64,000 nucleotides of DNA from NCBI GenBank assembly GCA_964590105.1, contig CAZPYM010000001.1, positions 236,746-300,745 on the forward strand, in the 5' to 3' direction. The position numbers were made by a program, and so were the translations under genes. Within the stretch, counting starts at the first letter, position 1; every line of letters begins with the position of its first letter. Below are positions 1 to 64,000 of the stretch, piece by piece. The notes beneath the pieces are model-generated. The model made no database searches. It was not told the origin of the DNA and saw nothing but the letters and a program-made list of their open reading frames with translations. This stretch comes from an uncultured Gammaproteobacteria bacterium. Lineage in GTDB: Bacteria > Patescibacteriota > Patescibacteriia > UBA11705 > JABHMO01.

Positions 1-1118
1 TTTATATTTTATTAAAGTTTGTTATCCCGCACATTGATAGAATTTTTGCGGAAAACAAAGAAATGCTATTTATTTTTTCAATCGGCAGTTGCTTTGCTAT
101 TGCTTCAATCTTTTATAAACTAAATTTTTCTTTGGAGTTGGGCGCGCTGGCAGCCGGTGTTATTTTGTCAGTTTCACCGTATCAGCGAGAGATTGCTCTA
201 CGCATGCAGTCATTGCGGGATTTCTTCCTGATAATTTTCTTTGTAGTTATGGGCGCTAATGTTCACGCCGGAGATATTCAAAATTCATGGCCTTTAATTA
301 TTGCTTTTTCCTTGTTTATTTTAATTGGTAATCCGATAATTTTGATTTTGGTAATGCGCTGGCTTAATTATACTTTAAAGACCAGTTTTCTGGCTGGACT
401 TACTGTTTCCCAAATCAGCGAATTTTCATTAATTATCATTGGCATGGGCGTGGGGCTCGGCCATCTGCCAAAAGAAATTTTAGCGCCGGCTACAGTTGTC
501 GGAATCATTACAATTACAGTTTCAACATATTATATTACTTATAACCATCAAATTTATAAAATTTTTCAGGCGCCTTTGAGCAAGATTTTTTCCGACAAAA
601 ATCGCAACAAAGAGATTATAGAAATGCCTGAGAAATATGATGTTATTTTATTTGGTTCGCATCGTTTAGGAGGAGGCCTTGTCAAGCAGATGATAAAAAT
701 GAAAATGAAATTCTTGGTGGTTGATCATGATCCTGAGGTTATTCGTGTATTAACAACAAAAAAAATTGCATGTTGGTATGGTTCTGCTGATGATCCATCC
801 TTGATTGACAGTTTACCCTTGGCTGATACCCATCTGGTTATTTCCACTATTCCCGAATTGGACGTCAATCTGACATTGCTCGCGCATGTGAAAAGGGGAC
901 ACAGAAAAATGAATGTTTTGTGTATTGCTAATCAAGTTTCTGACGCGAAAAAATTATACAAAGCCGGCGCTGCCTATGTGATTATGCCGCCATATCTTGG
1001 CCGTCGGTTTATGGTGGATCTGCTGAGGAAAAACAGGTTGAATCATGATAAGTATCGGGAAGAAAGGGAAAAACATATTACCGACTTGCCATATTTAGAC
1101 GATGCGGAATTTTTGTAA
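1..1118 (+). CDS. Cation:proton antiporter-like membrane protein with C-terminal RCK/TrkA-N NAD-binding domain (5'-partial)
   Basis: Reading frame is open to the window start. Hydrophobic TM segments are followed by a Rossmann-like 'VILFGSHRLGGGLVKQM...FLVVDHDPE' RCK domain. Confidence 0.55.
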   Translation, partial: YILLKFVIPHIDRIFAENKEMLFIFSIGSCFAIASIFYKLNFSLELGALAAGVILSVSPYQREIALRMQSLRDFFLIIFFVVMGANVHAGDIQNSWPLIIAFSLFILIGNPIILILVMRWLNYTLKTSFLAGLTVSQISEFSLIIIGMGVGLGHLPKEILAPATVVGIITITVSTYYITYNHQIYKIFQAPLSKIFSDKNRNKEIIEMPEKYDVILFGSHRLGGGLVKQMIKMKMKFLVVDHDPEVIRVLTTKKIACWYGSADDPSLIDSLPLADTHLVISTIPELDVNLTLLAHVKRGHRKMNVLCIANQVSDAKKLYKAGAAYVIMPPYLGRRFMVDLLRKNRLNHDKYREEREKHITDLPYLDDAEFL

Positions 1119-1126
1119 ATTGGCAT

Positions 1127-1155
1127 TTGACAAAATTTATGCTGTTTTCTATAAT
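1127..1155 (+). promoter_or_regulatory. Sigma70-type consensus promoter TTGACA-N17-TATAAT
   Basis: Perfect -35 TTGACA (1127-1132) and -10 TATAAT (1150-1155) with a 17-nt spacer, upstream of the leader ORF, tRNA-His and hisS. Confidence 0.6.
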
Positions 1156-1163
1156 CAATTTAT

Positions 1164-1211
1164 ATGATAATAATTCACGAAATCCATCATATTCACGAAT
1201 GTCCGCGCTAG
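1164..1211 (+). CDS. Candidate His-rich leader peptide (MIIIHEIHHIHECPR, 15 aa), attenuator-type
   Basis: ATG at 1164 is about 9 nt after the -10 box. Four His codons (CAC/CAT) occur in 15 codons and the stop is TAG. It lies immediately upstream of a terminator hairpin and the tRNA-His-hisS genes. No SD is present, so it would be leaderless. Confidence 0.4.
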   Translation: MIIIHEIHHIHECPR

Positions 1212-1242
1212 CTGGTCATTGATTAAGTTAAAAATAAATCAA

Positions 1243-1264
1243 GCCAGCGCAAGCTGGCCTTTTT
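1243..1264 (+). terminator. Intrinsic terminator/attenuator hairpin GCCAGC-GCAA-GCTGGC + CTTTTT
   Basis: Perfect 6-bp GC-rich stem with a GNRA loop and a T-tract. It sits between the promoter/leader ORF and tRNA-His. An upstream GCGCTAGCTGGT segment (1205-1216) can alternatively pair with the 5' arm. Confidence 0.55.
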
Positions 1265-1338
1265 GCAGGATCATGAAAAGACAAATTTACAGAATTCCTA
1301 TCCTTGCCCCTTGTTCCTTATTCCTTGTCCCTAATTCA

Positions 1339-1416
1339 TGGTGGATGTAGCTCAGTTGGTAGAGCATTGGCTTGTGGCGCCAATGGCCGCGGGTTCAAGT
1401 CCCGTCATCCACCCCA
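1339..1416 (+). tRNA. tRNA-His (anticodon GTG) with encoded G-1 and encoded 3' CCA
   Basis: Cloverleaf by eye: G-1 plus GTGGATG acceptor pairing with CATCCAC and C73; D-arm TAGCTCAGTTGGTAGAGC; anticodon stem TTGGC/GCCAA with loop TTGTGGC; T-arm GCGGG TTCAAGT CCCGT; CCA at 1414-1416. Confidence 0.9.
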
Positions 1417-1534
1417 TTCCTTTTTCTCTTTATTAAAAGATAAAAAGGAAAATTACAAATCACAAATTACAAACTCAAAGAAAACCTAAAGCCTAAAACT
1501 CAGAAAATCAACAAATTCAAAATAAATTTCAAAT

Positions 1535-2836
1535 ATGAAAAACGAAGCATTGCAAATGGCCAGAGGAGTACGCGATTTCGGGCCGGAAGAAAAAATTGCG
1601 CGCGATAAAATTGTTACTACATTAAAGCAAGTATTTGAATCTTTTGGCTACAACCCAATTGAAACTCCGGTTTTGGAACGATATGAATTATTCGCTTCCA
1701 AGTTTGGAATTGGCCAGGAGTCTGATGCTATGCGAGAAACTTTCAAATTAAAAGATCAGGGGAATCGAGATATTGTTTTGCGAACTGAATTTACAGTTCC
1801 GTTTTCAAGGTTTGTCGGCATGAATCCGCAATTCAAAAAACCATTCAAAAGATATCAGATAGGACAAGTTTTCCGCGACGGACCGATCAAGCTAGGCCGC
1901 TATCGTGAATTTTGGCAGTGTGATGTGGATGTGGTGGGGATTGGTAGTCCGCAGATTGACGCTGAAATCATTCAGTTGACTGTCGAAGCTTTTGCCAAAT
2001 TGGGAATGGAAATCGAATTTCGTTTGAATAACCGAAAAATATTAAACGAAATATTAAAATATGCCGGAATAACAGGAGAGCAGCAAATCTCAGCTATCAT
2101 TGCGATTGACAAACTTGATAAAATTGGAGTTGACGGCGTGAAAGAAGAATTAAAAGAAAAACAGATTGCCGGATCCGCAGTGGACACTATTTTAAAATTA
2201 ATTTCCATCGAAGGAAATAATCAGGGAAAAATTGTTCAGTTGCGAGATGTGTTGTCGGAAGTTGCCGGCTTGGATGAAGTCGAACAGGCCTTGGCTTTTG
2301 TTATTGACAATCAAAATGTGTTTTTCGTGCCTTCTCTGGCGCGCGGATTGGCATATTATACCGGAAATGTTTTTGAGGTTTATTTGAAGGATAGCTCGAA
2401 AATCAGTTCTTCTATTTGCGCCGGTGGCAGATATGACGATATGATCGGCGGATTTTTAGGAACTAATGAGGTTTATCCGGCAGTTGGGATCAGCTTTGGG
2501 CTCGAAACAATTTTTGATGCCATAAAATTAAATCAAAACAATGATGATGTTGTGAAATCAGTTACAGATGTATATTTGTTGGCGTTGGATGATAAATATG
2601 TTAAGAAAATCATGAACATTGCGAAACAACTGCGCCAAGCGGGAATTAAGGCGGATATGGATTATCTGGGACGCAAACTGAAAAAGAATTTAGAATATGC
2701 TGATAGTTATGGCGTCTCATGGGTGATAATGCTGGGAGAAAGTGAAGAAGTTGAGAATAAACTTATGCTGAGGAATATGAAAACCGGCGAACAGGAAAAA
2801 TTGTCAGTTGACCAAATTATTGAAAAATTGCGATAA
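1535..2836 (+). CDS. hisS: Histidyl-tRNA synthetase (class II), archaeal/eukaryal-like type
   Basis: N-terminal 'ARGVRDFGPEE'; 'FKLKDQGNRDIVLRTEFTVPFSRFVGMN'; motif 2 'RYQIGQVFRDGPIKLGRYREFWQCDVDVVG'; C-terminal anticodon-binding domain. 433 aa. Confidence 0.9.
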   Translation: MKNEALQMARGVRDFGPEEKIARDKIVTTLKQVFESFGYNPIETPVLERYELFASKFGIGQESDAMRETFKLKDQGNRDIVLRTEFTVPFSRFVGMNPQFKKPFKRYQIGQVFRDGPIKLGRYREFWQCDVDVVGIGSPQIDAEIIQLTVEAFAKLGMEIEFRLNNRKILNEILKYAGITGEQQISAIIAIDKLDKIGVDGVKEELKEKQIAGSAVDTILKLISIEGNNQGKIVQLRDVLSEVAGLDEVEQALAFVIDNQNVFFVPSLARGLAYYTGNVFEVYLKDSSKISSSICAGGRYDDMIGGFLGTNEVYPAVGISFGLETIFDAIKLNQNNDDVVKSVTDVYLLALDDKYVKKIMNIAKQLRQAGIKADMDYLGRKLKKNLEYADSYGVSWVIMLGESEEVENKLMLRNMKTGEQEKLSVDQIIEKLR

Positions 2837-2994
2837 ATATTGTTACAAAAAATTAGCCAAATTAAGGCTATTTTTTTGTTGTTCTGAACCAATATTTAAT
2901 CTTGATAATTTTTTGGTAAATTAGTGTTGACATGTGGATAAAAAAAAGGTAAGAATTAAATAATAAGTGCAAATAAATATTTAATACAAAGAAT

Positions 2995-4551
2995 ATGATT
3001 ACTTCTGAACAATTATTGGTATTGACAGGTGAAACGTTAAGCATCAATGATATTGTCGATGTTGCGCGTCATAAACGCATGAAGGTTATTATTAGTGAAG
3101 AAACAAAAAGTAAAATGCAAGCTTCCCGAGATTATGTGGCTAAAGTCGCAAATGAAAAAAGAGTTGTCTACGGCGTCACCACTGGTTTCGGAAAATTTAA
3201 AAATGTTGTTATTGCGCAGGATCAATTGTGTCAAATGCAAGAAAATTTAATTATGAGCCACGCTGTGGGCGTGGGTGAGCCGCTCAAAGAAGAAGAAGTC
3301 AGAGCGGCTGTTTTAGTCAGGGCAAATTCTTTGGTAAAGGGTTATTCTGGTGTGAGAATCGAATTGGTTGAAAAACTGCTTGAATTGGTCAATGCGGATA
3401 TTTACCCTTATGTTCCCTGCAAAGGATCAGTCGGCTCAAGCGGCGATTTGGCTCCATTGTCGCATATTATGTTGGTAATTCTTGGTATGGGTGAAGTGAT
3501 AGAAGGCGGCCAGAGAAAACCAAGCAATGAAGTATTGGCAAGGCTTGGGATTCAACCAATCAAGCTGGTGGCAAAGGAAGGCCTGGCGCTTATTAATGGT
3601 ACTTCAGTAATGACAGGTATCGCGGCCTTAGCAATTTTTGACGCAGAATTATTGACCCAAATGGCGGATATCTCCGGCGCAATGACACTTGAGGCTACTA
3701 TGGGTACGGTTGCTGCTTGTCATCATATGGTCCATTTAGCGAGACCTCATATTGGACAGCAAACTGTCGCTGAAAATATTCGTAGGCTATGCGCGGATAG
3801 CGCAATCGGTTATTCACATCGAAACTGTGATCGCGTGCAAGACGCTTATTCTCTTCGTTGTATGCCACAGGTGCATGGGGCTGTCAGGGATTCACTTCGA
3901 CATATTCGATCAGTAGTTGAAATAGAATTAAATTCCGCCACGGATAATCCTTTGATATTTCATGATTATGATTTAATTATTTCTTGTGGAAATTTTCACG
4001 GCGAACCAATTGCTTTTGTCATGGATTATCTTGGAATTGTTATTGCTGAGCTCGGAAATATTGCCGAGCGTCGGATTTGTCGGATGGTTGATCCGGCGAC
4101 CAGCGAAGGTTTGCCGGCGTTTCTTATTCCGCATGAACAGGCCGGCCTTAGCAGCGGTTACATGATTTCTCACTATACGGCGGCCGCAGTAGTTTCAGAA
4201 AATAAAATTTTGGCTCATCCTGCTAGCGTTGATTCGATTCCGACATCAGCAAACCAGGAAGATCATGTCAGTTTTGGAACAATTGCCGCCAGAAAAGCTA
4301 GACAAATTATTGAAAATGTATATGAAGTGATTGGAATTGAATTGATGAGCGCGGCGCAGGGGCTGGATTTTCATAAACCTTTGCTTCCCGGCCTTGGTTG
4401 TCAGGCGGCCTGGGAAATGATCCGTCAGTTTGTGCCATTTTCAGAAAAGGACAAAATTTTATATCAAGATATGCAGACTATCAGAAAAGAAATAATGCTT
4501 GACGGCAAAATTGTTCAGCATGTTGAGCAGAGGATCGGCAAATTGAGTTAA
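2995..4551 (+). CDS. hutH: Histidine ammonia-lyase family (MIO-dependent aromatic amino-acid ammonia-lyase/aminomutase)
   Basis: 518 aa. Signature 'GSVGSSGDLAPLSH' corresponds to the HAL 'GSVGASGDLAPLAH' MIO motif, with Ser-Ser-Gly in place of Ala-Ser-Gly. The protein shows similarity to HAL throughout. Confidence 0.8.
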   Translation: MITSEQLLVLTGETLSINDIVDVARHKRMKVIISEETKSKMQASRDYVAKVANEKRVVYGVTTGFGKFKNVVIAQDQLCQMQENLIMSHAVGVGEPLKEEEVRAAVLVRANSLVKGYSGVRIELVEKLLELVNADIYPYVPCKGSVGSSGDLAPLSHIMLVILGMGEVIEGGQRKPSNEVLARLGIQPIKLVAKEGLALINGTSVMTGIAALAIFDAELLTQMADISGAMTLEATMGTVAACHHMVHLARPHIGQQTVAENIRRLCADSAIGYSHRNCDRVQDAYSLRCMPQVHGAVRDSLRHIRSVVEIELNSATDNPLIFHDYDLIISCGNFHGEPIAFVMDYLGIVIAELGNIAERRICRMVDPATSEGLPAFLIPHEQAGLSSGYMISHYTAAAVVSENKILAHPASVDSIPTSANQEDHVSFGTIAARKARQIIENVYEVIGIELMSAAQGLDFHKPLLPGLGCQAAWEMIRQFVPFSEKDKILYQDMQTIRKEIMLDGKIVQHVEQRIGKLS

Positions 4552-4567
4552 ATAAAGATAATTAAAA

Positions 4568-4593
4568 AAGACTCCGATGAAGGAGTCTTTTTT
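4568..4593. terminator. Bidirectional intrinsic terminator AAGACTCC-loop-GGAGTCTT + TTTT
   Basis: 8-bp stem flanked by an A-run and a T-run, between the convergent HAL (+) and M20 (-) genes. Confidence 0.6.
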
Positions 4594-4648
4594 GATGATA
4601 TAAAATGCGAGAACATGAGTTAATCCAAGGTCGTATATTCGGAGGAGT

Positions 4649-5824
4649 TTAAGGTGTTCCACAGTAGTGCTGAATTATTGCGGAATATATGTCCCGCGTA
4701 ACTTCAAGAGAGTCAATGTCGACCCACTCATTAGGTTTATGGGCGTTGTCACCCAATGGCCCCAAATTAACAACGGGAATGCCGAATTTTTCTTGCAAAA
4801 ATTGTCCGTCGCCAAAACCTTTGTCCGCGCCATCCGCGTATTGCGCATTTTTACCGCTAATAGTTGCTATTGCCTTTTCGACAACTTGAATCTTTTCCGG
4901 AGCTGTATAAAGTGCCCCGAAGTCGTGTGCTATCTTGGTTTCTAATCGACAACCAAACCTTGTTTGCGCTAGTGCTACCATTTTTGCAGCCAGGATTTTT
5001 CCATTTATATCCGGCGAATTGGTGCGTATGTCAATAACACATTCAGCGTAATCGGCAATCATATTGCCCTGTTGTCCTATTTTAATTTTCCCGCCAGAAT
5101 CCGTTCCCTTATTAATACCGCCATGTAATGAAGACAGATTAAGGGTTGTTAAGCCGAGAGTTTGATGTGGCGTTGCTTCTTCAAATTCTGTTCGAAGAAA
5201 ATCGATTGTTTGATATAGCGCATCAATTGCATTATTTCCTTCTTTCGGATTTTTGGCATGACCGGTTTTTCCGAACATTTGTAAATGTATTTCAACAATG
5301 CCGCGATGAGCATTCCATATCTCGAGATCGCTCGGTTCTGCAATCATTGCTAATTCTGGTATGCCATTTTCTTCTGGATACTCAGCTAGGAACTTTTTCA
5401 TTCCGGCAAAATCGTATTCTTCGTCGCAATAAAAAAGCACAAACAATCCTTCTGCCTTTTGCAGTAAGGAAATTGCGTCCATGATAGCGGCGCACCCACC
5501 TTTCATATCATAAGCGCCTAATCCGTAAAAACGAGTGCCCTCAATTCTTCCGGCTATAGGATCGCCTTGCCAGCCTTCTTGCCGAGGGACAGTGTCTAGA
5601 TGTCCGCCAAGAAAAAGTCGGGGTTTACCGGGAGTAGTTGCGATTACATTGAATCTACCACTGTTGCCGATTGGTTGCTTTTGCACTTTAAGAAATTTAA
5701 ACTTGACAAGGTATTGGTAAACAAACTCGGCTAGCTGTCGTTCATCAGCGTTTTCTCCCACAAAACTAGGTATGGCAACTAAATTTTGCAGAAGCATAAA
5801 TGTGGAATTTTGTTTGATTGACAT
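4649..5824 (-). CDS. M20 family metallopeptidase (ArgE/DapE/N-acyl-amino-acid deacylase type)
   Basis: 'GGHLDTVP', 'GLGAYDMKGG' and 'CDEE' metal-binding motifs. 391 aa. SD AAGGAGG lies upstream of the start. Confidence 0.8.
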   Translation of the reverse strand: MSIKQNSTFMLLQNLVAIPSFVGENADERQLAEFVYQYLVKFKFLKVQKQPIGNSGRFNVIATTPGKPRLFLGGHLDTVPRQEGWQGDPIAGRIEGTRFYGLGAYDMKGGCAAIMDAISLLQKAEGLFVLFYCDEEYDFAGMKKFLAEYPEENGIPELAMIAEPSDLEIWNAHRGIVEIHLQMFGKTGHAKNPKEGNNAIDALYQTIDFLRTEFEEATPHQTLGLTTLNLSSLHGGINKGTDSGGKIKIGQQGNMIADYAECVIDIRTNSPDINGKILAAKMVALAQTRFGCRLETKIAHDFGALYTAPEKIQVVEKAIATISGKNAQYADGADKGFGDGQFLQEKFGIPVVNLGPLGDNAHKPNEWVDIDSLEVTRDIYSAIIQHYCGTP

Positions 5825-6029
5825 AGAGACCTCCTTATGTTAAAGACCTAATTTAATTTTACCTTTTTTAATTTAAATGTCAAATACAATGTTTATAGTT
5901 GTTGCTTGTTTGCTTGAGTGATTCATTAAATTTATGCACAACTTGATTTGACATTTTTAAAATTAGTCGTGTAAACTAAAGATGATTCTGTCGGGTACTT
6001 TTACAATTTAGTTTAAGGGAGGTGCGGAA

Positions 6030-7595
6030 ATGCAAAGATTGAAATATGCAAAATTGATACCAGGTGGCAATACTACAATCATTATTTTTGACCAAGTGCC
6101 ACGCAAGCATCAAGCACTGCTTGCGCGAACGATTATGGAACAGCATTCGGACTGTGAACAGGTAGGGTTTGTTGAACCTGCGAGTGGCAACTCTAAGGCA
6201 ATTTGTCGTTTGCAAATGATGGGTGGCGAGTTCTGTGGCAATGCCACACGATGCCTGACTTGGCTCGTCGCGGGCCATTATTTGCATCATGGCGATACCT
6301 GCAATGCCGAAATCAAGAATCAACTATTTGGTTCAGTTTGCAGATCTTCGGGTTCAACTACGGGCGACAATGAAGATACTAATAACCAGCAGGTTCTGGC
6401 AATGGAAGTCTCCGGTGCCGGGTATATTCTTGAAGCTAAATATTTGATTGATTCATCGGGTAAAGTGGATGATGTTATCGTCCCGATGCCGATCCGGTTC
6501 GTGCCGGCGGATTGTTTGAAACAATCTCAGTTGTTCTGGAATGAAAACGAAATGACTGTTACCATTGTTCATCTGGATGGAATTAGCCACGTAATTGTGG
6601 ATTCTAACAGATTTTCCGAAATCGGTGGTGATCCGGGGAATTTGTTGGAAACCAAACATATCTTGGCATCATTCGGCCTGGAGCAGTTAGAGGCGGCAGG
6701 TGTTATTTTCACGAGACAAGTTGGTGATTCTGTCGCCATAGTGCCGGTTGTTTATGTTCGTGAAACCGATACCTTGATTCTGGAAACCGCTTGTGGTTCA
6801 GGTACTGTAGCTTTGGCACAGAAAATTGCTTTTGAAAAAGGCGAAAGCGTTTTTGTAAAAATCATTCAGCCCAGCGGCGAAACCATCGCTGCACGTGTTG
6901 AAATGTTGAATGGAATGTTTGAATCCGCTTCTATCATGGGCAAGGTCAATATCTGTGAAGAAGGCGTAATTTCTATTCCTAATGAAGACAATCCTCTTGC
7001 GAAGGTTGAGCTTCAACAAATCAAGAGACCGGAAGAACTTGAGCCTTATGCCGACCAGGTAGGATCTTTGTATGCCCGAGTTTTTGCCGACGCACCATAC
7101 TATGAACGATTTACTCCTGAAGAGGGGTATGGCTATCTGCTGGAGATTGCAGCTGCTAACCATGGACTTTTGTTTCTGGCTTTTGATGGTGACGATGTGG
7201 TGGGTTTTGGCGGTGGTTTACCGCTGACATATGACTCGGACATTTGCAAGGTGGTAAATGGTTGCCTTAAACAGGAACGCGCTTTCTATATCGCTGAGCT
7301 CGGCGTGGATCATTGCTACCGCGGTTTGGGCTTGAGCCATGAGTTAATTAATTCCTGTCATAGGGCTATTGACCAAGAACAGTTCGATCAGGTGCTAGTG
7401 AGAACTTCAGTGGCGAATAACGCCACTCTGCACCTGTTTCGCGATCGGCGTGATTTTAGCGTTATTGCCAACGTGCGCCAGCAAGTGGTCAACCGCAAGT
7501 TCCTGCCAGGCGCCACGGAGCCGCAGGATGTTCCTGATGAGCGGCTGTTCCTTGTCCGTACAGTCAAGTCTGCCAAGCAGAACTTGGCAACTTAG
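6030..7595 (+). CDS. Fusion protein: DapF/PhzF-fold PLP-independent amino-acid racemase/epimerase (N-terminal) + GNAT N-acetyltransferase (C-terminal)
   Basis: N-terminal 'IPGGNTTIIIFDQ' resembles DapF GNDFxxVD. First catalytic-Cys motif is 'MMGGEFCGNATRC'; second is 'LETACGSGTVALA'. C-terminal (~aa 330-521) GNAT motif 'YRGLGLSHEL'. SD AAGGGAGG. GC-rich. Confidence 0.65.
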   Translation: MQRLKYAKLIPGGNTTIIIFDQVPRKHQALLARTIMEQHSDCEQVGFVEPASGNSKAICRLQMMGGEFCGNATRCLTWLVAGHYLHHGDTCNAEIKNQLFGSVCRSSGSTTGDNEDTNNQQVLAMEVSGAGYILEAKYLIDSSGKVDDVIVPMPIRFVPADCLKQSQLFWNENEMTVTIVHLDGISHVIVDSNRFSEIGGDPGNLLETKHILASFGLEQLEAAGVIFTRQVGDSVAIVPVVYVRETDTLILETACGSGTVALAQKIAFEKGESVFVKIIQPSGETIAARVEMLNGMFESASIMGKVNICEEGVISIPNEDNPLAKVELQQIKRPEELEPYADQVGSLYARVFADAPYYERFTPEEGYGYLLEIAAANHGLLFLAFDGDDVVGFGGGLPLTYDSDICKVVNGCLKQERAFYIAELGVDHCYRGLGLSHELINSCHRAIDQEQFDQVLVRTSVANNATLHLFRDRRDFSVIANVRQQVVNRKFLPGATEPQDVPDERLFLVRTVKSAKQNLAT

Positions 7596-7608
7596 AAATT
7601 TGAAAGCT

Positions 7609-7639
7609 CACTCCAGTGATAACGCTGGAGTGTTTTTTT
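7609..7639 (+). terminator. Intrinsic terminator CACTCCAG-loop-CTGGAGTG + T7
   Basis: 8-bp perfect stem followed by TTTTTTT, directly after the stop of the 6030-7595 gene. Confidence 0.7.
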
Positions 7640-7805
7640 GTTTTATGTTAAGCTTATTAAGGATGAATTCATAGAAAATCACATAAATTTTCTTAAAAAA
7701 TATGTAAAAATTGGTTATGAAATAAGCATAATGTTTGCATAAGTTGTAAGAACTTTGTTTTATATTTAAATATTTAAATATTTAAATAATTTAAGACAAG
7801 TTTAT

Positions 7806-8906
7806 ATGAAAATAAAATCAATCAAAGCAATTCCCGTTTTCTTTAAATTGTTTAAACCCTTTATTTTTTCAGGAGTGAAATTAGAGATTTTGGATTATGT
7901 TTTGGTAAGAATAGAAACAAATGATGGTGCTGTCGGGTTTGGTGAGTGTCCGGTGTACTGGGAGCCAAGAGGCGAGACTCAGATATCCACTCTTGAGGAC
8001 ATTGAAAAGGTTAAGCCATATTTATTGGGGTTGCGAGCTGATGATGTCGAGGCACGATTGGAAATTTTTCAAAAATATATTCCGCGGGCCTATGCTGCTC
8101 AATGTGGTCTAGATTTGGCGATGTACGATGCTACTGGAAAAACTTTAAATTTGCCTGTTTATAAATTTTTTGGTGAAGCTAAACCAATACCGGTGGATGT
8201 GGTCATTCCTATGATGGGAAAAAATGAGGCAGAGCCGATTATAAATAAATCCCTGTCAGAACAGGTTAAAGTATTTAAAGTAAAAGTTGGTCAAGATATT
8301 GAAAATGAGGTTGAGTTGCTAAAAATGATCAGAGGAAAAATCGGATCAGAGTTATTAATTTATGTTGATGCCAACCAGGGCTTTAAGAGTGTTGACGATA
8401 CAGTGAGTTTTATAAAAAGGATAGTTGATCTAGATATTGCCTGGATAGAACAGCCATTGCCTGCATCGGCTCCACTCGAGGAATTTATACAATTAAAAAA
8501 ACAGTTGCCAATCAAAATAATGTTGGATGAGTCGGTTTATACTTTTGAAGATGTGGAATTGTTTGCCGGGAATGAAGCTTGTGATATGTTTAATATTAAA
8601 CTGGCTAAGAGCGGCGGGATTTCCGGGGCAATTAAATTTTTTGAAGTGGCGGAAAAATTTGGCAAAGAATGCATGTTGGGGTCAATGATAGAAGGGGCTT
8701 CGGGCACTTTCGGCGGCGCACATTTTGCCAGTACTCATCAAATGATAATAACCGCATTGACGGCTTATAGGTTTATTGATGATGAATTGGCTTTTGGTCC
8801 TAAAATTAAATCTAGTTTAATGGAAGTCCCTGAAAAACCCGGATTAGGGTGCGAAAAAGAAGAACTATTTCAAAAGAGGTTCGATGATTTTTCGGATATA
8901 ATATAA
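7806..8906 (+). CDS. Enolase-superfamily racemase/epimerase (dipeptide epimerase or N-acyl/N-succinyl-amino-acid racemase-like)
   Basis: MR/MLE-family pattern: N-terminal capping domain 'VLVRIETNDGAVGFGE'; KxK 'KVKVG'; metal ligands 'DANQG', 'EQP' and 'MLDES'; second base 'IKLAKSGG'. Confidence 0.7.
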   Translation: MKIKSIKAIPVFFKLFKPFIFSGVKLEILDYVLVRIETNDGAVGFGECPVYWEPRGETQISTLEDIEKVKPYLLGLRADDVEARLEIFQKYIPRAYAAQCGLDLAMYDATGKTLNLPVYKFFGEAKPIPVDVVIPMMGKNEAEPIINKSLSEQVKVFKVKVGQDIENEVELLKMIRGKIGSELLIYVDANQGFKSVDDTVSFIKRIVDLDIAWIEQPLPASAPLEEFIQLKKQLPIKIMLDESVYTFEDVELFAGNEACDMFNIKLAKSGGISGAIKFFEVAEKFGKECMLGSMIEGASGTFGGAHFASTHQMIITALTAYRFIDDELAFGPKIKSSLMEVPEKPGLGCEKEELFQKRFDDFSDII

Positions 8907-9032
8907 TTGCAAAAACATGGCAATATGTGTTAATTATTATTTTTGAAATTCGACTTGACTTTCAAATTGTTTATTGTAAGATAAAGTCGAAAGATAAGTT
9001 ACTATTGTTGTTTACAACCAAAGGGGGACGCC

Positions 9033-10433
9033 ATGGACCAAGAAAAACTTTTACCGCGCGTTTTAAGCGGATTTCGAGATTATCCGCCGGAACAGGTACG
9101 GGCAAGGGATTTGATGATGGACAAGATCAGGCGGACATTCGAGCTGTTTGGTTTTGATCCGCTCGATACCACGACTGTGGAATTCTTGGAAATTCTTACT
9201 GGCAAAATGCCGGGCTGGGATCAGATGGGCTTGTACACTCTTGACAGTTCGATTGAAAGACGGATTGATCGGGGAGATGAAGAAACATTTTGGCTCAAGA
9301 AAACCGGCTTGCGATTTGATCTGACTGTTTCGCTTGCTCGGTATGTTGCGGCCAATCTGGATACTCTACCGCGCCCGTTCAAGCGCTATCAGCTTGGCAA
9401 GGTTTACAGGGCAGAAAGCCCTCAGGAAGGCCGCTATCGCGAGTTTTTCCAGTTTGACGCGGACACCATGTTTGCGCCGAATGTTGTAGCTGACGCAGAA
9501 ATCATCGCGCTCATGGTTGAAACCATGCTGGCGCTGGATCTGCCGCGCTCCATTGTAAAAGTAAATAATCGCAAAATCGCCGAAGGTCTTTCTTCATTGA
9601 TCGGCTTTGAGCCAAGACTTTTGAACGACGTTCTGCGCGTTCTTGACAAGCGCGACAAAGTTGGCCGCGAGGAAATGATCAGTGAGCTACGGCTTGAGCT
9701 TGGCGAAGAAGAAGATGGCAAAAGGGGCCTTGGGCTCGATGAAAAACAAGTGGAAACCCTGATGAACTTTGTCGAATTGCAAGGCGAATTGTCCGACAAA
9801 CTGGCATTTTGCCGAAATTTGTTCAAGGGCATTGAAATCGCCGAGAACGGATTTGATGAACTGGAAAGAATCGCTGAATACCTGAGAGCCATGGGTGTTG
9901 AGCCGGCAATGTGGGAAGTGGACTTTTCCATTGTCCGCGGGCTGGCGTACTACACCGGCCCGGTATTTGAAACGCAATTGCTCGACTTGCCTGAAATCGG
10001 CAGCGTATTTTCCGGTGGGCGGTTTGACAATCTGGTATCACGTTTTTCCAGTGCCAAAGTGCCTGGCACCGGCGCATCAGTGGGCGTTGACCGATTGCTT
10101 GCGGCCTTGCTGAAGCTTGAGAAAATCAAACTGACGCCGACTTGTGTGCAATGCCTGGTCATGGCGCTAACCAGTGATTTGACTGCTGAAATGGCAGTTT
10201 TGGGGCAACTGCGGCGAGCTGGCATCAATGCCATGATCTACACTGGCTCAGATATGTCTTTCAAGGCCCAGTTTGTCAGGGCAGTGAAGTTCAATGTGCC
10301 CTATATAATGATCCTTGGTGACAAGGAATTGGCTGACGGCACTGTAACGGTGCGCGATCTCGCTACTCGCGCCCAGGTAACCATTGCCCGAGATCTTCTC
10401 GTGGAATATTTCAGAGACAAAGGTATGGCTTGA
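9033..10433 (+). CDS. hisS: Second, divergent histidyl-tRNA synthetase paralogue (full length, with anticodon-binding domain), GC-rich
   Basis: 'FRDYPPEQ'; 'LRFDLTVSLARYVAAN'; motif 2 'RYQLGKVYRAESPQEGRYREFFQFDAD'; motif 3 region 'GGRFD'; C-terminal anticodon-binding domain. 466 aa. SD AAGGGGG. About 50-57% GC by inspection against ~33% locally. Confidence 0.8.
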   Translation: MDQEKLLPRVLSGFRDYPPEQVRARDLMMDKIRRTFELFGFDPLDTTTVEFLEILTGKMPGWDQMGLYTLDSSIERRIDRGDEETFWLKKTGLRFDLTVSLARYVAANLDTLPRPFKRYQLGKVYRAESPQEGRYREFFQFDADTMFAPNVVADAEIIALMVETMLALDLPRSIVKVNNRKIAEGLSSLIGFEPRLLNDVLRVLDKRDKVGREEMISELRLELGEEEDGKRGLGLDEKQVETLMNFVELQGELSDKLAFCRNLFKGIEIAENGFDELERIAEYLRAMGVEPAMWEVDFSIVRGLAYYTGPVFETQLLDLPEIGSVFSGGRFDNLVSRFSSAKVPGTGASVGVDRLLAALLKLEKIKLTPTCVQCLVMALTSDLTAEMAVLGQLRRAGINAMIYTGSDMSFKAQFVRAVKFNVPYIMILGDKELADGTVTVRDLATRAQVTIARDLLVEYFRDKGMA

Positions 10434-10480
10434 CAAGATTTTATAAATAAGGTAACGTGAAGTCGCCGATAGTGGCGCAC

Positions 10481-10554
10481 GGGTACGTAGCTCAGTTGGT
10501 TAGAGCAACGGATTGTGGCTCCGTAAGTCGCGGGTTCGATTCCCGTCGTACCCC
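10481..10554 (+). tRNA. tRNA-His (anticodon GTG), second copy; C at -1 (no encoded G-1), C73, no encoded CCA
   Basis: Acceptor GGGTACG/CGTACCC; D-arm TAGCTCAGTTGGTTAGAGC; anticodon stem ACGGA/TCCGT with loop TTGTGGC; T-arm GCGGG TTCGATT CCCGT. Base -1 is C, and CTT follows C73. Confidence 0.85.
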
Positions 10555-10561
10555 CTTCAAT

Positions 10562-10594
10562 CGAGCGGAAGAACATCTTCCGCTCGTTTTCTTT
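10562..10594 (+). terminator. Intrinsic terminator CGAGCGGAAG-loop-CTTCCGCTCG + TTTTCTTTT
   Basis: 10-bp perfect stem and T-tract immediately after tRNA-His-2. It closes the hisS2-tRNA-His2 unit. Confidence 0.75.
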
Positions 10595-10668
10595 TAAATA
10601 ATAACAGCTTGACTTTTTTTTCAAAGGTGATTAAATATAAATATAATGACAAATAAGATTTTCAGCAT

Positions 10669-11499
10669 ATGAAAGGCGAATATTTAATCTGTTTGGAGGT
10701 TGACAATACACTGCTCGATAGAAATTATCGCGCCACTTCGCCGACCATAAATTCGGTTATCAATCAGCTGTCGGCAGAAGGACATATTTTTATTTTGAAC
10801 TCAAACAGAGCGCTGGAAGACTTGTTGTCAATAGCGAAAATTTTTGAAATTGCCGGTCCGGTTATCGGCGAAAATGGCACCTTTATTTATTATCAGGATT
10901 TGGGAAAAACCGAAACTTTAATTGATGATGCTGTCTTGGGTCAGATTGAGCAAATTAAAAATGCAATTCCAGGTCTGATAAACAGTTATTTTCCGGAAGC
11001 AATGTTTCAAATCGGCGATACGACTGATATCAATAAGCACCTGGATATTCAAGAAATTCCGCGCGACAAAAAACTTTTGTTTTTCATGAATGAATTCCGT
11101 AGATACACTATTAGTATACACGTAAAGAAAATTGAAAACGGAGTGTTGAGCAAAGACATTACAACTGCAGGCAAACTGTGCGGTTTAATTGCTGAATACA
11201 TTGAAAAAAATAAAATGTCTTTGCGCGCAAGTTATACAGAATCATATGCCAATGTTCTGGTTTGCCCGACAACTACTGACAAGACCAGGGCGTATAATTA
11301 TTTGGTCCAAAAATTCCCGAAACATTTGCGGATATTTATTGCGGATGACGCCGATGACAAACCTGTGACTGGAGGCGATTACTTATTCGTCGTGAATAAC
11401 GCCACTCAGGAAGCAAAAAACATGGCAAATTATGTTTCACTTGAAAATATAACCAAGGGAGTGGAAGATATTTTATTAAAAATGGATAGATTAATATGA
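10669..11499 (+). CDS. HAD-superfamily (Cof-like) hydrolase, variant motif I (EVDNT)
   Basis: N-terminal 'LICLEVDNTLLD' aligns to the HAD DxDxT motif with Glu at the nucleophile position. The C-terminus has a 'DDADD'-like acidic motif. 276 aa. Confidence 0.45.
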   Translation: MKGEYLICLEVDNTLLDRNYRATSPTINSVINQLSAEGHIFILNSNRALEDLLSIAKIFEIAGPVIGENGTFIYYQDLGKTETLIDDAVLGQIEQIKNAIPGLINSYFPEAMFQIGDTTDINKHLDIQEIPRDKKLLFFMNEFRRYTISIHVKKIENGVLSKDITTAGKLCGLIAEYIEKNKMSLRASYTESYANVLVCPTTTDKTRAYNYLVQKFPKHLRIFIADDADDKPVTGGDYLFVVNNATQEAKNMANYVSLENITKGVEDILLKMDRLI

Positions 11500-12056
11500 G
11501 AAAATATCAAATCGGAGTCATGGGTTCGGCCGCTGATTTAAAATATGAAAAAGAATTGGAAAAAATCGCCGAAACAATTGGCCGGCTTATTGCCGAAAAC
11601 GGGCATACAACAGTTTACGGCGCTGAAAAAGACTATGATTCTCTGTCAACAGCGGCGGCCCGGGGCGCAAAAGCTGCCAATGGATTGACTGTTGGTGTTA
11701 CTTATGGCCGAGGAAAAGATATTTGGGACAAAAATGATAATACGGATGTGATCATTTGCAGCGGACTAGAAAGAGGCGGCGGCAGAGAATTTGTTTTAGT
11801 TAATAGTTGCGACGCGTTAATTGCGGTAAGCGGCGGATCCGGTACGTTGAGCGAGCTTGCAATTGCTTATCAGTTGGATATTCCCTGCATAGTGATTGAA
11901 AATACTGGCGGTTGGTCTGATAAATTAGCCGGACAATTTCTTGATCAGCGAAGCAGACGAAAAATAATTGGAGCAAAAAGCGCAGAAGAAGCAGTGGCAA
12001 AAATATTGGAAATTCTTCAAAACGAAATAAATAGTCCTTCGAAGTCTGCTAAGTAG
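11496..12056 (+). CDS. LOG/TIGR00725-family Rossmann-fold protein
   Basis: 'GVMGSA...' N-terminus and 'SGGSGTLSELAIAY' (PGGxGTxxE-like) motif. 186 aa. Confidence 0.5.
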   Translation: MRKYQIGVMGSAADLKYEKELEKIAETIGRLIAENGHTTVYGAEKDYDSLSTAAARGAKAANGLTVGVTYGRGKDIWDKNDNTDVIICSGLERGGGREFVLVNSCDALIAVSGGSGTLSELAIAYQLDIPCIVIENTGGWSDKLAGQFLDQRSRRKIIGAKSAEEAVAKILEILQNEINSPSKSAK

Positions 12057-12062
12057 TAAGTC

Positions 12063-12098
12063 GCGAGTGGTGAGTTAAACTAATTACTCACCACTCGC
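12063..12098 (+). terminator. 13-bp perfect hairpin GCGAGTGGTGAGT-N10-ACTCACCACTCGC (terminator-like, weak T-tract)
   Basis: Perfect inverted repeat directly after the LOG gene stop. Confidence 0.45.
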
Positions 12099-12158
12099 CA
12101 CTTATTAATTTATTGAGTTTATATATCATAGTTCATTGAAAGTAATAATGGAGGGAGC

Positions 12159-13238
12159 ATGACTGAAATAGCAGGGAAGCTCGAGGGAACTGGCAGAAAC
12201 AAGTACCTGGTTTCCGGTGATTTGCGAGTCATAGTCGGAAGATGGCTTGGGTCAAAGGGACCATTTTTTCTGCCCGACAAAAAATTGTTTGAATCTTTGC
12301 AATCAGCAGTAGTCGAAAAGTTGGAGGAAATATTCCAGCCTCGCGGGGTGGATGTGGTTTATTTGCCGTGGGATCACCTTAAAACCGGAATCCTACTGCA
12401 TATTGCCAATCACGCGGGCGATGTACCGGTTGTATCGCTGGATCAGGTCTATGTTGAAGAGGGCACCGCTGATATATATCTTGATGCAAATCGCATAGTC
12501 AAATGGTCAAAGCACACTGAAGGTGTTGATTGGCGGCAGGGATGGAGTGAAATTGGCCACGGACCTCGGCGTTCTGACTATGGAATCGCTTCGCAGCTTG
12601 AGCGTATTGTCAATCAGGGACGTATAAAGCGCATGCAGGACAAAAGAGTCGTGGTGGTGGATGACGGCACCTGGACAAGAGGGTCTCTTATTGCAGCGAA
12701 AAACCTTTTGGCAAGCGTCGGGATACGAGTTGATAAGTTTATAGTTGGAATTGAAATCAGATCAGGAACTGAAAAAGATGAAACCTTTGAAATCCCGTTT
12801 TTGTGGGTTGAAAAGTTTTGCAAGGAAGCTGTGGTTGACTGGGTTGGCGAAAGGGATTTTTTCCCAGGAGTCGGGTTTTCCGGCAGAACAGTAGGAGAAT
12901 TGATTGAAAATAACACTGAACCGGCGACGTTTCGACAGTTTTATATTTCCATGCCGATGGAAGGTAATTATGGCGCGCCGTATGTCATGCCGCTTGGTGA
13001 TCCAGTGACCTGGGCTAATGTCCCAGAAAAAAAGGCAATTGAATTTTCAATGTTCTGTCTTGACTGCGCAATTCAGCTTTATACCGCAATTGAAGCGGAA
13101 ACTCGCAGGATTACCGGACAATCCATCAAAATAAAAGTCAGTCATCTCGAACGACCGCCGTATTTTTACAGAAAGATCAAAGACATGCCGGTGACAGAAG
13201 CTCTGGCCAGCTCAAGAAAAATCTTGGAAAACATTTAA
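12159..13238 (+). CDS. Hypothetical protein with phosphoribosyltransferase-like motif, GC-rich
   Basis: 'RVVVVDDGTWTRGSL' resembles the type I PRTase PRPP-binding loop. No other recognisable family. 359 aa. Confidence 0.35.
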   Translation: MTEIAGKLEGTGRNKYLVSGDLRVIVGRWLGSKGPFFLPDKKLFESLQSAVVEKLEEIFQPRGVDVVYLPWDHLKTGILLHIANHAGDVPVVSLDQVYVEEGTADIYLDANRIVKWSKHTEGVDWRQGWSEIGHGPRRSDYGIASQLERIVNQGRIKRMQDKRVVVVDDGTWTRGSLIAAKNLLASVGIRVDKFIVGIEIRSGTEKDETFEIPFLWVEKFCKEAVVDWVGERDFFPGVGFSGRTVGELIENNTEPATFRQFYISMPMEGNYGAPYVMPLGDPVTWANVPEKKAIEFSMFCLDCAIQLYTAIEAETRRITGQSIKIKVSHLERPPYFYRKIKDMPVTEALASSRKILENI

Positions 13239-13250
13239 TTAATTGCAAAT

Positions 13251-13276
13251 GAAGCGTGCTACACGCTTCTTTTTTG
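13251..13276 (+). terminator. Intrinsic terminator GAAGCGTG-loop-CACGCTTC + T6
   Basis: 8-bp stem plus TTTTTT directly after the stop at 13238. Confidence 0.7.
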
Positions 13277-13307
13277 TAACATTTTAGTTTTTTGCTCGTC
13301 ATAATAT

Positions 13308-13335
13308 TTGACAGACAAATATATTTGCTTATAAT
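13308..13335 (+). promoter_or_regulatory. Consensus promoter TTGACA-N16-TATAAT
   Basis: Exact -35 and -10 hexamers. It lies upstream of a structured ~150-nt leader that ends in a terminator. Confidence 0.55.
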
Positions 13336-13342
13336 GAATACA

Positions 13343-13489
13343 TATGGCCTTGCAAAACAGTAATAATTCATGGGAAAAGAAATACCGCAAACACGCAGAC
13401 TGCAGACTGTTTTGTATGGAAAAATTCTGATCGACGTCTAAAATAAGTTTACATACAAAACAGCTCGACATGGCTGTTTTCTTTATTTT
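13343..13489 (+). ncRNA. Candidate cis-regulatory leader / small RNA with mutually exclusive 12-bp stem and terminator
   Basis: CTGTTTTGTATG (13406-13417) is a perfect inverted repeat with CATACAAAACAG (13451-13462). The second arm overlaps the terminator stem ACAGC-N8-GCTGT + TTTTCTTTATTTT (13459-13489). A tandem GCAGACTGCAGACTG lies upstream of the first arm. Confidence 0.35.
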
Positions 13490-13658
13490 ACGAGATAGCT
13501 TTAATACATAGGACAAATATGCAAAGCAAAATTCCCAACAATCAATTATTGCGTCCGGCCGGAACCAACATGACGGATTGCTTTGTGTTTTTAACTCATA
13601 TTATAAACAGAAATCAGTCCATCATGGGCTGATTTCATTGTTTCAAAAGGAGGAAGTC

Positions 13659-14168
13659 ATGGAAAAATCACAGCTTCGCCAGGCAAATGGTCAGGATCTG
13701 ATACACATGGAAGAAATTTTTCAGCTGATTTTTGAAGAAAATCGGAAAAGTTTGATGGCTTACAAAGAGCGGGAAGAATTAAAAGCGGAGATAGTAAACG
13801 GCCAAGCGTTCCTGCTTTTTTTGGACGAAATCCTGGTAGGCTATTGCTCATACAAAATTTGGCAGTCGTGCATCGAAATCATGAGTCTGGTTTTGCGGGC
13901 AAAATATCGACAGCGCGGATATGGATTTACGCTTTGCTATTACGTGGTAAATCTGGCAAAAGAACTTTGGCCCGACAAACTGATTTTGGCCTTGCCAAAT
14001 GACAATTCAGTTGGAATTCTACAGAAGTGTGGTTTTGTAGAGTTTCCAAAAGTGGAATTACCCGATGAGTTGCGGCAGTCATGTGCAGGTTGTCTTGAGT
14101 ATAATGATTTTCCTGACTGCCATTGTCAAACCTTGCGTTTGCCTGGAAAAATTAAAACAATGAAATAA
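13659..14168 (+). CDS. GNAT family N-acetyltransferase with Cys-rich C-terminal tail
   Basis: SD AAAGGAGGA then ATG at 13659. 'QRGYGFTL' acetyl-CoA binding motif. C-terminal 'CAGCLEYNDFPDCHC'. Confidence 0.6.
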   Translation: MEKSQLRQANGQDLIHMEEIFQLIFEENRKSLMAYKEREELKAEIVNGQAFLLFLDEILVGYCSYKIWQSCIEIMSLVLRAKYRQRGYGFTLCYYVVNLAKELWPDKLILALPNDNSVGILQKCGFVEFPKVELPDELRQSCAGCLEYNDFPDCHCQTLRLPGKIKTMK

Positions 14169-14174
14169 TAATCG

Positions 14175-14198
14175 CGGGAGAGCGCGAGCGCTCTCCCG
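14175..14198 (+). terminator. 10-bp GC-rich palindrome CGGGAGAGCG-CGAG-CGCTCTCCCG (terminator-like, no T-tract)
   Basis: Perfect hairpin a few nt after the GNAT stop. Confidence 0.4.
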
Positions 14199-14220
14199 TA
14201 TATATCCTAATTAAAAATTT

Positions 14221-15342
14221 ATGAATGAAGTTCAATTATTGAAAAATTTAATTTCCATTGATTCACAGTGCTCAAAGTCGAATAAAAAAATTGTTGATTT
14301 TATTGTCTCCCTTTTTCCCGCGAAAAATTGTTTTATTACGCCACTCAAAAAAGCTGATTTAAATTTGTATAATTTGGAAATCAGATTCAAGGGAAAAAAA
14401 AGTGGCCGGCCGCTCATTTTTAGCGGGCATACTGATACTGTCCCAACTTCAAATAGATGGAAAAAGGATCCGTTTCATCCAGTTGTTTCCGACAATAAAA
14501 TTTACGGCCTAGGTTCGAGCGATATGAAGGCCGGCGTTGCCTGCATGATAAAAACCGCGCAATCTTTAATCGGCATAATTCCGGCTTGCGACGTGATCTT
14601 CCTATTTGACGCTGATGAAGAGGGCGGCTGTACCGGCGGAAAAAGTTTTATTAAAAATAAAAAGATCAAAGCGGGTTCGGCCAAAGTGGTTGTTTGCGAA
14701 CCAACGGGCGGGCGTTTGCGAGTCGGACAAAAAGGCGCAATTGAGATTTACGCGACTTTTCGCGGCAAAGCATTTCATGCCAGTCGTACCAGTTTTGCAA
14801 AAAATTTAAAACTAAATGCCATTCATAAAGCGCTTCAGGGAATGAAAGAACTTGAAAAATTGGAAAAAGAGCTTGAGAAAAAGAAAGACAAGCAGTTCAA
14901 TTTTCCAACGCAGGCGATTTGCCGCATATCCGGCGGTACCGCGGTAAATGTTATTCCGGATGAATGCAGTTTTGTAATCAACCGCCGTGTTTTACCGAGT
15001 GAAAACATGGATCAGATTGTCAAACAAATTTCTGGCTGTTTAAAAAAGATTGACCCACGGGTTGAAATAAAGATTGGTTTTTTGGGAGCGCCTAATTTGC
15101 TTCCCCTAACCAGTGAGTTATTGAAAATAACAAAAAAAATTACTGAAAAAGTTTGGAAGCGGGCTGTAGTCGCGGTTGAACCGGGCTGGACACAGGCAGG
15201 ATTATTTAAAAAATGGGGCGACTGTTTGATCTGGGGGCCAGGCGAAATAACTATGGCGCATCAGGCAGACGAATATTGCCCGATCGGCGATCTCGAAAAA
15301 ATGACTACATGCTACAAAAAACTAATTGAATTGCAGAATTAA
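14221..15342 (+). CDS. M20 family metallopeptidase (ArgE/DapE/aminoacylase type), second copy
   Basis: 'SGHTDTVP', 'GLGSSDMKAG' and 'DADEEGG' motifs. 373 aa. Confidence 0.8.
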   Translation: MNEVQLLKNLISIDSQCSKSNKKIVDFIVSLFPAKNCFITPLKKADLNLYNLEIRFKGKKSGRPLIFSGHTDTVPTSNRWKKDPFHPVVSDNKIYGLGSSDMKAGVACMIKTAQSLIGIIPACDVIFLFDADEEGGCTGGKSFIKNKKIKAGSAKVVVCEPTGGRLRVGQKGAIEIYATFRGKAFHASRTSFAKNLKLNAIHKALQGMKELEKLEKELEKKKDKQFNFPTQAICRISGGTAVNVIPDECSFVINRRVLPSENMDQIVKQISGCLKKIDPRVEIKIGFLGAPNLLPLTSELLKITKKITEKVWKRAVVAVEPGWTQAGLFKKWGDCLIWGPGEITMAHQADEYCPIGDLEKMTTCYKKLIELQN

Positions 15343-15432
15343 AAATTCTTTAAGTATGCGGTGCAATATTCAATGCATTATTAATAAGAAAAAGAGCTGT
15401 GATTAGGACAGTTCGGCTTTAAGTTTGAATAA

Positions 15433-15462
15433 AGAGCCGAGCTGTTCGCCCGGCTCTTTTTG
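15433..15462 (+). terminator. Intrinsic terminator AGAGCCG-loop-CGGCTCT + TTTTTG
   Basis: Hairpin plus T-tract between the M20 gene and the following GNAT gene. Confidence 0.5.
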
Positions 15463-15490
15463 TTTCCAAGCAAATCAACCGGAGGAAAAA

Positions 15491-16018
15491 ATGCAACAAC
15501 AAATCCAATTACTGCACAGTTCTGAAGAATTTCGGCTGGTGCATTTGGCCGACACGTTCATGGAGTTATCGGAACGCTTCAAGCAAGAGGAACATTTGCT
15601 TGGCAAAGAACCCGAAGAGCTGATGAGGCAGTTTTTAAACGGCCTGTCAGTGGTGGCTTTCAGCGGTTTTCAAATCGTCGGCCATTTAACGCTTTGGCAT
15701 TTAGAAGGCGACTGGTATGAATCCGGCTCCATCTGGGTGCATCCGCGGGCCAGACGCGAAGGTTTGGCCACAATGCTAAAGAAAGAGCTGGTCAGACGCA
15801 GTCCGCATTTCAATGTTCTTTCCACTACCACCAATAGCGTGGTCATGCGCATGAATGGCTCTCTGGGAATTCCGGAACTCGATTTTTGGGAATTGCCGCT
15901 GGAAATCCATAGCGCTACTTGTATTTGTTCCGCTGAAAAAATGCAGGCCGACTGCTTTCACGATTGCCGATTGAAAAATCAGCAATGCAGATTGTTCGTG
16001 CGACGGCGCCTGGAATAA
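15491..16018 (+). CDS. GNAT-like acetyltransferase, GC-rich
   Basis: SD GGAGG then ATG (MQQQIQLL...). 'VGHLTLWHLEGDWYESGSIWVHPRARREGLATML' resembles the GNAT core. Start trimmed from ORF 15425 because of the upstream terminator and SD. Confidence 0.5.
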   Translation: MQQQIQLLHSSEEFRLVHLADTFMELSERFKQEEHLLGKEPEELMRQFLNGLSVVAFSGFQIVGHLTLWHLEGDWYESGSIWVHPRARREGLATMLKKELVRRSPHFNVLSTTTNSVVMRMNGSLGIPELDFWELPLEIHSATCICSAEKMQADCFHDCRLKNQQCRLFVRRRLE

Positions 16019-16034
16019 ATTGCACAAACAAAAA

Positions 16035-16066
16035 ACCGTCCTTATCGTTGAGGACGGTTTATTTTT
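16035..16066. terminator. Bidirectional terminator ACCGTCC-N10-GGACGGT flanked by A6 / T-run
   Basis: Lies between the convergent genes 15491-16018 (+) and 16059-16862 (-). Confidence 0.7.
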
Positions 16067-16862
16067 GTTTCGAAATATCAGTGAATATCGTATTGTCAAA
16101 AGGATCATCCTGTTTACCGCGTTTCAAACGCTCCTCATACCAGGAGCAAAATCTATTTTCAAGCAGCGCTATCCAGGCTTCATAGGTCATTTGATACACG
16201 CCGGCATCGCTTGATTCTTCGGCGCTGATAATCTCAGGTAACAAATCTTTTTTGCGGAGCGCCAGCAGAAAGCGCACTTGAGCGGCGTAAGCCGGCGCTT
16301 CCAGCGAGCAACGAGCATTGCGTAGCTCTGGATTTGTCTGCAAATCTGCAAAATGCTGAAATTCGTGATACAAGGATATGGCCAGGAAAGCTTGGTTTGA
16401 TTGTATCTTGCCAAAAAAGAAAGTGTTGCTTTCCGGCGAATAGGCAATACGACAGTCAAGTGAATTTGGATCTTTTGTCAAGTGTATGGTTTTTTTAATA
16501 AGCTTAAATTCCAATTCATTGCTTTGGAATTTTTTGGCCACGACAAAAATACGTTTATCAAAAGGAGTTTGCAGTGCCGGCGAATTTTCCATGGTTAGCA
16601 ATAACTCAAGCGCTTGGCGCCAATCATTCTCAACTACCCAGGGAAAGCCTTCGACAAAGCGCAAAGTGAATTTGAATTCAACAAATCCAGGTACATAATA
16701 TTGGCTCATTTCCAAGCCCTGTTCGGTGGTTGTTTCCGTATATGGAGCTATGTTCAATTCAGGCAACTTTTGGTTTTGACGTGAAATTGGTGACTCGTCG
16801 GAAATAAAAAGAGCAATAACCGAAAGAAAAATTACAGTCATTTTTTTTTGGTTTTTTGTCAT
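16059..16862 (-). CDS. Secreted protein with HExxH motif (possible zinc metallopeptidase-like)
   Basis: N-terminal signal peptide 'MTKNQKKMTVIFLSVIALFISD'; 'YHEFQHF' HExxH motif. SD AAGGAGA upstream of the start. Confidence 0.4.
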   Translation of the reverse strand: MTKNQKKMTVIFLSVIALFISDESPISRQNQKLPELNIAPYTETTTEQGLEMSQYYVPGFVEFKFTLRFVEGFPWVVENDWRQALELLLTMENSPALQTPFDKRIFVVAKKFQSNELEFKLIKKTIHLTKDPNSLDCRIAYSPESNTFFFGKIQSNQAFLAISLYHEFQHFADLQTNPELRNARCSLEAPAYAAQVRFLLALRKKDLLPEIISAEESSDAGVYQMTYEAWIALLENRFCSWYEERLKRGKQDDPFDNTIFTDISKQK

Positions 16863-16968
16863 TTATTTCTCCTTTGTCAATGAACCAACTTAATTTTATC
16901 TTAGCTTACTTGCTTTGATTGTCAATGCAATTTGAAAAATCGTGATTTATGTTGTAGGTTGTAAACGC

Positions 16969-16997
16969 TTGACTTATGGCTTTTTGTGTAATATAAT
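16969..16997 (+). promoter_or_regulatory. Promoter TTGACT-N17-TATAAT upstream of tRNA-Thr-rpmG
   Basis: Near-consensus hexamers with a 17-nt spacer, about 17 nt upstream of the tRNA 5' end. Confidence 0.55.
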
Positions 16998-17013
16998 TTT
17001 TTCAGTTAATTTG

Positions 17014-17089
17014 GCCAGCGTAGCTCAGTTGGTAGAGCAGTGGTTTTGTAAACCATTGGTCGGGGGTTCGACTCCTCTCGCTGGCTCCA
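17014..17089 (+). tRNA. tRNA-Thr (anticodon TGT), encoded CCA
   Basis: Acceptor GCCAGCG/CGCTGGC; D-arm TAGCTCAGTTGGTAGAGC; anticodon stem GTGGT/ACCAT with loop TTTGTAA; T-loop TTCGACT; U73 then CCA. Confidence 0.8.
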
Positions 17090-17129
17090 TTAATAAACAA
17101 TTCTATAATCAATTATAATCACTACATGT

Positions 17130-17285
17130 ATGGCCCAGGATAACATGATTAAATTTCAGTGTGCAGACTGCAGGGAAATCAATTACAATTCAAGACGGAA
17201 CAAGAAAACTGTCAAGCAAAAACTTGAATTGAAAAAATACTGTAAAAAGTGCAGAAAGCACACCAAACACAAAGAAATTAAGTAA
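17130..17285 (+). CDS. rpmG: 50S ribosomal protein L33
   Basis: Translation MAQDNMIKFQCADCREINYNSRRNKKTVKQKLELKKYCKKCRKHTKHKEIK carries the L33 Cys4 zinc-ribbon pattern and the 'LELKKYC..C.KHT.HKE' signature. At 51 aa it is below the ORF-track cut-off. Confidence 0.9.
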   Translation: MAQDNMIKFQCADCREINYNSRRNKKTVKQKLELKKYCKKCRKHTKHKEIK

Positions 17286-17313
17286 AAATCAATAAATTTT
17301 ATAAATGATTTTT

Positions 17314-17339
17314 AAATCCGCTAAAAGGCGGATTTTTTT
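17314..17339 (+). terminator. Intrinsic terminator AAATCCGC-loop-GCGGATTT + T-run
   Basis: 8-bp stem plus TTTTTTT after rpmG. Confidence 0.75.
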
Positions 17340-17402
17340 GTTAAAATAGCGGTATTGACATCCTTAATATAATTTGTTACTATCAAACCACGTTTTAGGC
17401 GC

Positions 17403-17702
17403 ATGTCAAACAACCAAGGAGGAGGCAGCATGCAATTGTTTATTGTGCCGCGGGATGAGAATCCCGCAATCATCAGGGAGCCGAGCAAGGCGCTTCGTCA
17501 GTTAAGTCAGATCGCAAGCGATGACAATGTGATCGTCATCAGCGGCAAGGTCCGGAGAGTGCCAACATTCTTCGTCGACAGAGAGAAGAAGGCAGTCAAT
17601 GCCAGATTCCTGCGAAGATACGGCCTGCGTTGGAGCGAGCGCCTCGGGCGCTGGGCCCAGAATGGCGACAATGGCCTCGGCCGGGTGATCATCGAAGTAT
17701 AA
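17403..17702 (+). CDS. GC-rich small basic protein of unknown function (compositional outlier)
   Basis: About 58% GC by inspection in a ~30% GC neighbourhood. A possible start at 17430 follows AAGGAGGAGG. A terminator follows. Confidence 0.4.
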   Translation: MSNNQGGGSMQLFIVPRDENPAIIREPSKALRQLSQIASDDNVIVISGKVRRVPTFFVDREKKAVNARFLRRYGLRWSERLGRWAQNGDNGLGRVIIEV

Positions 17703-17721
17703 TTTGATTTTTTTCAGAAAG

Positions 17722-17746
17722 CCTGGCTCCGTGAGCCGGCTTTTTT
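17722..17746 (+). terminator. Intrinsic terminator (CTGGCTC-CGT-GAGCCGG + T6)
   Basis: Hairpin plus TTTTTT after the 17403-17702 ORF. Confidence 0.6.
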
Positions 17747-17796
17747 CTTGAAAAAAACACTTGCTTGGGCTATTATTGAACTGGAACTATTGAGAA

Positions 17797-19485
17797 ATGA
17801 AAAAAAGTTGTATGAACTGGTTAATAAAAAATAAAGTAACAATCTGCCTGCTTCTGCTCGGAACAGTTTTTTTTGTTATTTACTCGTGGTTTTTCTTTAG
17901 CACCACAATTGATACTGTTTCTTCATCAGGGCAACACTATATTTTCAGTTGGCCTGATGCAATGTCCAATAATTTTTTTATTCATGAATATATTGAAAAA
18001 AATAATTTTTACAAAAGCGAGGCACTCAATTTACAGCTTGGAAATATAATTCATCCTCGAAGTACAAATGTCGCAGCCGGCGGCAAAATTGTGCCCATGA
18101 GTTTTCTTGGTATGCTGATTATTTACGGCTGGATCGGCAAGTTTATTGGAAAATTTTTTGTAATGTTTCTGACTCCTTTTCTGGCTGCGGCCGGCGCGGT
18201 ATTCTTTTTCGGATTAGTAAAAAGAATTTTTAATCAAACTGTTGCTTTTATAAGCTCAATACTATTGTTTACTTTGGCTTCATATTGGTATTACGCGAAT
18301 TTGGTAATGCTGCCGACAATATTATTCGTTTTTTTGGTGATTTGCGGTATGTATTTTTTTGTTCGGCAAACTGAACCAGATGAAAAATGGCGGCGCGCAG
18401 TTTTTTCAGGAGCCAGTGGTCTTCTGCTGGGTCTCGCCGCGATTACTAGATCCACTGAAGTGTTTTGGCTGGCGGCGCTCATTGTAATTCCCCTGATTTA
18501 TTACTGGCGTCGAGTAAAATTTTATCAGGTGATTATTTTTTTAATTTGTCTATTGATCCCGTTGGCAATTCTTTTGTATTACAATCAACAGATTTACGGC
18601 AATTACTTTACCGTTGGTTATTTAAAAATCAATGAAAGTCGCGGAATGCTTAATCGATTGCCGGATGAATTGGCAGTAAATAAAGGCTCACAACTGTTTG
18701 CTTACGCCAAACTATTAATTGCTCCTTTTGGGTTCAATAAATTGAGCGTTTGGCTGAACGTGAAAAAATATTTTATTGATTTTTCGTGGCCGTATTTTTT
18801 GCTGTTTGCGATTGGCGCCGCTGCTTGGGTCAATAAAGCGCGCCAAAAATTGGCGCAGCGGCAATTGGTATATGTGATTTGTTCAATCGTAGCGGGAACA
18901 TGGCTGATTGTATATTACGGCAGTTGGGAATTTACCGACGAATTGGTTTTGCGCAACAACACGATTGGCAGTTCATATACCAGATACTGGCTACCTTTGA
19001 CCATTTTAATCCTGCCAATGATTGGATACTTATTTGACCAACTGTTGAAATTCAAAGAATACAAAAAAATATTTATATCTGCAATTGTTTTTTTTATTCT
19101 TGGGCTAAGTGTTTTTTCTTTTAATCAAGTTTATCAAACTGTCGGCGACGGACTTTTTGATCAGCAAAAAGTTATTGGCAAATATCAAGAACAGGCTAGC
19201 GGGGTGGCAAGGCTGATAGAACCGGACGCAATTGTAATCAATGACCGGGCTGATAAGATTTTTTTTCCTAATTATCGGGTGGTAATGTTTAATCTTGATT
19301 ATTCTATCTTTGAAAAAATTAAGCCCGTTGTCGGGCAGGTGCCAATATATTATTTTACGGAACGGCCGGAAATCGATATCAATTACATTAATGAAAAGAA
19401 AATAAATTCATTGAATCTCAGGCTGGATAATCCACAGACGATTGACCCGCAATTTCAATTGTATAAATTAAGCCAAATAAAATAA
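17797..19485 (+). CDS. Polytopic membrane protein, possible GT-C-type (ArnT/PMT-like) glycosyltransferase
   Basis: More than 10 predicted TM helices with a C-terminal soluble domain. 562 aa. Architecture only. Confidence 0.35.
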   Translation: MKKSCMNWLIKNKVTICLLLLGTVFFVIYSWFFFSTTIDTVSSSGQHYIFSWPDAMSNNFFIHEYIEKNNFYKSEALNLQLGNIIHPRSTNVAAGGKIVPMSFLGMLIIYGWIGKFIGKFFVMFLTPFLAAAGAVFFFGLVKRIFNQTVAFISSILLFTLASYWYYANLVMLPTILFVFLVICGMYFFVRQTEPDEKWRRAVFSGASGLLLGLAAITRSTEVFWLAALIVIPLIYYWRRVKFYQVIIFLICLLIPLAILLYYNQQIYGNYFTVGYLKINESRGMLNRLPDELAVNKGSQLFAYAKLLIAPFGFNKLSVWLNVKKYFIDFSWPYFLLFAIGAAAWVNKARQKLAQRQLVYVICSIVAGTWLIVYYGSWEFTDELVLRNNTIGSSYTRYWLPLTILILPMIGYLFDQLLKFKEYKKIFISAIVFFILGLSVFSFNQVYQTVGDGLFDQQKVIGKYQEQASGVARLIEPDAIVINDRADKIFFPNYRVVMFNLDYSIFEKIKPVVGQVPIYYFTERPEIDINYINEKKINSLNLRLDNPQTIDPQFQLYKLSQIK

Positions 19486-19633
19486 TATCTTTGCCAAGTA
19501 AAAGGTCATGATGAGCTTGCAAAATTATCAAAAATTAGGTAAAATATAATAGATAATTTATATAATTATTTAAAAGGGAACACAATGCGCCAATGATTGC
19601 GCATAATTGTTTCTAATTTTGATTTAAAAAAAT

Positions 19634-20638
19634 ATGGAGCAACGAAAAAATGTGTTGGTTTTAGGCGGCGCCGGTTTTCTCGGCGCGCATCTATGCGAAC
19701 GATTATTACAGGACTCAAATGTGATCTGTGTTGACAATTTTTCATCCAGTAGTGAGAACAACATTAATCATTTATTGCGAGCGTCAAATTTTAAATTTGT
19801 TCGGACAGATATCTCAGAACCGATTGACTTGGAAAGCAACAAGGACCTGGCCGCTTTTCAATTAAATGTTTTCGGCATTAAAGAAATTTACAACATGGCC
19901 TGTCCCATGTCAGTAAAGAATTTTGAAAAATTCAAAAAACAAACTATTTTGGCAAATACAACCGGGTTGATTAACTCACTCGAGTTGGCAGTAAAATATC
20001 AAGCTAAATTTTTGCAGGCCTCCTCGTCTGTTGTTTACGGACAAACCGAAAAAGATTCCTTTGTCAAAGAAGATTATCGCGGGATAAACGATATGCTTGA
20101 TCCCCGAGCTTGTTATGATCAGGGCAAGCGCTATGCGGAAACAATTGTGCAGGTTTATCGCGAAGTGCACAAAATTGATACCAGAATTGTGCGCATTTTC
20201 AGAACCTATGGACCCCGAATGTTGCTTGATGACGGTCAGATGATTCCTGATTTTATTTTAAACGCATTGGAAGACAAGGATCTGACAGTTTACGGTACCA
20301 AGGAATTTCGGACTTCGCTCTGTTATGTCAGCGATGTTATTGAAGCGTGCATCAATGTTATGAATGCGCCAATTGTTGACCCGGTCAATGTAGGCAGTTC
20401 AGATGTATACAAGTTGACGGACGTGATAGATAAAATAATCGAGCTAACAGGTTCCAAATCAAAAGTAAAATTTGAAAAAGAAAAATTATTCATGCGCGAA
20501 CTGGCTTTGCCTGACATAACTAAAATTCGTGAAGCAATCGGTTGGATCCCGGTAATTACACTTGAAGACGGACTCCGAAAAACAATTGACTTTACAAAAG
20601 CCCACAAAGATTTGCTCAATTTTTCAACTGATTTTTAA
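19634..20638 (+). CDS. uxs: UDP-glucuronate decarboxylase (UDP-xylose synthase), extended SDR
   Basis: 'VLVLGGAGFLGAHLCERLL' Rossmann motif and 'YDQGKRYAET' catalytic YxxxK motif typical of UXS. Confidence 0.75.
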   Translation: MEQRKNVLVLGGAGFLGAHLCERLLQDSNVICVDNFSSSSENNINHLLRASNFKFVRTDISEPIDLESNKDLAAFQLNVFGIKEIYNMACPMSVKNFEKFKKQTILANTTGLINSLELAVKYQAKFLQASSSVVYGQTEKDSFVKEDYRGINDMLDPRACYDQGKRYAETIVQVYREVHKIDTRIVRIFRTYGPRMLLDDGQMIPDFILNALEDKDLTVYGTKEFRTSLCYVSDVIEACINVMNAPIVDPVNVGSSDVYKLTDVIDKIIELTGSKSKVKFEKEKLFMRELALPDITKIREAIGWIPVITLEDGLRKTIDFTKAHKDLLNFSTDF

Positions 20639-20655
20639 TATTTATTTGAGACTCT

Positions 20656-21321
20656 ATGCGGGTATGCGCTGTCGTTCCAGTATATAATGAAGAAGAAACC
20701 ATCCATCGAGTGCTGACAGAACTGTTGGCAGCTGGTTTTCATGTGGTGGTTGCCGATGACTGTTCACAAGATAAGACAGCTGATATCGCTCGCCGATTGC
20801 CGGTTCATTATCTAAGGCATTGGATCAATTTGGGGCAGGGAGCGGCTCTTCGGAGCGGCACACAGCTAGCCGAACGATTGGGATATGAAATAATAATGCA
20901 TTTTGACGCCGACGGACAACATCGGACTATCGACGCAAAGCTGGTTGTTCGGAAATTAATTGAAGAAAATTTAGAGGTTGTAATCGGTTCAAGGTTTTTG
21001 CAAACAAAATCTGAACTGCCATTGAAAAAAAAGATTGTGCTTTGGCTGGCCGGCATATTTACCAGGAAGATTCTTAAGCTCAATTTTTCTGATCCTCAGA
21101 GCGGCCTCAGAGCATTTAGAACCGATGTTCTTGATAAACTAATGTGGGAGAATGATGACTTTTCACATTGCACTGAGATTCTGGAACAAATATCAGCCAA
21201 TCGTCTAAAGTGCAAAGAAATTGGCATTAAAGTTGAATACAGCAATTACAGCGGATCAAAAAAGGTCAAACCGCAAATACGTATGGGCTGGCGATTGCTA
21301 TTAAATAAGTTATTAAAATAA
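20656..21321 (+). CDS. GT2 family polyprenol-phosphate glycosyltransferase (GtrB/DPM1-like)
   Basis: 'VVPVYNEEETI' and 'VVVADDCSQDKT' GT-A motifs. 221 aa. Confidence 0.7.
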   Translation: MRVCAVVPVYNEEETIHRVLTELLAAGFHVVVADDCSQDKTADIARRLPVHYLRHWINLGQGAALRSGTQLAERLGYEIIMHFDADGQHRTIDAKLVVRKLIEENLEVVIGSRFLQTKSELPLKKKIVLWLAGIFTRKILKLNFSDPQSGLRAFRTDVLDKLMWENDDFSHCTEILEQISANRLKCKEIGIKVEYSNYSGSKKVKPQIRMGWRLLLNKLLK

Positions 21322-21322
21322 T

Positions 21323-21697
21323 ATGACCATTTTCCAGATCATAATTTTAATTTTCATTATTATTGTGATTTTGAAATCAGCCAGGCGGGCGGCGAAAAAA
21401 GAAATTTCATTCTGGCTATTCGCGCTCTGGACAATTTTTTGGATTTTGGTGGCGGTGGTGGATTTATTCCCGGTGATTATTAACAAATTGGCAGACTTGC
21501 TCAAGGTTGGCAGGGGAGTCGATCTAATGATCTACCTGGCGCTCTTTGTTTTATTTTATCTTGTTTTTCGCCTGACATTAAATATAAACAAAACAAACAA
21601 GAATTTGTCGGAAATTGTCAGAAAAATCGCACTTGACCGAGCGGAGATCGAGCCAACCTGTGCAGATGAAATTGAAATATCATTGACTGACGATTAA
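21323..21697 (+). CDS. Small membrane protein (DUF2304-like), partner of GtrB-type GT2
   Basis: Two to three TM helices. Its position immediately after the GT2 gene is typical. Confidence 0.4.
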   Translation: MTIFQIIILIFIIIVILKSARRAAKKEISFWLFALWTIFWILVAVVDLFPVIINKLADLLKVGRGVDLMIYLALFVLFYLVFRLTLNINKTNKNLSEIVRKIALDRAEIEPTCADEIEISLTDD

Positions 21698-21704
21698 AGA
21701 TCCT

Positions 21705-22772
21705 ATGGAAAAAGTCGCGATTATCCTAGTGAATTACAAAGATTACGCTAATCGTTTTTTGGCAGAATGCCGAGATTCATTGCGCCTGCAAGATTATCCT
21801 GGCGATAAATTTAAAATTTTCATTGTTGATAATGCCAGCAGTAAAGGTTCCTTGGAATATCTAAATACAGCCTATCCTGAAGCGGAAATAATCGCCCGTC
21901 CGGATGGAAATTATTCAGCGGCAAATAATGCTGGAATCAAAAGAGCCACTGAACAAGGCTTTAAGTTGTTCGTTATTGCAAATATGGACACCAAATTTGA
22001 TCATTACTGGCTCCGGGAATTGGTCAAAGCTGTGAATACGGGTGAGCAAGTCGGCATTGCTCAATCAAAAATACTTTTGTACCCAAAAAACAAAGAAGAA
22101 TGGAATAATCCGCTAATAAATTCAAGCGGTAACATAATGCATTTTCTCGGATTTGGTTTTACTTCTGATTATGGAAAAAAAGATTATGCCATAAATTCGC
22201 GCCTGATTAGCGGCTATGCCAGCGGCTGTTCATTGATTATAAAAAAACAGGTACTTGACAAGACAGGTGGCTATGATGAAGAATACTATATGTACCACGA
22301 TGATATTGAGCTTTGCTGGCGGGCAAAGTTGGCTGGCTATAAGATTGCTCTCGCACCTGATTCTAGGGTGTTTCACAAGTATGAGTTTAGCCGGAGCATC
22401 CTGATGTTCTATTATATGGAGAGAAACCGCTATCTGGCAATGTTCAGTTATTATAAATTTTTAACAATATTGATTATTCTGCCAATGATATTAGCTATGG
22501 ATCTTGGTATTCTGGCTTATTCAGCGGTTAATGGAAATATAAAAGCTAAATTAAAGGTTTATTTGTATTTTTTGAAAAGGAAAACCTGGCAACATGTTTT
22601 TCAAGTCAGGAAAAAGGTGCGGAAATTCCGTATTGTCAGGGATAAAGAAATAATTCAGTATTATTCCGGATCGGTGCGATTCCAGGAAATTGATAATTTG
22701 TTATTAAAATATATAGGCAACCCGCTTTGCGAAATATACTGGCGGATGGTGAAAAAAATAATACTCTGGTAA
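21705..22772 (+). CDS. GT2 family glycosyltransferase
   Basis: 'FIVDNASSKGS' and 'YHDDIELCWRAKLAGYKI' motifs. 355 aa. Confidence 0.65.
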   Translation: MEKVAIILVNYKDYANRFLAECRDSLRLQDYPGDKFKIFIVDNASSKGSLEYLNTAYPEAEIIARPDGNYSAANNAGIKRATEQGFKLFVIANMDTKFDHYWLRELVKAVNTGEQVGIAQSKILLYPKNKEEWNNPLINSSGNIMHFLGFGFTSDYGKKDYAINSRLISGYASGCSLIIKKQVLDKTGGYDEEYYMYHDDIELCWRAKLAGYKIALAPDSRVFHKYEFSRSILMFYYMERNRYLAMFSYYKFLTILIILPMILAMDLGILAYSAVNGNIKAKLKVYLYFLKRKTWQHVFQVRKKVRKFRIVRDKEIIQYYSGSVRFQEIDNLLLKYIGNPLCEIYWRMVKKIILW

Positions 22773-22777
22773 TCATT

Positions 22778-23350
22778 ATGTTTAAAAAAATTATAATTAT
22801 AGTCGCTGCAATCATCATATTGCTGATGATTGGCCTGGTAAAATTTTGGTATCCTGATTCTCAGATGCAGCTGAGAAGGGCTTTCCAATATGTTTCGGCT
22901 ATGCCAATCGAACATTTTTATAATACTACGGAGAAGCGGTGCGGGATTTGGTATGAAAGATATTCCGGCGACACCCTGGTGGAAAGTGCGAAAAAGAACA
23001 ATAAAATTAAAGATTGTTTTCAAAAAGCCTTTCAATCTTGCGAGCCTAAAAACATTCTTTTAGTAAAAGAATCAAGTGAAGCAACTGAAAAAAATATAAT
23101 CTATACGCTCATAAGGACAATAAAAGCCAATGACGCGGGAGAATGTATTATTCAAACATATCAGGATGAATATTTTACTAATCCAGTGTTGCAGGATGAA
23201 TTACCGATTAGCTATATTAATACTTGTACAGTGTTGAATAATGATTTTATAAGCAGTTGCGAACCGCTCTATGCCAAAGAAAGAAAAACAAAGTATTTAG
23301 AAATGGAAACACAGGCAGACTCCGGCGCGACAGAAAACATAACAGAGTAA
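22778..23350 (+). CDS. Membrane-anchored hypothetical protein (Cys-containing extracytoplasmic domain)
   Basis: Start trimmed to the ATG just after the upstream stop. N-terminal TM 'IIIVAAIIILLMIGLV'. Confidence 0.35.
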   Translation: MFKKIIIIVAAIIILLMIGLVKFWYPDSQMQLRRAFQYVSAMPIEHFYNTTEKRCGIWYERYSGDTLVESAKKNNKIKDCFQKAFQSCEPKNILLVKESSEATEKNIIYTLIRTIKANDAGECIIQTYQDEYFTNPVLQDELPISYINTCTVLNNDFISSCEPLYAKERKTKYLEMETQADSGATENITE

Positions 23351-23354
23351 CTTC

Positions 23355-24506
23355 ATGAAAAAAAATATAAAAATCGCCCAATTGGTTTGCATTTTGCCTC
23401 CGCTAGCCGGAGGCATTGGCATGGTAGCGCATTCTTACGCCGATCAATTGACCAGGCGTAATTATGATGTGACAGTTTTTACGCCAAAGCAAAAGACTGA
23501 CATGCGGGCGGACAAATCATATAAAGTTATTGCGCTTTGGCCCTGGCTGAAAATCGGGCTTGGCGCGATAATGCCTCAGCTGTTGTGGCGGCTGTGGCGC
23601 TATGACATTGTACATTTTCATTATCCTCTTTTTGGTAGCGCTCTGATTGTCGCTTTGCTGAAAAAAATTCGAGGCAATAAAATAAAATTGATTGTTTCTT
23701 ATCATATGGACGTAAATCTGGAAGGCTGGCGCCGGCTCTATGAGGTCGTTTGTCGTAATCTGTTTCTTGGTTTTATACTGAATAAAGCGGATAAAATAAT
23801 AGTTTCTTCTGAAGATTATATAGAAAATTCAAATATTCAGCATTATTATTTTCAGCACATCAACAAGTTTATTGAGCTGCCGTTTGGTGTTTCTAGGGCT
23901 TTTGCGCCTGCCCCAAAAGACAACAGTTTGTTGCAAAAGCACGGTCTGATGCCGAACGACAAAATCGTCATGTTTGTCGGCGGGCTTGGAGCAGCGCATT
24001 ATTTTAAAGGAATTAATTTTTTGATTAAAGCTATCTCACTTATTGAAGATAAAAAAATTAAAGCTCTTATTGTCGGCGGCGGCGGCCTGTTGCAGCATTA
24101 TAAAAAAATTGCGCTAAAATTTGGTGTTCCCGAACGAGTCAAATTTACCGACTATGTTCCAAAGGAATTGCTTATTAAATACTACAACCTGGCGGATGTG
24201 TTTATCTTGCCTTCAATTAACAATTCAGAAGCTTTTGGCATTGTCTTGCTCGAGGCCATGGCCTGCGGCAAGCCGGTAATCGCTTCAAATCTAAAAGGCG
24301 TGCGCAGTGTGGTGGATCCCGGCGTCAATGGATTATTAGTTGAACCAAAGAACAGCCTAGATATTGCTGAAAAAATAAAATATCTATTTGAACATCCTGA
24401 AAAAATGCAGCTTTTCAGCCAGCATTGTCTTGATTCTGTTGCCGCTAAATATCGCTGGGCTGTTATTACCGATAAACTTGAGAGTGTTTACAATAAACTT
24501 TTCTAA
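23355..24506 (+). CDS. GT4 (GT-B) glycosyltransferase
   Basis: 'EAFGIVLLEAMACGKPVIAS' EX7E-region motif. Confidence 0.7.
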   Translation: MKKNIKIAQLVCILPPLAGGIGMVAHSYADQLTRRNYDVTVFTPKQKTDMRADKSYKVIALWPWLKIGLGAIMPQLLWRLWRYDIVHFHYPLFGSALIVALLKKIRGNKIKLIVSYHMDVNLEGWRRLYEVVCRNLFLGFILNKADKIIVSSEDYIENSNIQHYYFQHINKFIELPFGVSRAFAPAPKDNSLLQKHGLMPNDKIVMFVGGLGAAHYFKGINFLIKAISLIEDKKIKALIVGGGGLLQHYKKIALKFGVPERVKFTDYVPKELLIKYYNLADVFILPSINNSEAFGIVLLEAMACGKPVIASNLKGVRSVVDPGVNGLLVEPKNSLDIAEKIKYLFEHPEKMQLFSQHCLDSVAAKYRWAVITDKLESVYNKLF

Positions 24507-24509
24507 AAA

Positions 24510-25703
24510 ATGAAGATTTGTTTAATTACAAATTTATATCCGCCTTTTGCCCGAGGTGGCGCGGAAGAGGTGGTGAGAATCACGGTTGGCGGCTTGATTA
24601 GCGCTGGTCATGATGTTGTGGTTATTTCCACCAAGCCCGGATTCGGTCTCAGTGTTGAACAATCTCAAAAACTCAAAGTATATAGATTCAGACCGCTGAA
24701 TCTTTTTTATTATCTAAATGATCATAAACATAATATTGTTGTCCGTTTAATATGGCATTTTTTGGATATGTTCAATTTATCTAGCGCACTTACGGTAAGA
24801 AAAATTTTAATTAATGAAAAACCGGATTTGGTAATCACTCACAATTTAATGGGACTTGGATTTTTGATTCCCAATGCAATTTTTGCCTGCGGGATAAAGC
24901 ATATCCATGTACTCCATGATGTCCAGCTAGCCGTGCCGTCCGGATTGATTTTGAAGGGTAAAGAAAATGATTTCTCGGCAGACAGCTTTCTCACAAAGTT
25001 ATACGCGAGATTTTGCCGCAATCTTTTTATTAAAGTTCAGGCAGTAATCTCGCCGTCGCAATGGCTTTTGAATTTTCATAGTCAAAAAGATTTTTTTCCA
25101 AAAGCAAAAAAATTGATTATCCCGAATCCAACATCCCTGAATCCGGCGAGCAGACAGAAAGACGTAAGAACAAATAAATATTTATTCATAGGGCAATTGG
25201 AAAAACACAAAGGAATTGAGTGGGTGCTAAATATTTGGCGAAAAAATTATATCAAAGACGAGCTTTTTATAGTGGGTGACGGGACAATGGAACTTGACGC
25301 AAGTGATATAAATGCGCAAATAATTGGCAAAGCGCAGGGAGAGGAAGTGAACAAAATATTTGCTCAAGCTGACTTTTTGATTGTGCCCAGCCTTTGTTAT
25401 GAAAATTCACCGACTGTTATTCCGCTAGCCTACAAAAACGCTACGCCGGTAATTGTCGCAGACATTGGCGGGGCGGCGGAACTGATTTATGAAGGCCGTA
25501 CAGGATTTAAATTCGAAGCTGGCAATGAGCAGTCTTTTTTACTGGCGCTTGAAAAAGCCAAGGTCTTGCCACTGACCGAATATACGGCGATGTCTAAAAA
25601 TTGTTTGGAGGAAACCAAGGAATTTAGCGTTGAAAAATATATTTCCGAAATAATAATTTTATCGAATAATCTTAAAGCCGTCCAGTATGCAGGGATTGAT
25701 TGA
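24510..25703 (+). CDS. GT4 (GT-B) glycosyltransferase
   Basis: C-terminal 'ENSPTVIPLAYKNATPVIVADIGGAAELI' GT-B motif. Confidence 0.65.
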   Translation: MKICLITNLYPPFARGGAEEVVRITVGGLISAGHDVVVISTKPGFGLSVEQSQKLKVYRFRPLNLFYYLNDHKHNIVVRLIWHFLDMFNLSSALTVRKILINEKPDLVITHNLMGLGFLIPNAIFACGIKHIHVLHDVQLAVPSGLILKGKENDFSADSFLTKLYARFCRNLFIKVQAVISPSQWLLNFHSQKDFFPKAKKLIIPNPTSLNPASRQKDVRTNKYLFIGQLEKHKGIEWVLNIWRKNYIKDELFIVGDGTMELDASDINAQIIGKAQGEEVNKIFAQADFLIVPSLCYENSPTVIPLAYKNATPVIVADIGGAAELIYEGRTGFKFEAGNEQSFLLALEKAKVLPLTEYTAMSKNCLEETKEFSVEKYISEIIILSNNLKAVQYAGID

Positions 25704-26298
25704 ATTAATAATTTCATTGGGATATTTGCATTCTGAAAATATTATTGAAGCTTTCAAAAAAATAAAGCGCGATGATTTTATTTCAGGATTGGAAAAAGAA
25801 TATGCCAAAGAAAATCGCCCCTTATCAATCGGCTATGGCCAGACTATTTCTCAGCCAATGACTGTTGCTTTCATGCTGGAGAAACTCCAGCCTCGTCCGA
25901 ACGATCATATTCTTGACATCGGTTCAGGGTCGGGCTGGCAAACGGCTTTATTATGTGAACTAGTCGGTGAGAAGGGAAAGGTTTATGCTATTGAAATTAT
26001 CTCCGAATTAAAAAAGTTCGGCCAGCACAATGTACAAAAGTATAAGTACTCTAATGCAAAGTTTTACTGTCGTGATGGGGCATCCGGTTTAAAAAACAAA
26101 GCGCCATTTGACAGAATAATCGCCGCAGCCTCAGCTGAACAAATTCCCATGCCTTGGCTGGAACAATTAAAAATTGGCGGGCGGCTAGTTTGCCCGATAA
26201 AGGAAAGTATTTGGCAAATTGATAAGATTAGCGAAAATCAATTTGATAAAAAAGAGTTCACGGGTTTTGTTTTTGTGCCGTTGGTCAACAAAAAATAA
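25687..26298 (+). CDS. pcm: Protein-L-isoaspartate O-methyltransferase
   Basis: 'GYGQTISQPMTVAFMLE' and 'ILDIGSGSGWQTALL' PCMT signatures. Confidence 0.85.
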   Translation: MQGLIELIISLGYLHSENIIEAFKKIKRDDFISGLEKEYAKENRPLSIGYGQTISQPMTVAFMLEKLQPRPNDHILDIGSGSGWQTALLCELVGEKGKVYAIEIISELKKFGQHNVQKYKYSNAKFYCRDGASGLKNKAPFDRIIAAASAEQIPMPWLEQLKIGGRLVCPIKESIWQIDKISENQFDKKEFTGFVFVPLVNKK

Positions 26299-26322
26299 AA
26301 ATTACAAACTAAAATTAGTTTT

Positions 26323-26775
26323 ATGACTCTGAAAAAATATAAAAACAAACGAAACTTTCTAAAAACCAATGAACCAAAAGCAAAGATTAAAAAAGCGACA
26401 AACAAAAATCTGATTTATGTGATTCAAAAGCATAGCGCTAGTCATTTGCATTATGATTTGAGGTTAGAAAATGCTGGAGTGCTATGGAGCTGGGCAGTGC
26501 CAAAACAGCCTTCGGACTCCGGCTTAAAGCGCTTGGCTGTGCGGGTTGAAGATCATCCGGTTGACTATGCTTCATTTGAAGGTGAAATCCCTGAAGGAGA
26601 ATACGGCGCCGGCACAGTTAAAATCTGGGACAAAGGAACCTGGCTTCCGCAAAGCGTTGAGAAGGATAAAATAGTTTTTGAATTGAATGGAAAAAAACTA
26701 AAAGGAAATTTTGTTTTGGTTCAATTAAAAAATCAGCCGAAAAATTGGCTGTTTTTTAAGTTATCAAAAAAATAA
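26323..26775 (+). CDS. Stand-alone LigD-type 3'-phosphoesterase domain protein
   Basis: 'VIQKHSASHLHYDLRLE..GVLWSWAVPK...LAVRVEDHPVDYASFEGEIPEGEYGAGTV' matches the LigD PE domain signature. Confidence 0.7.
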   Translation: MTLKKYKNKRNFLKTNEPKAKIKKATNKNLIYVIQKHSASHLHYDLRLENAGVLWSWAVPKQPSDSGLKRLAVRVEDHPVDYASFEGEIPEGEYGAGTVKIWDKGTWLPQSVEKDKIVFELNGKKLKGNFVLVQLKNQPKNWLFFKLSKK

Positions 26776-26777
26776 TT

Positions 26778-26851
26778 TGGCAGGGGCGGAGGGAATCGAA
26801 CCCCCGCTAGAGGTTTTGGAGACCCCTGTACTACCACTATACTACGCCCCC
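26778..26851 (-). tRNA. tRNA-Trp (anticodon CCA), encoded CCA
   Basis: Reverse complement folds with acceptor GGGGGCG/CGCCCCT (G1.U72), anticodon stem GGGGT/ACCTC with loop CTCCAAA, T-loop TTCGATT, and G73 then CCA. Confidence 0.8.
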
Positions 26852-26954
26852 GAATGTGATATTAACTCTTAAAAAAGTGTATCATAAATTATTCCAGATA
26901 TCAATATAAATAATAAAGATGCGTTTTGAGCGCATCTTTTGTTAAAATGTTTAT

Positions 26955-27179
26955 CTAGAATCCTTCGCCGGCAATGTTGACGGCGTGCATTAACACAATG
27001 CTTTTGCCGTTAGCCGCGGTTTGGCGGCAGATTTTCCGCCAATCTGAAGGCGAGTTTATATAAGTTTTGCATTTCGTGCATTCGGCGCCCTGGCACTTTG
27101 CCGCCAGGATCCCCGTGCAATCAGCCTGCGGACAAACTTGTCCAATGAGAGATGTTATAGTTGCCTTATTTTCCGGCAT
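26955..27179 (-). CDS. Small Cys-rich protein (6 Cys in 74 aa), unknown function
   Basis: SD CAGGAGG before the ATG. The Cys spacing suggests a metal-binding or disulfide fold. Confidence 0.45.
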   Translation of the reverse strand: MPENKATITSLIGQVCPQADCTGILAAKCQGAECTKCKTYINSPSDWRKICRQTAANGKSIVLMHAVNIAGEGF

Positions 27180-27315
27180 GTGAACCTCCTGTTTATTTGG
27201 ACTCCTATTATATTTTAATTCAATAACCTATGTTTAGCAATGTGGATAAGCGCATTTGTATGTTGCTATATACTAATAATAAAAAAAACGAACCACGTAA
27301 GGTTCGTTAGTAATG

Positions 27316-28101
27316 TTATTTTGTGAATTGCTGAATAAAGACTTCAGGAAATCCCTTGTGACGCATTTCTTTGACATGTTCTTTAGGCTCGTACTTTGTT
27401 CTATAGTATGTTACATTGATCCCAGAGGTTTCAATGGTGAGAATTGCATAAGTGAAGTGCAGACAGCCGTCTTTATCCGGCTTTTCACCGTCAATCGGAC
27501 GGCCAATACTGCCCGGATTAATCAGATAGCGTCTGCCTTTTGCCATATGAAAGATCTGACCGAATTGGTGGCAGTTTCTTTCTACGTAAGTGCCACGCGA
27601 AGACATGAAAATCGGAAAAGTATTATTGCCAAGAATCAGAATATTAGCATTGGCATAGAATGACTGCAAGAGGTCCAGTTCGCTGTGAATGCTGATTGTG
27701 TCATTGATCCGGCGGCCGCCGGTTGAATCAGCAAGAGTTGAATGTCCCATGACCAGCACATATCCGGTTATGATCGGGATGTGCTTGATCATTGTCATTT
27801 TGCACATCAGTGATCGGGTTTCCGGGTTGAACTGCGCCATTGTGAGGAGCAGCATTTTGTGCATATGCTCGCTCATTGGTCCAGCAAAAGTTCCATAGCC
27901 AACCAAATGCTCCATCTCACCGCGGGTTACAATAAATCGTCTTTTCATGGCAAGTTCCCAGCATTCGCGGGAGTGTGGTCCGTAGCCAATGACATTGCCC
28001 GCGCAGAAAATATGTTTGACTTGGTGGCGGCTGGCTTCAGTAAGAAATGCCTGCAAGGCAACCATGTTGCCGCAAATATCAGAGATGATTGCTAATTTCA
28101 T
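27316..28101 (-). CDS. Calcineurin-like metallophosphoesterase
   Basis: 'AIISDICGN' (DxH-like), 'GNVIGYGP' (GNH[DE]-like) and 'MGHS' motifs. 261 aa. Confidence 0.65.
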   Translation of the reverse strand: MKLAIISDICGNMVALQAFLTEASRHQVKHIFCAGNVIGYGPHSRECWELAMKRRFIVTRGEMEHLVGYGTFAGPMSEHMHKMLLLTMAQFNPETRSLMCKMTMIKHIPIITGYVLVMGHSTLADSTGGRRINDTISIHSELDLLQSFYANANILILGNNTFPIFMSSRGTYVERNCHQFGQIFHMAKGRRYLINPGSIGRPIDGEKPDKDGCLHFTYAILTIETSGINVTYYRTKYEPKEHVKEMRHKGFPEVFIQQFTK

Positions 28102-28277
28102 GCCGTCCCTCCTTTAAAATTTTTAAAAATCAGTTTCATTTTAGTATATCATGAGCAATGGCTGATGTCAAGCACGTTGATTTTGCGCGTTCATGTAATT
28201 ATGATAAAATATAACAAATTTTGGTAAATACAGTTTTGTTGTGAAGTTTTTAAATTAATTTAAAATTCAATAAGTAT

Positions 28278-28799
28278 ATGGACATAAAAAGCAAAATTCG
28301 CGAGGTGTCTGACTGGCCAATTGCCAGCGTCAATTTCAAAGATATAACAACTTTGCTAGAAGATGGCGAAACATTTCGTTATGTTATTGATAAAATGATT
28401 GAACCATTTAATGATCAAAAAATTGACAAAATTGTGGTCCTGGATGCCCGCGGTTTTTTATTGGGCACGCCCATGGCTTATAATTTGGGCATTGGCGTGT
28501 GTTTGGTCCGGAAGAAGGGCAAGCTGCCATATAAAACCGTTGAAGCTTCATATATGAAAGAATATGGACCTGACACAGTGACTATGCACGAAGACACAGT
28601 CAAACCGGGCGAGAAAGTTTTAATTGTTGATGATCTTTTAGCAACCGGAGGAACTCTTGGCGCGGCGATTGAACTGGTTGAAAAGTTGGGCGGAGACATC
28701 ATTGGCGTGAGTTTAATTATTGATTTGCCGTTTTTGGGTGGAAGCACCCAATTCGCAAAATATAATCTTAAATATTTAGTTTCATACGATTCAGAGTGA
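28278..28799 (+). CDS. apt: Adenine phosphoribosyltransferase
   Basis: 'VLIVDDLLATGGTLGAA' PRPP motif with overall APRT similarity. 173 aa. Confidence 0.85.
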   Translation: MDIKSKIREVSDWPIASVNFKDITTLLEDGETFRYVIDKMIEPFNDQKIDKIVVLDARGFLLGTPMAYNLGIGVCLVRKKGKLPYKTVEASYMKEYGPDTVTMHEDTVKPGEKVLIVDDLLATGGTLGAAIELVEKLGGDIIGVSLIIDLPFLGGSTQFAKYNLKYLVSYDSE

Positions 28800-28868
28800 G
28801 GAAAAGAGATACTAAGAGATTGAGAAGATTAAGACAATCAAGAGCTTTAAAGAAATAAGAGTGCAAAT

Positions 28869-29234
28869 ATGGGAGTGTCATTTAAAGAGTTGCGTGTGTG
28901 GCAAAAAGGTAATCAGCTATTATTATAGGTTTATGATATTACAGCAAAATTTCCCAAAGAAGAGAGATTCTCTTTAATCCAACAATTAAGAAAATCAGCA
29001 AATTCAATTATTGCAAATATTGCTGAATGTCATGGTAGATTTTATTTTAAAGATAAAATACGGGTTTTATATATTGCAAGAGGTGAACTTGATGAGACAA
29101 GAAGTCATCTATTAGTTGCTTTTCAGTTGAAATACATTTCGGAAGAAATTTATCAAGAATTGGAAAATGAATATGCAGGTTTGCTTATCGGGATCAATGA
29201 ATTCATATTAAACTATAAAAAACGCATTAATTAG
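28869..29234 (+). pseudogene. Four-helix-bundle protein (23S rRNA intervening-sequence-type, TIGR02436-like) with in-frame TAG at 28926-28928
   Basis: 'MGVSFKELRVWQKGNQLLL-TAG-VYDITAKFPKEERFSLIQQLRKSANSIIANIAECHGRFYFKDKIRVLYIARGELDETRSHL' matches the family across the stop. It is flanked by imperfect inverted repeats. Confidence 0.6.
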
Positions 29235-29283
29235 AATTTGGTATTCGATTTTTGTACTCTTAATCTCTTATTCACTTAATCTC

Positions 29284-30063
29284 TTGTATTTAAATTATAT
29301 GCACAAATTTGGTATCATTGGAGGAAGTGGGCTCGACGACCCGAAGCTGCTTGCAAATTATTTGGAAGTTGAAGTTGATACGCCATTTGGCAAGCCTTCA
29401 AGTAAACTAACAACCGGCCAGATTGGCGGGCATGAGGTTGTGCTTATTGCCAGACACGGCAAAGATCATTCAATTATGCCGACGAAAGTTCCATTCAGGG
29501 CAAATATTTGGGCGCTAAAAGAGCAAGGCTGCACGCATGTTTTGGCGACGACTGCCTGCGGATCATTAAAAGAAGAAATAGCTCCAAGCGATTTTGTTTT
29601 CCTAGACCAGTTTGTCGACTTTACCAAACACAGGATTTTAACTTTTTATGAAGACCCAGCCTTCGCTAAAGCTACGGCCGGCGAGAAGGTTGTTCATACG
29701 CCTATGGCTGAACCGTTTGACAAGAATTTGCGAGCTAAACTGATTGAAGCCGCACGCCATCTTAACCTCAAATTTCATGAAAAGGGGACTATGATCACTA
29801 TTGAAGGTCCAAGGTTTTCCACTAAAGCTGAAAGTCACTTATTTAGAAGCTGGGGAATTGATGTAATCAATATGTCTACTGTTCCAGAGGTAATTTTAGC
29901 TAATGAACTTGGCATTCCTTATCAATCAATCGCCATGGCCACTGATTATGATTGCTGGAAAGAAGGAGAAGAAGCAGTAACGCTTGAAATAGTTTTTGCG
30001 CGGATGGCGGAAAATGCGGATTTGGTAAAAAAATTACTACTTGAAACAATTAAAAACTCATAA
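29284..30063 (+). CDS. mtnP: S-methyl-5'-thioadenosine phosphorylase
   Basis: '[12 protein letters not shown]' and '[10 protein letters not shown]' motifs with strong overall MTAP similarity. The likely start is Met at 29299. Confidence 0.85.
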
Positions 30064-30305
30064 TAAATCACAAGAAAGGGATATATCAAGGCTCCCTTTT
30101 TGTGTTGCCTAAATTTACACGCATTAGCGCAAAGGTTATCCACACATACCCTTGCTGACCCCTTTTGACACTTCCTGCACTGTGCTAAAATGTAATTGAT
30201 AATATGCAAAAGACAAACAAACCCTTCGACTCCTCGTTCCTTGTCGCTCCTGTCTTCGTTGAAACTATGACAGGCAGGCAGGGTGACAAATTAAAATAAA
30301 ATAGT

Positions 30306-30548
30306 ATGGAAATTAAGCCTGATGAATTATACACAACGGAAGAAGCGCAAAGCTTTCTTAGAATTAGTAATAGTACTATTAAAAGATTAATCAAAAACGG
30401 TTTGATTAAAGCAAATAAGATTGGCGGACGCTATCGGATACTTGGAAAGGATCTGTTGCATGCGATTTCACCTGAAGTTGAATCCAGAACTGCTAATTTT
30501 TATATTAAGATAAAGAAAAAGATTAAGGAAAAAGTGGAGGATTGGTAA
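30306..30548 (+). CDS. Excisionase/MerR-like helix-turn-helix DNA-binding protein at head of glycan locus
   Basis: 'TTEEAQSFLRISNSTIKRLIKNGLIKANKIGGRYRI' HTH_17-type motif. 80 aa. Confidence 0.5.
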   Translation: MEIKPDELYTTEEAQSFLRISNSTIKRLIKNGLIKANKIGGRYRILGKDLLHAISPEVESRTANFYIKIKKKIKEKVEDW

Positions 30549-30563
30549 ATAGCTTATGAAAAT

Positions 30564-31844
30564 ATGAATATAGTATGTATTGGCGCCGGCTATGTCGGAC
30601 TTGTCAGCGGAACATGCTTGGCGGAATTGGGACATAACGTCACCTGCGTTGATAATGACGAGGAAAAAATTAAATTACTAAATTCTGGCCAGGTTCCGTT
30701 TTTTGAGCCAGGTTTATCAGACCTGATTACCAAAAATCAACAATCGGGTTCGTTAAAATTCGCTTCATCGCTTTCTGACATTATTAAAAATGCTGATATT
30801 GTCTTTATTTGTGTTGGAACGCCGCCAAGAGAAAATGGACAAGCGGATCTAGGCTTTGTCTTTCAGGTCGCGGAAGATATAGGCAAAATACTGGATAAAC
30901 ATATTGTTGTTGTAACAAAAAGCACTGTGCCGGTGGGGACAAATCAGAAAATTAAAAAAATAATTAAAAAAAATTATCAGGGTAATTTCGATGTGGCTTC
31001 TTGTCCTGAATTTTTACGTGAAGGATCAGCGATAAATGATTTTATGAATCCCGATCGAATTGTGATCGGGACAGAAGCAGCGGGCGCAAAAAGACTGCTT
31101 TTACAACTTTATGAAAAGATAGATTGTCCAAAAGTTTTGTGTAATTTAGAAACCGCTGAAATGATTAAATACGCCGCCAACGCTTTTCTGGCTACAAAAA
31201 TTTCCTTTATAAATGAAATTGCCAATGTTTGCGAAAATGTTGGCGCTGACGTTGAACAAGTTGCGGAAGGCATGGGGCTTGATAAACGAATTGGAAAAGC
31301 ATTCCTTCGCGCGGGAATCGGTTATGGAGGCAGTTGTTTTCCAAAAGATGTAAGAGCGCTACATCATATTGCCGGGCAAAACGGCTATCCGTTTCAATTA
31401 TTAAGGGCGGTTATTGAAGTGAATAATCAGCAAAGATGGTTGTTCTACAAAAAAATAAAAGAAGCTCTTGGCTGCCTAGAAAATAAAACAATTGCAGTTT
31501 GGGGATTGTCATTTAAGCCTGACACTGATGATGTCAGAGAATCAATAAGTATAGATTTAATTGAAAAATTAGTTGAGGATGGCGCGATTGTAAAGGCATA
31601 TGATCCTCAGGCAATGAAAAACACGCAAAAAATATTTGGGGATAAAATTCAATATTGCTTTTCCGCAGAATATGCGATCGAGAATGCTGATTGTTTATTG
31701 ATAGTTACTGAATGGGATGAGTTTATGAATTTTGATTTTAGTGCTGTCTTTAAGATGAAACAAAAAATAATTCTTGATGGAAGAAATTTATTTCGCAAAG
31801 AAGAATTGGCGATTAAAGGATTTAAATATATAGCTATTGGTTAG
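30564..31844 (+). CDS. ugd: UDP-glucose 6-dehydrogenase
   Basis: 'MNIVCIGAGYVGLVSGTCLAELGH' and 'GGSCFPKDV' catalytic Cys motif. Confidence 0.85.
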   Translation: MNIVCIGAGYVGLVSGTCLAELGHNVTCVDNDEEKIKLLNSGQVPFFEPGLSDLITKNQQSGSLKFASSLSDIIKNADIVFICVGTPPRENGQADLGFVFQVAEDIGKILDKHIVVVTKSTVPVGTNQKIKKIIKKNYQGNFDVASCPEFLREGSAINDFMNPDRIVIGTEAAGAKRLLLQLYEKIDCPKVLCNLETAEMIKYAANAFLATKISFINEIANVCENVGADVEQVAEGMGLDKRIGKAFLRAGIGYGGSCFPKDVRALHHIAGQNGYPFQLLRAVIEVNNQQRWLFYKKIKEALGCLENKTIAVWGLSFKPDTDDVRESISIDLIEKLVEDGAIVKAYDPQAMKNTQKIFGDKIQYCFSAEYAIENADCLLIVTEWDEFMNFDFSAVFKMKQKIILDGRNLFRKEELAIKGFKYIAIG

Positions 31845-31969
31845 CACATTAGCCTGCCCCTGTCCCTACCTATATGTTAGGAAGCAATATAATCCAGTCA
31901 AAACCATTAAACAAGGCAAATGAAAATTATTCGTTATTCTTAATGCTATAAATATTTTTCTGTTAAAAT

Positions 31970-33631
31970 ATGAATTTGAATTTCAAAAAATACTTTCAGC
32001 ATCCTGCATTAATCTATATAATATATATTATTTTTATAATTTTATGTTCGCCCAGCGGTTTTTCTTGGTTAAATAAAATCATTTTTTCTTTATGCGCGCT
32101 TGTCCCGTTCTGGATAGTTCGCGAGAAATTATTAAATTACAAAAAAGCAAATATCCTACCTATTAATTTGTCAAAATACAACAAGTATTTTGTCGCGTTA
32201 TTGTGTTTTGCGTTATTTTTTTTTATTGCATCAAAGATTTTTCTGTTCATAAAATACGGCATAGCTCCGCTCGGCTACGATACTGGATTTTATTTAAGGG
32301 GCGTATCAGCAATGGGATTGGCGACAACAAAACTTAATGCCGTTAATGCGTATTATTTTATTTTCACGCCATTGCTATCTTTAGGAATGGAGCCTCTTAT
32401 TGCCTTTTATTCAATCTGCATATTTTCTCAGTTCTTGACGCTTATAGCCCTATGTTTCCTGCTGAAAACATTTAGGTCGCCAACGTCGTTTAATCTCGCC
32501 ATTATTGCAATATTTTTATATGCAATGTCTAGTGTTCAATTTCTTGGATATTGGAATGTCTTTGGCCAACAGCTTCTGGCAATGCCCTTTTTGTTAATTT
32601 CCGTGGCATTATTAATGCGAAGATCTGTTCTTGCGATTTTTACGGCAGGAATTACCTTTTTACTTCACACAGCGACAGCCGGGGTGCTATTTCTGGGGAT
32701 TGCTATTTATTATATAATTTATTTTTTTCAGTTATTCTCCAAAAATCGTTATTGTTACAAAAGCCATTTTTCAATCGTAATCATTGGTATAGTGCTTGCT
32801 GTGCCGTTTTATATATTAAAATCAATTACTTTCAAGGGACAACTGGATTACATTATTCATTTTGGCGGCCTGCTAAAAAATGTTCCTTTTTGGCAAATAC
32901 CTGAGTTAAGCGGCTTTTTTATTGGTATTCAGCAATTCAATATTCTGACGCTTTTTATTATTCCGCTTGCGCTTACGACCTTGCTAAATCCAGCAGTTTG
33001 GCTTCGTGAAAAAGTCAATAAATCGTTTTTCTTCAATTCTTTACTGATTAACTATGTTTTTCTAGCATTATTAGCGATTCTGGCCTTGTCCCCCGTCATT
33101 TATCAAACACGATTCAATTTAATGCTGGATCTTTTTTTAATAATATTCGCCACGCCGACAATTTTGATTTTAATTGAATATTTTATTAAAGACAAAACAG
33201 GTAGATTGATTTTACTTGCCATGATCTTTTTGTTTACTGTGAATTTTTGCCTTATTGCAAACAAGCAACAGCCTTTGATTTCAAAATCAGAACTTCAAGA
33301 AATTAAATCCCTGGCGTCAAAAGTTGAAAGTAATGCAAAAATTATGACGACAAGCAGCACATATACACCATGGCTTTATGGTTTTTATGGTCGTGAAGTA
33401 ATCGCTCCAGGCAGGCTTGGGGATACTTGGGAATTGGAAACCTGGAAAGAATTTTGGTTTGGCGATTCAGACAAAAAACGGCTTGAACTGCTAAAAACGA
33501 GGCCAATGCCACTTTATGTTTATATTGGAGAAAAAGAACTTGATGGCAATCCCTATCAAAATTTTGTCAATAATGATCCCCATTTTGAAAATATTACAGA
33601 ACACCTTTGGAAATTCAAACAGGAGTTATGA
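31970..33631 (+). CDS. Polytopic membrane protein (possible polymerase / GT-C-like)
   Basis: About 12 or more TM helices with a C-terminal soluble domain. No motif assigned. Confidence 0.3.
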   Translation: MNLNFKKYFQHPALIYIIYIIFIILCSPSGFSWLNKIIFSLCALVPFWIVREKLLNYKKANILPINLSKYNKYFVALLCFALFFFIASKIFLFIKYGIAPLGYDTGFYLRGVSAMGLATTKLNAVNAYYFIFTPLLSLGMEPLIAFYSICIFSQFLTLIALCFLLKTFRSPTSFNLAIIAIFLYAMSSVQFLGYWNVFGQQLLAMPFLLISVALLMRRSVLAIFTAGITFLLHTATAGVLFLGIAIYYIIYFFQLFSKNRYCYKSHFSIVIIGIVLAVPFYILKSITFKGQLDYIIHFGGLLKNVPFWQIPELSGFFIGIQQFNILTLFIIPLALTTLLNPAVWLREKVNKSFFFNSLLINYVFLALLAILALSPVIYQTRFNLMLDLFLIIFATPTILILIEYFIKDKTGRLILLAMIFLFTVNFCLIANKQQPLISKSELQEIKSLASKVESNAKIMTTSSTYTPWLYGFYGREVIAPGRLGDTWELETWKEFWFGDSDKKRLELLKTRPMPLYVYIGEKELDGNPYQNFVNNDPHFENITEHLWKFKQEL

Positions 33632-34056
33632 AAAAAATTATAAATGGTAGACAACTAATCAAAATAGGCATATTGATATTAATAATGAATATTTGCGCTT
33701 TTATTATTTCATTTCACTACTCCTTGCTCAGATCTTTTAACATTATTTTAGGGTCGTTTTTTGTTTTCTGGCTTCCTGGTTTTTGCTTAACTTATATCTT
33801 TTTCTCTTGTATCAGCTCAAATAAATCCGAACATGAGCAGGGAAAAGAGGATCAATCATTAAATTGGGTCGAAAGAGCTTTACTGGCGCCATTTTTATCC
33901 ATTACTCTTCTTGTCTTTGAACTAACAGTTATCAAGACCTTTAATATTAAACTAGGATCTTTTTCTGCTGTCCTTGTTCTTTTATTTGTTAATCAAGCTG
34001 TTATCTTGTTTGCTCTGTTTATTTATAAATTTAATCAAAGGAATAAACTAAATTAA
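33607..34056 (+). CDS. Small integral membrane protein
   Basis: Four predicted TM helices. Confidence 0.3.
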
Positions 34057-34060
34057 TTAT

Positions 34061-35101
34061 ATGAAAAAAGCGTTAATTACCGGCATTACAGGGCAAGACG
34101 GCTCATATCTAGCTGAATTGCTTTTGGAAAAGGGCTATGAAGTCCATGGTATAATTCGCCGAGCTTCAACATTTAATACTGGTCGATTGCAGCATATTTA
34201 TCAAGATCCGCATATAGCTAATAAAACATTGTATTTACATTACGGCGATATTTCTGATGCCAGTAACTTGAATCGAATAATAGAGAAAATAGCTCCAGAA
34301 GAAATTTATCATCTCGGCGCGCAAAGCCATGTCCGCGTGAGTTTTGATTTGCCGGAATATACCGGTGATGTCACGGGACTTAGTACTACGAGGATTCTTG
34401 ATGCGATCAAAGAAACTAAAATACCGACAAAATATTATCAAGCGTCATCTTCTGAAATGTTTGGCAAGGTATGTCAGGAGGACTTGCCGATTAATGAAAA
34501 AACGCCTTTTTGTCCCCGATCGCCATACGGTTGCGCCAAAGTTTACGCATATTGGATTACAAAAAATTACAGAGAATCATATAATATTTTTGCATGCAAC
34601 GGGATTCTTTTCAATCACGAGTCGCCTCGACGTGGTGAAACTTTTGTTACGCGAAAAATTACTCGAGCGCTCGTGCGTATTAAGCTCGGGTTTGATGAAA
34701 AGTTGTATTTGGGTAATTTAGATGCCAAGCGAGACTGGGGATATGCCAAAGATTTTGTTTACGGCATGTGGCTAATGCTTCAAGCGGATAAACCAGATGA
34801 TTATATTTTAGCTACGAATGAATCCCATAGCGTGAGGGAATTCGTGGAAAAAGCCGCTAGTTATCTTGGATTTGAAATTGGTTGGCGCGGAGTAGGAATA
34901 GAGGAAAAGGGTATAGACCGTAGGTCAGGAAAAACGATAATCGAAATTGACCCCCAGTATTTTCGGCCGACCGAAATTGATGTTTTGCTGGGCAATTATT
35001 CCAAGGCGAAAAGCATTCTGAATTGGCAGCCTGAAATTAAATTTAATAAACTGGTGGAACTCATGGTCGATTCTGACCTGAAATCCGCAGTATTAAAATA
35101 A
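34061..35101 (+). CDS. gmd: GDP-mannose 4,6-dehydratase
   Basis: '[50 protein letters not shown]' is near-identical in pattern to Gmd. Confidence 0.9.
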
Positions 35102-35112
35102 ATTTTTATTCT

Positions 35113-36054
35113 ATGGAAAAAACTTCATCAATCTATGTCGCTGGGCACAAAGGATTGGTCGGGTCGGCCATTCTACGTCGATTACAAAGTATGGGGTACA
35201 GGAATTTTATTCTAAAAGACAGGAAGGATATCAACCTCATCTGCCAAAACGAAGTGGAAAATCTTTTTTCGGAGACTAAACCCGAATATGTTTTTCTAGC
35301 CGCCGCTAAAGTAGGCGGCATCATGGGAAATAAAATGCATAAAGCTGACTTTATTTACCAAAATTTACAGATTCAGAATAATATAATTTATAACTCGTGG
35401 AATAATAACGTAAAAAAATTATTATTTTTAGGTTCATCGTGCATTTATCCTCGAAACTGTCCGCAACCGATGAAGGAAGAATATTTATTAACCGGGCTAC
35501 TCGAGGAGACAAACGACGCATATGCTATTGCCAAAATAGCTGGGATTAAAATGTGCCAATCATACAATGAACAATATGGCACAAATTTTATTTCTGTCAT
35601 GCCGACGAATCTTTATGGCATCAATGACAATTTTGATATCAACAAGGGGCATGTTTTACCGTCATTAATAAATAAAATCTATTTAGCAAAAATCAATAAT
35701 CAACCTGCAGTTGAACTATGGGGCACGGGAACACCTCTCCGAGAATTTTTATATGTTGATGATTTAGCCGATGCCTGCGTTTATTTAATGAACAATTATG
35801 ATAAATCAGGGATTGTTAATATTGGAACCGGCGAAGAAATTTCTATAAAAGATTTAGCCGACATGATTAAAAAAATTGTTGGATACCGGGGACAATTGAT
35901 TTGGGATGCAAATAAACCGGACGGAACACCGCGCAAGCTTCTTGACGTTTCGTTGCTTCAAGGTCTTGGCTGGAAGCATAAAGTCAATTTAGAAATCGGG
36001 ATCCAGCAAGCGTATAATTGGTTTTTGAAAAACTATGGATCACTAAGGAGATAA
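35113..36054 (+). CDS. fcl: GDP-L-fucose synthase
   Basis: 'IYVAGHKGLVGSAILRRL', 'AAAKVGGI', 'DFIYQN' and 'LLFLGSSCIYP' match Fcl. Confidence 0.85.
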   Translation: MEKTSSIYVAGHKGLVGSAILRRLQSMGYRNFILKDRKDINLICQNEVENLFSETKPEYVFLAAAKVGGIMGNKMHKADFIYQNLQIQNNIIYNSWNNNVKKLLFLGSSCIYPRNCPQPMKEEYLLTGLLEETNDAYAIAKIAGIKMCQSYNEQYGTNFISVMPTNLYGINDNFDINKGHVLPSLINKIYLAKINNQPAVELWGTGTPLREFLYVDDLADACVYLMNNYDKSGIVNIGTGEEISIKDLADMIKKIVGYRGQLIWDANKPDGTPRKLLDVSLLQGLGWKHKVNLEIGIQQAYNWFLKNYGSLRR

Positions 36055-36112
36055 TGGTCGGCTGAGAGTTGTTTAAATCTGGAATAATATTAATTATATC
36101 GACTCAAACACA

Positions 36113-37576
36113 TTGAAAAATCAACAAAGTTTAAGAACGAAGGTTATACGTGGCAGTATTTGGAACGTAACAGGAACGATAGCGTCACAAGCAATCAAAA
36201 TTGTTTCCATGATTGTGATTGCCAGATTATTAACGCCGAATGACTTTGCTATTGCCGGACTATCCACTGCCGCGACGCAAATGATAATTTTGTTTGGAGG
36301 TTTTGGATTTGGTGAAGCCTTAATAGCAAGAAAAGAAATAACAAAACAAAGCTGCCATACGGTTTTTTGGACTACAGCCGCAATCAAAATCATACTTTGC
36401 TTAATAATATGCTGTCTAGCCGGAACATTAGCAAATTTTTACAAAAATCAAGAATTAGTAAAACCAATCATCTTTATCGGTGTCGGTCTTATTTTTTCCA
36501 TTGGTAATATTGTCCCTGCTAATTTATTATATAGAGAGATGCGTTTTTTTGAATTAAATGTTGTTAATTTCCTCACTGCTGTAATTTCTGTTGTCATCGC
36601 CATATTCTTGGCGATAAAAGGTTTCAGCTATTGGGCAATCATTGTTCCAGCCGTCATTATTACGCCGATTCGGACAATCACGCAATCAATTATAGTCAAA
36701 TATTATCCGAGACTAAAATTTTCATGGCAAGAGTTACGTCAAATGGCTAATTTTGGGTTTTTTATACTTGGCACAAAGCTAGCCAGATTTTTTGCGGAAA
36801 ATGGCGATTACTTGATTCTCGGCAGATTTTTACCCACCGCTTTATTTGGTCAGTACTACTTCGCGTATGAAAAGGCACGCCTAACTATCGATACCATCGC
36901 GCCGCAACTGGAAAACACACTTTTCCCAGCATTTAGTAAAATGCAGGATAATATCGCAAGGCTTCGGGATAAATGCCTTGAAGCGACGCAAATGATTTCA
37001 TGGATCACTTATCCGCTAAGTATTATTTTGATTCTATTGGCTAGACCGCTCGTGCCGATTGTTTTTGGTGAACAATGGCGGCCGGCTATAGTTGTTTTTC
37101 AATTTTTTTGTGCCTATGCCTTTACTTATTATCTGTGGGGTTCGGCGCAAATGACTCTTTATTCGCTCAGCCGACCTCAATCAATTTTTTATTTTGAATT
37201 AATTAAATTCGGTATTCTATTGCCGCTCTTATTCTATACTGGTTCAAAGGGTTTTAGCATTGAGCAAATCGCTACATACTTATTATTAATAACATCGCTC
37301 CTAAACGTTGGCATGACAATATATATTTATCGATTACTAAAAACGACCTTAAAAAAATTCATTTGTAATTTTTGTTCCTTGTGGATTGCAAGCGGAATAT
37401 TGGTGCTAACTGGTTTAATGGCAATTCATTGGCTTAACAATTTTAGTTTTTCTTATACAATTTACAATTTAATTTGTTTAGGATTAGCTGGGATCATAAT
37501 CTATGTGATTAGCTTGATGGTTTTTGAAAAAAATTTCATCGGAAAGATAAAATCAGTTGTTCAAATGATTAAATAA
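36113..37576 (+). CDS. wzx: Wzx-type oligosaccharide flippase (MOP superfamily)
   Basis: Twelve or more TM helices and a typical polysaccharide-biosynthesis flippase N-terminus. Confidence 0.55.
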   Translation: MKNQQSLRTKVIRGSIWNVTGTIASQAIKIVSMIVIARLLTPNDFAIAGLSTAATQMIILFGGFGFGEALIARKEITKQSCHTVFWTTAAIKIILCLIICCLAGTLANFYKNQELVKPIIFIGVGLIFSIGNIVPANLLYREMRFFELNVVNFLTAVISVVIAIFLAIKGFSYWAIIVPAVIITPIRTITQSIIVKYYPRLKFSWQELRQMANFGFFILGTKLARFFAENGDYLILGRFLPTALFGQYYFAYEKARLTIDTIAPQLENTLFPAFSKMQDNIARLRDKCLEATQMISWITYPLSIILILLARPLVPIVFGEQWRPAIVVFQFFCAYAFTYYLWGSAQMTLYSLSRPQSIFYFELIKFGILLPLLFYTGSKGFSIEQIATYLLLITSLLNVGMTIYIYRLLKTTLKKFICNFCSLWIASGILVLTGLMAIHWLNNFSFSYTIYNLICLGLAGIIIYVISLMVFEKNFIGKIKSVVQMIK

Positions 37577-37585
37577 AAAAATAAT

Positions 37586-38752
37586 ATGCCTAGCAGAGAA
37601 AAATTTCTTATCTTTGGAAGCCCGTTAATTGAAGAAAATGAAATCAATGAAGTTATCCAAACAATGCGATCAGGCTGGCTCGGCACTGGACCAAAAACAG
37701 CGCAATTTGAGCAAATGATAAAAGATTATGTCGGCAGTAAATATGCAATGGCGGTTAATTCGTGTACTGCTGGTCTGCACCTCTCACTAATTAGCGCCGG
37801 GATTAAACCTGGCGATGAAGTGATTACTACCCCAATGACTTTCGCAGCGACGGCTAATGTTATTTGCCATGTCGGGGCAAAGCCAGTATTTGCGGATGTG
37901 GATCGCGCGACTATGAATATCGACCCCAAAGAAATTGAAAAGAAAATCACTGACAAAACAAAGGCGATACTTCCGGTACACTTGGCTGGCCGCGCCTGTG
38001 ACATGGATGCAATCATTGCTCTTGCTCAAAAGTACAATTTAAAATTAATCAATGATGCGGCTCATTCACTTGAAACTGAATATCATGGCCAAAAAATTGG
38101 TCGTTTCGGCGATTTAACATCTTTTAGTTTTTATGTTACAAAAAATATTACTACCGTCGAAGGCGGTATGATAGTAACCGACAATGAAGAATTTGCCGAA
38201 AAAATTAAGGTTTATGCATTGCACGGCATGAGCAAAGATGCTTGGAAACGATTTTCCGATGAGGGTTATAAACATTACCAAGTAATCTTTCCTGGTTTTA
38301 AATACAATATGACTGATATGCAAGCCAGCATGGGCATTCACCAATTAAAACGCATAGACCAATGCTCAGCAAGGCGCAGGGAGCTTTGGGACAAATATAA
38401 TGATGTTTTCAAGGATTTACCATGTTTTATTCCCGCGCCCGTTGAAGTAAACACTAGACATGCATATCATCTATATACATTACTGGTTGATTTAGAAAAA
38501 TTAACAGTTGACAGAGACGCTATCATGAATGCTCTACACAAAGAAAATATCGGCACAGGAGTGCATTATACGGCGTTGCACCTGCATCCATATTATTCCA
38601 ATACCTATGGCTATAAACGAGGCGATTTTCCTAATGCAGAATTTATTTCCGATCGAACATTATCTATACCTTTTTCACCGAAATTAACTGAACAGGACGC
38701 AGAGGATGTTATAAACGCTGTTAGCTTAGTTTTAAATCGATATAAAAAATAG
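37586..38752 (+). CDS. DegT/DnrJ/EryC1-family PLP-dependent sugar aminotransferase
   Basis: 'AMAVNSCTAGLHLSL' and 'SFSFYVTKNITTVEGG' (Lys) motifs. Confidence 0.8.
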   Translation: MPSREKFLIFGSPLIEENEINEVIQTMRSGWLGTGPKTAQFEQMIKDYVGSKYAMAVNSCTAGLHLSLISAGIKPGDEVITTPMTFAATANVICHVGAKPVFADVDRATMNIDPKEIEKKITDKTKAILPVHLAGRACDMDAIIALAQKYNLKLINDAAHSLETEYHGQKIGRFGDLTSFSFYVTKNITTVEGGMIVTDNEEFAEKIKVYALHGMSKDAWKRFSDEGYKHYQVIFPGFKYNMTDMQASMGIHQLKRIDQCSARRRELWDKYNDVFKDLPCFIPAPVEVNTRHAYHLYTLLVDLEKLTVDRDAIMNALHKENIGTGVHYTALHLHPYYSNTYGYKRGDFPNAEFISDRTLSIPFSPKLTEQDAEDVINAVSLVLNRYKK

Positions 38753-38762
38753 TTGCAATCTT

Positions 38763-39482
38763 ATGGAATATAATATTTCAATTATCATTGCCTGTTACAA
38801 CGAGGAACCGTTATTGGAGCAAAGCGTAAAAGAACTGCGCAAAGTGATGGATCAAACACGATATTCATATGAATTAATATTCGTCGATGATTGTAGTCGC
38901 GATCAGACAAGAGCTATCATAATCAATCTGGTCAAAGATTTACCAAACGCACGGTATTTATTTCATGAAAAGAATAAAGGCCGGGGCGGTACTGTTGCAG
39001 ATGGATTAAGACTAGCAACTGGTAAAGTTGCGGGATTTCTTGATATTGATCTAGAAGTTCATGCTAGATATCTTCCCTCAATGATAGGGGCAATCCTGGA
39101 AGGTTATGACGTAGCCACTGGATATCGATTTTACAAAGTAGATATGTCTCCGATTCCTTTCTTCCGTCACATATTAAGTATCGGCTATCGCAAATTAATG
39201 AAATTTATGCTTAAACTGCCATTATATGACACTGAAACAGGTTATAAGTTTTTTAACAGAGAAAAGATTCTGCCTATTCTTGATAAATGTAAAAATTCAG
39301 GTTGGTTTTGGGATACTGAAATCATGGCCCTTTCATACTATGCAGGTTTGAAAATAATTGAAATACCATGTCTTTTCTTGCGTCGACTTGATAAAGTAAG
39401 CAGCGTTAATATATTTAAGGACAGTTATGACTATTTTATTGAATTAAGAAAGTTTAGAAATGTTATAAACAAACAAAATTAA
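38763..39482 (+). CDS. GT2 family glycosyltransferase
   Basis: 'IIACYNEEP' and 'FVDDCSRDQT' motifs. Confidence 0.7.
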   Translation: MEYNISIIIACYNEEPLLEQSVKELRKVMDQTRYSYELIFVDDCSRDQTRAIIINLVKDLPNARYLFHEKNKGRGGTVADGLRLATGKVAGFLDIDLEVHARYLPSMIGAILEGYDVATGYRFYKVDMSPIPFFRHILSIGYRKLMKFMLKLPLYDTETGYKFFNREKILPILDKCKNSGWFWDTEIMALSYYAGLKIIEIPCLFLRRLDKVSSVNIFKDSYDYFIELRKFRNVINKQN

Positions 39483-39483
39483 T

Positions 39484-39690
39484 ATGGGGTTTGATGTTAA
39501 TGGAATTAAATTTTTACTAAAAGCAAGGAATTGTGGCGTTAATTTTATAGAAACCGCGACAATCGGACGGCAACATTTATGTTTGAATCCATCGGCATTG
39601 TCTGATAATTTAAAGTCTTTGAATATCCGCGTCGATAATGATCAAATCAACACTGGCGCTCTGCGAGAAAAATTCTTCCGGAAAATCTAA
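39484..39690 (+). CDS. Hypothetical small protein
   Basis: ORF only. Confidence 0.2.
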   Translation: MGFDVNGIKFLLKARNCGVNFIETATIGRQHLCLNPSALSDNLKSLNIRVDNDQINTGALREKFFRKI

Positions 39691-39789
39691 AAGACGCGGC
39701 GCACACTATTCGATATGCTGTTAGGGCTGGAAGCCGATTTGATCCAAAATTTTTTATAAAAGAAAAATAAAAATAAATTTGCGAATACT

Positions 39790-40524
39790 ATGGAGAAACT
39801 AGCATATGACAAAACATTTGAATTTGAAGAAGATTATTGGTGGTTTGTTGGCCGACGAAAAATAGTTTTCAATGAATTAAAAAAAATCACAAAAAGATTA
39901 GCGAATGCGGTGTTAGTTGATGTTGGCTGTGGGACAGGAATTACGCTAGAATTAGCAACAGGTTTTAGCAAAGAAATTGGTATAGATTTTTCCGAAGAAG
40001 CGCTTCGTTACGCGAGAACGCGCAATTGTGGCGAATTGGTTTGTGGCGATATTTATAAATTGCCAGTTGCCGACAATGCCGCAGATTGCATTTTAATGAT
40101 GGATGTCTTGGAGCATCTAGACGATGAAGCACGCGCGCTCGGAGAAGCGTTAAGAATTTGTAAAAGCGGGGGGTGGATAATCTTGACCGTACCAGCTTAT
40201 CAATTTCTTTGGGGCGGAGAGGATGAAATTTCAATGCATAAACGGCGGTACACAAAAGCTAGATTATTTGAGGCGGTACGAAATTCAGGATGGCAAATCG
40301 AACGCATATCGTATTTTAACACGATATTATTCCCGATTATTTGTTCGATTTTGTTTTTTAATAAACTTTTTTGCCCTAGGGCTAGGCACGAATCAAACCT
40401 AAAAGAATTGTCAGCAGTAGTTAATATTGCTCTGACCAAAATTTTTCTATTTGAGGCGCGGTTATTAAAAAAAATAAATTTTTTGTTTGGAGCATCATTG
40501 ATTTGCGTTGCTAAAAAGAGATGA
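39790..40524 (+). CDS. Class I SAM-dependent methyltransferase
   Basis: 'LVDVGCGTGITLELA' motif I and 'ILMMDVLEHLDD' motif. Confidence 0.7.
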   Translation: MEKLAYDKTFEFEEDYWWFVGRRKIVFNELKKITKRLANAVLVDVGCGTGITLELATGFSKEIGIDFSEEALRYARTRNCGELVCGDIYKLPVADNAADCILMMDVLEHLDDEARALGEALRICKSGGWIILTVPAYQFLWGGEDEISMHKRRYTKARLFEAVRNSGWQIERISYFNTILFPIICSILFFNKLFCPRARHESNLKELSAVVNIALTKIFLFEARLLKKINFLFGASLICVAKKR

Positions 40525-42079
40525 TATGTGGCAATATATTATTTGGACAGTAGTGATATTTCCGCTATATTTGACGATAAGATGGTCATATTTTAAGTTA
40601 CCCATTGGGCCGGATGCTGGTTTTTATATTTCAAACAATACGATTGTCAACAAAAAAATTAATTTTTCAAAAGGGTGGAACGCACATTATGCTGCATGCA
40701 GTAAATTGATTGTTGAATATTTCTACAGTTTGATTTATCTGTGGTTTGGCAAAAAACGGTATAAGCTGGTTTCGCGTTTTGTTTTTTCTATTTACAATTA
40801 TATTACGGCCATTGGTGTCGGTGCGATAGTGTATTATATAGCAGACAAGAGCTTGCTCGCGTTTATTTTGGGCCTAGTTGTTTACGCTCTCGTCTCGTCT
40901 GAACCACACTATGGAATTTATTTTGAAAGCGGTGATCAATTCGAAACATTGTTCATGACATTTGGTAGTTTATTGCTAATAATCGGTCTTCCTTCACAAA
41001 ACATATATTTATTATCAATGGGATTAGGCATATGGTTTTTAAATGCGTATTTAATAAAAATAACAAGCCTGTCGGCCGCTATTATTCTTTGCTTCGGAAT
41101 AATAATGTTCGTTCCGGAAATGCTTTTTCCCAGTATTATCATTATTTTGTGCACCTCATCGCTTTATATGTTTATAATCAATTTTTCCGGACAAGCGTTC
41201 ACTAGCTTTTATCGATCAGCGCTACGGCATGAAATATCATATTGCAAGCGCATTAGCTTTATGAAAAAAATTTCGCTGTTAATGGCTCCGTTTGTCCGAA
41301 TCTTACAAAAGACAAAACAAACAATAAGAATTATGCTAATCAATCCTTTAATTCCGGCACTAGCCATATTTGGACTGTGTCAGATTTTATTTATTATTTC
41401 TCCCGAAATACGTGGACTCCTCGGGTTATGCTTTTTGGCAATAATCATAAAATTTTATGTCAGTTTAACTCCAATTTGGTATTATAATATTCCCTTTCTA
41501 CCATATGTCGCCAGTCTCGCGGCCATCGCGACTCTCAAAATAATCCAATGGGGGCAATTTGGAATTATTTTTTTAACATTGCTTTTATTAATTTGGATAT
41601 ATATAAATATCATCAAAGTATTCATTAAAGATAAAAAGATTCTAAATGATTACGTTTGGAAGATTCAATCAAGGGACGTAGGAACGCTTAATTATGTACT
41701 TGAGAACATTTGTTTGGATTTGCAAAAGATCGTAAAACAAAGCTCGTTATTTATTTATGGTTTAACACAGCAACCATATCTCTTGCTTGGCACTGGATAT
41801 GTCTTACCCTTCCCGAATGCGGCTAGTTTCGTGGCCAATATGGATGGCAATTTTATGAATAGACTAAACCGAAGTTTATTTAAAATCCCCCCTGATTACA
41901 TTTTTGAGATGTTTAATACGTGCAACCTAGAATCTCTTTATAATAACCTTGGATTGCGCTACGAAAAGATTGGGAATTGGCAACAAAGATTTAATTTATA
42001 TAAATTTATTAGACGCGAAGCAGTAGAACCATTCTTTAATTTCAATTGCTTGCGCGATCCGCAAAACTATGAATTTTAA
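40508..42079 (+). CDS. Polytopic membrane protein
   Basis: Multiple TM helices. Confidence 0.3.
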   Translation: MLKRDDMWQYIIWTVVIFPLYLTIRWSYFKLPIGPDAGFYISNNTIVNKKINFSKGWNAHYAACSKLIVEYFYSLIYLWFGKKRYKLVSRFVFSIYNYITAIGVGAIVYYIADKSLLAFILGLVVYALVSSEPHYGIYFESGDQFETLFMTFGSLLLIIGLPSQNIYLLSMGLGIWFLNAYLIKITSLSAAIILCFGIIMFVPEMLFPSIIIILCTSSLYMFIINFSGQAFTSFYRSALRHEISYCKRISFMKKISLLMAPFVRILQKTKQTIRIMLINPLIPALAIFGLCQILFIISPEIRGLLGLCFLAIIIKFYVSLTPIWYYNIPFLPYVASLAAIATLKIIQWGQFGIIFLTLLLLIWIYINIIKVFIKDKKILNDYVWKIQSRDVGTLNYVLENICLDLQKIVKQSSLFIYGLTQQPYLLLGTGYVLPFPNAASFVANMDGNFMNRLNRSLFKIPPDYIFEMFNTCNLESLYNNLGLRYEKIGNWQQRFNLYKFIRREAVEPFFNFNCLRDPQNYEF

Positions 42080-43043
42080 TCGCACTACAATCATTGACAA
42101 TCTGCGGTCGATCAAACGTCGACTTATGTTTCTAAAATGTTATCCTTCATTTAGAAGACTGGCTAAGGAAAAAAAATATCAGCTTGAGAATTTTGAATTA
42201 TCAAAAAGCAGTTTTAATGAAAAATACATGCAATTAAAGCAGCATGACATAAGCCAATTGACAACGAACTGCTGGCAAGAATACAATGAAAAATTTGAAA
42301 AAGTCTTTTTGCCCGAACCGCCATTTTTATTTTTACGCAATTCCATGATACTCAAGACAATGTTTGTCTCAGCCGGCGGGAAATGGCTGGAAAGCGAACT
42401 CTTGTTCCTGGAAAAAACATTTGACAGAAAAATATTGAAAAAACTTTTAGAAGAAGATTTTATTGGCGGACCAATTATCCAAAACAATAAATACCAGACA
42501 TCGCACAATAGTATTCACCAGTTGTATCACTTGGGTAGATTTTTATCGAGCACAAAATGCGATTTAGCTCAAATTACATCAGTTATTGATTGGGGCGGTG
42601 GCTATGGCAACTTGGCCAAAATATTTAAACGGTTAAAATCCAATAATTTAACTTATACTATTATAGACACTCCGATGTTTAGTTGCCTCCAGTGGCTGTA
42701 TCTATCTTCAGTTTTTGGTGCAGAAAATGTTCATTTCATTTCAAATCAAACTGATTCGCTCCGCAAAGGGCTAATAAATATTCTTCCGCTTTGTTATTTG
42801 TCGAACCGAGAAATAAGTGCTGATTTATTTTTGTCCACTTGGGCGATTAGTGAAAGCTCAACTCAGTCGCAAAATTATGTTATCCGCACTAACTGGTTCA
42901 ACGCCCCGCATTTATTAATTGGTTATCAACAACAAAATAAAAAAATTACTGACACAGGCAAGATAGGAGAGTTAGCCTCAACCATTGGTGCCCGAAAAGA
43001 ACCCATGAAATTTTTACCTGGCAACTATTATTTATTTAGATAG
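42069..43043 (+). CDS. Hypothetical protein, possible SAM-binding (methyltransferase-like)
   Basis: 'VIDWGGGYGNLAKI' is a glycine-rich loop reminiscent of MTase motif I. Confidence 0.25.
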   Translation: MNFNRTTIIDNLRSIKRRLMFLKCYPSFRRLAKEKKYQLENFELSKSSFNEKYMQLKQHDISQLTTNCWQEYNEKFEKVFLPEPPFLFLRNSMILKTMFVSAGGKWLESELLFLEKTFDRKILKKLLEEDFIGGPIIQNNKYQTSHNSIHQLYHLGRFLSSTKCDLAQITSVIDWGGGYGNLAKIFKRLKSNNLTYTIIDTPMFSCLQWLYLSSVFGAENVHFISNQTDSLRKGLINILPLCYLSNREISADLFLSTWAISESSTQSQNYVIRTNWFNAPHLLIGYQQQNKKITDTGKIGELASTIGARKEPMKFLPGNYYLFR

Positions 43044-43054
43044 ATTATTTTCAA

Positions 43055-44449
43055 ATGATTAACAACATTCAAAAATTTAAGGCAAAAACTGGACTGATCT
43101 GGAGTCTTTTGTTTGGCTGGGCTTTGGCAATAGGTTTGTTGTGGCCGGGAGAAGAGCCTTCAAAAATCAATACGCTAATTGTAATAGGTATAGTTTTTAG
43201 TTTGGCATACACTATCATTACTTTGGCTTATCGATCCAAAATTATCAAGTCAAAAATTTACTGGATGGTTGTTTTCATGATTATGATGACGCTTGTTGTA
43301 ATTGTTTTGCAATTTATTTTGACTGGCTCTGATATCGGCCATCGTGAGATTGAAGGTTTTGATCCTGTCCGTTATGATTACGAAGCCAAAATCGCCGTTG
43401 AAAATAATTGGGACTTTACGGCAGCGAAAGGCAGCTATAATTTTCTAGGCGTAATTTATTATATCGCCGGTATTTATTGGTTATTCGGTGTCAGTACTTT
43501 ATATGTAAGCCTTTTTAACTTACTTTTTGTTTTAACCGGCTTTCTCGCAGTTACGAAAATTTTAGTTGATCAAACGAATGAAATTCAGCCATGGCAAAAA
43601 ATGGCCTGGGGGATGTTAATTCCGAGTGTAATATATTATGCCGCGCTAACATCAAAGGATATTCTGACCATGTCTCTAATTGCAATTATTTTATGCCTGG
43701 TAAACAGGTTACTCAATAAAAAAAAATTATTGCTATTGCTCTATTTAGCTATTTGCAGTGGGGCACTCATTATGATTCGAGCCAGCGCCTTAATTATTGT
43801 CATTATTGTCACAGCTTATATAATCCTCTTTATGAGAAAGAACAAAAAGTTTGTTATTTACGCTTTATTTATACTAATTATTTTATCGATTATCGCACTA
43901 CAACTCGCGCCTATAATAACCGAACAATTAGGCGGGACACCGTTTAGGATTTCAACGTTATTAGCGCTTGAACCAAAAATAAAAATGGCGGAGGAATTAA
44001 GTACCAAGGGCTCATTGAATCTATTGTTCACCCCAAAAACATATATTCAGGTTGTACTTTTTATGCCAATCCGAGCCCTATTCTTATTGATTGCGCCTTT
44101 CCCTAATATCTGGATCTTGGGCAGTTCATCAAAAATAAAATTTGATGTTTTAAGCCTTTGGTTAATTCTATTATATCTACCAGCTTTGTTTGCCGCAACT
44201 ATTTCAAGAAAAATCCGCAAACTAGATATTTATAAATTTATTGTTATTCCATTTTGGTTAATGCTGATTACAATTGCTACAGCCCTATTCATTATTCATG
44301 AACGTTACCGCCTAATGTTTATGCCTCTCTGGTTTGCCGCCATCCTTCTCGCTTTTCACTATGATAATCCGCGAAAATATATTTTTTTATCATTGGCTTT
44401 TATTGTCTCTGGTGCGATTTTCTATGCTTTACTGAAATTAGTAGCTTAA
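43055..44449 (+). CDS. Polytopic membrane protein (possible Wzy-like polymerase/ligase)
   Basis: Ten or more TM helices. Confidence 0.3.
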   Translation: MINNIQKFKAKTGLIWSLLFGWALAIGLLWPGEEPSKINTLIVIGIVFSLAYTIITLAYRSKIIKSKIYWMVVFMIMMTLVVIVLQFILTGSDIGHREIEGFDPVRYDYEAKIAVENNWDFTAAKGSYNFLGVIYYIAGIYWLFGVSTLYVSLFNLLFVLTGFLAVTKILVDQTNEIQPWQKMAWGMLIPSVIYYAALTSKDILTMSLIAIILCLVNRLLNKKKLLLLLYLAICSGALIMIRASALIIVIIVTAYIILFMRKNKKFVIYALFILIILSIIALQLAPIITEQLGGTPFRISTLLALEPKIKMAEELSTKGSLNLLFTPKTYIQVVLFMPIRALFLLIAPFPNIWILGSSSKIKFDVLSLWLILLYLPALFAATISRKIRKLDIYKFIVIPFWLMLITIATALFIIHERYRLMFMPLWFAAILLAFHYDNPRKYIFLSLAFIVSGAIFYALLKLVA

Positions 44450-44569
44450 AGTGCTTATATATGATCAATCTTTGAAACACGTTTCAATAACAATTAATTT
44501 ATTTTTGGGTGGATTAATCTTATATCCTTTATTTTAAAAAAATGACCTAATTTATAATAATTCTAAAAT

Positions 44570-45349
44570 ATGAACTTGAACAAATTATTCAATCTTCTAC
44601 CAGCTCAAAATCAATTCCTTTTTCGTTTTTGTAGGAAATATGTAAATCGTTATAAGAATGAAAACAATAATAACATGCGCACTAACGGAGAACTAACTTT
44701 CATGAAGAAATATTTACTATCCAGTAAAATGGTAATGGATATTGGCGCAAACATTGGGGAATGGACAACGCTAGCTTTGCAAATAAACCCCAATGCTTCT
44801 ATACATTGCTTTGAACCCAGCCAGCCAACATTTGAGAAATTGAAAGAAAATGTTCCAGCATCAGTAGCCTGTAATAATTTTGGCCTTGGCTCAAGAAATG
44901 AACAAAAAGAATTTTTTGTTTTTGATAATTTAGCCACAACCAATTCTTTGTATGAACGGCATGGCCTAGAAGATGGTTGGGGGAAAAAACCACAAACTAA
45001 AAACGAAATTGTGCAAATCAGAACCATAGATGATTATTGTCAAAAAAATAATATTGAAAAAATAGATTTTTTAAAAATCGATACAGAAGGACACGAATTG
45101 GAAGTATTAAAAGGCGCTAAGCAGTTATTATCAAATAAAGTAATTAAAATTATTTATTTTGAATATGGTGGTTGTTATATTGATGCTCGTATCCTATTAA
45201 AAGATATTTTTGAATATATTGATGAATTCTCAAATTACAGAATATACAAAATTCTTCCTAATGCTATTCAATTAATACGAAGATATGATCAACGTTTAGA
45301 AAACTTTCAATATGCTAACTATGCAGTAATAGATAAAAATATAATTTAA
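44570..45349 (+). CDS. FkbM-family methyltransferase
   Basis: 'MDIGANIGEWT' and 'IDFLKIDTEGHELEVLKGA' FkbM signatures. Confidence 0.75.
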   Translation: MNLNKLFNLLPAQNQFLFRFCRKYVNRYKNENNNNMRTNGELTFMKKYLLSSKMVMDIGANIGEWTTLALQINPNASIHCFEPSQPTFEKLKENVPASVACNNFGLGSRNEQKEFFVFDNLATTNSLYERHGLEDGWGKKPQTKNEIVQIRTIDDYCQKNNIEKIDFLKIDTEGHELEVLKGAKQLLSNKVIKIIYFEYGGCYIDARILLKDIFEYIDEFSNYRIYKILPNAIQLIRRYDQRLENFQYANYAVIDKNII

Positions 45350-45463
45350 AGTTTCAGTTAATTAAAAAACTAGGTTTAAATCGGATTTGACAACAGAATC
45401 CAAAAGCATAATTAAGGAGTCAGTATTCAAATTTAGCAATTAGTTAATAAATATCAAAAAATT

Positions 45464-46618
45464 ATGACGCAAAACGAAAAAAAAGGGAAAATTTTATTTG
45501 CCGGTAATTTTGAGTACAAATTTAGGGAATTTGCAATGGCTAAAGCGTTAAATGACTTGGGGTGGCAAATTGATTATTTCTCTTGGAAAGATTATAAGCC
45601 TAACTCATTTTTAATAAAAATTTTATTTAAATATTTAATAGGTCCTACGATAAAAAAAATAAATTCAGACCTTTTGAAAAAATGCAAAGAAATAAAGCCA
45701 GATATTGTTTTTTTGTATCGTCCATTGCACATACGACCAAAAACAATTAAAAGGATAAAGCAATATTGTCGGTTAATCACAACTTGGAACCCAGATAATG
45801 TTTTTGGCGGATATAATTACAAATCAGCTTGGCAATATAAACCTACAGGCAAATATCGGTTGCTTGCGCCAATTATTTGGTGCGAAAAAACGCTTTTCTT
45901 TAAACGCATCTGGATCAACGTTCTGAAATCTTTACCTTTGTATGATTTTTGTTTTGTATATAGAGCTGAAAATATTGCTAAATATAAAGAGGCTGGGGCG
46001 AAAGAAGTTTATCACTTGCCATCGTTCTATGATCCGCAGACACATCGTCCAGTAGCCTTGTCGAAGGAGGAGCAGGGAATCTTTAATTCAGATGTTATAT
46101 TCATTGGTCATTATGAACCTGATGAAAGAATGGAATATATTGAGGCACTATTGGATAATGAAATAAAAGTGAAGCTTAAAGGAGAAGGTTGGGATCCTTA
46201 TCTGTCGTTAAAGCTGAAGAAGACGTTTGGCTCGAAAATCCAACCTGTTTTTGGCGAAAATTATATTAAAACGATTTCCGGCACTAAAATTGCACTATGT
46301 TTTCTTTCAAAATTAAACAAGAATCAATATACGCGTAGATGCTTTGAAATTCCCGCTTGCCAAACATTTCTCTTATGTGAACGTACCGAGATATTAAAGC
46401 AGTTATACGAAGAAGACAAAGAAGCGGTTTATTTTTCTAACAAAGGCGAACTTATCACAAAAACAAAATATTACTTATCCCACCCAGAAGATAGAGAAAA
46501 GATTGCTTTAGCTGGTTATCAACGTTGTATTTCCTCTGGCTATGATGTAAAAAATAGAATGAAAATCTGTGATAAAATTTTTACGGCAAAATTGAATCCA
46601 ACTAAATCTTTATCATAA
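45464..46618 (+). CDS. CgeB-like glycosyltransferase-family protein (DUF3880/Glyco_trans_1_2-like)
   Basis: Architecture and C-terminal GT-B-like segment. Confidence 0.35.
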   Translation: MTQNEKKGKILFAGNFEYKFREFAMAKALNDLGWQIDYFSWKDYKPNSFLIKILFKYLIGPTIKKINSDLLKKCKEIKPDIVFLYRPLHIRPKTIKRIKQYCRLITTWNPDNVFGGYNYKSAWQYKPTGKYRLLAPIIWCEKTLFFKRIWINVLKSLPLYDFCFVYRAENIAKYKEAGAKEVYHLPSFYDPQTHRPVALSKEEQGIFNSDVIFIGHYEPDERMEYIEALLDNEIKVKLKGEGWDPYLSLKLKKTFGSKIQPVFGENYIKTISGTKIALCFLSKLNKNQYTRRCFEIPACQTFLLCERTEILKQLYEEDKEAVYFSNKGELITKTKYYLSHPEDREKIALAGYQRCISSGYDVKNRMKICDKIFTAKLNPTKSLS

Positions 46619-46635
46619 TGCTTCAAAAGTAAAAC

Positions 46636-47814
46636 ATGGCCCTTCAACGCATTAAAAACAATCTAAAAAAAATCAGCTTTATAAATGCGGCTAATTCTTT
46701 TATTAAAACTTTACAGCAAGACAAATACATGATAAATGATGTGGAAAATTACAAACAACTTGCTAAAAAGAATAATATTGATATTTTAGATAAAAAACAA
46801 GTAGCAATTGCCTTAAAGGAACGTTTAGAAAATAAAAATATTTTTCCAACGGCAAAAACAAAAGGAAATTTAAATATTTTTTTACTTTATAGTGTTTCTA
46901 ACTGGGAATCAGTTTTACTTTCATCATTAAAAAATTTTGGGGATCTCAATGTTTTTGATTGGAAGGAACGCGGGTTTAACGTAACTGACAACAAGGATCC
47001 AGTCTTGCGCGAAAAATTAAATTCAGAATTACTGGAAGAAATTAAAAAACAACATAGCATTGTGCCCATTGACATTTTGGTTGGCTATTTTACAAATAAG
47101 GCCATTTTACCAAAAACATTGAAAGAAATTTCTAAACTAGGAATCATCATTATTAATTTTAATCTAGATGATAAATTATGGTTTAGGAATGTAAAAAACC
47201 TTGTTCCCTATATTGATCTAAACCTAACTAATGTACCAGATTGTTTTGTTAAATATTTCGCATGTGGAGGATTAGCAACCTTTTGGCCGTCTGGTGGGGA
47301 GCCGTCCATACATAAACCATACGATATTGCTTTTAAATACGATGTGTCATTTATTGGAAAAAAATATGGCTGGAGACCACAGTTTATCAATAAACTTAAA
47401 AAACAGGGAATAACTATTGCTACTTTTGGATCAGGCTGGGGTAATAAATATTTAACAAACGAGGAAGTTGTTAAATTATATTCGGAAAGCAGGATAAATC
47501 TTGGTTTTGGCGGTATTGCTCACTCAAAGAAATTGCGATGTATTAAAGGAAGAGATTTTGAAGTTACCATGAGTGGTGGATTGTATCTAACGCAACATAA
47601 TCCGGAATTAGCCCTAGTTTACAAGGTTGGAGAAGAAATTTTAACCTATAAAGATGCAATTGATTGCGCAAAAAAAATAAAATACTATTTAGCAAATCCA
47701 GATGAAGCAGAAAAAATTAGACTTGCTGGACGAAAAAGAGCGCTAAAAGAACATACTTGGGAAAATCGTTTTAAAGATATTTTCCTCCTATTAAAAATAT
47801 TAAAAAACAATTGA
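46636..47814 (+). CDS. CgeB-like glycosyltransferase-family protein, second copy
   Basis: Similar architecture to the preceding gene (tandem paralogues). Confidence 0.35.
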   Translation: MALQRIKNNLKKISFINAANSFIKTLQQDKYMINDVENYKQLAKKNNIDILDKKQVAIALKERLENKNIFPTAKTKGNLNIFLLYSVSNWESVLLSSLKNFGDLNVFDWKERGFNVTDNKDPVLREKLNSELLEEIKKQHSIVPIDILVGYFTNKAILPKTLKEISKLGIIIINFNLDDKLWFRNVKNLVPYIDLNLTNVPDCFVKYFACGGLATFWPSGGEPSIHKPYDIAFKYDVSFIGKKYGWRPQFINKLKKQGITIATFGSGWGNKYLTNEEVVKLYSESRINLGFGGIAHSKKLRCIKGRDFEVTMSGGLYLTQHNPELALVYKVGEEILTYKDAIDCAKKIKYYLANPDEAEKIRLAGRKRALKEHTWENRFKDIFLLLKILKNN

Positions 47815-49112
47815 ATATTTTTATGAAAAGCCCAAACATATTGATCATTGATGCAAACTCTACTTACCACGTTGGTAATACCGCCTTACTTGATAGTTCG
47901 ATTGAACAATTAAAAGAAGGTTTTCCAAATGCAAATTTTACGATTTTAGCATTTGACCCAAAATCGATTTCAAAAATGTTTACTGAACATAAAGTCATTG
48001 AAGCTCTCTGGTCAAAACCATTCTCTGCGTTCACAAATATACAAAAAATAGGCTGGTTGACTCGCGAATCTATTTGGATTACCATAAATTCGCTTAATTT
48101 ACTTTTAAAAAAATATATTAAAATTAAAATAAATCCAAAAATATATACCTTTTCGCCAATCAAGCGCGCCGTATTAAAAGCTTATAATGATTGTGATATA
48201 GTCGTCAGTATAAGCGGAGAGATGTTAAGTGAAGAAAACCACCAACGGTTAGGTTTATTTTTGTATGGTTATTGGCTTGGCTACATAATGCATAAAACAG
48301 TAGCAATTTTTCCTCAAAGCATGGGACCTTTTAGAAAATTTTTTGCTAAAAATGTAGGCGGGTACATATTGGATCATTGTCATCTTGTCTGTCCACGGGA
48401 TAAAATTTCTTATAATCACATACAAAAATTAAGCCTAAATAAGACAAAAATTCTACTAGCTCCAGATGTTGCCGTGAACCAACCTGCGATTTCAGCCGAA
48501 CAAGCTAAATCTTTACTTCAATCAAGCGAGGTGAATATCGAGCGCAGACCAGTGGTTGGTTTATCAATTTCAAAATTCCACAACAAGGATTATGAAAAAT
48601 ATTATTCAGGTATGAAAACTATTTGCAATGAAGTTTTAGAAAAACACAAGGGATCAGTGGTACTTTTGTCGCCAAATTTTCCGTTTCAAAATGAAACCAG
48701 TGACTTTTCAGTTGCAGAAAAACTATACAATGACCTTAATTCAAAAGAAAATGTAACGTTGATTAAAGAAATGTACAGCGCCAGACAGTTTAAGGGAGTT
48801 TTAGGTGAATTAGACGCATTTTTTACAACCAGAATGCATGTTGCAATATTGGCCACAATGGCGTTAACTCCAACTGTTACAATAAATACCCAAGTAAAGC
48901 TACGTGGTTATATGGAAATGATTGACAATGGACAGTGGGCATGCGATGTCAATAATTTTACTAATGCCAAAGCATTAGAGTTACTAACTTCTCTTTTATC
49001 TAACAAAGAATCCATGAAATTAAATTTAGAAAAAGCCAGAGCCAGAGTGACTCAAGAATCAAAACAGGCTACTGTTCAATTAAAACAAATTTTTGAATCA
49101 AGAAATTCTTAA
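47811..49112 (+). CDS. Polysaccharide pyruvyl transferase family protein
   Basis: The N-terminal GT-B-like 'ILIIDANSTYHVGNTALL' pattern is typical of WcaK/CsaB. It is paired with a downstream FrhB-like gene. Confidence 0.45.
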   Translation: MNIFMKSPNILIIDANSTYHVGNTALLDSSIEQLKEGFPNANFTILAFDPKSISKMFTEHKVIEALWSKPFSAFTNIQKIGWLTRESIWITINSLNLLLKKYIKIKINPKIYTFSPIKRAVLKAYNDCDIVVSISGEMLSEENHQRLGLFLYGYWLGYIMHKTVAIFPQSMGPFRKFFAKNVGGYILDHCHLVCPRDKISYNHIQKLSLNKTKILLAPDVAVNQPAISAEQAKSLLQSSEVNIERRPVVGLSISKFHNKDYEKYYSGMKTICNEVLEKHKGSVVLLSPNFPFQNETSDFSVAEKLYNDLNSKENVTLIKEMYSARQFKGVLGELDAFFTTRMHVAILATMALTPTVTINTQVKLRGYMEMIDNGQWACDVNNFTNAKALELLTSLLSNKESMKLNLEKARARVTQESKQATVQLKQIFESRNS

Positions 49113-50403
49113 TATGATCCTGAACGACTATAAAATCATCAAAAATCTTTGTTATGGCTGCGGAACATGCGCAGGTGTTTGTCCTACTGGTAGTATGACT
49201 ATGCAGAAGGATAAACTTGGTGTTTTTACGCCTAGTTATAATGGAGATCTTTGTATCCGATGTAATAACTGTGTTAATGTTTGCCCTGCTACTGCAGAAT
49301 ATAAGCACCATTGTGATATAGTAAAACAGGAGGAGAACCTAATGAATCCATGCCGAAAAGCTTTTGTAGGCTATACCAAAAATGACCAGGTCAGAAATAA
49401 AGCAACTTCTGGCGGAATTATAACCACATTACTTGATTGGGCAATTAGAGAAAAAATAATTGATTCTGCCCTAGTTGTTAAATCTAAAACAGATGACCCT
49501 TTTTCTTCAGAAGCAACCATTATTTTTGATTGTCCTAGCTTATATGAATCAAGTGGCTCACGATATTTGCCCGTGGAATTTAGCTCAGCAATAAAAGCTA
49601 TAATCTACAATGAAAACATTAAAAAAACCGCTATAGTGGGGCTGCCATGCCATATTCATGGAATAACTTTAGCACAATCTTTACTCCCAAATCTAAATGA
49701 AAAAATTATTTTTAAAATTGGACTTTTTTGTAAACAAACGAAAGATATACGATTTACTGATATGATTCTTGCTAAAATGAAACTTAACAAAAACGAAGTT
49801 AAAAGTATTAAATATCGCGCTAAAGGTTGGCCTGGAAATATTGTAGTTACTTTAAAAAACGAACAAATAAAAATTTTCCCCTATAACTATTTTAATATGT
49901 TATGGGGGGCTCTGTCATGTTCCCCGAAGAGTTGCTTAACTTGTACAGACAGTATGTCAAGGTATGCAGATATTTCTGTCGGGGATGCCTGGTTACCAGA
50001 CTATATTAACGAAGAACAAGGTACCTCTGTAATACTGGCCAGAACACAAACAGGCCAAAAATTATTAAATCAAGCTATCACAAAAAATAAGATTGCGATC
50101 CAGTCAATTGATCCTACTGAAATCCTAAAAGTTCAGCCTAAATTTATTGTCCAAGCAAAAAAAGAAAATTATTGGAGCCGTTGTAAAATTTTAGGACTTT
50201 CTAATAAAAACATAAAGAAACTATATTCCAAAAAACAAAGTTCACAAAACTTCTCAGAAGCAGTTTGGGTTTTTATAGTTCGCTTTTTCAGTAGTTCTCT
50301 TATTTTTAGAAAGCTGTATCCATATTTACCCAATTTAATACACAAAACAATAAACAAAGCACATATTTTAATATGGGAAAAACTAGCAAAACGAAATCAA
50401 TAA
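49093..50403 (+). CDS. Coenzyme F420 hydrogenase/dehydrogenase beta-subunit-like protein with 2x[4Fe-4S] ferredoxin motifs
   Basis: 'CYGCGTCAGVCP' and 'CIRCNNCVNVCP' motifs, then an FrhB/FdhB-like C-terminal domain. An alternative start is at 49114. Confidence 0.6.
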   Translation: MNQEILNMILNDYKIIKNLCYGCGTCAGVCPTGSMTMQKDKLGVFTPSYNGDLCIRCNNCVNVCPATAEYKHHCDIVKQEENLMNPCRKAFVGYTKNDQVRNKATSGGIITTLLDWAIREKIIDSALVVKSKTDDPFSSEATIIFDCPSLYESSGSRYLPVEFSSAIKAIIYNENIKKTAIVGLPCHIHGITLAQSLLPNLNEKIIFKIGLFCKQTKDIRFTDMILAKMKLNKNEVKSIKYRAKGWPGNIVVTLKNEQIKIFPYNYFNMLWGALSCSPKSCLTCTDSMSRYADISVGDAWLPDYINEEQGTSVILARTQTGQKLLNQAITKNKIAIQSIDPTEILKVQPKFIVQAKKENYWSRCKILGLSNKNIKKLYSKKQSSQNFSEAVWVFIVRFFSSSLIFRKLYPYLPNLIHKTINKAHILIWEKLAKRNQ

Positions 50404-50574
50404 TATTATTTATGGAGACTCATAACACTAAAGGTACAATTTATTACATTAACCACGATGAAGAAAGGATTACTATGGCTGAATTAGCGCGAAAAAAGAC
50501 CCTTAACCAGCACACATATCTTCACGGAAGGGATTAATTATTATCAATTGTTAAAATAGAATAGAAATATTATT

Positions 50575-51705
50575 ATGAAAATTGGTATTATCAATTATAC
50601 AGGCGGGGGAATCAGTGGCGGCTATTTAAAATACTTACAAAACATCTTGCCGCTACTGGCAAAACATACTGATATTTCATCCATACTTTGCGCTACACCT
50701 CCTAATATATCATTAGAAAATAAACTTGGAGATATTAAAAAGCTTGAGCATACTGATTGTTTACCTTTTAAATATTTTAGGCTACACAAAGATAAAGCCT
50801 TATACGCAAAACTTGATCAATTCAAGCCTGATGTTTTATTTTTCCCTTTGGAGCACTTTTTTCAATATAAAAACATTCCCACAGTTACCATGATTCAAAA
50901 CATGGAGCCTTTAATTGACAATTTTCCAGGGGATCCTGTTTTAGAAAAAATCAAAAAACTACTTCAACGTCGGGCAGCGAAAAAAGCAGTAATGACCACA
51001 GATGCAATTATTGCACCATCTGATTTTGTATTAAATTTCCTGGTAGATAAGTGGCATATTCCAAAACAAAAAATTACCAGAATTTATTATGGTATTAATA
51101 AAATTGAACAACTTTCAATCACAAAACCAAAAAAAATCCCCGATTCATGGAAAAATCAATTTATTTTTACAGTTGGATCTATCAGACCAGCCCGCGGACT
51201 TGATGATTTAGTTACAGCTATTCAGCACCAAGAAATCAAAAAAATAGATAGTCTATATTTTGTAATTGCAGGCAAAGCATCTTCAGCAACAAAGGAATAC
51301 AGGGATAATTTATATAATAGAATTAAAAAATCCAGTTTATTGAACAGAGTATCTTGGCAAAGTCAGCTGACCGAATCAGAAATGGCTTGGTGCTATCAAA
51401 ATTGTTTAACTTTTGCAATAACCAGCAAAATAGAATCTTTTGGAATGATCACAGGCGAAGCTCTCTCACATAATTGCATAATTGTATCTTCAGATGCGCC
51501 ATGTATGCCTGAAATTGCAAAGGATGCTGCGATATTCTATAAAAGTGGCGATGGGAAATCCCTTGCAGATAAGCTTATTCAGGCTACACATCTTACAACA
51601 GAAGAGAAAAACACAATATTTTCGCGTACTCAAGCTCGCGCTTCTGAATTTGCTTGGCAAACAACAGCTGAAAAGACTATTTATTTATTAAAATCACTTA
51701 TATAA
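50575..51705 (+). CDS. GT4 (GT-B) glycosyltransferase
   Basis: 'ESFGMITGEALSHNCIIVSS' motif. Confidence 0.6.
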   Translation: MKIGIINYTGGGISGGYLKYLQNILPLLAKHTDISSILCATPPNISLENKLGDIKKLEHTDCLPFKYFRLHKDKALYAKLDQFKPDVLFFPLEHFFQYKNIPTVTMIQNMEPLIDNFPGDPVLEKIKKLLQRRAAKKAVMTTDAIIAPSDFVLNFLVDKWHIPKQKITRIYYGINKIEQLSITKPKKIPDSWKNQFIFTVGSIRPARGLDDLVTAIQHQEIKKIDSLYFVIAGKASSATKEYRDNLYNRIKKSSLLNRVSWQSQLTESEMAWCYQNCLTFAITSKIESFGMITGEALSHNCIIVSSDAPCMPEIAKDAAIFYKSGDGKSLADKLIQATHLTTEEKNTIFSRTQARASEFAWQTTAEKTIYLLKSLI

Positions 51706-51787
51706 TGATCTCTCGAACTAGTTTGATTTAATTAATTTCTTGTGCTAATATCATATTTGTAATTATCGCCAAAATAAGTAACAGAAT

Positions 51788-53029
51788 ATGAATATATTAA
51801 TTATTTCACAATATTTCTGGCCAGAAAATTTTCGCATCAACGAGATGGCTAAAGGCCTAAAAGACAAAGGCCATAATATAACAGTACTGACCGGGATACC
51901 AAACTATCCGCAAGGAAAATTTTACAAGGGGTATAGCCTCTCTGAAAACCGAAAAGAAAATTATTCAGGCGTAAAAATAATAAGAGCCGTTTTAATTCCA
52001 AGAGGAAATAGTAGCTCAGTTAAATTAATACTAAATTGTGTTTCATTTGCAATCTGTGCATCTTTTACAGCAATATTTAGCTGCAAAGAAAAATATGATT
52101 TAATATTTGTTTTTGAACCATCCCCTATAACAGTTGGGTTACCTGCCGTTATCCTAAAGAAATTAAAAAAGATTCCTATATTATTTTGGGTTCAGGATCT
52201 TTGGCCTGAAAGTTTATCTGCAACAGGCTCAATAAAATCTCCTTTTTTACTAAAAATTGTTGGCAGGTTTGTCAAATTTATATATAAAAATTGCGATAAA
52301 CTATTAATTCAGTCCAAAGGATTTACTGAAAGCATAGAAAGTTTCGACATTCAACTAGATAAAATTCAATTTTTTCCCAATTGGGCAGGAGAATCACAAC
52401 TGCCAAAACAGAACGAAGAAATAAACAAAACTAATCAAATCAAATCAAAGTTTCCAGATGGTTTTAATATATTATTTGCGGGCAATATTGGCGTAGCACA
52501 AGATTTTGAAACTATTATATCAGCGATGGAAAACATACCAGCATACAAAAATATCAATCTAATTATCATGGGAGAAGGAAGAAAACGAAACTGGGTTAAA
52601 AATCAAATCAAGGAAAAGAATCTGTCCAACATATATCTGTTTGAAAAATGTTTATTAGCAGAAATACAATATTATTATTCAAACACAGATGCATTACTAG
52701 TATCTCTCAAGGATGAGGCTATATTCAATTCAACAATCCCTGCAAAAGTACAATCATACCTTTACAGCGGAAAACCGATTATAGCTGCTCTTAATGGCGA
52801 AGGCTCTAAGATTATAAAGGAATCTGGATCGGGTTTAACCTGTCCAAGCTCAGACAAAAAAGGCCTTTCAGAAATCATATTATTAATGTACAATAAAACA
52901 CCAGAAGAAAGAAAACAAATGGGTAAAAATGGACTAAATTATTACAATGAAAATTTTGAATTTAAAAAATTGTTAAATAAGCTAGAAAGCTGGATGCAGG
53001 ATCAACTTATTAAAAACAATAAAGCCTAA
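51788..53029 (+). CDS. GT4 glycosyltransferase, WbuB-like (L-FucNAc-type transferase)
   Basis: 'MNILIISQYFWPE' N-terminus typical of WbuB/WbjE, adjacent to FnlC-like genes. Confidence 0.55.
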   Translation: MNILIISQYFWPENFRINEMAKGLKDKGHNITVLTGIPNYPQGKFYKGYSLSENRKENYSGVKIIRAVLIPRGNSSSVKLILNCVSFAICASFTAIFSCKEKYDLIFVFEPSPITVGLPAVILKKLKKIPILFWVQDLWPESLSATGSIKSPFLLKIVGRFVKFIYKNCDKLLIQSKGFTESIESFDIQLDKIQFFPNWAGESQLPKQNEEINKTNQIKSKFPDGFNILFAGNIGVAQDFETIISAMENIPAYKNINLIIMGEGRKRNWVKNQIKEKNLSNIYLFEKCLLAEIQYYYSNTDALLVSLKDEAIFNSTIPAKVQSYLYSGKPIIAALNGEGSKIIKESGSGLTCPSSDKKGLSEIILLMYNKTPEERKQMGKNGLNYYNENFEFKKLLNKLESWMQDQLIKNNKA

Positions 53030-53043
53030 GGGCCTCCAAATTT

Positions 53044-55152
53044 ATGCCTATAAAAGTATTAACGATTCTTGGGACAAGACCAGAAATTATCAAACTAAGC
53101 CTGATAATGAAAGAATTGGAAAAGCATATACAACATGTATTAGTACATACAGGACAAAACTATGATTACGAACTAAATGAAATCTTCTTCAATGAGATGG
53201 AAATTCGTAAGCCAGATTATTTCTTAGATGCTGTTGGCGATAATTTAGCTGAAACAATTGGAAATATTATTTCAAAAGTCGACAAAGTACTTGAAAAAGA
53301 AAAACCAGATGCAGTCCTAGTATATGGTGACACTAATAGCTGCTTATCAGTAATCCCTGCAAAACGAAGGAAAATACCAATTTTCCACATGGAGGCTGGA
53401 AATCGTTGTTTTGACGCAAGAGTACCAGAAGAAGCAAATCGAAAAATCATTGACCACACAAGCGATATCAACATGACCATTACTGAACACGCTAGAAGAT
53501 ACTTGATACAGGAAGGGATTAGGCCAGAAACTATTATAAAAACAGGGTCTCCAATGATTGAAATTCTTGAATATTACAAAGAAAAAATTAAAAAATCTAC
53601 AATTTTACAAAATTTAAACATTGAGCCTGAAAATTTCTTCTTGGTTAGTGCTCATAGAGAAGAAAACATTGACTCTGAAATAAACTTTAATGATCTACTG
53701 GATACTCTTAATGGCATTGCCGAGAAGTACCAAAAACCTATCATTGTTTCTACACATCCAAGAACAAGAAAACGGATAGAGCTTCAAGGAAATGTTAATT
53801 TTAACCCATTAATTCGGTTTATGAAACCTCTAGGGTTTTTGGACTATGTTAAACTACAAATGGAAGCTAAATGCGTAATTTCCGACAGTGGTACAATCAC
53901 TGAGGAGGGAACTATTTTAAATATTCCTGTTGTTACTTTACGACAGGCACATGAAAGACCTGAGGGAATGGATGAAGGAACCTTAATCATGAGTGATCCT
54001 AAACGTGAAGACGTTTTAGCGGCAATGGACACTGTTATGGCGCAACATTCTAAAATTGAGCGGATCTTTAGAGTTGTACCTGACTACGATGTTAAAAATG
54101 TTTCCAAAAAAACTGTCAGGATCATCATGAGTTATATAAGATATATTAATAGAACTGTTTGGTACAAAGACGAAAAATCTAATTCTTCAAACAATTTGAT
54201 CAGTAACGCTGTTCTAAAACAACAAAACGGCATGTTGCAAAAAATATGTATCTTAGGCTGCTCTGGCATGCTTGGTTCAATGATTTTAGATGTATTTGCA
54301 AAAGATTCTAACTATGAAATAATAGCTGTTGTGCGTGATATTTCATATGCAGAATCACAAAAAAACAAATATTCAAATGTAAAATGGCAAATTTTAGATG
54401 CTGAAAAAGCTACTGAACATGACATCGCAGAAATCATAGCTGATTGCAAATGGGTAATAAATGCTATTGGTGTAATAAAACCATACATAAAAGACACAGA
54501 AGATCAACAAGTGGAACGAGCAATTAAAGTAAATGCACTTTTTCCACACCTATTAGCAAAAGTTGCGAAAACTAAAGGAACGAAAGTGATACAAATAGCT
54601 ACAGACTGTGTTTATTCTGGACAAAAAGGATCTTACAAGGAAAGCGATTCACATGATTCTATTGATGCTTATGGAAAAACAAAAGGACTTGGTGAAGCTA
54701 ATAATGCAAGCTTTTATAATCTTAGATGTTCAATCATCGGACCAGAAACAAAAAACAATGTTTCTCTATTAGATTGGTTCCTTGGGCAACCAGCAAACGG
54801 TCAACTAAATGGTTTTACTAATCATCACTGGAACGGAATTACTACTTTACATTTTGCGAAAATCTGTATAGGAATAGTAAAATCTGACATGAATTTACCT
54901 AATAAGCAACACATAATTCCTGCTAATAAGATTTCTAAACATAATCTTTTACTAACTTTTTCTACTAACTTTGATCGAAGTGATCTTAAAATCAATCCAG
55001 TGCCAGCCGATACTGTAATTGACCGTACTTTAGCAACAGAAAATTCAGCTAATAATTTAAGGATTTGGCAGGCTGCAGGATACAATGAACCGCCGACAAT
55101 CGAAAAAATGGTTGAGGAATTAGCGCTGTTAATAAATAAAAATAACAATTAA
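53044..55152 (+). CDS. Fusion: non-hydrolysing UDP-GlcNAc 2-epimerase (WecB/FnlC-like) + RmlD/FnlB-like SDR reductase
   Basis: N-terminal 'VLTILGTRPEIIKLS', 'VYGDTNS' and 'HMEAGNR' motifs. C-terminal 'ILGCSGMLGS' Rossmann fold and 'YGKTK' YxxxK motif. 702 aa. Confidence 0.7.
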   Translation: MPIKVLTILGTRPEIIKLSLIMKELEKHIQHVLVHTGQNYDYELNEIFFNEMEIRKPDYFLDAVGDNLAETIGNIISKVDKVLEKEKPDAVLVYGDTNSCLSVIPAKRRKIPIFHMEAGNRCFDARVPEEANRKIIDHTSDINMTITEHARRYLIQEGIRPETIIKTGSPMIEILEYYKEKIKKSTILQNLNIEPENFFLVSAHREENIDSEINFNDLLDTLNGIAEKYQKPIIVSTHPRTRKRIELQGNVNFNPLIRFMKPLGFLDYVKLQMEAKCVISDSGTITEEGTILNIPVVTLRQAHERPEGMDEGTLIMSDPKREDVLAAMDTVMAQHSKIERIFRVVPDYDVKNVSKKTVRIIMSYIRYINRTVWYKDEKSNSSNNLISNAVLKQQNGMLQKICILGCSGMLGSMILDVFAKDSNYEIIAVVRDISYAESQKNKYSNVKWQILDAEKATEHDIAEIIADCKWVINAIGVIKPYIKDTEDQQVERAIKVNALFPHLLAKVAKTKGTKVIQIATDCVYSGQKGSYKESDSHDSIDAYGKTKGLGEANNASFYNLRCSIIGPETKNNVSLLDWFLGQPANGQLNGFTNHHWNGITTLHFAKICIGIVKSDMNLPNKQHIIPANKISKHNLLLTFSTNFDRSDLKINPVPADTVIDRTLATENSANNLRIWQAAGYNEPPTIEKMVEELALLINKNNN

Positions 55153-55158
55153 TAAACC

Positions 55159-55941
55159 ATGAAGACTAATCAAAACATTGAAAATGAAAAAGAATGGCAC
55201 GAACAAAAATTTTATATTGACAATGGACATTGGACATCAAAACCATTATTCGCATCAAGAGAAAGACATTGGCTTAAAAATGATTTTCAAAAAATTAGAT
55301 TTTTCGGCGACTTATTTCATTATTTAAAAAATAAATCATATTTCCAAAAAGCAAAAATTTTAATGGCCCCAGTTGGCAATGGTGATGACTTAAAATATTT
55401 GCACGGTTTCTATGAAGAAGATATCCATGGAATTGACATTTCAGAATACGCACTCAAAAAATGTCCAAGCACAATAATAAAAAAAGCAAGGGACATTCTT
55501 AATTCTGGTTATGAAAACGCTTCATTTGATTTGATCATTTGCTGCCAATTTCTTCATCATACTCACAAAATTGGCTTTGAGCCCTTTATTCAAGAATTTT
55601 ATCGCATATTACGTCCCGGTGGAGTACTTGCAATCATGGAACCGAGTGAGTTTTACCCCTTATCATTTATTTTTCGCTTTCTCAATAAATGGTTGGGCAA
55701 TGTTACCGGGAAAGTAAATGACGAAAAACCAATTCAGCCATCTAAAATTACAAAAATTCTTAAATCAAATAATTTTGAAAATATCCAAGTTCATGGCTTA
55801 AGTTATAATCATGTTAGATTTCCAATTATAATACAGAATCTTATCAATTTAATAGATTTTTTGTTTCGACGATTATATCCATTCAATATGGCAGCGGAAA
55901 GTGTAGGTTGGTATGGCCAGAAGCATTCAGATGACAAATAA
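55159..55941 (+). CDS. Class I SAM-dependent methyltransferase
   Basis: Methyltransf_11/23-like pattern ('LRPGGVLAIMEP'). Confidence 0.5.
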   Translation: MKTNQNIENEKEWHEQKFYIDNGHWTSKPLFASRERHWLKNDFQKIRFFGDLFHYLKNKSYFQKAKILMAPVGNGDDLKYLHGFYEEDIHGIDISEYALKKCPSTIIKKARDILNSGYENASFDLIICCQFLHHTHKIGFEPFIQEFYRILRPGGVLAIMEPSEFYPLSFIFRFLNKWLGNVTGKVNDEKPIQPSKITKILKSNNFENIQVHGLSYNHVRFPIIIQNLINLIDFLFRRLYPFNMAAESVGWYGQKHSDDK

Positions 55942-55963
55942 ATTATTTTAATCCAATCATAAT

Positions 55964-57367
55964 ATGGCAAAAATATTGGTAGTAGGGGGAGCAGGGTTTA
56001 TTGGTGGAGCAATAACAGATTTATTACTAAACATAAACCATCAAACTAGGGTTTATGATTGCTTAATGTATGAAGAATCATACAGAAAACCAGTAGAATT
56101 TATTAATGGAGATATTCGAGAGCACCTTAAACTTAAAACACATTTAGATTGGGCCGATACAGTTATTTGGCTGGCAGCGCTTGTAGGAGATGGGGCTTGT
56201 AATTTGTATCCAGAATTATGTGATCTATTAAACAACCAGGAAGTAAAATGGTTCGCTGAAAATTTTAATGGGCGTATTATTTTCCCTTCAACATCTATGG
56301 TTTATGGAGTACAAGCGGGGAATCTTACTGAAAACGCTCAAATAAATCCACTTTCAATTTACGCAAAAGCAAAATGTGCAGCCGAAAACCATTTTACGAA
56401 CAAAAATGCTGTGATTGTTCGTCTAGGAAGCTTGTTCGGTGTAGGAGATAATTTTTCAAGAATTCGGTTAGATTTAGTTGGAAATGTTTTAACAACAGAT
56501 GCAGCTTTTTCAAAAAAAATAACGCTTTTCGGTGCAAATAAAACAAGACCGCTTTTACACGTCCGAGATGTTGCAGAAGTCATGGTTAACAACATTGACA
56601 CCCAATGTACTGGAACCTTCAACCTTCACTGGCAAAACATGAAGATAAGTGAAATTGCAAACCAGGTTAAAACAAATTTTCCAGAAACCCAAATTGAGGT
56701 GGTACCTGAAAAAATTCAAGCAACTGGTGATTATGGCCTAAATAGTGACAAAGCCAGAGAAGTTTTGGGCTTTAATCCAACACATACCCTTAATAGTGGC
56801 ATTAATCAATTAAAAGAACTAATAAACTCCGGGCGAATAACTGATTTTAATAACTCGAGGTATAAAAATGAAGCCTTCCTAAAACAAAACCCATTGACTA
56901 TAACAAACAATATAACAGATAACGAAAAAGATAAAATTAAATTACTTGAAGGCGGGCTTGCTGTTGATGATAGAGGAGAAGTTACCTTTGCAAATGATTT
57001 TGATTTTTCAGATGTAAAACGTTTTTACATGGTTGAAAACCATAAAGCAGGCTTTGTGCGAGCCTGGCATGCTCACCATAAAGAAGGCAAGTATGTTTTT
57101 GTGCCCAATGGCGAGGCCTTAATTGGCGCAGTAAAAATTGATAACTGGGAGAAACCAAACCACAATGCTGAGGTATATCAACATGTGTTATCAAGCCATA
57201 AGCCACAAATTCTATATATTCCGCCCGGTTATGCTAATGGGGCAATGTCCTTAACCACTGATACAAAAATAATTTATTTTTCAACATCATCACTTGATGA
57301 ATCCAAGGGCGATGACGTTCGTTATAATGCTCATTATTGGAATATTTGGGGAATCGAAGAACGTTAA
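55964..57367 (+). CDS. Fusion: NAD-dependent sugar epimerase/dehydratase (SDR) + FdtA/WxcM-like cupin 3,4-ketoisomerase domain
   Basis: N-terminal 'ILVVGGAGFIGGAI' and 'YAKAKCAAE' motifs. C-terminal 'GFVRAWHAHHKEGKYVFVPNGEALIGAVKID' resembles the FdtA HAHK motif. Confidence 0.6.
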   Translation: MAKILVVGGAGFIGGAITDLLLNINHQTRVYDCLMYEESYRKPVEFINGDIREHLKLKTHLDWADTVIWLAALVGDGACNLYPELCDLLNNQEVKWFAENFNGRIIFPSTSMVYGVQAGNLTENAQINPLSIYAKAKCAAENHFTNKNAVIVRLGSLFGVGDNFSRIRLDLVGNVLTTDAAFSKKITLFGANKTRPLLHVRDVAEVMVNNIDTQCTGTFNLHWQNMKISEIANQVKTNFPETQIEVVPEKIQATGDYGLNSDKAREVLGFNPTHTLNSGINQLKELINSGRITDFNNSRYKNEAFLKQNPLTITNNITDNEKDKIKLLEGGLAVDDRGEVTFANDFDFSDVKRFYMVENHKAGFVRAWHAHHKEGKYVFVPNGEALIGAVKIDNWEKPNHNAEVYQHVLSSHKPQILYIPPGYANGAMSLTTDTKIIYFSTSSLDESKGDDVRYNAHYWNIWGIEER

Positions 57368-57418
57368 TTCCGTTAAGCCGAACAGATAGGTTATAATCAA
57401 TAAACAATAAAAATTGAT

Positions 57419-58408
57419 ATGTTATTTGAAATTTTTATTCTATGCGTTTTAATCGCGTTTGCAATTGGCTTGATTGCTGCTTATTTAATAAAAAAATTTG
57501 GGAAGCGCTTATCACTCATTGACGCTCCTAACGAAAGAAGCGCTTACAGGCACAAAGAACCAACACCAAGAGGGGGGGGGCTCGGCATTTGGCTTGTTTC
57601 CATATTGGGAAGTATTTTAATTGTAAAAAATTTCTATTTTGCTATAATCTTTTTCTTACTAGGCGCAGTAGCCGTAGTAGATGATCGATACACCTTGTCA
57701 GTAAAAATTAGATTAATTTTTCAATTTATTCTTTCTCTCGCCATAATTTTAATTGGTCTTAAATTAGAGCTGTCAATAATATTTATTTTATTAATAATTT
57801 TCTGGATAATCTTTATCTGCTCTACTACTAATTTTTACAATTTCATGGACGGAATAGACGGCATTGCCGGAGCGACGGGAGTCATCTGCTTTAGCTTTTT
57901 AGCATTCTACGCTCACTATTTCGGCGAAGAACAGCAAATTGCACTTTTTTGTGCCTGCATGGCCGCTTCTTGTTTAGGATTCTTAATCATTAATTTCAGT
58001 AAATCGAGAGTCTTCATGGGCGACATTGGCAGTACCACTTTGGGATTTGTTTTTGCGGTCATTGTCATGCTTCTATCGAACAATCTAATAGAATTCATTT
58101 GTCTAGCATCATTTATTTTCACTTTTTATGCAGACGAAATCATAACTTTGTTTATTCGAATAAAAAAGAAGGAGAATATAACTCAAGCTCATCGCCAACA
58201 CTTATATCAGCTGCTGGCAAACGAGAAAAAGATCAAACACTGGAAAGTTACAACAATTTACATTATCGTGCAATTTATTGTCGGTGCTACCGCCGTTTTA
58301 ATCAAACCGCTTGGCGCAACAATTGTACTAGAAACTTTAATAATTTTTTTCTTGATGATTTTAATTATGAATTTACAACTACGAAACAACCTCCAGAAAA
58401 CAAACTAA
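57419..58408 (+). CDS. wecA: Polyprenol-phosphate N-acetylhexosamine-1-phosphate transferase (WecA/MraY family)
   Basis: 'NFYNFMDGIDGIAG' motif and 10 or more TM helices. Confidence 0.8.
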   Translation: MLFEIFILCVLIAFAIGLIAAYLIKKFGKRLSLIDAPNERSAYRHKEPTPRGGGLGIWLVSILGSILIVKNFYFAIIFFLLGAVAVVDDRYTLSVKIRLIFQFILSLAIILIGLKLELSIIFILLIIFWIIFICSTTNFYNFMDGIDGIAGATGVICFSFLAFYAHYFGEEQQIALFCACMAASCLGFLIINFSKSRVFMGDIGSTTLGFVFAVIVMLLSNNLIEFICLASFIFTFYADEIITLFIRIKKKENITQAHRQHLYQLLANEKKIKHWKVTTIYIIVQFIVGATAVLIKPLGATIVLETLIIFFLMILIMNLQLRNNLQKTN

Positions 58409-58415
58409 TCGAGAT

Positions 58416-60323
58416 ATGAATCGTGAAAAGATAAAACAACTTATATTTAAGCAAATCCTTCGCTCTACACAAATAAAAAAAGTTTTGTTTTTTTTAATTC
58501 TCGACATCCTAATCATAATTGCAGCACTTTACTTTTCATTTTTATTGCGCTTTGACTTTGATGCTTCAAATGATTACTTTCGTTTTATTAAACCGGCATT
58601 GCCTTTTTTTATATTAATAAAATTGCTTTGTTTTTTAACACTGAAATTGTATAGATTAAGCTGGCGATTTGTAAGCTTCAAAGATCTTCTTAATATTATC
58701 AAAGCAGTCTTCACCTCTAGTCTAATATTAATGCTTATCCTCTACTTTCTACGACTTTCAATTTTTGAAGGCTTCCCTCGCGGAATTTTAATTATTGACG
58801 CTCTAATTACTCTCTTGCTTATGGCCCTCCTAAGAATCTCCAAAAGATTCTTTTTAGAAGCAATCCGAGGAACCTATGGTCAAAAAGGGAGGCGAACAAT
58901 AATAATCGGCGGTGGAAATACAGGAGAGATGATTCTACGGGATATTCAAAAATCTTATTTAAATAAATACAACCCCGTAGCTATTCTCGACGACGATTCT
59001 AACTTAACAAAAACATACTTACATGGAATAAAAATAATCGAAGGAATCTGCGCATTAGACGCTGTAATCAAAAGTTATCGCGCTGAAGTTGTAATAATCG
59101 CAATTCCATCGCTTAGACACGGCAAACTAAGGGAGATTCACAAAACATCAAAGGAAGCAGGCATCAAAGAAATTAAAATTGTCCCTCAACTTTATAATAC
59201 CGTTAAACCCGAAATTCATGTTAAAACTCTCGATGACTTAAAAATAGAAGATTTAATTGGCCGCCAGGTAGTAAAAATTGATTATAACGAAATTGGCAAG
59301 GACATCATCGACAAAACAGTGATGATCACTGGCGCCGCAGGCTCAATTGGTTTTGAATTAACAAAACAAATCTGCAACTTTAATCCAAAAAAAATTATTC
59401 TTTTTGAAATCGATGAAACTGAACTTTTTAATGCTCAAATGTTTCTTAGAAGACGATTTCCAGAGCTTCAAGAAAATACAAAATATATTGTAGGCGATAT
59501 TTATGACACCAGGCGAACAAGAAAGATTTTTCAAAAATACAAGCCTGAAATCGTTTTCCATGCAGCAGCATATAAACATGTGCCAATGATGGAGCACAAT
59601 GCATCCGAAGCAGTAAAAATTAATATACTTGGGACAAACAACCTAGCAAAAAATGCATGTGAATTTGGAGGAAAAAAATTCATTATGATTTCAACTGATA
59701 AAGCCGTAAGGCCTACAAGCATAATGGGAGCGACCAAAAGAGTTGCGGAATTTATATGCCAGACTCGAAACAGTCTAGGAATGACAGAATTTATATCTGT
59801 TAGATTTGGCAATGTGTTAGGAAGTAGAGGAAGCGTGCTGCCATTGTTTTTGGATCAAATTAAACACGGCGGTCCGCTAACGGTAACGCACAAGGATATA
59901 AAAAGATACTTCATGACAATTCCTGAAGCAGTATCATTGGTTTTACAAGCGAGTACGATCGGCAGGGGCAGTGATATAATGGTCCTAGATATGGGTAAGC
60001 CAATAAAAATCATTGACCTCGCAGAAGAATTATTAAGAATAAACGGACTTAGACCTTATCAAGATATTGACATTAAGTTTACCGGATTGCGGCCTGGCGA
60101 AAAAATGTTTGAAGAGATTCTAACTGCCGAAGAAGGAACTAAAGCGACAAGACATGAACAAATCTTTATAGCGAACAATAAAAAGATTCACACCATTGAA
60201 GAAATTGAAAAAATTATCGCTCAATTCCAAGCCTGCATAGAATCAACCTCAGCAGAGCCACACTTAATTAAAGGGCTACTAAAACAACATGTTCCATGGT
60301 ATGAAAACCAGACTAAAACCTGA
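58416..60323 (+). CDS. capD: Membrane-anchored UDP-GlcNAc 4,6-dehydratase (CapD/PglF/WbpM family)
   Basis: N-terminal TM helices. 'VMITGAAGSIGFEL' Rossmann fold, 'YKHVPMMEHN' and 'MISTDKAVRPTSIMGATK' motifs. Confidence 0.8.
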   Translation: MNREKIKQLIFKQILRSTQIKKVLFFLILDILIIIAALYFSFLLRFDFDASNDYFRFIKPALPFFILIKLLCFLTLKLYRLSWRFVSFKDLLNIIKAVFTSSLILMLILYFLRLSIFEGFPRGILIIDALITLLLMALLRISKRFFLEAIRGTYGQKGRRTIIIGGGNTGEMILRDIQKSYLNKYNPVAILDDDSNLTKTYLHGIKIIEGICALDAVIKSYRAEVVIIAIPSLRHGKLREIHKTSKEAGIKEIKIVPQLYNTVKPEIHVKTLDDLKIEDLIGRQVVKIDYNEIGKDIIDKTVMITGAAGSIGFELTKQICNFNPKKIILFEIDETELFNAQMFLRRRFPELQENTKYIVGDIYDTRRTRKIFQKYKPEIVFHAAAYKHVPMMEHNASEAVKINILGTNNLAKNACEFGGKKFIMISTDKAVRPTSIMGATKRVAEFICQTRNSLGMTEFISVRFGNVLGSRGSVLPLFLDQIKHGGPLTVTHKDIKRYFMTIPEAVSLVLQASTIGRGSDIMVLDMGKPIKIIDLAEELLRINGLRPYQDIDIKFTGLRPGEKMFEEILTAEEGTKATRHEQIFIANNKKIHTIEEIEKIIAQFQACIESTSAEPHLIKGLLKQHVPWYENQTKT

Positions 60324-60334
60324 ACTAAACCTAA

Positions 60335-61066
60335 ATGCTTGCATTTAAAATATTTCAAAATTTAATTTCTCCGACCATTTTTATTTCTATTGTTATTTTA
60401 ATTGGTCTAATCTTATATATCAAGTTAAAGAAAAAAAGGGCCGGAGAAATACTAATTCTTATTGGATTCATCTTATTTTATTTATTTTCTATAAAACCAA
60501 TAAGTGATTTAATAATATGGCCATTAGAAAAACAATACCAACAAATAAATGAAAATCAAATAAACCAAGCTAATACAATTGTTCTTTTAAGAGGCGGCAG
60601 AGAGGCTGATATTTTAAGGAGTGGCGAAGCCGTGCGCTTATATACTATAGGGTCAAGACAACAAGCTAAAAAATATTCTATTATAATCTCTGGGACAGAT
60701 CCATTGCCAAAAGGCTTATCAAATTCAGCAAAAGAATTATCTAAAATCGTTGAAGACTGGGGCATACCAGCAGAAAATATTTTAATTGATGATCAATCCA
60801 GAAACACCCTTGAAAGCGCATTGAACATAAAAAAATTAGTTGACAATCGGCCCTTTTTTTTGGTAACATCATCATATCATTTACCGCGATCAATGTTAGT
60901 CTTTAAAATACTTGGGACAAATCCAATTCCCGCTCCAGCAGACTTCAAAATTAATAAAGCCTATGATTTATTCAGTTTCTTCCCCAGTCCGGGCAATCTT
61001 GAGAAAGTTGATTTATCTGTTCACGAATACCTCGGATATTTATATTACAAATTTAAATTACTATAA
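60335..61066 (+). CDS. DUF218 (YdcF/ElyC/SanA-like) envelope biogenesis protein
   Basis: N-terminal TM helix and 'FFLVTSSYHLPRS' motif. Confidence 0.6.
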   Translation: MLAFKIFQNLISPTIFISIVILIGLILYIKLKKKRAGEILILIGFILFYLFSIKPISDLIIWPLEKQYQQINENQINQANTIVLLRGGREADILRSGEAVRLYTIGSRQQAKKYSIIISGTDPLPKGLSNSAKELSKIVEDWGIPAENILIDDQSRNTLESALNIKKLVDNRPFFLVTSSYHLPRSMLVFKILGTNPIPAPADFKINKAYDLFSFFPSPGNLEKVDLSVHEYLGYLYYKFKLL

Positions 61067-61072
61067 AAACTT

Positions 61073-62098
61073 ATGCCAGATCAACAACCATGGGACAAAG
61101 AACGGCCGTTCAACCAACAGCAAACAGATGAAATTAATTTGATTGAATATATATTAATTCTATGGAAGAGAAAATGGTCAATGATTGTTATTTTTTCATT
61201 TATTATCATCATTGCAGTTGTTGTAAGTCTTTTAATTACGCCAACTTTTGAAAGTGAAGCTTTAATTCAAATCGGAACATATCAGAATAATCCGATTGAA
61301 TCAACAAATGACTTAAACGCTGTAATGTACAGCGAACCAATACTTGAACAATTAAATAAAATACTTGGCTTAAATAGCGTTCCAGCAATATTAACTGGTG
61401 TTTTTGACATTACGCAAAAAAAATCAGATGAAAAAGACGGAGTAAGCAATTATTTGCAAATCAAAGGCCGCGGAGAAACTCCTGAAAAAGCCAAAACCGT
61501 AGTTGTGGCGGTCCGCGAATTAATCATAGCAAGACATAACAAGCTATTTGATGAAGCCCTCAACAAGTTTAACTTGGAAGTTGAACTTATAAAACGAGAT
61601 CAGCAATTAACTGAAACTACAGTCAAGCAAAAAGAACTGGCACTTGCACGAACAGAAAAAGATATTAATTATTACGAAGGAGAAATACAAAAACGCGCTG
61701 ACGCTGATTCAGAAGGACAGGGCAGAATAGTAGAAAGTTATATTAACTTATTGGCAACCGCAAAAACGCAAAAAGAAACCAGAGTAATCGAAATTGAAAA
61801 TTTAAAACAAGAGCTCGAAAATTTTGACTTCAAATTTCAAGAAAAAGCATTTGAACGAAAATATCAAACCAAACCGACTACCGTTGAAATCAGCGCCAGT
61901 CTGCCGCAAACAAAAATCGCGCCGGACAGAAGAAAAAATGTAATAATTTCTGCCGTGCTCGCCGCTTTCCTGGCGGTTTTATATGCTTTTGCCGCTGAAT
62001 TCGTCAGCCAGCACAAATCAGAATTCAAGAATAGCAAAAAGAAAGAAGATGAAATTCATGACCAGCCCACCCCTCCGACCATTTGCAATTTTACTTAG
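61073..62098 (+). CDS. wzz: Wzz-like polysaccharide chain-length determinant (PCP) protein
   Basis: Two TM helices (N- and C-terminal) flank a long coiled-coil periplasmic domain. The N-terminal pattern is typical of Wzz. Confidence 0.55.
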   Translation: MPDQQPWDKERPFNQQQTDEINLIEYILILWKRKWSMIVIFSFIIIIAVVVSLLITPTFESEALIQIGTYQNNPIESTNDLNAVMYSEPILEQLNKILGLNSVPAILTGVFDITQKKSDEKDGVSNYLQIKGRGETPEKAKTVVVAVRELIIARHNKLFDEALNKFNLEVELIKRDQQLTETTVKQKELALARTEKDINYYEGEIQKRADADSEGQGRIVESYINLLATAKTQKETRVIEIENLKQELENFDFKFQEKAFERKYQTKPTTVEISASLPQTKIAPDRRKNVIISAVLAAFLAVLYAFAAEFVSQHKSEFKNSKKKEDEIHDQPTPPTICNFT

Positions 62099-62114
62099 TA
62101 GACAAATATAAAAG

Positions 62115-62150
62115 AAGCGTCCCGCCTTGGCGGTGCGCTTCTTTTATTTA
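62115..62150 (+). terminator. Intrinsic terminator ending the glycan locus
   Basis: GAAGCG..CGCC / GGCGG..CGCTTC imperfect hairpin followed by TTTTATTT. Confidence 0.6.
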
Positions 62151-62267
62151 TCCACAGGGTTGCAATAAACAATAGAACAAAAAAATGGTATAATAAAATT
62201 GAAGAATAATAAACGTCTTCACCTAAATTTATAAAAGTGAAGGCAAAGCAACATTGGATATTGGCGG

Positions 62268-62308
62268 ATTAATCTATCTTGGGCCCAATCTTAAGAATAT
62301 AGATTAAT
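62268..62308. promoter_or_regulatory. 10-bp perfect inverted repeat ATTAATCTAT-N21-ATAGATTAAT with nested TTGGGCCCAA palindrome (operator-like)
   Basis: Exact arms at 62268-62277 and 62299-62308, about 70 nt upstream of the surface-protein gene. Confidence 0.4.
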
Positions 62309-62379
62309 TCATCTGTCCATAGCCAGGAAAAAAGGTCGGATGGCTAAAAGATGTTGAAAAAAAATGAAAGGATAATAAC

Positions 62380-63519
62380 ATGACTGAAAAAATTAAATCA
62401 TTGTTCAGGGACAAAAACAAACTGAGCAAAATCTTGTTTGTAGCTGTTTTGGTGTGCACGGTTGTTTTCATGTCTGATCTCACGGCCTTGGCCACGCAAA
62501 ATAGTGGCAATGGTTATGGCTATGGAGCAGGCGACTATGCGTATGGTTATGGCTATTGGACAGAATCAGGACCGACATTAGCGATGAAATACAATGGCTG
62601 TACAGCGAGCTGTTCAATCAGCGAGACTACAGCCGTAACTATCACCGCCACTTTTAGTTCTGCGCCATCAGGAACGCCTGATGTAAAGATTGTTGAAGGA
62701 TCCACAACCACGCAAGCGTTTACTGCCATGACCGGAACAGGAACAACATGGACTTATGCTTATACCACCGGATCAGTTTCAGCAAGCACAACCGCGACTG
62801 TAAGCGTCAGAACACTTGCCGGCACAGGTTACACACCAACAGCAACTAACGGCACATTCACTGTTACTGACTCAGCGGCGGCAGTTGGCGGAGGCGGAAC
62901 CGGAAGCGGAGCGACCGCTACCCCAGTAACTGTGGTAGCCCCGACTGAAACAACAACAACTACGACAACACTAACACCAACAGAAATTGCTCTAGTCGTT
63001 CCTGTGAAACCAGCAGTAATCAACTTGGATGCTGAAAAAGAAGGTTTGGCAAAGTTTATAGAAATCACAAATGCTCTGCCGACAACTGAAGCCAACTGGC
63101 AAGTTGTAAACTTTATAGCTTATGGTACCGATGCTTCGTCAAAAATGTCAGTACGCGACAGAAAAGGCGTAATCGGAGATTACTTTGAAGTATATGGCCG
63201 AGTGCCAAGTTCTGACAGTGACTGGGAAGATATTTCATTGATCCTGACCAGCCACAAACCACACCAAAGAAAACTGGCTGCTGAAAAACAAGCATTAGTC
63301 GACTTTATCAAGGTTTACAAGAGATTGCCTGATTTCAAAAACATTAATGATGAATGGGCTGTGTACTACATTGCCTATAATATCAGAAATGTTGTCAGGA
63401 ATCTGAACAGTGAGAGAGCTGCCATCGGCACATTCAAGAGTGTTTACAAGTATCTGCCTAGCACCTCGCACCAGTGGTCAATCATGAGAGCAATTGGATA
63501 CACCGGAGCAAAAAGATAG
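62380..63519 (+). CDS. Secreted Thr-rich cell-surface protein with two C-terminal ~75-aa tandem repeats
   Basis: Signal/TM 'ILFVAVLVCTVVFMS'. Thr/Ser/Gly-rich middle region. Repeats 'EKEGLAKFIEITNALP...' and 'EKQALVDFIKVYKRLP...'. Confidence 0.5.
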   Translation: MTEKIKSLFRDKNKLSKILFVAVLVCTVVFMSDLTALATQNSGNGYGYGAGDYAYGYGYWTESGPTLAMKYNGCTASCSISETTAVTITATFSSAPSGTPDVKIVEGSTTTQAFTAMTGTGTTWTYAYTTGSVSASTTATVSVRTLAGTGYTPTATNGTFTVTDSAAAVGGGGTGSGATATPVTVVAPTETTTTTTTLTPTEIALVVPVKPAVINLDAEKEGLAKFIEITNALPTTEANWQVVNFIAYGTDASSKMSVRDRKGVIGDYFEVYGRVPSSDSDWEDISLILTSHKPHQRKLAAEKQALVDFIKVYKRLPDFKNINDEWAVYYIAYNIRNVVRNLNSERAAIGTFKSVYKYLPSTSHQWSIMRAIGYTGAKR

Positions 63520-63545
63520 TACATTTAGAAACGTTAGTATAGAGA

Positions 63546-63580
63546 GGAGACAGCATAGACTGTCTCCTTTTGTTTTTTAG
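63546..63580 (+). terminator. Intrinsic terminator GGAGACAG-loop-CTGTCTCC + TTTTGTTTTTT
   Basis: 8-bp perfect stem and T-run after the surface-protein gene. Confidence 0.75.
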
Positions 63581-63701
63581 AAAAAACACTGCTCCTAATA
63601 TAAAGTTTCAGGTTCTTGAAAATATATTTTTAAAAAAAGAAAAGAGCGCTGGTTCATTGAACCAAGCGCTCTTTGTTGTCTCACATTAACATGAGGACCC
63701 T

Positions 63702-64000
63702 TTATTCTGTTGGAATATTGCCAAACGGATAGAAACACAGTCCTTCTTCAGTACACCAAGCAGAAGGCTCTGGACAATCCGCGTCGACCTCACACCCAAT
63801 CGGTTCAGCACAGCCATTCATTGCGATTTTACCCAAATCATCAAAAATCCAGCTTTGGGTACATCGATTAAGGTACGGGTCACACACTTCTGCATCATAA
63901 GTAACGACCCCTCCAATAAACCAATCGCAGTACGGATCAAGGTCAACACAATCCGCATCAACCTCGCATGGAATGCAATTTCCGACCGGCGTATGCTGAC
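63702..64000 (-). CDS. Cys-rich repeat protein (partial, continues beyond window end)
   Basis: Repeated 'C(E/D)VDADC...P..C' units occur at both protein and DNA level. A terminator on the minus strand lies at about 63638-63672. The window truncates the N-terminus. Confidence 0.35.
   Translation of the reverse strand, partial: QHTPVGNCIPCEVDADCVDLDPYCDWFIGGVVTYDAEVCDPYLNRCTQSWIFDDLGKIAMNGCAEPIGCEVDADCPEPSAWCTEEGLCFYPFGNIPTE

Follow-up and report, generated by a model that had tools for sequence, protein, structure and literature searches.

Gene content and transcription units of the locus

The window, a 64,000-nucleotide stretch of DNA, contains a gene for a racemase-GNAT fusion protein, a divergently transcribed M20 gene, and a downstream MR/MLE gene. 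All open reading frames that a preliminary description had listed were found (4649-5824 on the minus strand; 6030-7595, 7806-8906, and 14221-15342 on the plus strand), as were the two Cys motifs of the fusion and two further GNAT genes (13659-14168 and 15491-16018, which would begin at 13578 and 15425 with TTG starts). Absent from that description were the histidine genes framing the trio, which are included below.

1341-1416, plus strand: tRNA-His(GUG) 'A', a canonical tRNA; both G-1 (at 1340) and CCA are encoded, and C73 is present (ARAGORN; Rfam tRNA 72 bits)
1535-2836, plus strand: HisRS_A, 433 aa (TIGR00442 364 bits, above the cutoff of 287)
2995-4551, plus strand: histidine ammonia-lyase (HAL), HutH (TIGR01225 669 bits, above the cutoff of 539)
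4564-4593, no strand assigned: bidirectional terminator-like hairpin between HAL and M20
4649-5824, minus strand: M20_A, ArgE/DapE-type metallo-amidohydrolase (Pfam M20 and M20_dimer)
5825-6029, no strand assigned: divergent intergenic region with promoter-like sites, which are consensus matches only, for M20_A (5883-5856, 11/12) and the fusion (5948-5977, 10/12)
6030-6977, plus strand: fusion residues 1-316, predicted CntK/HisR-type cofactor-independent histidine racemase domain
7005-7595, plus strand: fusion residues ~326-521, GNAT acyl-CoA N-acyltransferase domain (CoA loop R431-G-L-G434-L-S436)
7609-7632, plus strand: strong terminator-like hairpin immediately 3' of the fusion gene (stem 10 bp, 6 GC pairs, T7 tail)
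7806-8906, plus strand: MLE-subgroup enolase-superfamily racemase, BC0371-like (MR_MLE_N and MR_MLE_C)
9033-10433, plus strand: HisRS_B, 466 aa, a second, motif-complete HisRS (TIGR00442 332 bits)
10481-10555, plus strand: tRNA-His(GUG) 'B', with C at -1 (10480), C73, and no encoded CCA; G-1 is not genomically encoded
10562-10586, plus strand: terminator-like hairpin at the end of the MR/MLE-HisRS_B-tRNA-His_B unit

The trio is flanked by tRNA-His, HisRS, and HAL on one side and by the second HisRS/tRNA-His pair on the other. Because terminator-like hairpins stand at 4564-4593, 7609-7632, and 10562-10586, the module genes are several transcription units and not one operon, and co-expression of the genes first grouped together is not to be assumed.

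In a syntenic relative (L091-93), the flanking genes of which showed ~52-66% protein identity to those of the window, HisRS_A, HAL, HisRS_B, and the downstream genes were kept and precisely the trio was absent. On this ground the segment 4649-8906 may well be a three-gene cassette inserted in a histidine locus. The downstream GNAT, M20, and GNAT genes, which had been counted with the module, were not conserved with it and were retained in this relative without the trio.

The trio recurred on three independent contigs from three other lineages (L004, L005, and L006) at 40-77% protein identity, which indicates more than a chance association, and an identical 521-aa fusion protein was present on six contigs, the three loci shown coming from three different ENA samples. 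Module relatives were found across many uncultured bacteria and across phyla. The separate transcription units and the unrelated downstream GNAT/M20 genes would fit chance neighbours or an assembly or annotation artefact; however, given the recurrence of the trio and of the identical protein, the family-wide conservation of gene context, and an uninterrupted fusion ORF with a confident two-domain model, such an explanation is hardly credible.

The racemase and GNAT domains of the fusion protein

The N-terminal domain matched the NCBIfam histidine racemases CntK (E 4e-23) and Fusobacterium HisR (E 1e-21), the sole racemase families matched in that search, with scores far under the equivalog cutoffs (82 vs 300 and 77 vs 400 bits), and precomputed Pfam data placed it in CntK_N (PF26317). 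A PDB sequence search matched only CntK (6l4l, 6jis, and 6jiw) and HisR (9cr1 and 9cr6). Using the AF2 model of the fusion (pLDDT 91, pTM 0.84), Foldseek ranked these two solved histidine racemases at the top (~1e-21), followed by proline-racemase-type folds (~1e-14) and by DapF and PhzF (~1e-12); the domain was judged not to be a PhzF-type isomerase. The Cys motifs were EFCGNATRC (Cys69) and ETACGSGT (Cys255), and both Cys residues together with Glu43, Glu67, and Glu252 were invariant in an alignment of 19 homologues. These residues align with Cys67/Cys209 and Glu49/Glu65/Glu206 of HisR, or with Glu46/Glu208 of CntK, and the Glu residues of HisR and CntK have been proposed to bind imidazole (PMC11602996). 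Judged by predicted fold and catalytic residues, the domain is a CntK/HisR-type histidine racemase with a presumably corresponding activity. The original assignment as a two-Cys PLP-independent racemase was thus borne out, and its guess of histidine as the substrate gained strong support.

The second domain contained Acetyltransf_1 (PF00583; residues 357-471, E 9e-8 in Pfam), was modelled with a pLDDT of 95, and had generic GNATs and amino-acid/N-alpha-acetyltransferases as structural neighbours. The GNATs of the family conserve the CoA loop R-x-x-G-x-G/S and the charged residues E39, R138, D183, and R185 (A2 alignment numbering). The window protein has Phe470 at the position of the motif-B Tyr, which is the general acid in many GNATs and is Tyr in all other aligned homologues, suggesting that this GNAT may be a weak catalyst. 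The module GNAT forms a subfamily of its own, which numbers 660 clusters at E<=1e-10. It is fused behind CntK_N in the window and in P0002-P0013, precedes it in L008, L094, P0017, and P0022, and is encoded by a separate adjacent gene in L009, L087, and L096; both stand-alone members with context checked (2/2) adjoin CntK_N and an M15 gene. Its context and family chemistry suggest D-His and acyl-CoA as the substrates.

GNAT toxins that acetylate aminoacyl-tRNA exist, and tRNA-His and hisS tightly and repeatedly adjoin the racemase/GNAT genes. In addition, G-1 is missing from tRNA-His_B and from the corresponding tRNAs of L004, L005, L006, and L009, which might therefore be orthogonal to a canonical HisRS. 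Either acetylation of (D-)His-tRNA-His by the GNAT or carriage of His/D-His by HisRS_B/tRNA-His_B for non-ribosomal transfer would fit these observations, but both are very improbable. The GNAT domains are acidic (pI ~4.7-6.4 in 24/25 family members computed), unlike tRNA-binding GNATs, and this acidity fits a small, cationic substrate better than tRNA. Furthermore, the acyl-CoA loop is retained in them, the enzyme to which they are fused yields a free amino acid, the D- and T-loops of tRNA-His_B are normal, and HisRS_B is complete and ordinary by its motifs.

The enolase-superfamily member and the hydrolases

The enolase-superfamily member has K158/K160, D188, E215, D241, and K265, and its catalytic Lys residues and metal ligands were invariant. 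The best PDB matches were 2p88/2p8b/2p8c (E 2e-45), which we take to be B. cereus BC0371, an N-succinyl-Arg/Lys racemase. The function of BC0371 has been confirmed (PMC2948282). In contrast to the dipeptide epimerase YkfB, where Asp321 and Asp323 bind the dipeptide ammonium group, the window protein has A317-L-T319 where DxD is expected, and Arg24 is replaced by Val24; a simple dipeptide epimerase was rejected accordingly. The racemase catalytic set without DxD/Arg24 points to an N-acyl-amino-acid racemase like BC0371, and the context and family chemistry suggest N-acyl-histidine as the substrate. The MR/MLE assignment of the preliminary description stood; the protein sits in the dipeptide-epimerase/BC0371 branch and not in the NSAR/OSBS subfamily.

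M20_A was closest in the PDB to E. coli ArgE (7rsf, E 5e-31), scored under all NCBIfam equivalog cutoffs, had no predicted signal peptide, and was 71% identical to its orthologue in L004. On the same grounds of context and family chemistry, it is a candidate N-acyl-L-histidine deacylase.

The trio equals in composition the D-to-L route of Geobacillus kaustophilus, which consists of a GNAT, an enolase-superfamily racemase, and an M20 (bioRxiv 2022.03.03.481873), with the addition of a histidine racemase fused to the GNAT. The match to this published route, as first proposed, holds, but plain D-to-L salvage leaves both the fusion and the M15 form of the module unexplained. Under an irreversible NSAR/DgcN-type salvage, exogenous D-His would be N-acylated, racemised in the N-acyl form, and deacylated, giving L-His for HisRS, and the fused racemase would be no more than an additional fast, direct route. 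The DgcN/DgcA route for D-Glu offers a second precedent, the adjoining HisRS/tRNA-His genes and a CntK_N-HisRS fusion suggest L-His supply, minimal modules of racemase, hisS, and tRNA-His occur without GNAT or hydrolase (L015, L054, and L078), and the organism, if Patescibacterial, is probably a His auxotroph, judging from the relatives of HisRS_A. We nevertheless consider this salvage unlikely. A freely reversible racemase would short-circuit an irreversible D-to-L route, and when fused to a committing acyltransferase would keep remaking D-His from L-His and burning acyl-CoA; moreover, the steps united by a gene fusion are as a rule consecutive and not parallel. Where, as in the majority form, a D-specific VanX-type M15 replaces the enolase member and M20, the scheme would collapse to D-His -> N-acyl-D-His -> D-His. 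No D-amino-acid transporter was found near the trio in the window.

A hydrolase (M15 and/or M20) adjoined every GNAT-bearing locus examined (~22/22). Across phyla, the usual one beside racemase and GNAT was a VanX-type M15 with intact Zn and catalytic motifs, in place of which the window has M20 and the enolase member. The two sets are not clean alternatives, because M20 occurs without MR/MLE in L009 and together with M15 in L096. AstE/AspA-type N-acyl-amino-acid deacylases were additionally present in L018, L029, and L076. The fusion and M15 genes of most other lineages overlapped by 4 bp or lay a few bases apart, so that the two proteins would be made together, which argues against alternating phases of storage and mobilisation.

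This co-expression without a futile cycle would be accounted for if the module served damage control, with the racemase salvaging D-His to L-His, the GNAT capping surplus D-His, M15 cleaving D-Ala-D-His-type dipeptides mis-made by Ddl, and M20, AstE/AspA, and MR/MLE recycling N-acyl-His where present. All of this is family-typical chemistry (M15 as a VanX homologue, M20/AspA as N-acyl-amino-acid deacylases), it covers the loci with M15 plus M20 or AspA, and in VanC-type operons, too, a racemase is found together with an M15 peptidase. Such a role is, however, improbable: racemase and hisS loci without GNAT or M15 would face the same hazard, an M15-HisG fusion (L087) better fits a histidine-supplying enzyme, Ddl is not known to use D-His, and M15 is absent from the window cassette.

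Histidine linkage and the proposed loop

The linkage to hisS/tRNA-His is the strongest contextual signal of the module. In most loci hisS and tRNA-His adjoined the module, and in some HAL or hisG/hisZ/hisIE/hisD did so. A tRNA-His abuts the hisS or racemase of the module in the window (twice), L004, L005 (twice), L006, L009, L015, L076, L078, and L087; HAL adjoins it in L004, L009, L018, and L076, with HAL fragments in L005 and L006; and HisD is near it in L094. A Clostridia MAG has the order hisZ-hisG-[fusion]-hisIE-hisS-M15, and the CntK_N-HisRS fusion (L010/P0027) joins parts of the module directly, as does M15-HisG.

HisRS_A, with 52-68% identity to named Kuenenbacteria/Patescibacteria/Parcubacteria/Falkowbacteria HisRS and a GC content of 39%, like the remainder of the window, is probably the native synthetase of the lineage. 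HisRS_B is 29% identical to HisRS_A, compositionally foreign (GC 50% vs 37%), and clusters with module-linked HisRS from L004, L005, L006, L008, L009, and L076. Modules of unrelated lineages (the window, L025, and L094) likewise come with a second or third HisRS copy. These copies and the foreign composition of HisRS_B would fit a reading of N-acyl-D-His as an end product (a compatible solute/pH buffer, small metal chelator, or antimetabolite), with hydrolases for recycling or self-protection and HisRS_B/tRNA-His_B as a product-insensitive resistance copy. The fusion would then unite the consecutive steps L-His -> D-His -> N-acyl-D-His, the extra hisZ/hisG/hisIE copies resemble the precursor supply of biosynthetic clusters, and the logic is like that of AblA/AblB, where an isomerase and a GNAT synthesise N-epsilon-acetyl-beta-lysine. 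We regard an end product as a little less likely even than salvage, since genes for export, import, or CntL/CntM-type tailoring were not seen next to the module in the window or most loci, L091 retains both HisRS pairs without the trio, and the active site of HisRS_B is ordinary except for GGRFD in place of GGRYD.

The best reading, held tentatively and at just under an even chance, is a histidine-specific loop between free His and N-alpha-acyl-His for histidine homeostasis: L-His ⇌ D-His -> N-acyl-D-His ⇌ N-acyl-L-His -> L-His. The N-terminal domain would racemise L-His/D-His by the two-Cys cofactor-free mechanism of CntK/HisR, and the fused GNAT would acylate the alpha-amine of the newly made D-His. 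For a Patescibacterial organism the acyl donor would more likely be acetyl-CoA, as a TCA cycle is usually missing in Patescibacteria; the Geobacillus route suggests succinyl-CoA as the other candidate. A Mg-dependent two-lysine 1,1-proton transfer, carried out by the enolase member, would link N-acyl-D-His and N-acyl-L-His in both directions, and the ArgE-like M20 would hydrolyse the latter to L-His, supplying the adjacent HisRS/tRNA-His and HAL. In most other lineages, the VanX-type M15 amidase would replace these last two steps and release D-His, which the racemase would return to L-His. Read literally, the loop is futile and spends one acyl-CoA per turn, and all its proteins appear by prediction to be cytoplasmic, which counts against it.

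The trio and its relatives appear undescribed in the literature searched, where no mention of N-acetyl-D-histidine or N-succinyl-D-histidine was found; the module is a variant of known N-acyl D-to-L routes and is itself new. Physiologically, and far less certainly than for the enzyme-level chain, the module may control the free His pool by a reversible shift into a form invisible to HisRS, HAL, and HisG, beside genes that use or produce histidine. Synthesis and recovery could be regulated independently in the window, where the genes form several transcription units.

Gene organization and boundaries of the cassette

The open reading frames of the preliminary description, 4649-5824 (-), 6030-7595 (+), 7806-8906 (+), a second M20 gene at 14221-15342, and two further GNAT genes, agreed exactly with the ORF list. 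Its family assignments (M20/M20_dimer of the ArgE/DapE type, MR_MLE_N with MR_MLE_C, and Acetyltransf_1) were reproduced with Pfam and NCBIfam, and Acetyltransf_1 was located at residues 357-471 of the 521-aa fusion protein, the translation of which contained both reported cysteine motifs, EFCGNATRC and ETACGSGT. Absent from that account were the HisRS/tRNA-His pairs and the histidine ammonia-lyase (HAL) that surround the trio of M20_A, fusion, and MR/MLE genes.

Features of the trio and its surroundings
1341-1416, + strand, tRNA-His_A
1535-2836, + strand, HisRS_A
2995-4551, + strand, histidine ammonia-lyase
4564-4593, terminator-like hairpin
4649-5824, - strand, M20_A
5825-6029, divergent promoter-like sites within this region
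6030-7595, + strand, CntK_N-GNAT fusion
7609-7632, terminator-like hairpin
7806-8906, + strand, MR/MLE enolase-superfamily member
9033-10433, + strand, HisRS_B
10481-10555, + strand, tRNA-His_B
10562-10586, terminator-like hairpin
17014-17089, + strand, tRNA-Thr(UGU)
26778-26851, - strand, tRNA-Trp(CCA)

An identical copy of the fusion protein was present on six contigs, and the three loci shown were from three different ENA samples, indicating that the fusion is not an assembly accident. The hairpins at three sites and the divergent promoter-like sites suggest at least four transcription units, in which the fusion gene would be transcribed alone and the MR/MLE, HisRS_B, and tRNA-His_B genes together. 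The genes of the trio are adjacent and conserved together, yet terminator-like hairpins and a single divergent promoter region lie between them. Neither the window nor the homologous loci L021, L025, L054, L078, and L087 yielded a T-box or other riboswitch at gathering or E ≤ 1 thresholds.

The boundaries of the trio were defined by a syntenic relative (L091-93) in which the flanking genes are about 52-66% identical at the protein level. L091 keeps the Na/H exchanger, tRNA-His_A, HisRS_A, HAL, HisRS_B, tRNA-His_B, the HAD gene, the phosphoribosyltransferase (PRT)-like gene, and a GNAT-M20-GNAT cluster. At L091 8288-9805, which corresponds to 4552-9032 of the window, the trio is missing and two unrelated small ORFs occupy exactly its site, namely one on the minus strand for a 227-aa GNAT-like protein with a CxxC...CxxC insert and one for a 189-aa Cys-rich protein matching no family. 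The trio (4649-8906) is thus a discrete cassette. The downstream GNAT and M20 genes had been proposed as further parts of the module; however, GNAT2, M20_B, and GNAT3, as well as the HAD, LOG, and PRT-like genes, are retained without the trio in L091 and are not conserved with it in the related loci L004-L006, and they were accordingly removed from the module.

The GNAT/M20_B/GNAT cluster common to L091 lies at 13578-16018; both of its GNATs end in Cys/His-rich tails, and M20_B scores above the DapE-ArgE subfamily cutoff and is closer than M20_A to the M20 of the modules in L005 and L006. The region 3' of tRNA-His_B (10669-13238) encodes a HAD-IIB phosphatase and a LOG/SLOG-cluster4 protein. 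It also encodes a conserved 359-aa protein whose phosphoribosyltransferase signal is only faint and which has no significant PDB relative; any involvement of these genes in histidine or nucleotide chemistry would be speculative. A long same-strand polysaccharide/O-antigen-type biosynthesis cluster with GC down to 30-35% extends over 19634-62098 and includes NDP-sugar epimerases/dehydratases, UDP-glucose dehydrogenase, a flippase, UDP-GlcNAc 2-epimerase, and Polysacc_synt_2.

Predicted activities of the encoded proteins

The only racemase models of NCBIfam matched by the fusion were histidine racemase CntK (E 4e-23) and Fusobacterium HisR (E 1e-21), with scores below the equivalog cutoffs (82 bits against 300 for CntK and 77 against 400 for HisR). 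The precomputed Pfam family of this domain was CntK_N (PF26317), of which it is a distant member, and the sole matches in a PDB sequence search were the CntK and HisR entries. An AlphaFold (AF2) model of the fusion, built from 19 homologues (pLDDT 91.3, pTM 0.84), had a DapF-like two-domain fold in the racemase part. Foldseek ranked HisR (9cr6/9cr1) and CntK (6jis/6jiw) best, with a target TM of 0.77-0.80 and E of about 1e-21, followed by proline-racemase-type folds at about 1e-14 and DapF and PhzF at about 1e-12. Across the 19 homologues, Cys69 (EFCGNAT) and Cys255 (ETACGSGT) were invariant and aligned with C67/C209 of HisR. Glu43, Glu67, and Glu252 were also invariant and aligned with E49/E65/E206 of HisR and E46/E208 of CntK, which are the proposed imidazole ligands of these enzymes (PMC11602996). 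Because the catalytic Cys and putative imidazole-binding Glu residues are invariant and HisR and CntK rank first in both sequence and structure, histidine is predicted with high confidence as the substrate, in line with the D-His suggested in the preliminary description. The N-terminal domain is very probably a CntK/HisR-type cofactor-independent histidine racemase, as a distant member of the family and not an equivalog.

DapF and proline racemase were excluded by the catalytic residues and the structure ranking. A PhzF-like isomerase, which had been named as the alternative, would be expected to have a Glu45/His74/Asp208-type site without the Cys pair; both racemase Cys are kept, and PhzF ranked about nine orders of magnitude below HisR/CntK. 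Residues 104-116 of the fusion form a 13-residue insertion with pLDDT below 50 that is missing from the homologues. The domain shares the fold, the two catalytic Cys, and the candidate imidazole-binding Glu with CntK of the S. aureus staphylopine pathway and HisR of F. nucleatum, whereas the identity is only about 20-26%, the window domain is fused to a GNAT, and the gene context is unlike either. A staphylopine-type opine metallophore cluster (CntKLM) was rejected, since neither a transporter nor CntL (nicotianamine-synthase-like) nor CntM (opine dehydrogenase) accompanies the domain; CntL and CntM were found neither among the ORFs of 1-20.6 kb and ten larger ORFs scanned elsewhere in the window nor in the related loci.

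In the GNAT domain, the acyl-CoA pyrophosphate loop is present as R431-G-L-G-L-S (R-R-x-G-I-G in relatives), and charged residues are conserved as well. Phe470 occupies the motif-B Tyr site, which is Tyr in every other aligned homologue. The sequence and structure neighbours were generic, among them N-alpha-acetyltransferases and amino-acid N-acetyltransferases of the phosphinothricin, ArsN, and tabtoxin-resistance kinds, and the closest structural neighbours, generic GNATs with TM of about 0.55-0.65, gave no clue to the substrate. A profile search of 1.8 billion representatives delimited a distinct GNAT subfamily of 660 clusters at E ≤ 1e-10. The best 150 of these 660 clusters were mostly stand-alone proteins of ~190 aa, together with roughly 30 C-terminal fusions and a few N-terminal ones, and the stand-alone GNATs adjoined CntK_N and M15 genes in both cases with context checked. 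A tRNA-linked chemistry, in which the GNAT would act on aminoacyl-tRNA, is disfavoured by the acidic character of the GNAT domains and by their CoA loop.

With the enolase member and M20_A included, the trio had been likened to the NSAR/NAAAR route of D-to-L conversion. The GNAT, the enolase-superfamily racemase, and the M20 are all present, but the enolase member falls outside the NSAR/OSBS subfamily. In the PDB sequence search its closest solved structure was 2p88/2p8b/2p8c (E 2e-45), which we take to be BC0371 of B. cereus, an N-succinyl-Arg/Lys racemase, and YkfB scored 6e-40. Both were far ahead of the NSAR/OSBS structures 1wuf, 1wue, and 1r0m (1e-20 to 1e-15), and the OSBS models remained under their own cutoffs; hence the cassette does not belong to the NSAR/OSBS pathway. 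The MLE-subgroup catalytic set (K158/K160, K265, D188, E215, and D241) is complete and invariant in three to four orthologues. In B. subtilis YkfB, Asp321/Asp323 hold the dipeptide alpha-ammonium and Arg24 holds the Glu side chain. The enolase member has A317-L318-T319 in place of this DxD, with T316-A317-L318 invariant in the orthologues, and Val24 at the position of Arg24. The specificity residues, to which the preliminary description had drawn attention, thus exclude a simple dipeptide (L-Ala-D/L-Glu) epimerase. Judged from these residues, the enolase member is an MLE-subgroup 1,1-proton-transfer enzyme, and the retained catalytic set with the missing dipeptide-epimerase signature suggests that it acts on an N-acyl amino acid.

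BC0371 is an N-succinyl-L-Arg racemase that clusters with the Ala-Glu epimerases but is missing three of their signature residues (PMC2948282). The window enzyme, for which it is the best solved-structure match, also clusters with dipeptide epimerases without the signature, and both suggest a basic side chain. However, their identity is modest, the eighth strand carries A-L-T in the window enzyme and E-L-T in BC0371, and the substrate predicted for the former is N-acyl-His. M20_A is ArgE-like (7rsf, E 5e-31) and is under all equivalog cutoffs. Neither it nor the other hydrolases have signal peptides, and all module proteins appear cytoplasmic.

Distribution of the module and the two HisRS/tRNA-His pairs

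Homologues of the fusion and a species-representative genome scan were surveyed using tblastn, ORF clustering, Pfam, and ARAGORN. In L004, L005, and L006 (67-40% identity), the fusion, M20, and MR/MLE genes lie beside tRNA-His and hisS, with HAL or HAL fragments. In L009, CntK_N and GNAT are separate genes, accompanied by HAL, M20, hisS, and tRNA-His but not by MR/MLE. Most other relatives carry a VanX-type M15 gene directly 3' of the fusion, usually with a 4-bp overlap or a few bases apart, and hisS is often next. The hosts of this type are Patescibacteria (Roizman-, Levy-, Gottesman-, and Peribacteria), a Micavibrio MAG, an alphaproteobacterial MAG, Clostridia, and a MAG labelled Saprospiraceae. 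L096 is a tight CntK_N-GNAT-M15-M20-HisRS operon. In total, M15 and/or M20 occurred in every GNAT-bearing locus examined (about 22). An AstE/AspA-family gene (succinylglutamate desuccinylase/aspartoacylase) lies beside the M15-type module in L018 (13624-14466), L029 (2780-3655), and L076 (12115-12939).

The link to histidine genes recurs and includes gene fusions, namely CntK_N-HisRS in L010 (P0027, 156-2552) and M15-HisG (ATP-PRT) in L087 (11804-13591). A Clostridia MAG has the order hisZ-hisG-[CntK_N-GNAT]-hisIE-hisS-M15 (L025 8236-14120) with another hisS upstream, and in L094, a GNAT-CntK_N/M15 pair is surrounded by HisD and three HisRS-like genes, of which one encodes 702 aa. tRNA-His abuts the module in at least nine loci. 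L015, L054, and L078 contain the racemase with hisS (and tRNA-His) and neither GNAT nor hydrolase. Stand-alone CntK_N racemases are often a few kb from a HAL gene in cultured Clostridium spp. (L019, L036, L043, L052, L056, L059, and L069, including C. tetani ATCC 19406), which suggests D-His catabolism; these loci are culturable systems for studying this racemase family.

Several Patescibacteria-type loci also have a small TrpR-family HTH gene, often divergent, within about 1.5 kb upstream of the fusion, which is a candidate regulator of the module.

TrpR-family HTH genes near the module
L007 7238-7531
L012 4456-4725
L013 8285-8584
L014 3617-3940
L017 9409-9726
L094 7556-7852

The module M15 is a homologue of VanX with intact Zn ligands and catalytic Glu. 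An M15 enzyme likewise accompanies an amino-acid racemase in VanC-type operons. One rival explanation is that the set performs damage control for a salvage racemase, with M15 carrying out classical D,D-dipeptidase chemistry on D-Ala-D-His. In contrast to the VanX/DdpX D-Ala-D-Ala dipeptidases, the module M15, found in most versions of the module and not in the window, is coupled to GNAT and hisS and not to a D-Ala ligase.

Two HisRS/tRNA-His pairs are located inside 9 kb of the window (1340-2836 and 9033-10555). HisRS_A has a typical GC of 39%, is 52-68% identical to named Kuenenbacteria, Patescibacteria, Parcubacteria, and Falkowbacteria HisRS, and is paired with a tRNA-His_A with encoded G-1:C73 and CCA. 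HisRS_B has a GC of 50% against the window mean of 37% and is 29% identical to HisRS_A; all its class II and histidine-binding motifs are complete, save GGRFD for GGRYD. Its partner tRNA-His_B has C at -1, C73, and no encoded CCA. Given the affinity of HisRS_A and the foreign composition of HisRS_B, pair B was rejected as the native pair. Both pairs are conserved in L091, in which a third tRNA-His occurs at 13569-13644. The module-linked tRNA-His of L004, L005, L006, and L009, which lie beside a HisRS of the HisRS_B clade, also lack an encoded G-1; several have A73, and that of L005 additionally has G1:U72.

A tRNA-His lacking G-1 with a co-evolved HisRS is known from a clade of Alphaproteobacteria. 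The absence of an encoded G-1 is shared by tRNA-His_B and the four related loci, whereas the window holds a G-1-less and a canonical G-1 pair a few kilobases apart in one small genome. Since both kinds of tRNA-His coexist, each with its own HisRS, the locus is a natural test case for shifts in tRNA-His identity rules.

Proposed route and physiological role

We propose by analogy that the cassette works like the N-acyl stereo-inversion routes of Geobacillus kaustophilus and DgcN/DgcA. The racemase would interconvert L-His and D-His, the GNAT would convert D-His to N-acyl-D-His, the enolase member would interconvert N-acyl-D-His and N-acyl-L-His, and M20 would release L-His. N-acyl-His chemistry of the GNAT, enolase member, and M20 is somewhat favoured over other substrates. 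The Geobacillus route (bioRxiv 2022.03.03.481873) comprises the same three enzyme superfamilies, with N-acylation, MLE-subgroup enolase racemisation of the N-acyl amino acid, and L-specific deacylation. In the window, by contrast, the acyltransferase and a direct histidine racemase form one polypeptide, the enolase member falls outside NSAR/OSBS, and the cassette lies among hisS, tRNA-His, and HAL; furthermore, most relatives use a VanX-type M15 in place of the enolase member and M20. The DgcN/DgcA route racemises D-Glu irreversibly by N-acetylation followed by an N-acetyl-D-Glu racemase and likewise combines an acyltransferase with an enolase-superfamily racemase (window enolase member against the DgcA model: E 5e-31, 108 bits, cutoff 400), but it acts on another side-chain class and has no fused direct racemase.

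Three arguments place N-acyl-D-His at the center of the proposed route. The racemase and GNAT would catalyse consecutive steps, because they are fused in both orders and also occur split. M15 is the usual partner, and its family cleaves amides in which a D-amino acid bearing a free carboxylate provides the amine part, which suggests an N-acyl-D-His substrate. In the window clade, an N-acyl-amino-acid racemase with an L-type M20 would match recovery by M15 only if recovery starts from the D form. Family precedents would make the acyl group either succinyl (BC0371, the Geobacillus route, AstE, and DapE) or acetyl (DgcA, ArgE, and AspA). Patescibacteria usually lack a TCA cycle, which would favour acetyl should the organism be a Patescibacterium of this kind, a placement suggested by the identity of HisRS_A to the named Patescibacteria-type enzymes and by general knowledge.

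As drawn, the loop is futile and consumes acyl-CoA, and all its proteins appear cytoplasmic; secreted hydrolases as a way out were ruled out by the lack of signal peptides. Irreversible D-to-L salvage, the model of the preliminary description, is a rival explanation of the loop with precedents in the Geobacillus and DgcN/DgcA routes. Alternatively, N-acyl-D-His may be an end product and HisRS_B a resistance copy. The explanation that we consider best joins the enzyme chain to histidine homeostasis: beside genes that consume or make histidine, histidine would be set aside reversibly as a derivative that HisRS, HAL, and HisG/HisZ do not recognise. We hold this combination tentatively, its chances falling a little short of even, and the reservoir reading specifically is rather unlikely. 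Storage and compatible-solute loci commonly hold synthesis and breakdown genes together. In the window, the gene to make the proposed store (fusion) and those to recover histidine from it (M20; MR/MLE with HisRS_B-tRNA-His_B) are on separate predicted transcription units. Against a reservoir, GNAT and M15 are translationally coupled in the M15-type operons, and L009 and L096 depart from a simple rule of either M15 or M20 with MR/MLE. A bolder view, which we regard as improbable, is that the racemase-GNAT-hydrolase set is a hitherto unrecognised, widespread histidine-chirality system gating histidine to translation by forming and breaking down N-acyl-D-His, in this lineage together with a dedicated, horizontally acquired HisRS_B/tRNA-His_B pair without the near-universal G-1 identity element and orthogonal to the native pair A. 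If true, one probably minimal (Patescibacteria-like) genome would have two parallel histidine-charging systems, one of them tied to D-His metabolism.

The literature searched contained nothing relevant on N-acetyl- or N-succinyl-D-histidine or on a histidine racemase together with HisRS, and it described no racemase-GNAT fusion, dedicated GNAT subfamily, obligatory hydrolase partner, or linkage to hisS, tRNA-His, or his genes. Characterisation of cofactor-independent histidine racemases extends to two enzymes only; no role is known for one of these, Fusobacterium HisR, and the purpose of bacterial D-histidine beyond staphylopine synthesis is an open question (PMC11602996). The module, which comprises a dedicated GNAT subfamily of hundreds of clusters partnered by a histidine racemase and a hydrolase in every locus examined, provides a concrete, testable context for D-histidine. 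Its linkage to hisS, tRNA-His, hisG/hisZ, and HAL recurs, with fusion in single cases. The module ties the enolase-superfamily N-acyl-amino-acid racemases (BC0371, NSAR, and DgcA) to a specific, predicted physiological substrate. The fusion represents a predicted natural one-polypeptide route from L-His to N-acyl-D-His, which could serve biocatalysis, and the module occurs commonly in Patescibacteria, a group with a little-understood metabolism.

Follow-up and report, generated by a model that had tools for sequence, protein, structure and literature searches.

The element at 13308-13489 of the stretch analysed here (64,000 nucleotides, in the following called the window) is probably a ribosome-mediated leader-peptide transcription attenuator of the trp/his type, which would control a putative operon encoding a GNAT N-acetyltransferase, an ArgE/DapE-family deacylase and a second GNAT. 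It most likely represents a well-known mode of bacterial regulation, here in a sequence family that is new and comes from uncultured bacteria that have been little studied. A consensus promoter, a short open reading frame and three mutually exclusive RNA helices are arranged within the element, and the helices show compensatory changes among relatives from five lineages. We infer the start of transcription, the translation of the ORF, termination, read-through and the signal from sequence. Coordinates are those of the window, and all features of the element and its operon are on the forward (+) strand.

Homologous leaders and the operon they precede

An exact look-up of the GNAT protein returned only contigs with 100% identical intergenic DNA and hence provided no comparative signal, and a search of 5.8 billion proteins contained only one close GNAT homologue. 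Scans of genome contigs and metagenome contigs seeded with the upstream PRTase-like protein yielded 1 and 7 loci, respectively. When the leader was compared with the scanned contig loci by BLASTN, it matched L011 only, and weakly; the leaders of L012 and L014 were recognised only through a covariance model. A homologous leader is found directly upstream of the GNAT/M20 operon, and in the same orientation, in 10 distinct sequences. These form five divergent lineages (the window with L008; L011, L017, L019, L021 and L024; L023; L012; L014), and GNAT identity among the leader-bearing relatives ranges from 86% down to 39%. The designation Patescibacteria-like is based on homologues named Candidatus Falkowbacteria and Patescibacteria group.

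The first gene after the leader (13659-14168, ATG at 13659) encodes a GNAT N-acetyltransferase of 169 aa (Pfam PF00583) with weak, below-cutoff similarity to ArgA-like N-acetyltransferase models, and its Shine-Dalgarno sequence is AAAGGAGG at 13646-13653. It is followed by an ArgE/DapE-family M20 deacylase (14221-15342; TIGR01910, 224 bits at a cutoff of 218) and by the second GNAT gene (15425-16018). The three genes putatively form one operon, and the gene order after the leader is identical in L001, L008, L011, L021 and L025. Upstream of the element, L017 and L024 have another gene as neighbour, in divergent orientation, which argues that the element goes with the GNAT operon and not with the upstream gene. 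The link to the GNAT gene that had been drawn in an earlier note on this DNA thus extends to an element that travels with the GNAT operon in five lineages.

That note had also considered that the terminator of the element might merely serve the gene upstream, at 12159-13238. This is contradicted by a terminator of that gene's own at 13251-13269, which is followed by six T.

Promoter and transcript limits

The sigma-70-type promoter TTGACA-N16-TATAAT at 13308-13335 (-35 box at 13308-13313, -10 box at 13330-13335) is located where the earlier note had placed it and matches the consensus in 12 of 12 positions. There are only two such 12/12 matches on both strands of the 64-kb window, for which we estimate a chance expectation of about 0.1 from base composition. 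At the homologous position, promoters scoring 10-12/12 are present in the window, L008, L011, L017, L019, L021, L023 and L024. The promoter of L014 is of a 9/12 type only (GTAACA-N18-CATAAT), and there is no clear-cut match at the leader of L012. From the promoter spacing, transcription is predicted to start at about 13342-13344, and termination within the element would yield a discrete transcript of about 145 nt, from promoter to terminator. No other promoter-like site with a score of at least 9/12 was found between the terminator and the GNAT start in the window, L019 and L023.

A short ORF at the predicted 5' end

ORF1 (13344-13430) comprises 28 codons, encodes MALQNSNNSWEKKYRKHADCRLFCMEKF and ends with a stop codon at 13428-13430. 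Because its ATG lies just past the -10 box, at a distance of 8 nt, and is not preceded by a Shine-Dalgarno sequence, we predict that ORF1 is leaderless or has a 5' UTR of at most 2 nt. Six sequences share this spacing of 8 nt between -10 box and ATG; L024 and L014 have 6 nt, and L023 has 11 nt. About 18 nt separate the best -10 candidate of L012 from its leader ATG, and leaderlessness is therefore not universal.

Some 60 nt separate the promoter from the first stem of the earlier description, and they do not form an aptamer. They belong to a conserved ORF of 25-29 codons with coding-type substitutions, and homologues of it are present in all five lineages. The leader is open in one frame only, and differences in the length of ORF1 are multiples of 3 throughout. 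Within the L011 group, the ratio of synonymous to nonsynonymous events is 7:4 in frame, as opposed to 1:9 and 0:10 in the other frames (P ~0.001). ORF1 is apparently translated. A Y-R-K core is found in four of the five lineages, with S-R-K in L023, and its codons vary synonymously (TAC/TAT, CGC/CGT/CGA and AAA/AAG). Outside this core, L023 and L012 retain little of the peptide sequence. As the conserved Ser6 and L-F-C residues overlap RNA pairing segments, part of the apparent peptide conservation acts on the RNA.

The hallmark of classical amino-acid attenuators is a tandem run of one amino acid, and such a run is absent from the ORF1 peptide. Arg codons (1.8-fold, P 0.05) and Lys codons (1.7-fold) are only weakly enriched, and the codons for Arg, Lys and His concentrate towards the middle of the ORF. 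The leader peptides matched no family in Pfam or NCBIfam, and no similarity to known arrest peptides was detected.

Further candidates were discarded. The antisense ORFs over the leader, of 85 aa in the window and of 86 aa in L011, are unrelated beyond the reverse complement of ORF1, and their frame is broken in L023. A type I toxin-antitoxin ORF was rejected, since ORF1 encodes a hydrophilic, basic peptide, the antisense ORFs lack conservation and no antisense promoter scoring at least 9/12 was found within 13308-13489. Leaderless full-length genes elsewhere in the window were dropped as support, because the candidates at 43797 and 22255 lie within longer ORFs.

Three mutually exclusive helices

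The perfect 12-bp inverted repeat described earlier pairs CTGTTTTGTATG (13407-13418) with CATACAAAACAG (13452-13463) and can be extended to 16 nt at 94%. Not one perfect inverted repeat of at least 12 bp arose when 13342-13490 was shuffled 2000 times with dinucleotides preserved. The stem of the intrinsic terminator is formed by AAAACAGC (13457-13464) and GCTGTTTT (13473-13480), and TTTTCTTTATTTT follows up to 13489; the 5' arm of the terminator is indeed the 3' arm of the repeat, as had been noticed. The tandem GCAGACT GCAGACT G that was reported from the same region is present at about 13394-13408, but it is not conserved. It is absent even from the closest relative, L008, which has GCAGACTGCGGGCTG, and we treat it as incidental.

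While the two competing stems of the original layout stand, a third partner had been missed. This is segment 1 at 13348-13361, within codons 2-6 of ORF1, which would be the 5' arm of an anti-antiterminator; with it, the design becomes the classic 1:2 / 2:3 / 3:4 attenuator. The partner of segment 1 is segment 2 (13406-13422), which lies within the 3' end of ORF1, contains the conserved core CTGTTTTGT and can pair with either segment 1 or segment 3. Segment 3 (13448-13464) would contribute the 3' arm when the antiterminator forms with segment 2 and the 5' arm when the terminator forms with segment 4. The latter (13473-13489) consists of the 3' arm of the terminator and the U-rich tail and forms an inverted-repeat pairing with segment 3. 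The stop codon is situated between segments 2 and 3; by our count it follows the former by about 3-16 nt and precedes the latter by at least 15 nt.

Pairing was counted in sequences from the only five independent lineages available and compared with controls in which the partner was slid along the alignment; the shuffle controls for these counts take no account of relatedness. For helix 1:2, 82% of the cells were paired, as opposed to 36-57% with the partner slid, and for helix 2:3 the values were 92% and 38-51%. Helix 3:4 was paired in 90% (26-73% when slid) in a count of eight sequences, although one lineage was out of register. No single MAFFT register accommodated 3:4 in all lineages, and the evidence for this helix thus consists of the 8-sequence count and of folds of each sequence.

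The 1:2 duplex of the window has an energy of -17.2 kcal/mol (z = -4.2). Its pair 15:66 is CG in nine sequences and AU in one, and in helix 2:3 both sides are changed at four pairs. The exchange G66->U in segment 2 of L014 is compensated both in segment 1 (C15->A) and in segment 3 (C124->A). Changes from A to G in segment 3 are tolerated as G:U in helix 2:3 and are matched by G:C compensation in helix 3:4, and the terminator stem carries compensatory replacements of A:U by G:C at two positions. Between L008 and the window, the terminator stem is kept and the 8-nt loop is almost wholly replaced, and in all lineages the terminator hairpin is followed by a T-run. Comparative alignment, which the earlier note had proposed as a check, accordingly found covariation and an element conserved in five lineages, and the mutual exclusion that it had postulated for the stems is preserved as a competition of 2:3 with 3:4 in all five. 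The core of segment 2 is invariant or nearly so across the alignments. Since these nucleotides fall into a different reading frame in L012, this conservation acts on the RNA.

Across the sequences, the folding energies of the regions range from -10 to -27 kcal/mol for 1:2, from -16 to -28 kcal/mol for 2:3 and from -8 to -20 kcal/mol for 3:4, and in none of the sequences does the terminator region reach the stability of the 2:3 region. These energies agree with an attenuator throughout. The terminator of the window is weak, with an 8-bp stem that contains 3 G:C pairs and an energy of about -9 kcal/mol. The minimum free energy of the whole leader is no better than that of shuffled sequences (z = -0.84), a value that carries no information, as the competing structures offset one another.

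An Rfam search over 13308-13489 gave nothing that overlaps the element at E values up to 10, only chance-level matches outside of it. At the gathering threshold, four tRNAs were the only hits in the window, and the leaders of L012, L014, L019, L023 and L024 did not match anything at E values up to 1. The suggestion of a riboswitch in the earlier note is therefore not supported: no family matched, T-box and riboswitch families included, no conserved aptamer-like fold was found, and upstream of the switch helices there is only ORF sequence, which evolves like coding sequence.

A second unit before the GNAT gene

The GNAT gene and its Shine-Dalgarno sequence are found about 170 nt downstream, as the note had said, but the interval is no mere spacer. 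It contains a second conserved unit of ORF plus hairpin (13513-13643) that is built like the first, and the covariance model of the first unit matches this region at 26 bits. In an RNAalifold consensus, module 2 (13516-13591) has a long closing helix of AATATGCAAAGCA (13516-13528) and TGCTTTGTGTTTT (13579-13591), which encloses an inner hairpin. It is overlapped by ORF2 (13519-13632), a small ORF initiated by ATG whose frame is open in all 10 sequences, with both alternative frames full of stops. The start of ORF2 has neither a Shine-Dalgarno sequence nor a transcript 5' end. Arg is weakly enriched in ORF2, too (2.3-fold, P 0.003). The ratio of synonymous to nonsynonymous substitutions is 7:25, and this absence of a synonymous excess rules out ORF2 as a conserved protein. 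Module 3 (13610-13636) is a hairpin, GAAATCAGTCC-ATCAT-GGGCTGATTTC, followed by ATTGTTTC and located just upstream of the GNAT ribosome-binding site; its stem covaries across lineages (CAGTCC/GGGCTG, CAGTC/GACTG, CAGCCT/AGGCTG).

Proposed mechanism and alternative explanations

In the mechanism that we favour, the strong sigma-70-type promoter would start the transcript at the AUG of the 28-codon ORF or within about 2 nt of it, so that the mRNA would be leaderless. In RNA free of ribosomes, segment 1 (codons 2-6) would pair with segment 2 (codons 21-26), the 3:4 terminator would form, and transcription would stop at about 13489. If translation proceeded smoothly to the stop codon at 13428-13430, the ribosome would cover segment 2 and the terminator would form again. 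A ribosome lingering in the first dozen or so codons, by contrast, would block 1:2 and leave segment 2 exposed; 2:3 would then form and RNA polymerase would read on, cross the second unit (13513-13643) and enter the operon. Our best guess is that the ribosome is slowed when charged tRNAs run short for the basic amino acids clustered centrally in both ORFs, namely Arg and perhaps Lys or His; this would fit the pair of ArgA-like and ArgE-like enzymes.

A more elaborate reading, for which we see some chance but would not argue, is that of a two-stage sensor confined to this clade. ORF1 (Y-R-K) and ORF2 (H-R-x-x-R-R) would each gate a switch of their own, either by metabolite-dependent arrest or by the charging of Arg, His or Lys tRNAs. 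If this were true, it would be the first leaderless, translation-coupled attenuation described in the Candidate Phyla Radiation, and it would offer a handle on the role of an ArgA-like acetyltransferase and an ArgE-like deacylase in such bacteria.

It is unlikely that the element is an independent small-protein gene, with the basic Y-R-K peptide of 25-29 aa as its product, incidental pairings and an operon transcribed by read-through or from an unrecognised promoter. The purifying selection in the L011 group (7 synonymous to 4 nonsynonymous events), the survival of the Y-R-K core through synonymous codon changes across lineages and the position of the ORF between a consensus promoter and a terminator would all be expected of such a gene. 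However, the peptide outside Y/S-R-K is poorly conserved in L023 and L012, the best-conserved block, segment 2, is in a different frame in L012, and no protein family in Pfam or NCBIfam is matched. The compensatory changes in 1:2 and 2:3 would be left unexplained, and the element always lies directly upstream of one operon, in the same orientation and with no other promoter detected.

The conserved three-helix switch could also work independently of translation, if a metabolite, a protein or a tRNA selected between 1:2 plus 3:4 and 2:3 and the ORF were fortuitous or secondary; we regard this as improbable. Known protein- and ligand-dependent attenuators share the logic of terminator and antiterminator, and the missing Shine-Dalgarno sequence of ORF1 would agree with such a reading. 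Against it stand the negative Rfam searches in all lineages (E up to 10 for the window, up to 1 for the relatives) and the properties of the roughly 40 nt between segments 1 and 2, which have no conserved secondary structure but coding-type substitutions and in-frame indels, as well as the fixed position of the ATG relative to the -10 box.

Quite improbable, too, is a nascent-chain arrest sensor of the TnaC, SpeFL or Erm-leader kind, in which Y-R-K(H/F) would stall the ribosome on a small molecule or antibiotic and thereby expose segment 2. This would account for the conservation of Y-R-K as amino acids in spite of synonymous variation and for the lack of a run of identical regulatory codons, and GNATs include drug- and metabolite-modifying enzymes. 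With an assumed footprint of about 30 nt, stalling at codons 14-16 would, by our estimate, place the ribosome in the 1:2 loop and leave segment 2 free. Yet the peptide resembles no arrest peptide or family known so far, L023 has a degenerate core (S-R-K), and nothing points to a ligand.

The least credible proposal, and a very unlikely one, is that the ~145-nt transcript delimited by the strong promoter and the terminator is itself the product, as a trans-acting and possibly dual-function small RNA of the sort documented for the attenuator-derived rnTrpL of Sinorhizobium (PMC6614838); no target or seed region was identified, ORF and switch helices explain the conservation, the linkage to one operon is strict, and a small RNA would be compatible with the cis mechanism instead of being an alternative to it.

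A histidine leader in the same window

The second 12/12 promoter of the window is located at 1127-1155, and an ATG follows 8 nt later. The region 1127-1265, upstream of tRNA-His and hisS, is by its sequence a textbook His-codon leaderless attenuator, with a 15-codon ORF that includes four His, 1:2, 2:3 and 3:4 pairings and a terminator. Its layout is identical to that of the GNAT leader as regards the 12/12 promoter, the ATG at 8 nt, the short ORF, the three pairings and the terminator. Unlike the GNAT leader, it contains four His codons and its cognate target is evident, namely tRNA-His and HisRS; the two leaders have no sequence similarity. It sets a precedent, within the same window, for the design proposed for the GNAT leader.

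Implications and comparison with known systems

To our knowledge, very little is known about gene regulation in Patescibacteria (Candidate Phyla Radiation), which are generally thought to lack most amino-acid biosynthesis. Full-text searches of a paper library turned up nothing that connects these bacteria with transcription attenuation, and leader peptides came up in just two incidental mentions. The window would hold two cases of one compact design, in which a consensus promoter is combined with a leaderless mini-ORF and a three-way RNA switch. If leader-peptide attenuation does operate here, these reduced genomes use both translation-coupled attenuation and leaderless initiation, a covariance model is at hand for finding more members of the family, and the inducer of read-through, be it an amino acid or a stress, would be a clue to the function of the GNAT and ArgE/DapE pair. 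The GNAT leader leaves the understanding of attenuation itself unchanged.

With trpL, hisL, pheL, leuL and thrL of E. coli, the GNAT leader shares a short promoter-proximal ORF, mutually exclusive 1:2, 2:3 and 3:4 pairings and the position of segments 1 and 2 in or beside the ORF. As in these classical attenuators, 3:4 is an intrinsic terminator before the structural genes and the antiterminator is more stable than the terminator. In contrast to them, the GNAT leader has no Shine-Dalgarno sequence, no tandem run of a single regulatory codon and no match to an Rfam leader family. Its targets are a GNAT and an ArgE/DapE-type deacylase instead of a complete biosynthetic operon, and the host is Patescibacteria-like.

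ermCL, tnaC, speFL and bmrB are similar in that the ribosome on an upstream ORF selects the RNA structure or termination, and in that the peptide is partly conserved. They have no sequence similarity to the GNAT leader, and stalling and ligand are known from those systems alone.

Leaderless attenuators have been described in two other groups. In Deinococcus deserti, 14 leaderless leader-peptide attenuators have been predicted upstream of aaRS and amino-acid genes (PMC4007540), and in mycobacteria, polycysteine leaderless sORFs act as leader-peptide attenuators (bioRxiv 10.1101/834739). The peptides in both groups are rich in the cognate amino acid, whereas the GNAT leader has a Y-R-K core and a second unit and comes from a different phylum. 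The mycobacterial Cys system acts on translation via sequestration of the ribosome-binding site, whereas the GNAT leader has a terminator. What they would have in common is that the transcript starts at the AUG of the short ORF or 1-2 nt from it, a start that is predicted in our case, and that the position of the ribosome controls the operon.

Promoter, inverted repeat and terminator

The intergenic region at 13239-13658 lies between the gene for a 359-aa PRTase-like protein (12159-13238) and the gene for a GNAT of 169 aa, which starts with an ATG at 13659. The three signals that an earlier note had placed in this region at 13308-13489 were all recovered. The promoter consists of TTGACA (13308), a 16-nt spacer and TATAAT (13330-13335); it matches the consensus at 12/12 positions and is one of only two such sites on both strands of the 64-kb window. 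The perfect 12-bp inverted repeat pairs 13407-13418 with 13452-13463 and extends to 16 nt at 94% identity; none of 2000 dinucleotide shuffles of the leader reached a perfect repeat of this length. In the terminator, 13457-13464 pairs with 13473-13480, followed by a T-rich tail to 13489. The tandem GCAGACT repeat is present in the window and is gone already in the nearest relative, L008. That the terminator simply serves the PRTase-like gene can be dismissed, since a separate one, with six T behind it, already follows this gene at 13251-13269. No further promoter-like site (at least 9/12) was found between terminator and GNAT start in the window, L019 or L023.

A weaker promoter-like site, GTAACA-N18-CATAAT (9/12), was seen directly upstream of the consensus promoter at 13276-13305 (+ strand). 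Its CGTCATAAT motif is kept in L008, L012 and L014, and in L014 the leader ATG comes 6 nt after the equivalent -10 box (CATAAT). For this reason, the consensus promoter of the window's lineage may have been inserted later or may serve as a second start.

Related leaders and linkage to the operon

Three approaches yielded diverged leaders: tracing homologues of the flanking proteins, searching with a covariance model that had been derived from the first eight leader sequences, and inspecting loci directly. Ten distinct leaders in five lineages were obtained: the window with L008; L011, L017, L019, L021 and L024, together with a truncated L010; L023; L012 (identical to L013); and L014 (identical to L016). 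Contigs with an identical GNAT had intergenic DNA that was 100% identical, while GNAT identity between lineages goes down to 39%. In every case the leader lies directly upstream of and co-oriented with the GNAT gene; next come an ArgE/DapE-family M20 deacylase and, as a rule, a second GNAT. The upstream neighbour in L017 and L024 is a different, divergent gene. As the neighbour differs and the operon is constant, the element is linked to the operon and not to the PRTase-like gene.

The window has a G+C content of 37%, and its proteins were found in metagenome assemblies and one NCBI record only, on contigs of up to 564 kb. Homologues of the PRTase-like protein carry the names Candidatus Falkowbacteria and Patescibacteria group. 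The record of locus L009 (CAZPBK010000001.1), titled 'uncultured Gammaproteobacteria bacterium', also carries a Patescibacteria-type PRTase-like homologue (53% identity), and its bin may be mislabelled. Within the operon, the GNAT and M20 deacylase genes are 52 nt apart, and this gap contains a strong, perfect, GC-rich hairpin, CGGGAGAGCG-CGAG-CGCTCTCCCG (14175-14198). It has no T-run on the + strand and was called terminator-like by the scanner on the minus strand only; it is a candidate mRNA stabiliser, processing site or partial terminator.

A leader ORF behind the promoter

The earlier note had overlooked an ORF (ORF1) that begins with an ATG at 13344, 8 nt past the -10 box, and runs for 28 codons (MALQNSNNSWEKKYRKHADCRLFCMEKF, then a stop) to 13430. 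This leaves no room for a Shine-Dalgarno sequence, so that the mRNA, if ORF1 is translated, would be leaderless or have a 5' UTR of at most 2 nt. A near-consensus promoter (10-12/12) precedes the leader ORF in eight sequences, and the distance from -10 box to ATG is 8 nt in six of these, 6 nt in L024 and 11 nt in L023. In L014, the ATG lies 6 nt past the CATAAT -10 box. The spacing of about 18 nt in L012 indicates that leaderlessness is not universal.

ORF1 appears to behave like a translated ORF. A single frame only is open, and the length differences between lineages are all multiples of three. Substitutions in the L011 group are synonymous and nonsynonymous at a ratio of 7:4 in this frame versus 1:9 and 0:10 in the others (P ~0.001 for the excess under random substitution). 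The share of variable sites is 12% in the ORF, 70% in the loop past its stop codon and 10% in the terminator. A Y-R-K core is found in four of five lineages, with S-R-K in L023, and its codons vary (TAC/TAT, CGC/CGT/CGA, AAA/AAG). The leader peptides matched no family in Pfam or NCBIfam. The most conserved block, GGCTGTTT(T)GT, is segment 2 of the pairing arms described below; L012 reads it in another frame, so its conservation acts on the RNA.

Conservation of the switch helices

The comparative alignment bears out the earlier proposal of mutually exclusive stems, with conserved and compensated helices. The picture of two stems was incomplete: a third partner, segment 1 (13348-13361, ORF1 codons 2-6), can pair with segment 2 (13406-13419). 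Four segments thus give the classic alternatives of anti-antiterminator (1:2), antiterminator (2:3) and terminator (3:4). The minimum-free-energy fold of the naked leader RNA is 1:2 plus terminator. In sub-region folds, 1:2 has -10 to -27 kcal/mol, 2:3 has -16 to -28 kcal/mol and 3:4 has -8 to -20 kcal/mol, the antiterminator exceeding the terminator in stability in every sequence.

Across ten sequences, 92% of cells are paired in helix 2:3 (38-51% with the partner slid) and 82% in helix 1:2 (36-57%); for helix 3:4, the value is 90% in eight sequences (26-73%). Four pairs of helix 2:3 are altered on both sides, and its covariation score exceeds those of all 500 shuffles. Helix 3:4 has A:U to G:C compensation at two positions, though L023 is out of register in the alignment. 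The most telling case is L014, where G66 of segment 2 has become U (CTGTTTT to CTTTTTT) and the partner positions are altered exactly to match (C15 to A in segment 1, C124 to A in segment 3), as is the 3' arm of the terminator. In the L011 group, A-to-G changes in segment 3 are tolerated as G:U against segment 2, which is under coding constraint; in the terminator, the opposite arm has changed as well, to give G:C. We regard the covariation evidence as good but not overwhelming, as there are five lineages and the shuffle controls take no account of relatedness.

Proposed mechanism and signal

The geometry is constant: segment 1 occupies about nt 5-19 of the transcript and segment 2 about nt 56-77, in the 3' end of ORF1. 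The stop codon falls between segments 2 and 3, about 3-16 nt past the former and at least 15 nt before the latter, as counted from the coordinates. Without a ribosome, 1:2 and 3:4 would form and transcription would terminate. A ribosome reaching the stop codon would mask segment 2, so that 3:4 would again form and lead to termination. A ribosome held at early or central codons would block 1:2 and expose segment 2, and 2:3 would then permit read-through. The earlier note had left the choice between riboswitch, attenuator and sRNA. We consider it rather probable that the element is a translation-coupled attenuator, driven by its leader ORF; the findings speak against a riboswitch, and the sRNA reading found no support. 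A search of the element region against Rfam gave no match at E values up to 10, and the whole window at gathering thresholds yielded four tRNAs only.

Our confidence in any particular signal is low. ORF1 has no tandem run of one codon; Lys, Arg and His are frequent at its centre in each of the lineages, though the enrichment is only 1.7-2.2-fold. Arginine or another basic amino acid is a reasonable guess, but no more, in view of the two enzymes: the operon GNAT has weak, below-cutoff similarity to ArgA-like N-acetyltransferases, and the score of the M20 enzyme is above the cutoff of the ArgE/DapE subfamily.

A second unit before the GNAT gene

The approximately 170 nt from the terminator to the GNAT ribosome-binding site are also conserved, between the window and L008 even more so than the GNAT coding sequence. 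They contain a second unit (13513-13643, + strand), with homologous regions in L008, L011, L012, L014, L017, L019 and L021 to L024. A closing helix of 13 bp (13516-13528 with 13579-13591) surrounds an inner hairpin; a further hairpin, at 13610-13636, covaries and has a T-rich stretch behind it. ORF2 (13519-13632), which starts with an ATG, stays open in one and the same frame in 10/10 sequences, the other frames being full of stops. Its centre is H-R-x-x-R-R-like in four of five lineages, and Arg is enriched 2.3-fold (P 0.003). ORF2 shows no excess of synonymous changes, and it lacks both a Shine-Dalgarno sequence and its own promoter. The covariance model of the first unit matches the second weakly (26 bits), which suggests that it may be a tandem duplicate; it is possibly a second attenuation stage.

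A His leader in the same window

The other 12/12 promoter lies at 1127-1155 (+ strand; TTGACA at 1127, 17-nt spacer, TATAAT at 1150-1155). An ATG at 1164, exactly 8 nt past its -10 box, opens an ORF of 15 codons (MIIIHEIHHIHECPR, then a stop), of which four encode His and four Ile. This ORF is followed by pairings of the anti-antiterminator, antiterminator and terminator kind, the terminator (GCCAGC-GCAA-GCTGGC and five T) at 1243-1264 (+ strand). Downstream follow tRNA-His(GTG) (1341-1416), the histidyl-tRNA synthetase gene hisS (1535-2836) and an aromatic/histidine ammonia-lyase gene (2995-4551). The region 1127-1265 looks like a textbook attenuator for His whose leader ORF is leaderless, in which case this organism would use the design that is proposed here for 13308-13489. 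In the loci L018 and L025, nothing comparable was seen upstream of hisS.

The histidine theme nearby also includes a second tRNA-His(GTG) gene (10481-10555). Farther along, 10669-13238 encodes a HAD hydrolase, a SLOG/LOG-like protein and the PRTase-like protein, whose occurrence is limited to metagenomic sequences of Patescibacteria-like type. A similar arrangement, with HisRS, lyase, HAD and PRTase-like gene in roughly this order, is retained in relatives such as L017 and L019.

Comparison with known attenuators

Leaderless leader ORFs are not new: they have been reported from Deinococcus deserti (PMC4007540) as well as from mycobacteria (bioRxiv 10.1101/834739). For Corynebacterium glutamicum, there is a report of leader peptides linked to attenuation (PMC3890552). 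The element falls into none of the Rfam families. In full-text literature searches, no paper came up that connects transcription attenuation with the Candidate Phyla Radiation, and Patescibacteria appeared together with leader peptides in two incidental mentions only. With the trp and his attenuators the element shares the proposed logic of ribosome position. It has the structural features of ribosome-mediated leader-peptide attenuators, their functions here being predicted from sequence; as regards the regulatory codons of that family, it shows no run of one codon and a mild enrichment of basic residues. Two traits are unusual: the conserved Y-R-K core of the predicted peptide instead of a codon run, and the tandem second unit.

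Follow-up and report, generated by a model that had tools for sequence, protein, structure and literature searches.

What bacterial rRNA intervening sequences (IVSs) and their four-helix-bundle ORF do, and where they came from, has been an unsettled matter since the early 1990s (PMC4990558). The 64-kb stretch of DNA analysed here (the window; GC content 37%) has Candidatus Falkowbacteria MAGs as its closest named relatives and contains an ORF of this type between two nucleotide-salvage genes, apt and mtnP. What is an IVS-type gene doing at such a junction, is it still translated past the TAG that interrupts its frame, and do the repeats around it belong to it? The initial annotation had proposed a fresh pseudogene, bracketed by imperfect inverted repeats, in a mobile IVS-like cassette sitting outside rRNA. 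The features on which the answer turns are the following, all on the forward (+) strand.

28278-28799 (+): apt, adenine phosphoribosyltransferase (NF002634, 220 bits, cutoff 170; TIGR01090, 197.7 bits, cutoff 185.85)
28800-29298 (+): whole cassette, from the apt stop to the mtnP start, 499 nt
28806-28865 (+): 5' arm, G/A/T-rich degenerate units of ~8-9 nt, pairs with 29240-29292
28869-29234 (+): four-helix-bundle family ORF, now a pseudogene, 121 codons (PF05635/TIGR02436)
28926-28928 (+): premature TAG, codon 20; base 28926 is T, against C in the orthologue's CAG (Gln)
29232-29234 (+): the ORF's own stop, TAG, which is also TAG in the relative
29240-29292 (+): 3' arm, rich in C, T and A, with direct units of 16 nt at 29252-29267 and 29268-29283
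29299-30063 (+): mtnP, S-methyl-5'-thioadenosine phosphorylase (TIGR01694, 303.3 bits, cutoff 274.85)

The identity of the gene was established by profile searches, in which the ORF was scored against HMMs with an X in place of the TAG at codon 20. It matched PF05635 (23S_rRNA_IVP) with 114.7 bits against a cutoff of 33.8 (E 2.9e-33) and TIGR02436 ('four helix bundle protein') with 103.6 bits against a cutoff of 24, which bears out its description as a 23S-IVS-type four-helix-bundle gene. The nearest solved relative of its product is XCC0516 (PDB 2GSC, E 2.6e-12), with PDB 2RLD also matched, and a four-helix-bundle fold is predicted for the product; XCC0516 itself forms a pentameric ring of four-helix bundles (PMC4990558). 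For codon 20 and for the invariant columns we used a family alignment of 25 homologues. Its core residues are W11, E32, N45, A49, N50, A52, E53, G56, D62, K63, R65 and Y68, together with R71-G72-E73, E76, S79, H80, Y102 and L105, and all 21 of the 21 invariant columns are kept in the window translation. This translation (28869-29234, + strand) reads MGVSFKELRVWQKGNQLLL up to its one internal stop, at codon 20, and continues as VYDITAKFPKEE...NYKKRIN to the terminal stop. By profile cutoffs and conserved residues alike, the ORF thus belongs to the family, with a frame that is interrupted once. A PADLOC search with the gene gave no match, and no close relatives of it were found on viral contigs.

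The neighbours of the gene are glycosyltransferases, Metallophos, apt, mtnP, HTH_17 and UGDH. Both apt and mtnP exceed the NCBIfam equivalog cutoffs, and the N-terminus of mtnP agrees with that of its relatives. Rfam searches found no rRNA in the window, and the element does not lie in 23S helix 9, 25 or 45; nor did they place any RNA family in the cassette, either at the gathering threshold over the window or at E <= 1 over 28700-29400. The apt-mtnP interval has no terminator and only weak sigma-70-like promoter matches (9 of 12 positions), and no second copy of the gene or of its arms is present in the 64-kb window.

The inverted repeats proved to be real and wider than the two motifs at 28814-28834 and 29259-29285 that had first been flagged. 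Almost all of the 69-nt 5' spacer is complementary to almost all of the 64-nt 3' spacer: 28807-28864 pairs with 29241-29291 in 41 bp, distributed over seven helical segments, with a dG of -34.4 kcal/mol. Shuffled versions of the window arms gave -19.1 +/- 3.5 kcal/mol, and 0 of 500 reached the observed value, so that in silico the flanks do form the long stem that had been proposed for them. The outer helix runs from 28807-28834 on the 5' side to 29266-29291 on the 3' side. It leaves the apt TGA stop 7 nt before its first paired base and the mtnP ATG 7 nt past its last. Both arms are made up of degenerate units in tandem, which resemble AAGAGATT in the 5' arm and are CTTAATCTC in the 3' arm. 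The 5' arm can be written as AAGAGATAC TAAGAGATTG AGAAGATT AAGACAATC AAGAGC, with its best self-similarity at a lag of 9, and in the 3' arm the unit core CTTAATCTC occurs at 29259 and again at 29275. The outer stem is present in both the MFE and the centroid folds of the whole element; the fold of all 506 nt does not exceed shuffles in stability (z -1.2), for which reason the evidence taken here is that of the arm-arm duplex alone. The spacers of the relative pair in the same way (dG -32.2, 0 of 500 shuffles as good), and its 3' spacer is ~80% identical to that of the window. When the 41 pairs of the window were mapped one by one onto the relative, 25 were kept, 9 were broken and 7 fell in gaps, a count that shows no classical covariation at this locus and that carries no information, since the arms are repetitive and adopt different registers of pairing in the two species.

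A sequencing error at the TAG would have explained the interrupted frame trivially. It is excluded: the TAG is real because six other contigs (L001-L005 and L009), drawn from ENA, JGI and Logan assemblies of several runs, match the window at 100% over this region and its TAG; the runs are probably from one study, and these sources count as independent libraries and assemblers, not as independent populations. A seventh contig carries the same gene call. Codon 20 encodes a sense residue (Q, N, A, E, K, M, R, L or D) in the 25 aligned homologues, as had been claimed for the family. A true orthologue, P0002, present in metagenomes as well as in two Ca. Falkowbacteria genomes (L006-L008 among our loci), occupies the same apt/mtnP site with an intact frame of 121 aa, is 86% identical in amino acid sequence, and has CAG at codon 20. 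The window TAG therefore derives from a single C-to-T transition.

Within the window TAG is an ordinary stop, as are TAA and TGA: the 53 non-overlapping long ORFs, which cover 89% of the window in code 11, end in TAA 38 times, in TGA 8 times and in TAG 7 times, and TAG-terminated ORFs, such as that of UGDH (426 aa), are of normal length. No canonical restart codon (ATG, GTG or TTG) follows the premature stop in frame before the TTG at 29127, codon 87. Apart from the Gln20 codon nothing in the gene has decayed. The dN/dS of the ORF against its orthologue is 0.14, and amino acid changes polarised with 28 outgroups show no excess on the window branch, with 7 derived changes against 8 on the orthologue branch. 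With the remainder of the ORF both intact and conserved, the gene is a recent pseudogene, in line with the initial annotation.

How the cassette came to lie between apt and mtnP can be read from relatives of the locus, which were recovered by a metagenome scan with Apt.

L006, L091 and L099: Apt 91% identical to that of the window; cassette with intact ORF
L092 and L093: Apt 83% identical to that of the window and 83% to that of L006; no ORF, spacer of ~100 nt
L094 and L095: Apt ~70% identical; nothing between the genes, the apt stop and the mtnP start overlapping by ~14 nt

The Apt tree follows these identities, with the window and L006 (91%) joined by L092 (83%) and then by L094 and L095 (~70%). 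Since the distant relatives have an empty site and a nearer one has an ORF-less hairpin, the comparison indicates that the cassette is an insertion. The spacer of L092 and L093, TAA-GCGAATTAAGCGATTAAGCGAATTGAG-(loop)-CTCAATTCGC...TTAATTCGCTTAATCGC-...ATG, folds as a hairpin (z = -6.8 and -6.5) whose arms are in the same style as those of the window. Its units are GCGATTAAG / CTTAATCGC, where the window has GAGATTAAG / CTTAATCTC, with C:G in place of A:T on both arms; at the level of the unit, this reads as a compensatory difference. In the simplest history, one insertion took place at a translationally coupled apt-mtnP junction before the three lineages split, and the nonsense mutation arose after it in the window lineage. 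For the ORF there are two possibilities: L092 lost it afterwards, or it entered a hairpin that was already in place. The gene at this locus, which belongs to a known family, has thus been inactivated recently, and its IVS-like cassette lies outside rRNA. Of the mobility that had been ascribed to this cassette, the part that stands is movement on an evolutionary scale; there is one copy in 64 kb, and the relative, whose neighbouring genes are near saturation at synonymous sites, carries the cassette at the same site.

Are the arms peculiar to this locus? To place them in the context of the family, we surveyed 84 homologous genes from 80 GTDB loci and scored 81 of them for inverted repeats, counting a gene as bracketed when its upstream/downstream repeat was better than the best of 20 shuffles. 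Pairing between non-cognate arms made a poor null, as many loci share similar units, and was replaced by the shuffles together with 313 control genes, which are other genes of the same loci. A bracketing inverted repeat was found for 65 of the 81 homologues and for 18 of the 313 controls (5.8%, about what chance would give; Fisher p = 4e-42), so the stem at the window locus is not a chance feature. Bracketing arms are a hallmark of the surveyed clade of the family, which spans Patescibacteria, Planctomycetota, Elusimicrobiota, Chloroflexota and others. Nearly all of the surveyed genes are preceded by tandem short units and followed by units that are their reverse complement; examples are GAATTAGT GAATTAGA GATTAG, AGATTAAAGATTGAAGATT, GATAAATGATAGATGATA and ATGATCACATGATCTTATGATC. 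The sequences of these units vary by locus yet stay complementary, and they differ even where one contig holds two cassettes separated by anything from a few hundred bases to 2 kb (L031, L067 and L080). A full-text search of the literature found no description of flanking tandem-unit arms outside rRNA, nor of a pattern of such arms at operon junctions in different phyla.

The survey also covered the composition and the placement of the arms. In the 58 clearest loci the 5' arm contains 3.7% C and the 3' arm 4.1% G. Of the 113 neighbours, 104 have the same orientation as the cassette gene; the background gives 221 of 271 (p = 0.008). The median distance from the upstream stop to the beginning of the arm is 7 nt, with 20 of 53 upstream genes ending inside the arm, and that from the end of the arm to the next start is 11 nt. 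Stop triplets are enriched in the arms beyond what composition gives: all three frames are closed in 45% of the 5' arms (~26 nt), compared with 19 +/- 5% of shuffles. The unit period is 7 or 8 in 35 of 41 scorable loci, 6 and 9 being rare, and a period of 7 or 8 would cycle a stop through all three frames. Mismatches in the arms, compared in order to separate a role of the RNA from one of the DNA, do not favour sense RNA, with G.U and A.C counts of 56 and 46, or of 38 and 30 for the two feasible types, and so do not decide between the two roles. Among the 20 homologous loci with large ORF-free flanks, none lies in an rRNA context, and tRNA clusters and the position immediately upstream of tmRNA account for several.

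The history of the ORF itself is less simple than that of the site. Between the window and its relative the ORF has a pS of 0.34 and a dS of 0.45, whereas seven neighbouring genes have a pS of 0.64-0.77 (Fisher p = 4e-7) and a dS of 1.45-1.8 or saturated, and its 86% amino acid identity compares with ~50-65% for most neighbours. Identity does not change sharply at the edges of the cassette in this comparison, in which conservation is lowest in the 5' arm. A history in which the cassette was simply inserted once and inherited vertically does not explain the low dS of the ORF: either cassettes are exchanged between lineages, or the synonymous sites of the gene are constrained. We also considered that the low dS might be due solely to the cassette being younger than its flanks. 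This is weakened by the recurrence of the pattern in an unrelated clade, where 50 of 55 pairs of orthologous Pirellulales/Phycisphaerae loci show low pS and the four-helix-bundle protein is 82-94% identical, against 43-89% for the next gene.

Taken together, we consider it likely that the locus is an IVS-type cassette, with a four-helix-bundle gene between complementary stop-rich arms, that was inserted at the apt/mtnP junction, recently suffered the change of Gln20 to TAG, and acts at the level of the transcript. Such a cassette would have been inserted exactly at this junction in an ancestor of this one Patescibacteria (Ca. Falkowbacteria-related) lineage. We infer that, having neither a promoter nor a terminator of its own, it is co-transcribed with apt and mtnP, and that its arms pair on the RNA in vivo as an interrupted helix of ~41 bp, which would bring the 3' end of apt beside the 5' end of mtnP. 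By analogy with 23S rRNA IVSs that carry the same gene, RNase III would then cut inside the helix, thereby freeing the ORF RNA and splitting the operon transcript with the flanking genes unharmed. The stop codons in the arms would insulate the reading frames of the neighbours.

Several other explanations could account for parts of these data. The gene might still be alive if its TAG were decoded, whether by code reassignment, by a suppressor tRNA or by programmed read-through, so that full-length protein is still made. The remaining ORF is undamaged, the ancestral residue is Gln, and near-cognate tRNA-Gln inserts Gln at UAG. A database protein, P0001 (136 aa), even carries Gln at both the premature and the terminal TAG, and we considered it as a possible intact allele; its source contigs (540 nt and 1317 nt) turned out to be the same DNA, called with a code in which TAG is Gln, and P0001, which code 11 translation of these contigs does not yield, is an artefact of gene calling. 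Moreover, the relative has CAG at codon 20 yet uses TAG to end the same gene, TAG terminates 7 of the 53 long ORFs at normal lengths with high coding density in code 11, and no suppressor tRNA is found among the four tRNAs of the 64-kb window (His, His, Thr and Trp). Recoding had been judged unlikely from the start, and in the light of these results we regard decoding of the TAG as very improbable; at most, near-cognate read-through of UAG by tRNA-Gln, giving traces of protein, is conceivable. A different alternative concerns the age of the ORF rather than its expression: the cassette or its ORF could have been acquired separately, or exchanged after the split, as a horizontal element that homes to the hairpin or to the junction. 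Its low pS and high amino acid identity beside seven diverged neighbours would follow, and the ORF-less hairpin at the same site in L092 would fit as well. But cassette edges free of any sharp identity boundary, and a 5' arm that is the least conserved part, argue against such an exchange, and constraint on synonymous sites is an equally good explanation for a low pS that returns in 50 of the 55 Pirellulales/Phycisphaerae pairs. We therefore hold horizontal exchange to be quite unlikely.

The arms, too, admit another interpretation, in which they are terminal inverted repeats acting at the DNA level, the element is a non-autonomous MITE- or Correia-like one with its transposase elsewhere, and the RNA stem is incidental. 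Presence and absence of the cassette at the apt/mtnP junction among relatives, together with an ORF-less derivative, is what such an element would leave, the wobble counts (56 vs 46) show no bias to sense RNA, and a C-poor 5' arm with a G-poor 3' arm looks alike on both strands. Recognition by one transposase is nevertheless hard to reconcile with the survey, because arm sequences differ from locus to locus, even on one contig. At the boundaries of the window cassette and of L092 no target-site duplication was seen, the cassette is present in a single copy in the 64-kb window, and the co-orientation of the surveyed cassettes with both neighbours and their tight fit to gene junctions point to a constraint at the level of the transcript. 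A DNA-level element of this kind is accordingly doubtful, and we retain the transcript-level cassette as the preferred reading of the locus.

For the family as a whole, a broader proposal can be put forward tentatively, with slightly less than even confidence. PF05635 genes with locus-specific, stop-rich tandem-unit arms may form a phylum-spanning class of transcript-embedded cassettes, of which the classical 23S IVSs would be a special case, discovered first by chance. Members of this class would sit at junctions of co-oriented genes (in mRNA operons, in tRNA clusters and upstream of tmRNA), strong purifying selection would act on their ORF, the synonymous divergence of which would be unusually low, ORF-less hairpins would be left behind, and the window would contain one freshly inactivated member. 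The consequence for the window is modest, one accessory gene having been recently lost by nonsense mutation, and the cross-phylum pattern of bracketing arms at operon junctions is of more interest than the locus itself. What the locus adds, with its empty-site and ORF-less relatives, is a gene-plus-stem unit cleanly inserted in an ordinary operon junction, while the survey of 81 homologues would recast IVSs as a general kind of transcript-embedded cassette. Two predictions follow, namely that RNase III processes operon mRNAs at the arms and that stop-rich units insulate translation. There are also two warnings for annotation: intact-looking database proteins of the PF05635 family can be mistranslations with TAG read as Gln, and the tandem units around PF05635 genes could mislead repeat or CRISPR finders.

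How does the cassette compare with known systems? The bAvd proteins share a homologous fold with the ORF product, which scores 29.8 bits with PF22296, 41.5 bits with NF033474 and 9e-12 with PHROG 3206 ('Avd protein of DGR'). The bit scores lie below the Avd cutoffs (40 bits for PF22296 and 80 bits for NF033474), and the genes called up to ~6 kb to each side of the cassette include no reverse transcriptase, which speaks against a DGR accessory Avd. Correia/NEMIS and ERIC elements are inverted-repeat elements between co-oriented genes with which they are co-transcribed, and they are cleaved by RNase III in Neisseria; they are multi-copy and conserved in sequence, have no ORF and make target-site duplications. 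The window cassette differs in its locus-specific arms, in the conserved gene inside it, and in that no duplication was seen.

Closer parallels are found among the insertions in rRNA. The ORF-less IVSs of Salmonella, Yersinia and Campylobacter, and the short ones of CPR bacteria, resemble the ~100-nt ORF-less hairpin of L092 and L093 at the identical junction; they differ in that here the site is an mRNA operon junction and the arms are tandem 8-9-nt units, not an extension of an rRNA helix. Insertions in the 16S and 23S genes of CPR bacteria contain ORFs of the same family, and the sites concerned can also hold insertions that have no ORF (PMC11270868), a sharing of one site by both forms that apt/mtnP mirrors. 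Members of the gene family have also been noted in between cas genes (PMC3936711). The closest match is the ORF-containing 23S IVS of Coxiella and Leptospira, which encodes a protein of the same PF05635 family (S23p in Coxiella). In Coxiella burnetii this IVS is 428-444 nt long, against 499 nt here, and has a 28-bp terminal stem inside which RNase III cuts; an AG-rich AGAAGA and two to three tandem heptamers (GACAGAT), the number of which varies among strains, precede the ORF, and the ORF is in decay, one strain having a deletion of 176 bp (PMC4990558). The window cassette and its relatives share this anatomy: complementary terminal arms with a helix of ~28 bp, an AG-rich stretch and tandem units of ~7 nt in varying copy number between the 5' arm and the ATG, and an ORF that tends to decay while the hairpin persists. 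The claim of an IVS-like cassette outside rRNA therefore holds, on the strength of a window free of rRNA, of the empty junction and ORF-less hairpin in relatives, and of this match to Coxiella. RNase III excision has been demonstrated for the Coxiella IVS and would, by analogy, apply to the window cassette, which appears to match an IVS in everything except its address, between protein-coding genes rather than in rRNA helix 9, 25 or 45.

Across 80 GTDB loci with homologous four-helix-bundle genes (L011-L090), short tandem units of 7-8 nt stand 5' of the family gene and recur as their reverse complement 3' of it, an arrangement that is nearly universal. We found such bracketing arms at 65 of the 81 four-helix-bundle genes versus 18 of 313 control genes from the same loci. 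The unit sequence is locus-specific. The 5' arm is poor in C and the 3' arm poor in G, both arms are rich in stop codons, and the neighbours adjoining them are co-oriented. Example bracketed loci are:

L014:2930-3410
L049:2930-3400
L064:2920-3390
L080:2720-3200

Three contigs carry two cassettes, with spacings that range from a few hundred bases up to about 2 kb:

L031, cassettes at positions 3001 and 3607
L067, cassettes at positions 3001 and 5103
L080, cassettes at positions 784 and 2793

On each of them the arm unit differs between the neighbouring cassettes, one unit per cassette, and the arms therefore match within a cassette but not across cassettes. At a minority of loci (L013, L026, L029, L035 and L052), C/T/A-rich units lie in the same orientation on both sides of the gene, with no inverted pair; here the array 5' of the gene may belong to a different element, as its 3' arm.

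The junction between apt and mtnP varies among relatives. In the next-closest lineage it holds a hairpin of about 100 nt without an ORF, built in the tandem-unit style of the family arms (z against shuffles of -6.8 and -6.5, one value for each locus):

L092:3019-3130, ORF-less hairpin
L093:3019-3130, ORF-less hairpin

The 3' arm interiors of these two hairpins are not identical. In L094 and L095 the junction is empty and the genes overlap. Downstream of mtnP, the window has an 80-aa HTH_17 (excisionase-type helix-turn-helix) gene (30306-30548), and the matching position in L006, the Ca. Falkowbacteria relative, is a polysaccharide-synthesis gene; thus, gene order 3' of mtnP is not conserved.

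Synonymous divergence of the four-helix-bundle gene is far below that of its neighbours (dS 0.45 vs at least 1.45; window 28869-29234 against L006:6001-6366). Likewise, pS was lower for this gene in 50 of 55 Pirellulales/Phycisphaerae pairs (orthologous set L014-L041). This reflects either cassette exchange between lineages or constrained synonymous sites.

A public protein entry, P0001, presents a 136-aa "intact" form of the window's gene. We rejected it as an intact version: its source DNA, on two short contigs (L009:304-714 and L010:87-497), is identical, and was translated with TAG as Gln, so that neither the premature TAG nor the terminal one ended the frame. P0001 is a gene-caller artefact, of a type that could mislead homology-based checks.

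Elsewhere in the window, a 21-bp hairpin (TAAGTCGCGAGTGGTGAGT / ACTCACCACTCGCCACTTA, 10-nt loop, z -4.6) lies at 12051-12110. The ORF 5' of it ends in TAG, and the hairpin begins at this stop codon; its 5' arm is G/A/T-rich, and a T-run is absent. This could be another ORF-less hairpin of the cassette type, or an atypical terminator. The window of this small-genome organism also has two tRNA-His (GTG) genes 9 kb apart (1341-1416 and 10481-10555).

Some cassettes lie directly 5' of tmRNA (ssrA) or within tRNA clusters, on the same strand (L036:3001-3799, L039:3001-3779, L026, L031, L042 and L073). These cassettes are in stable-RNA operons other than rRNA.
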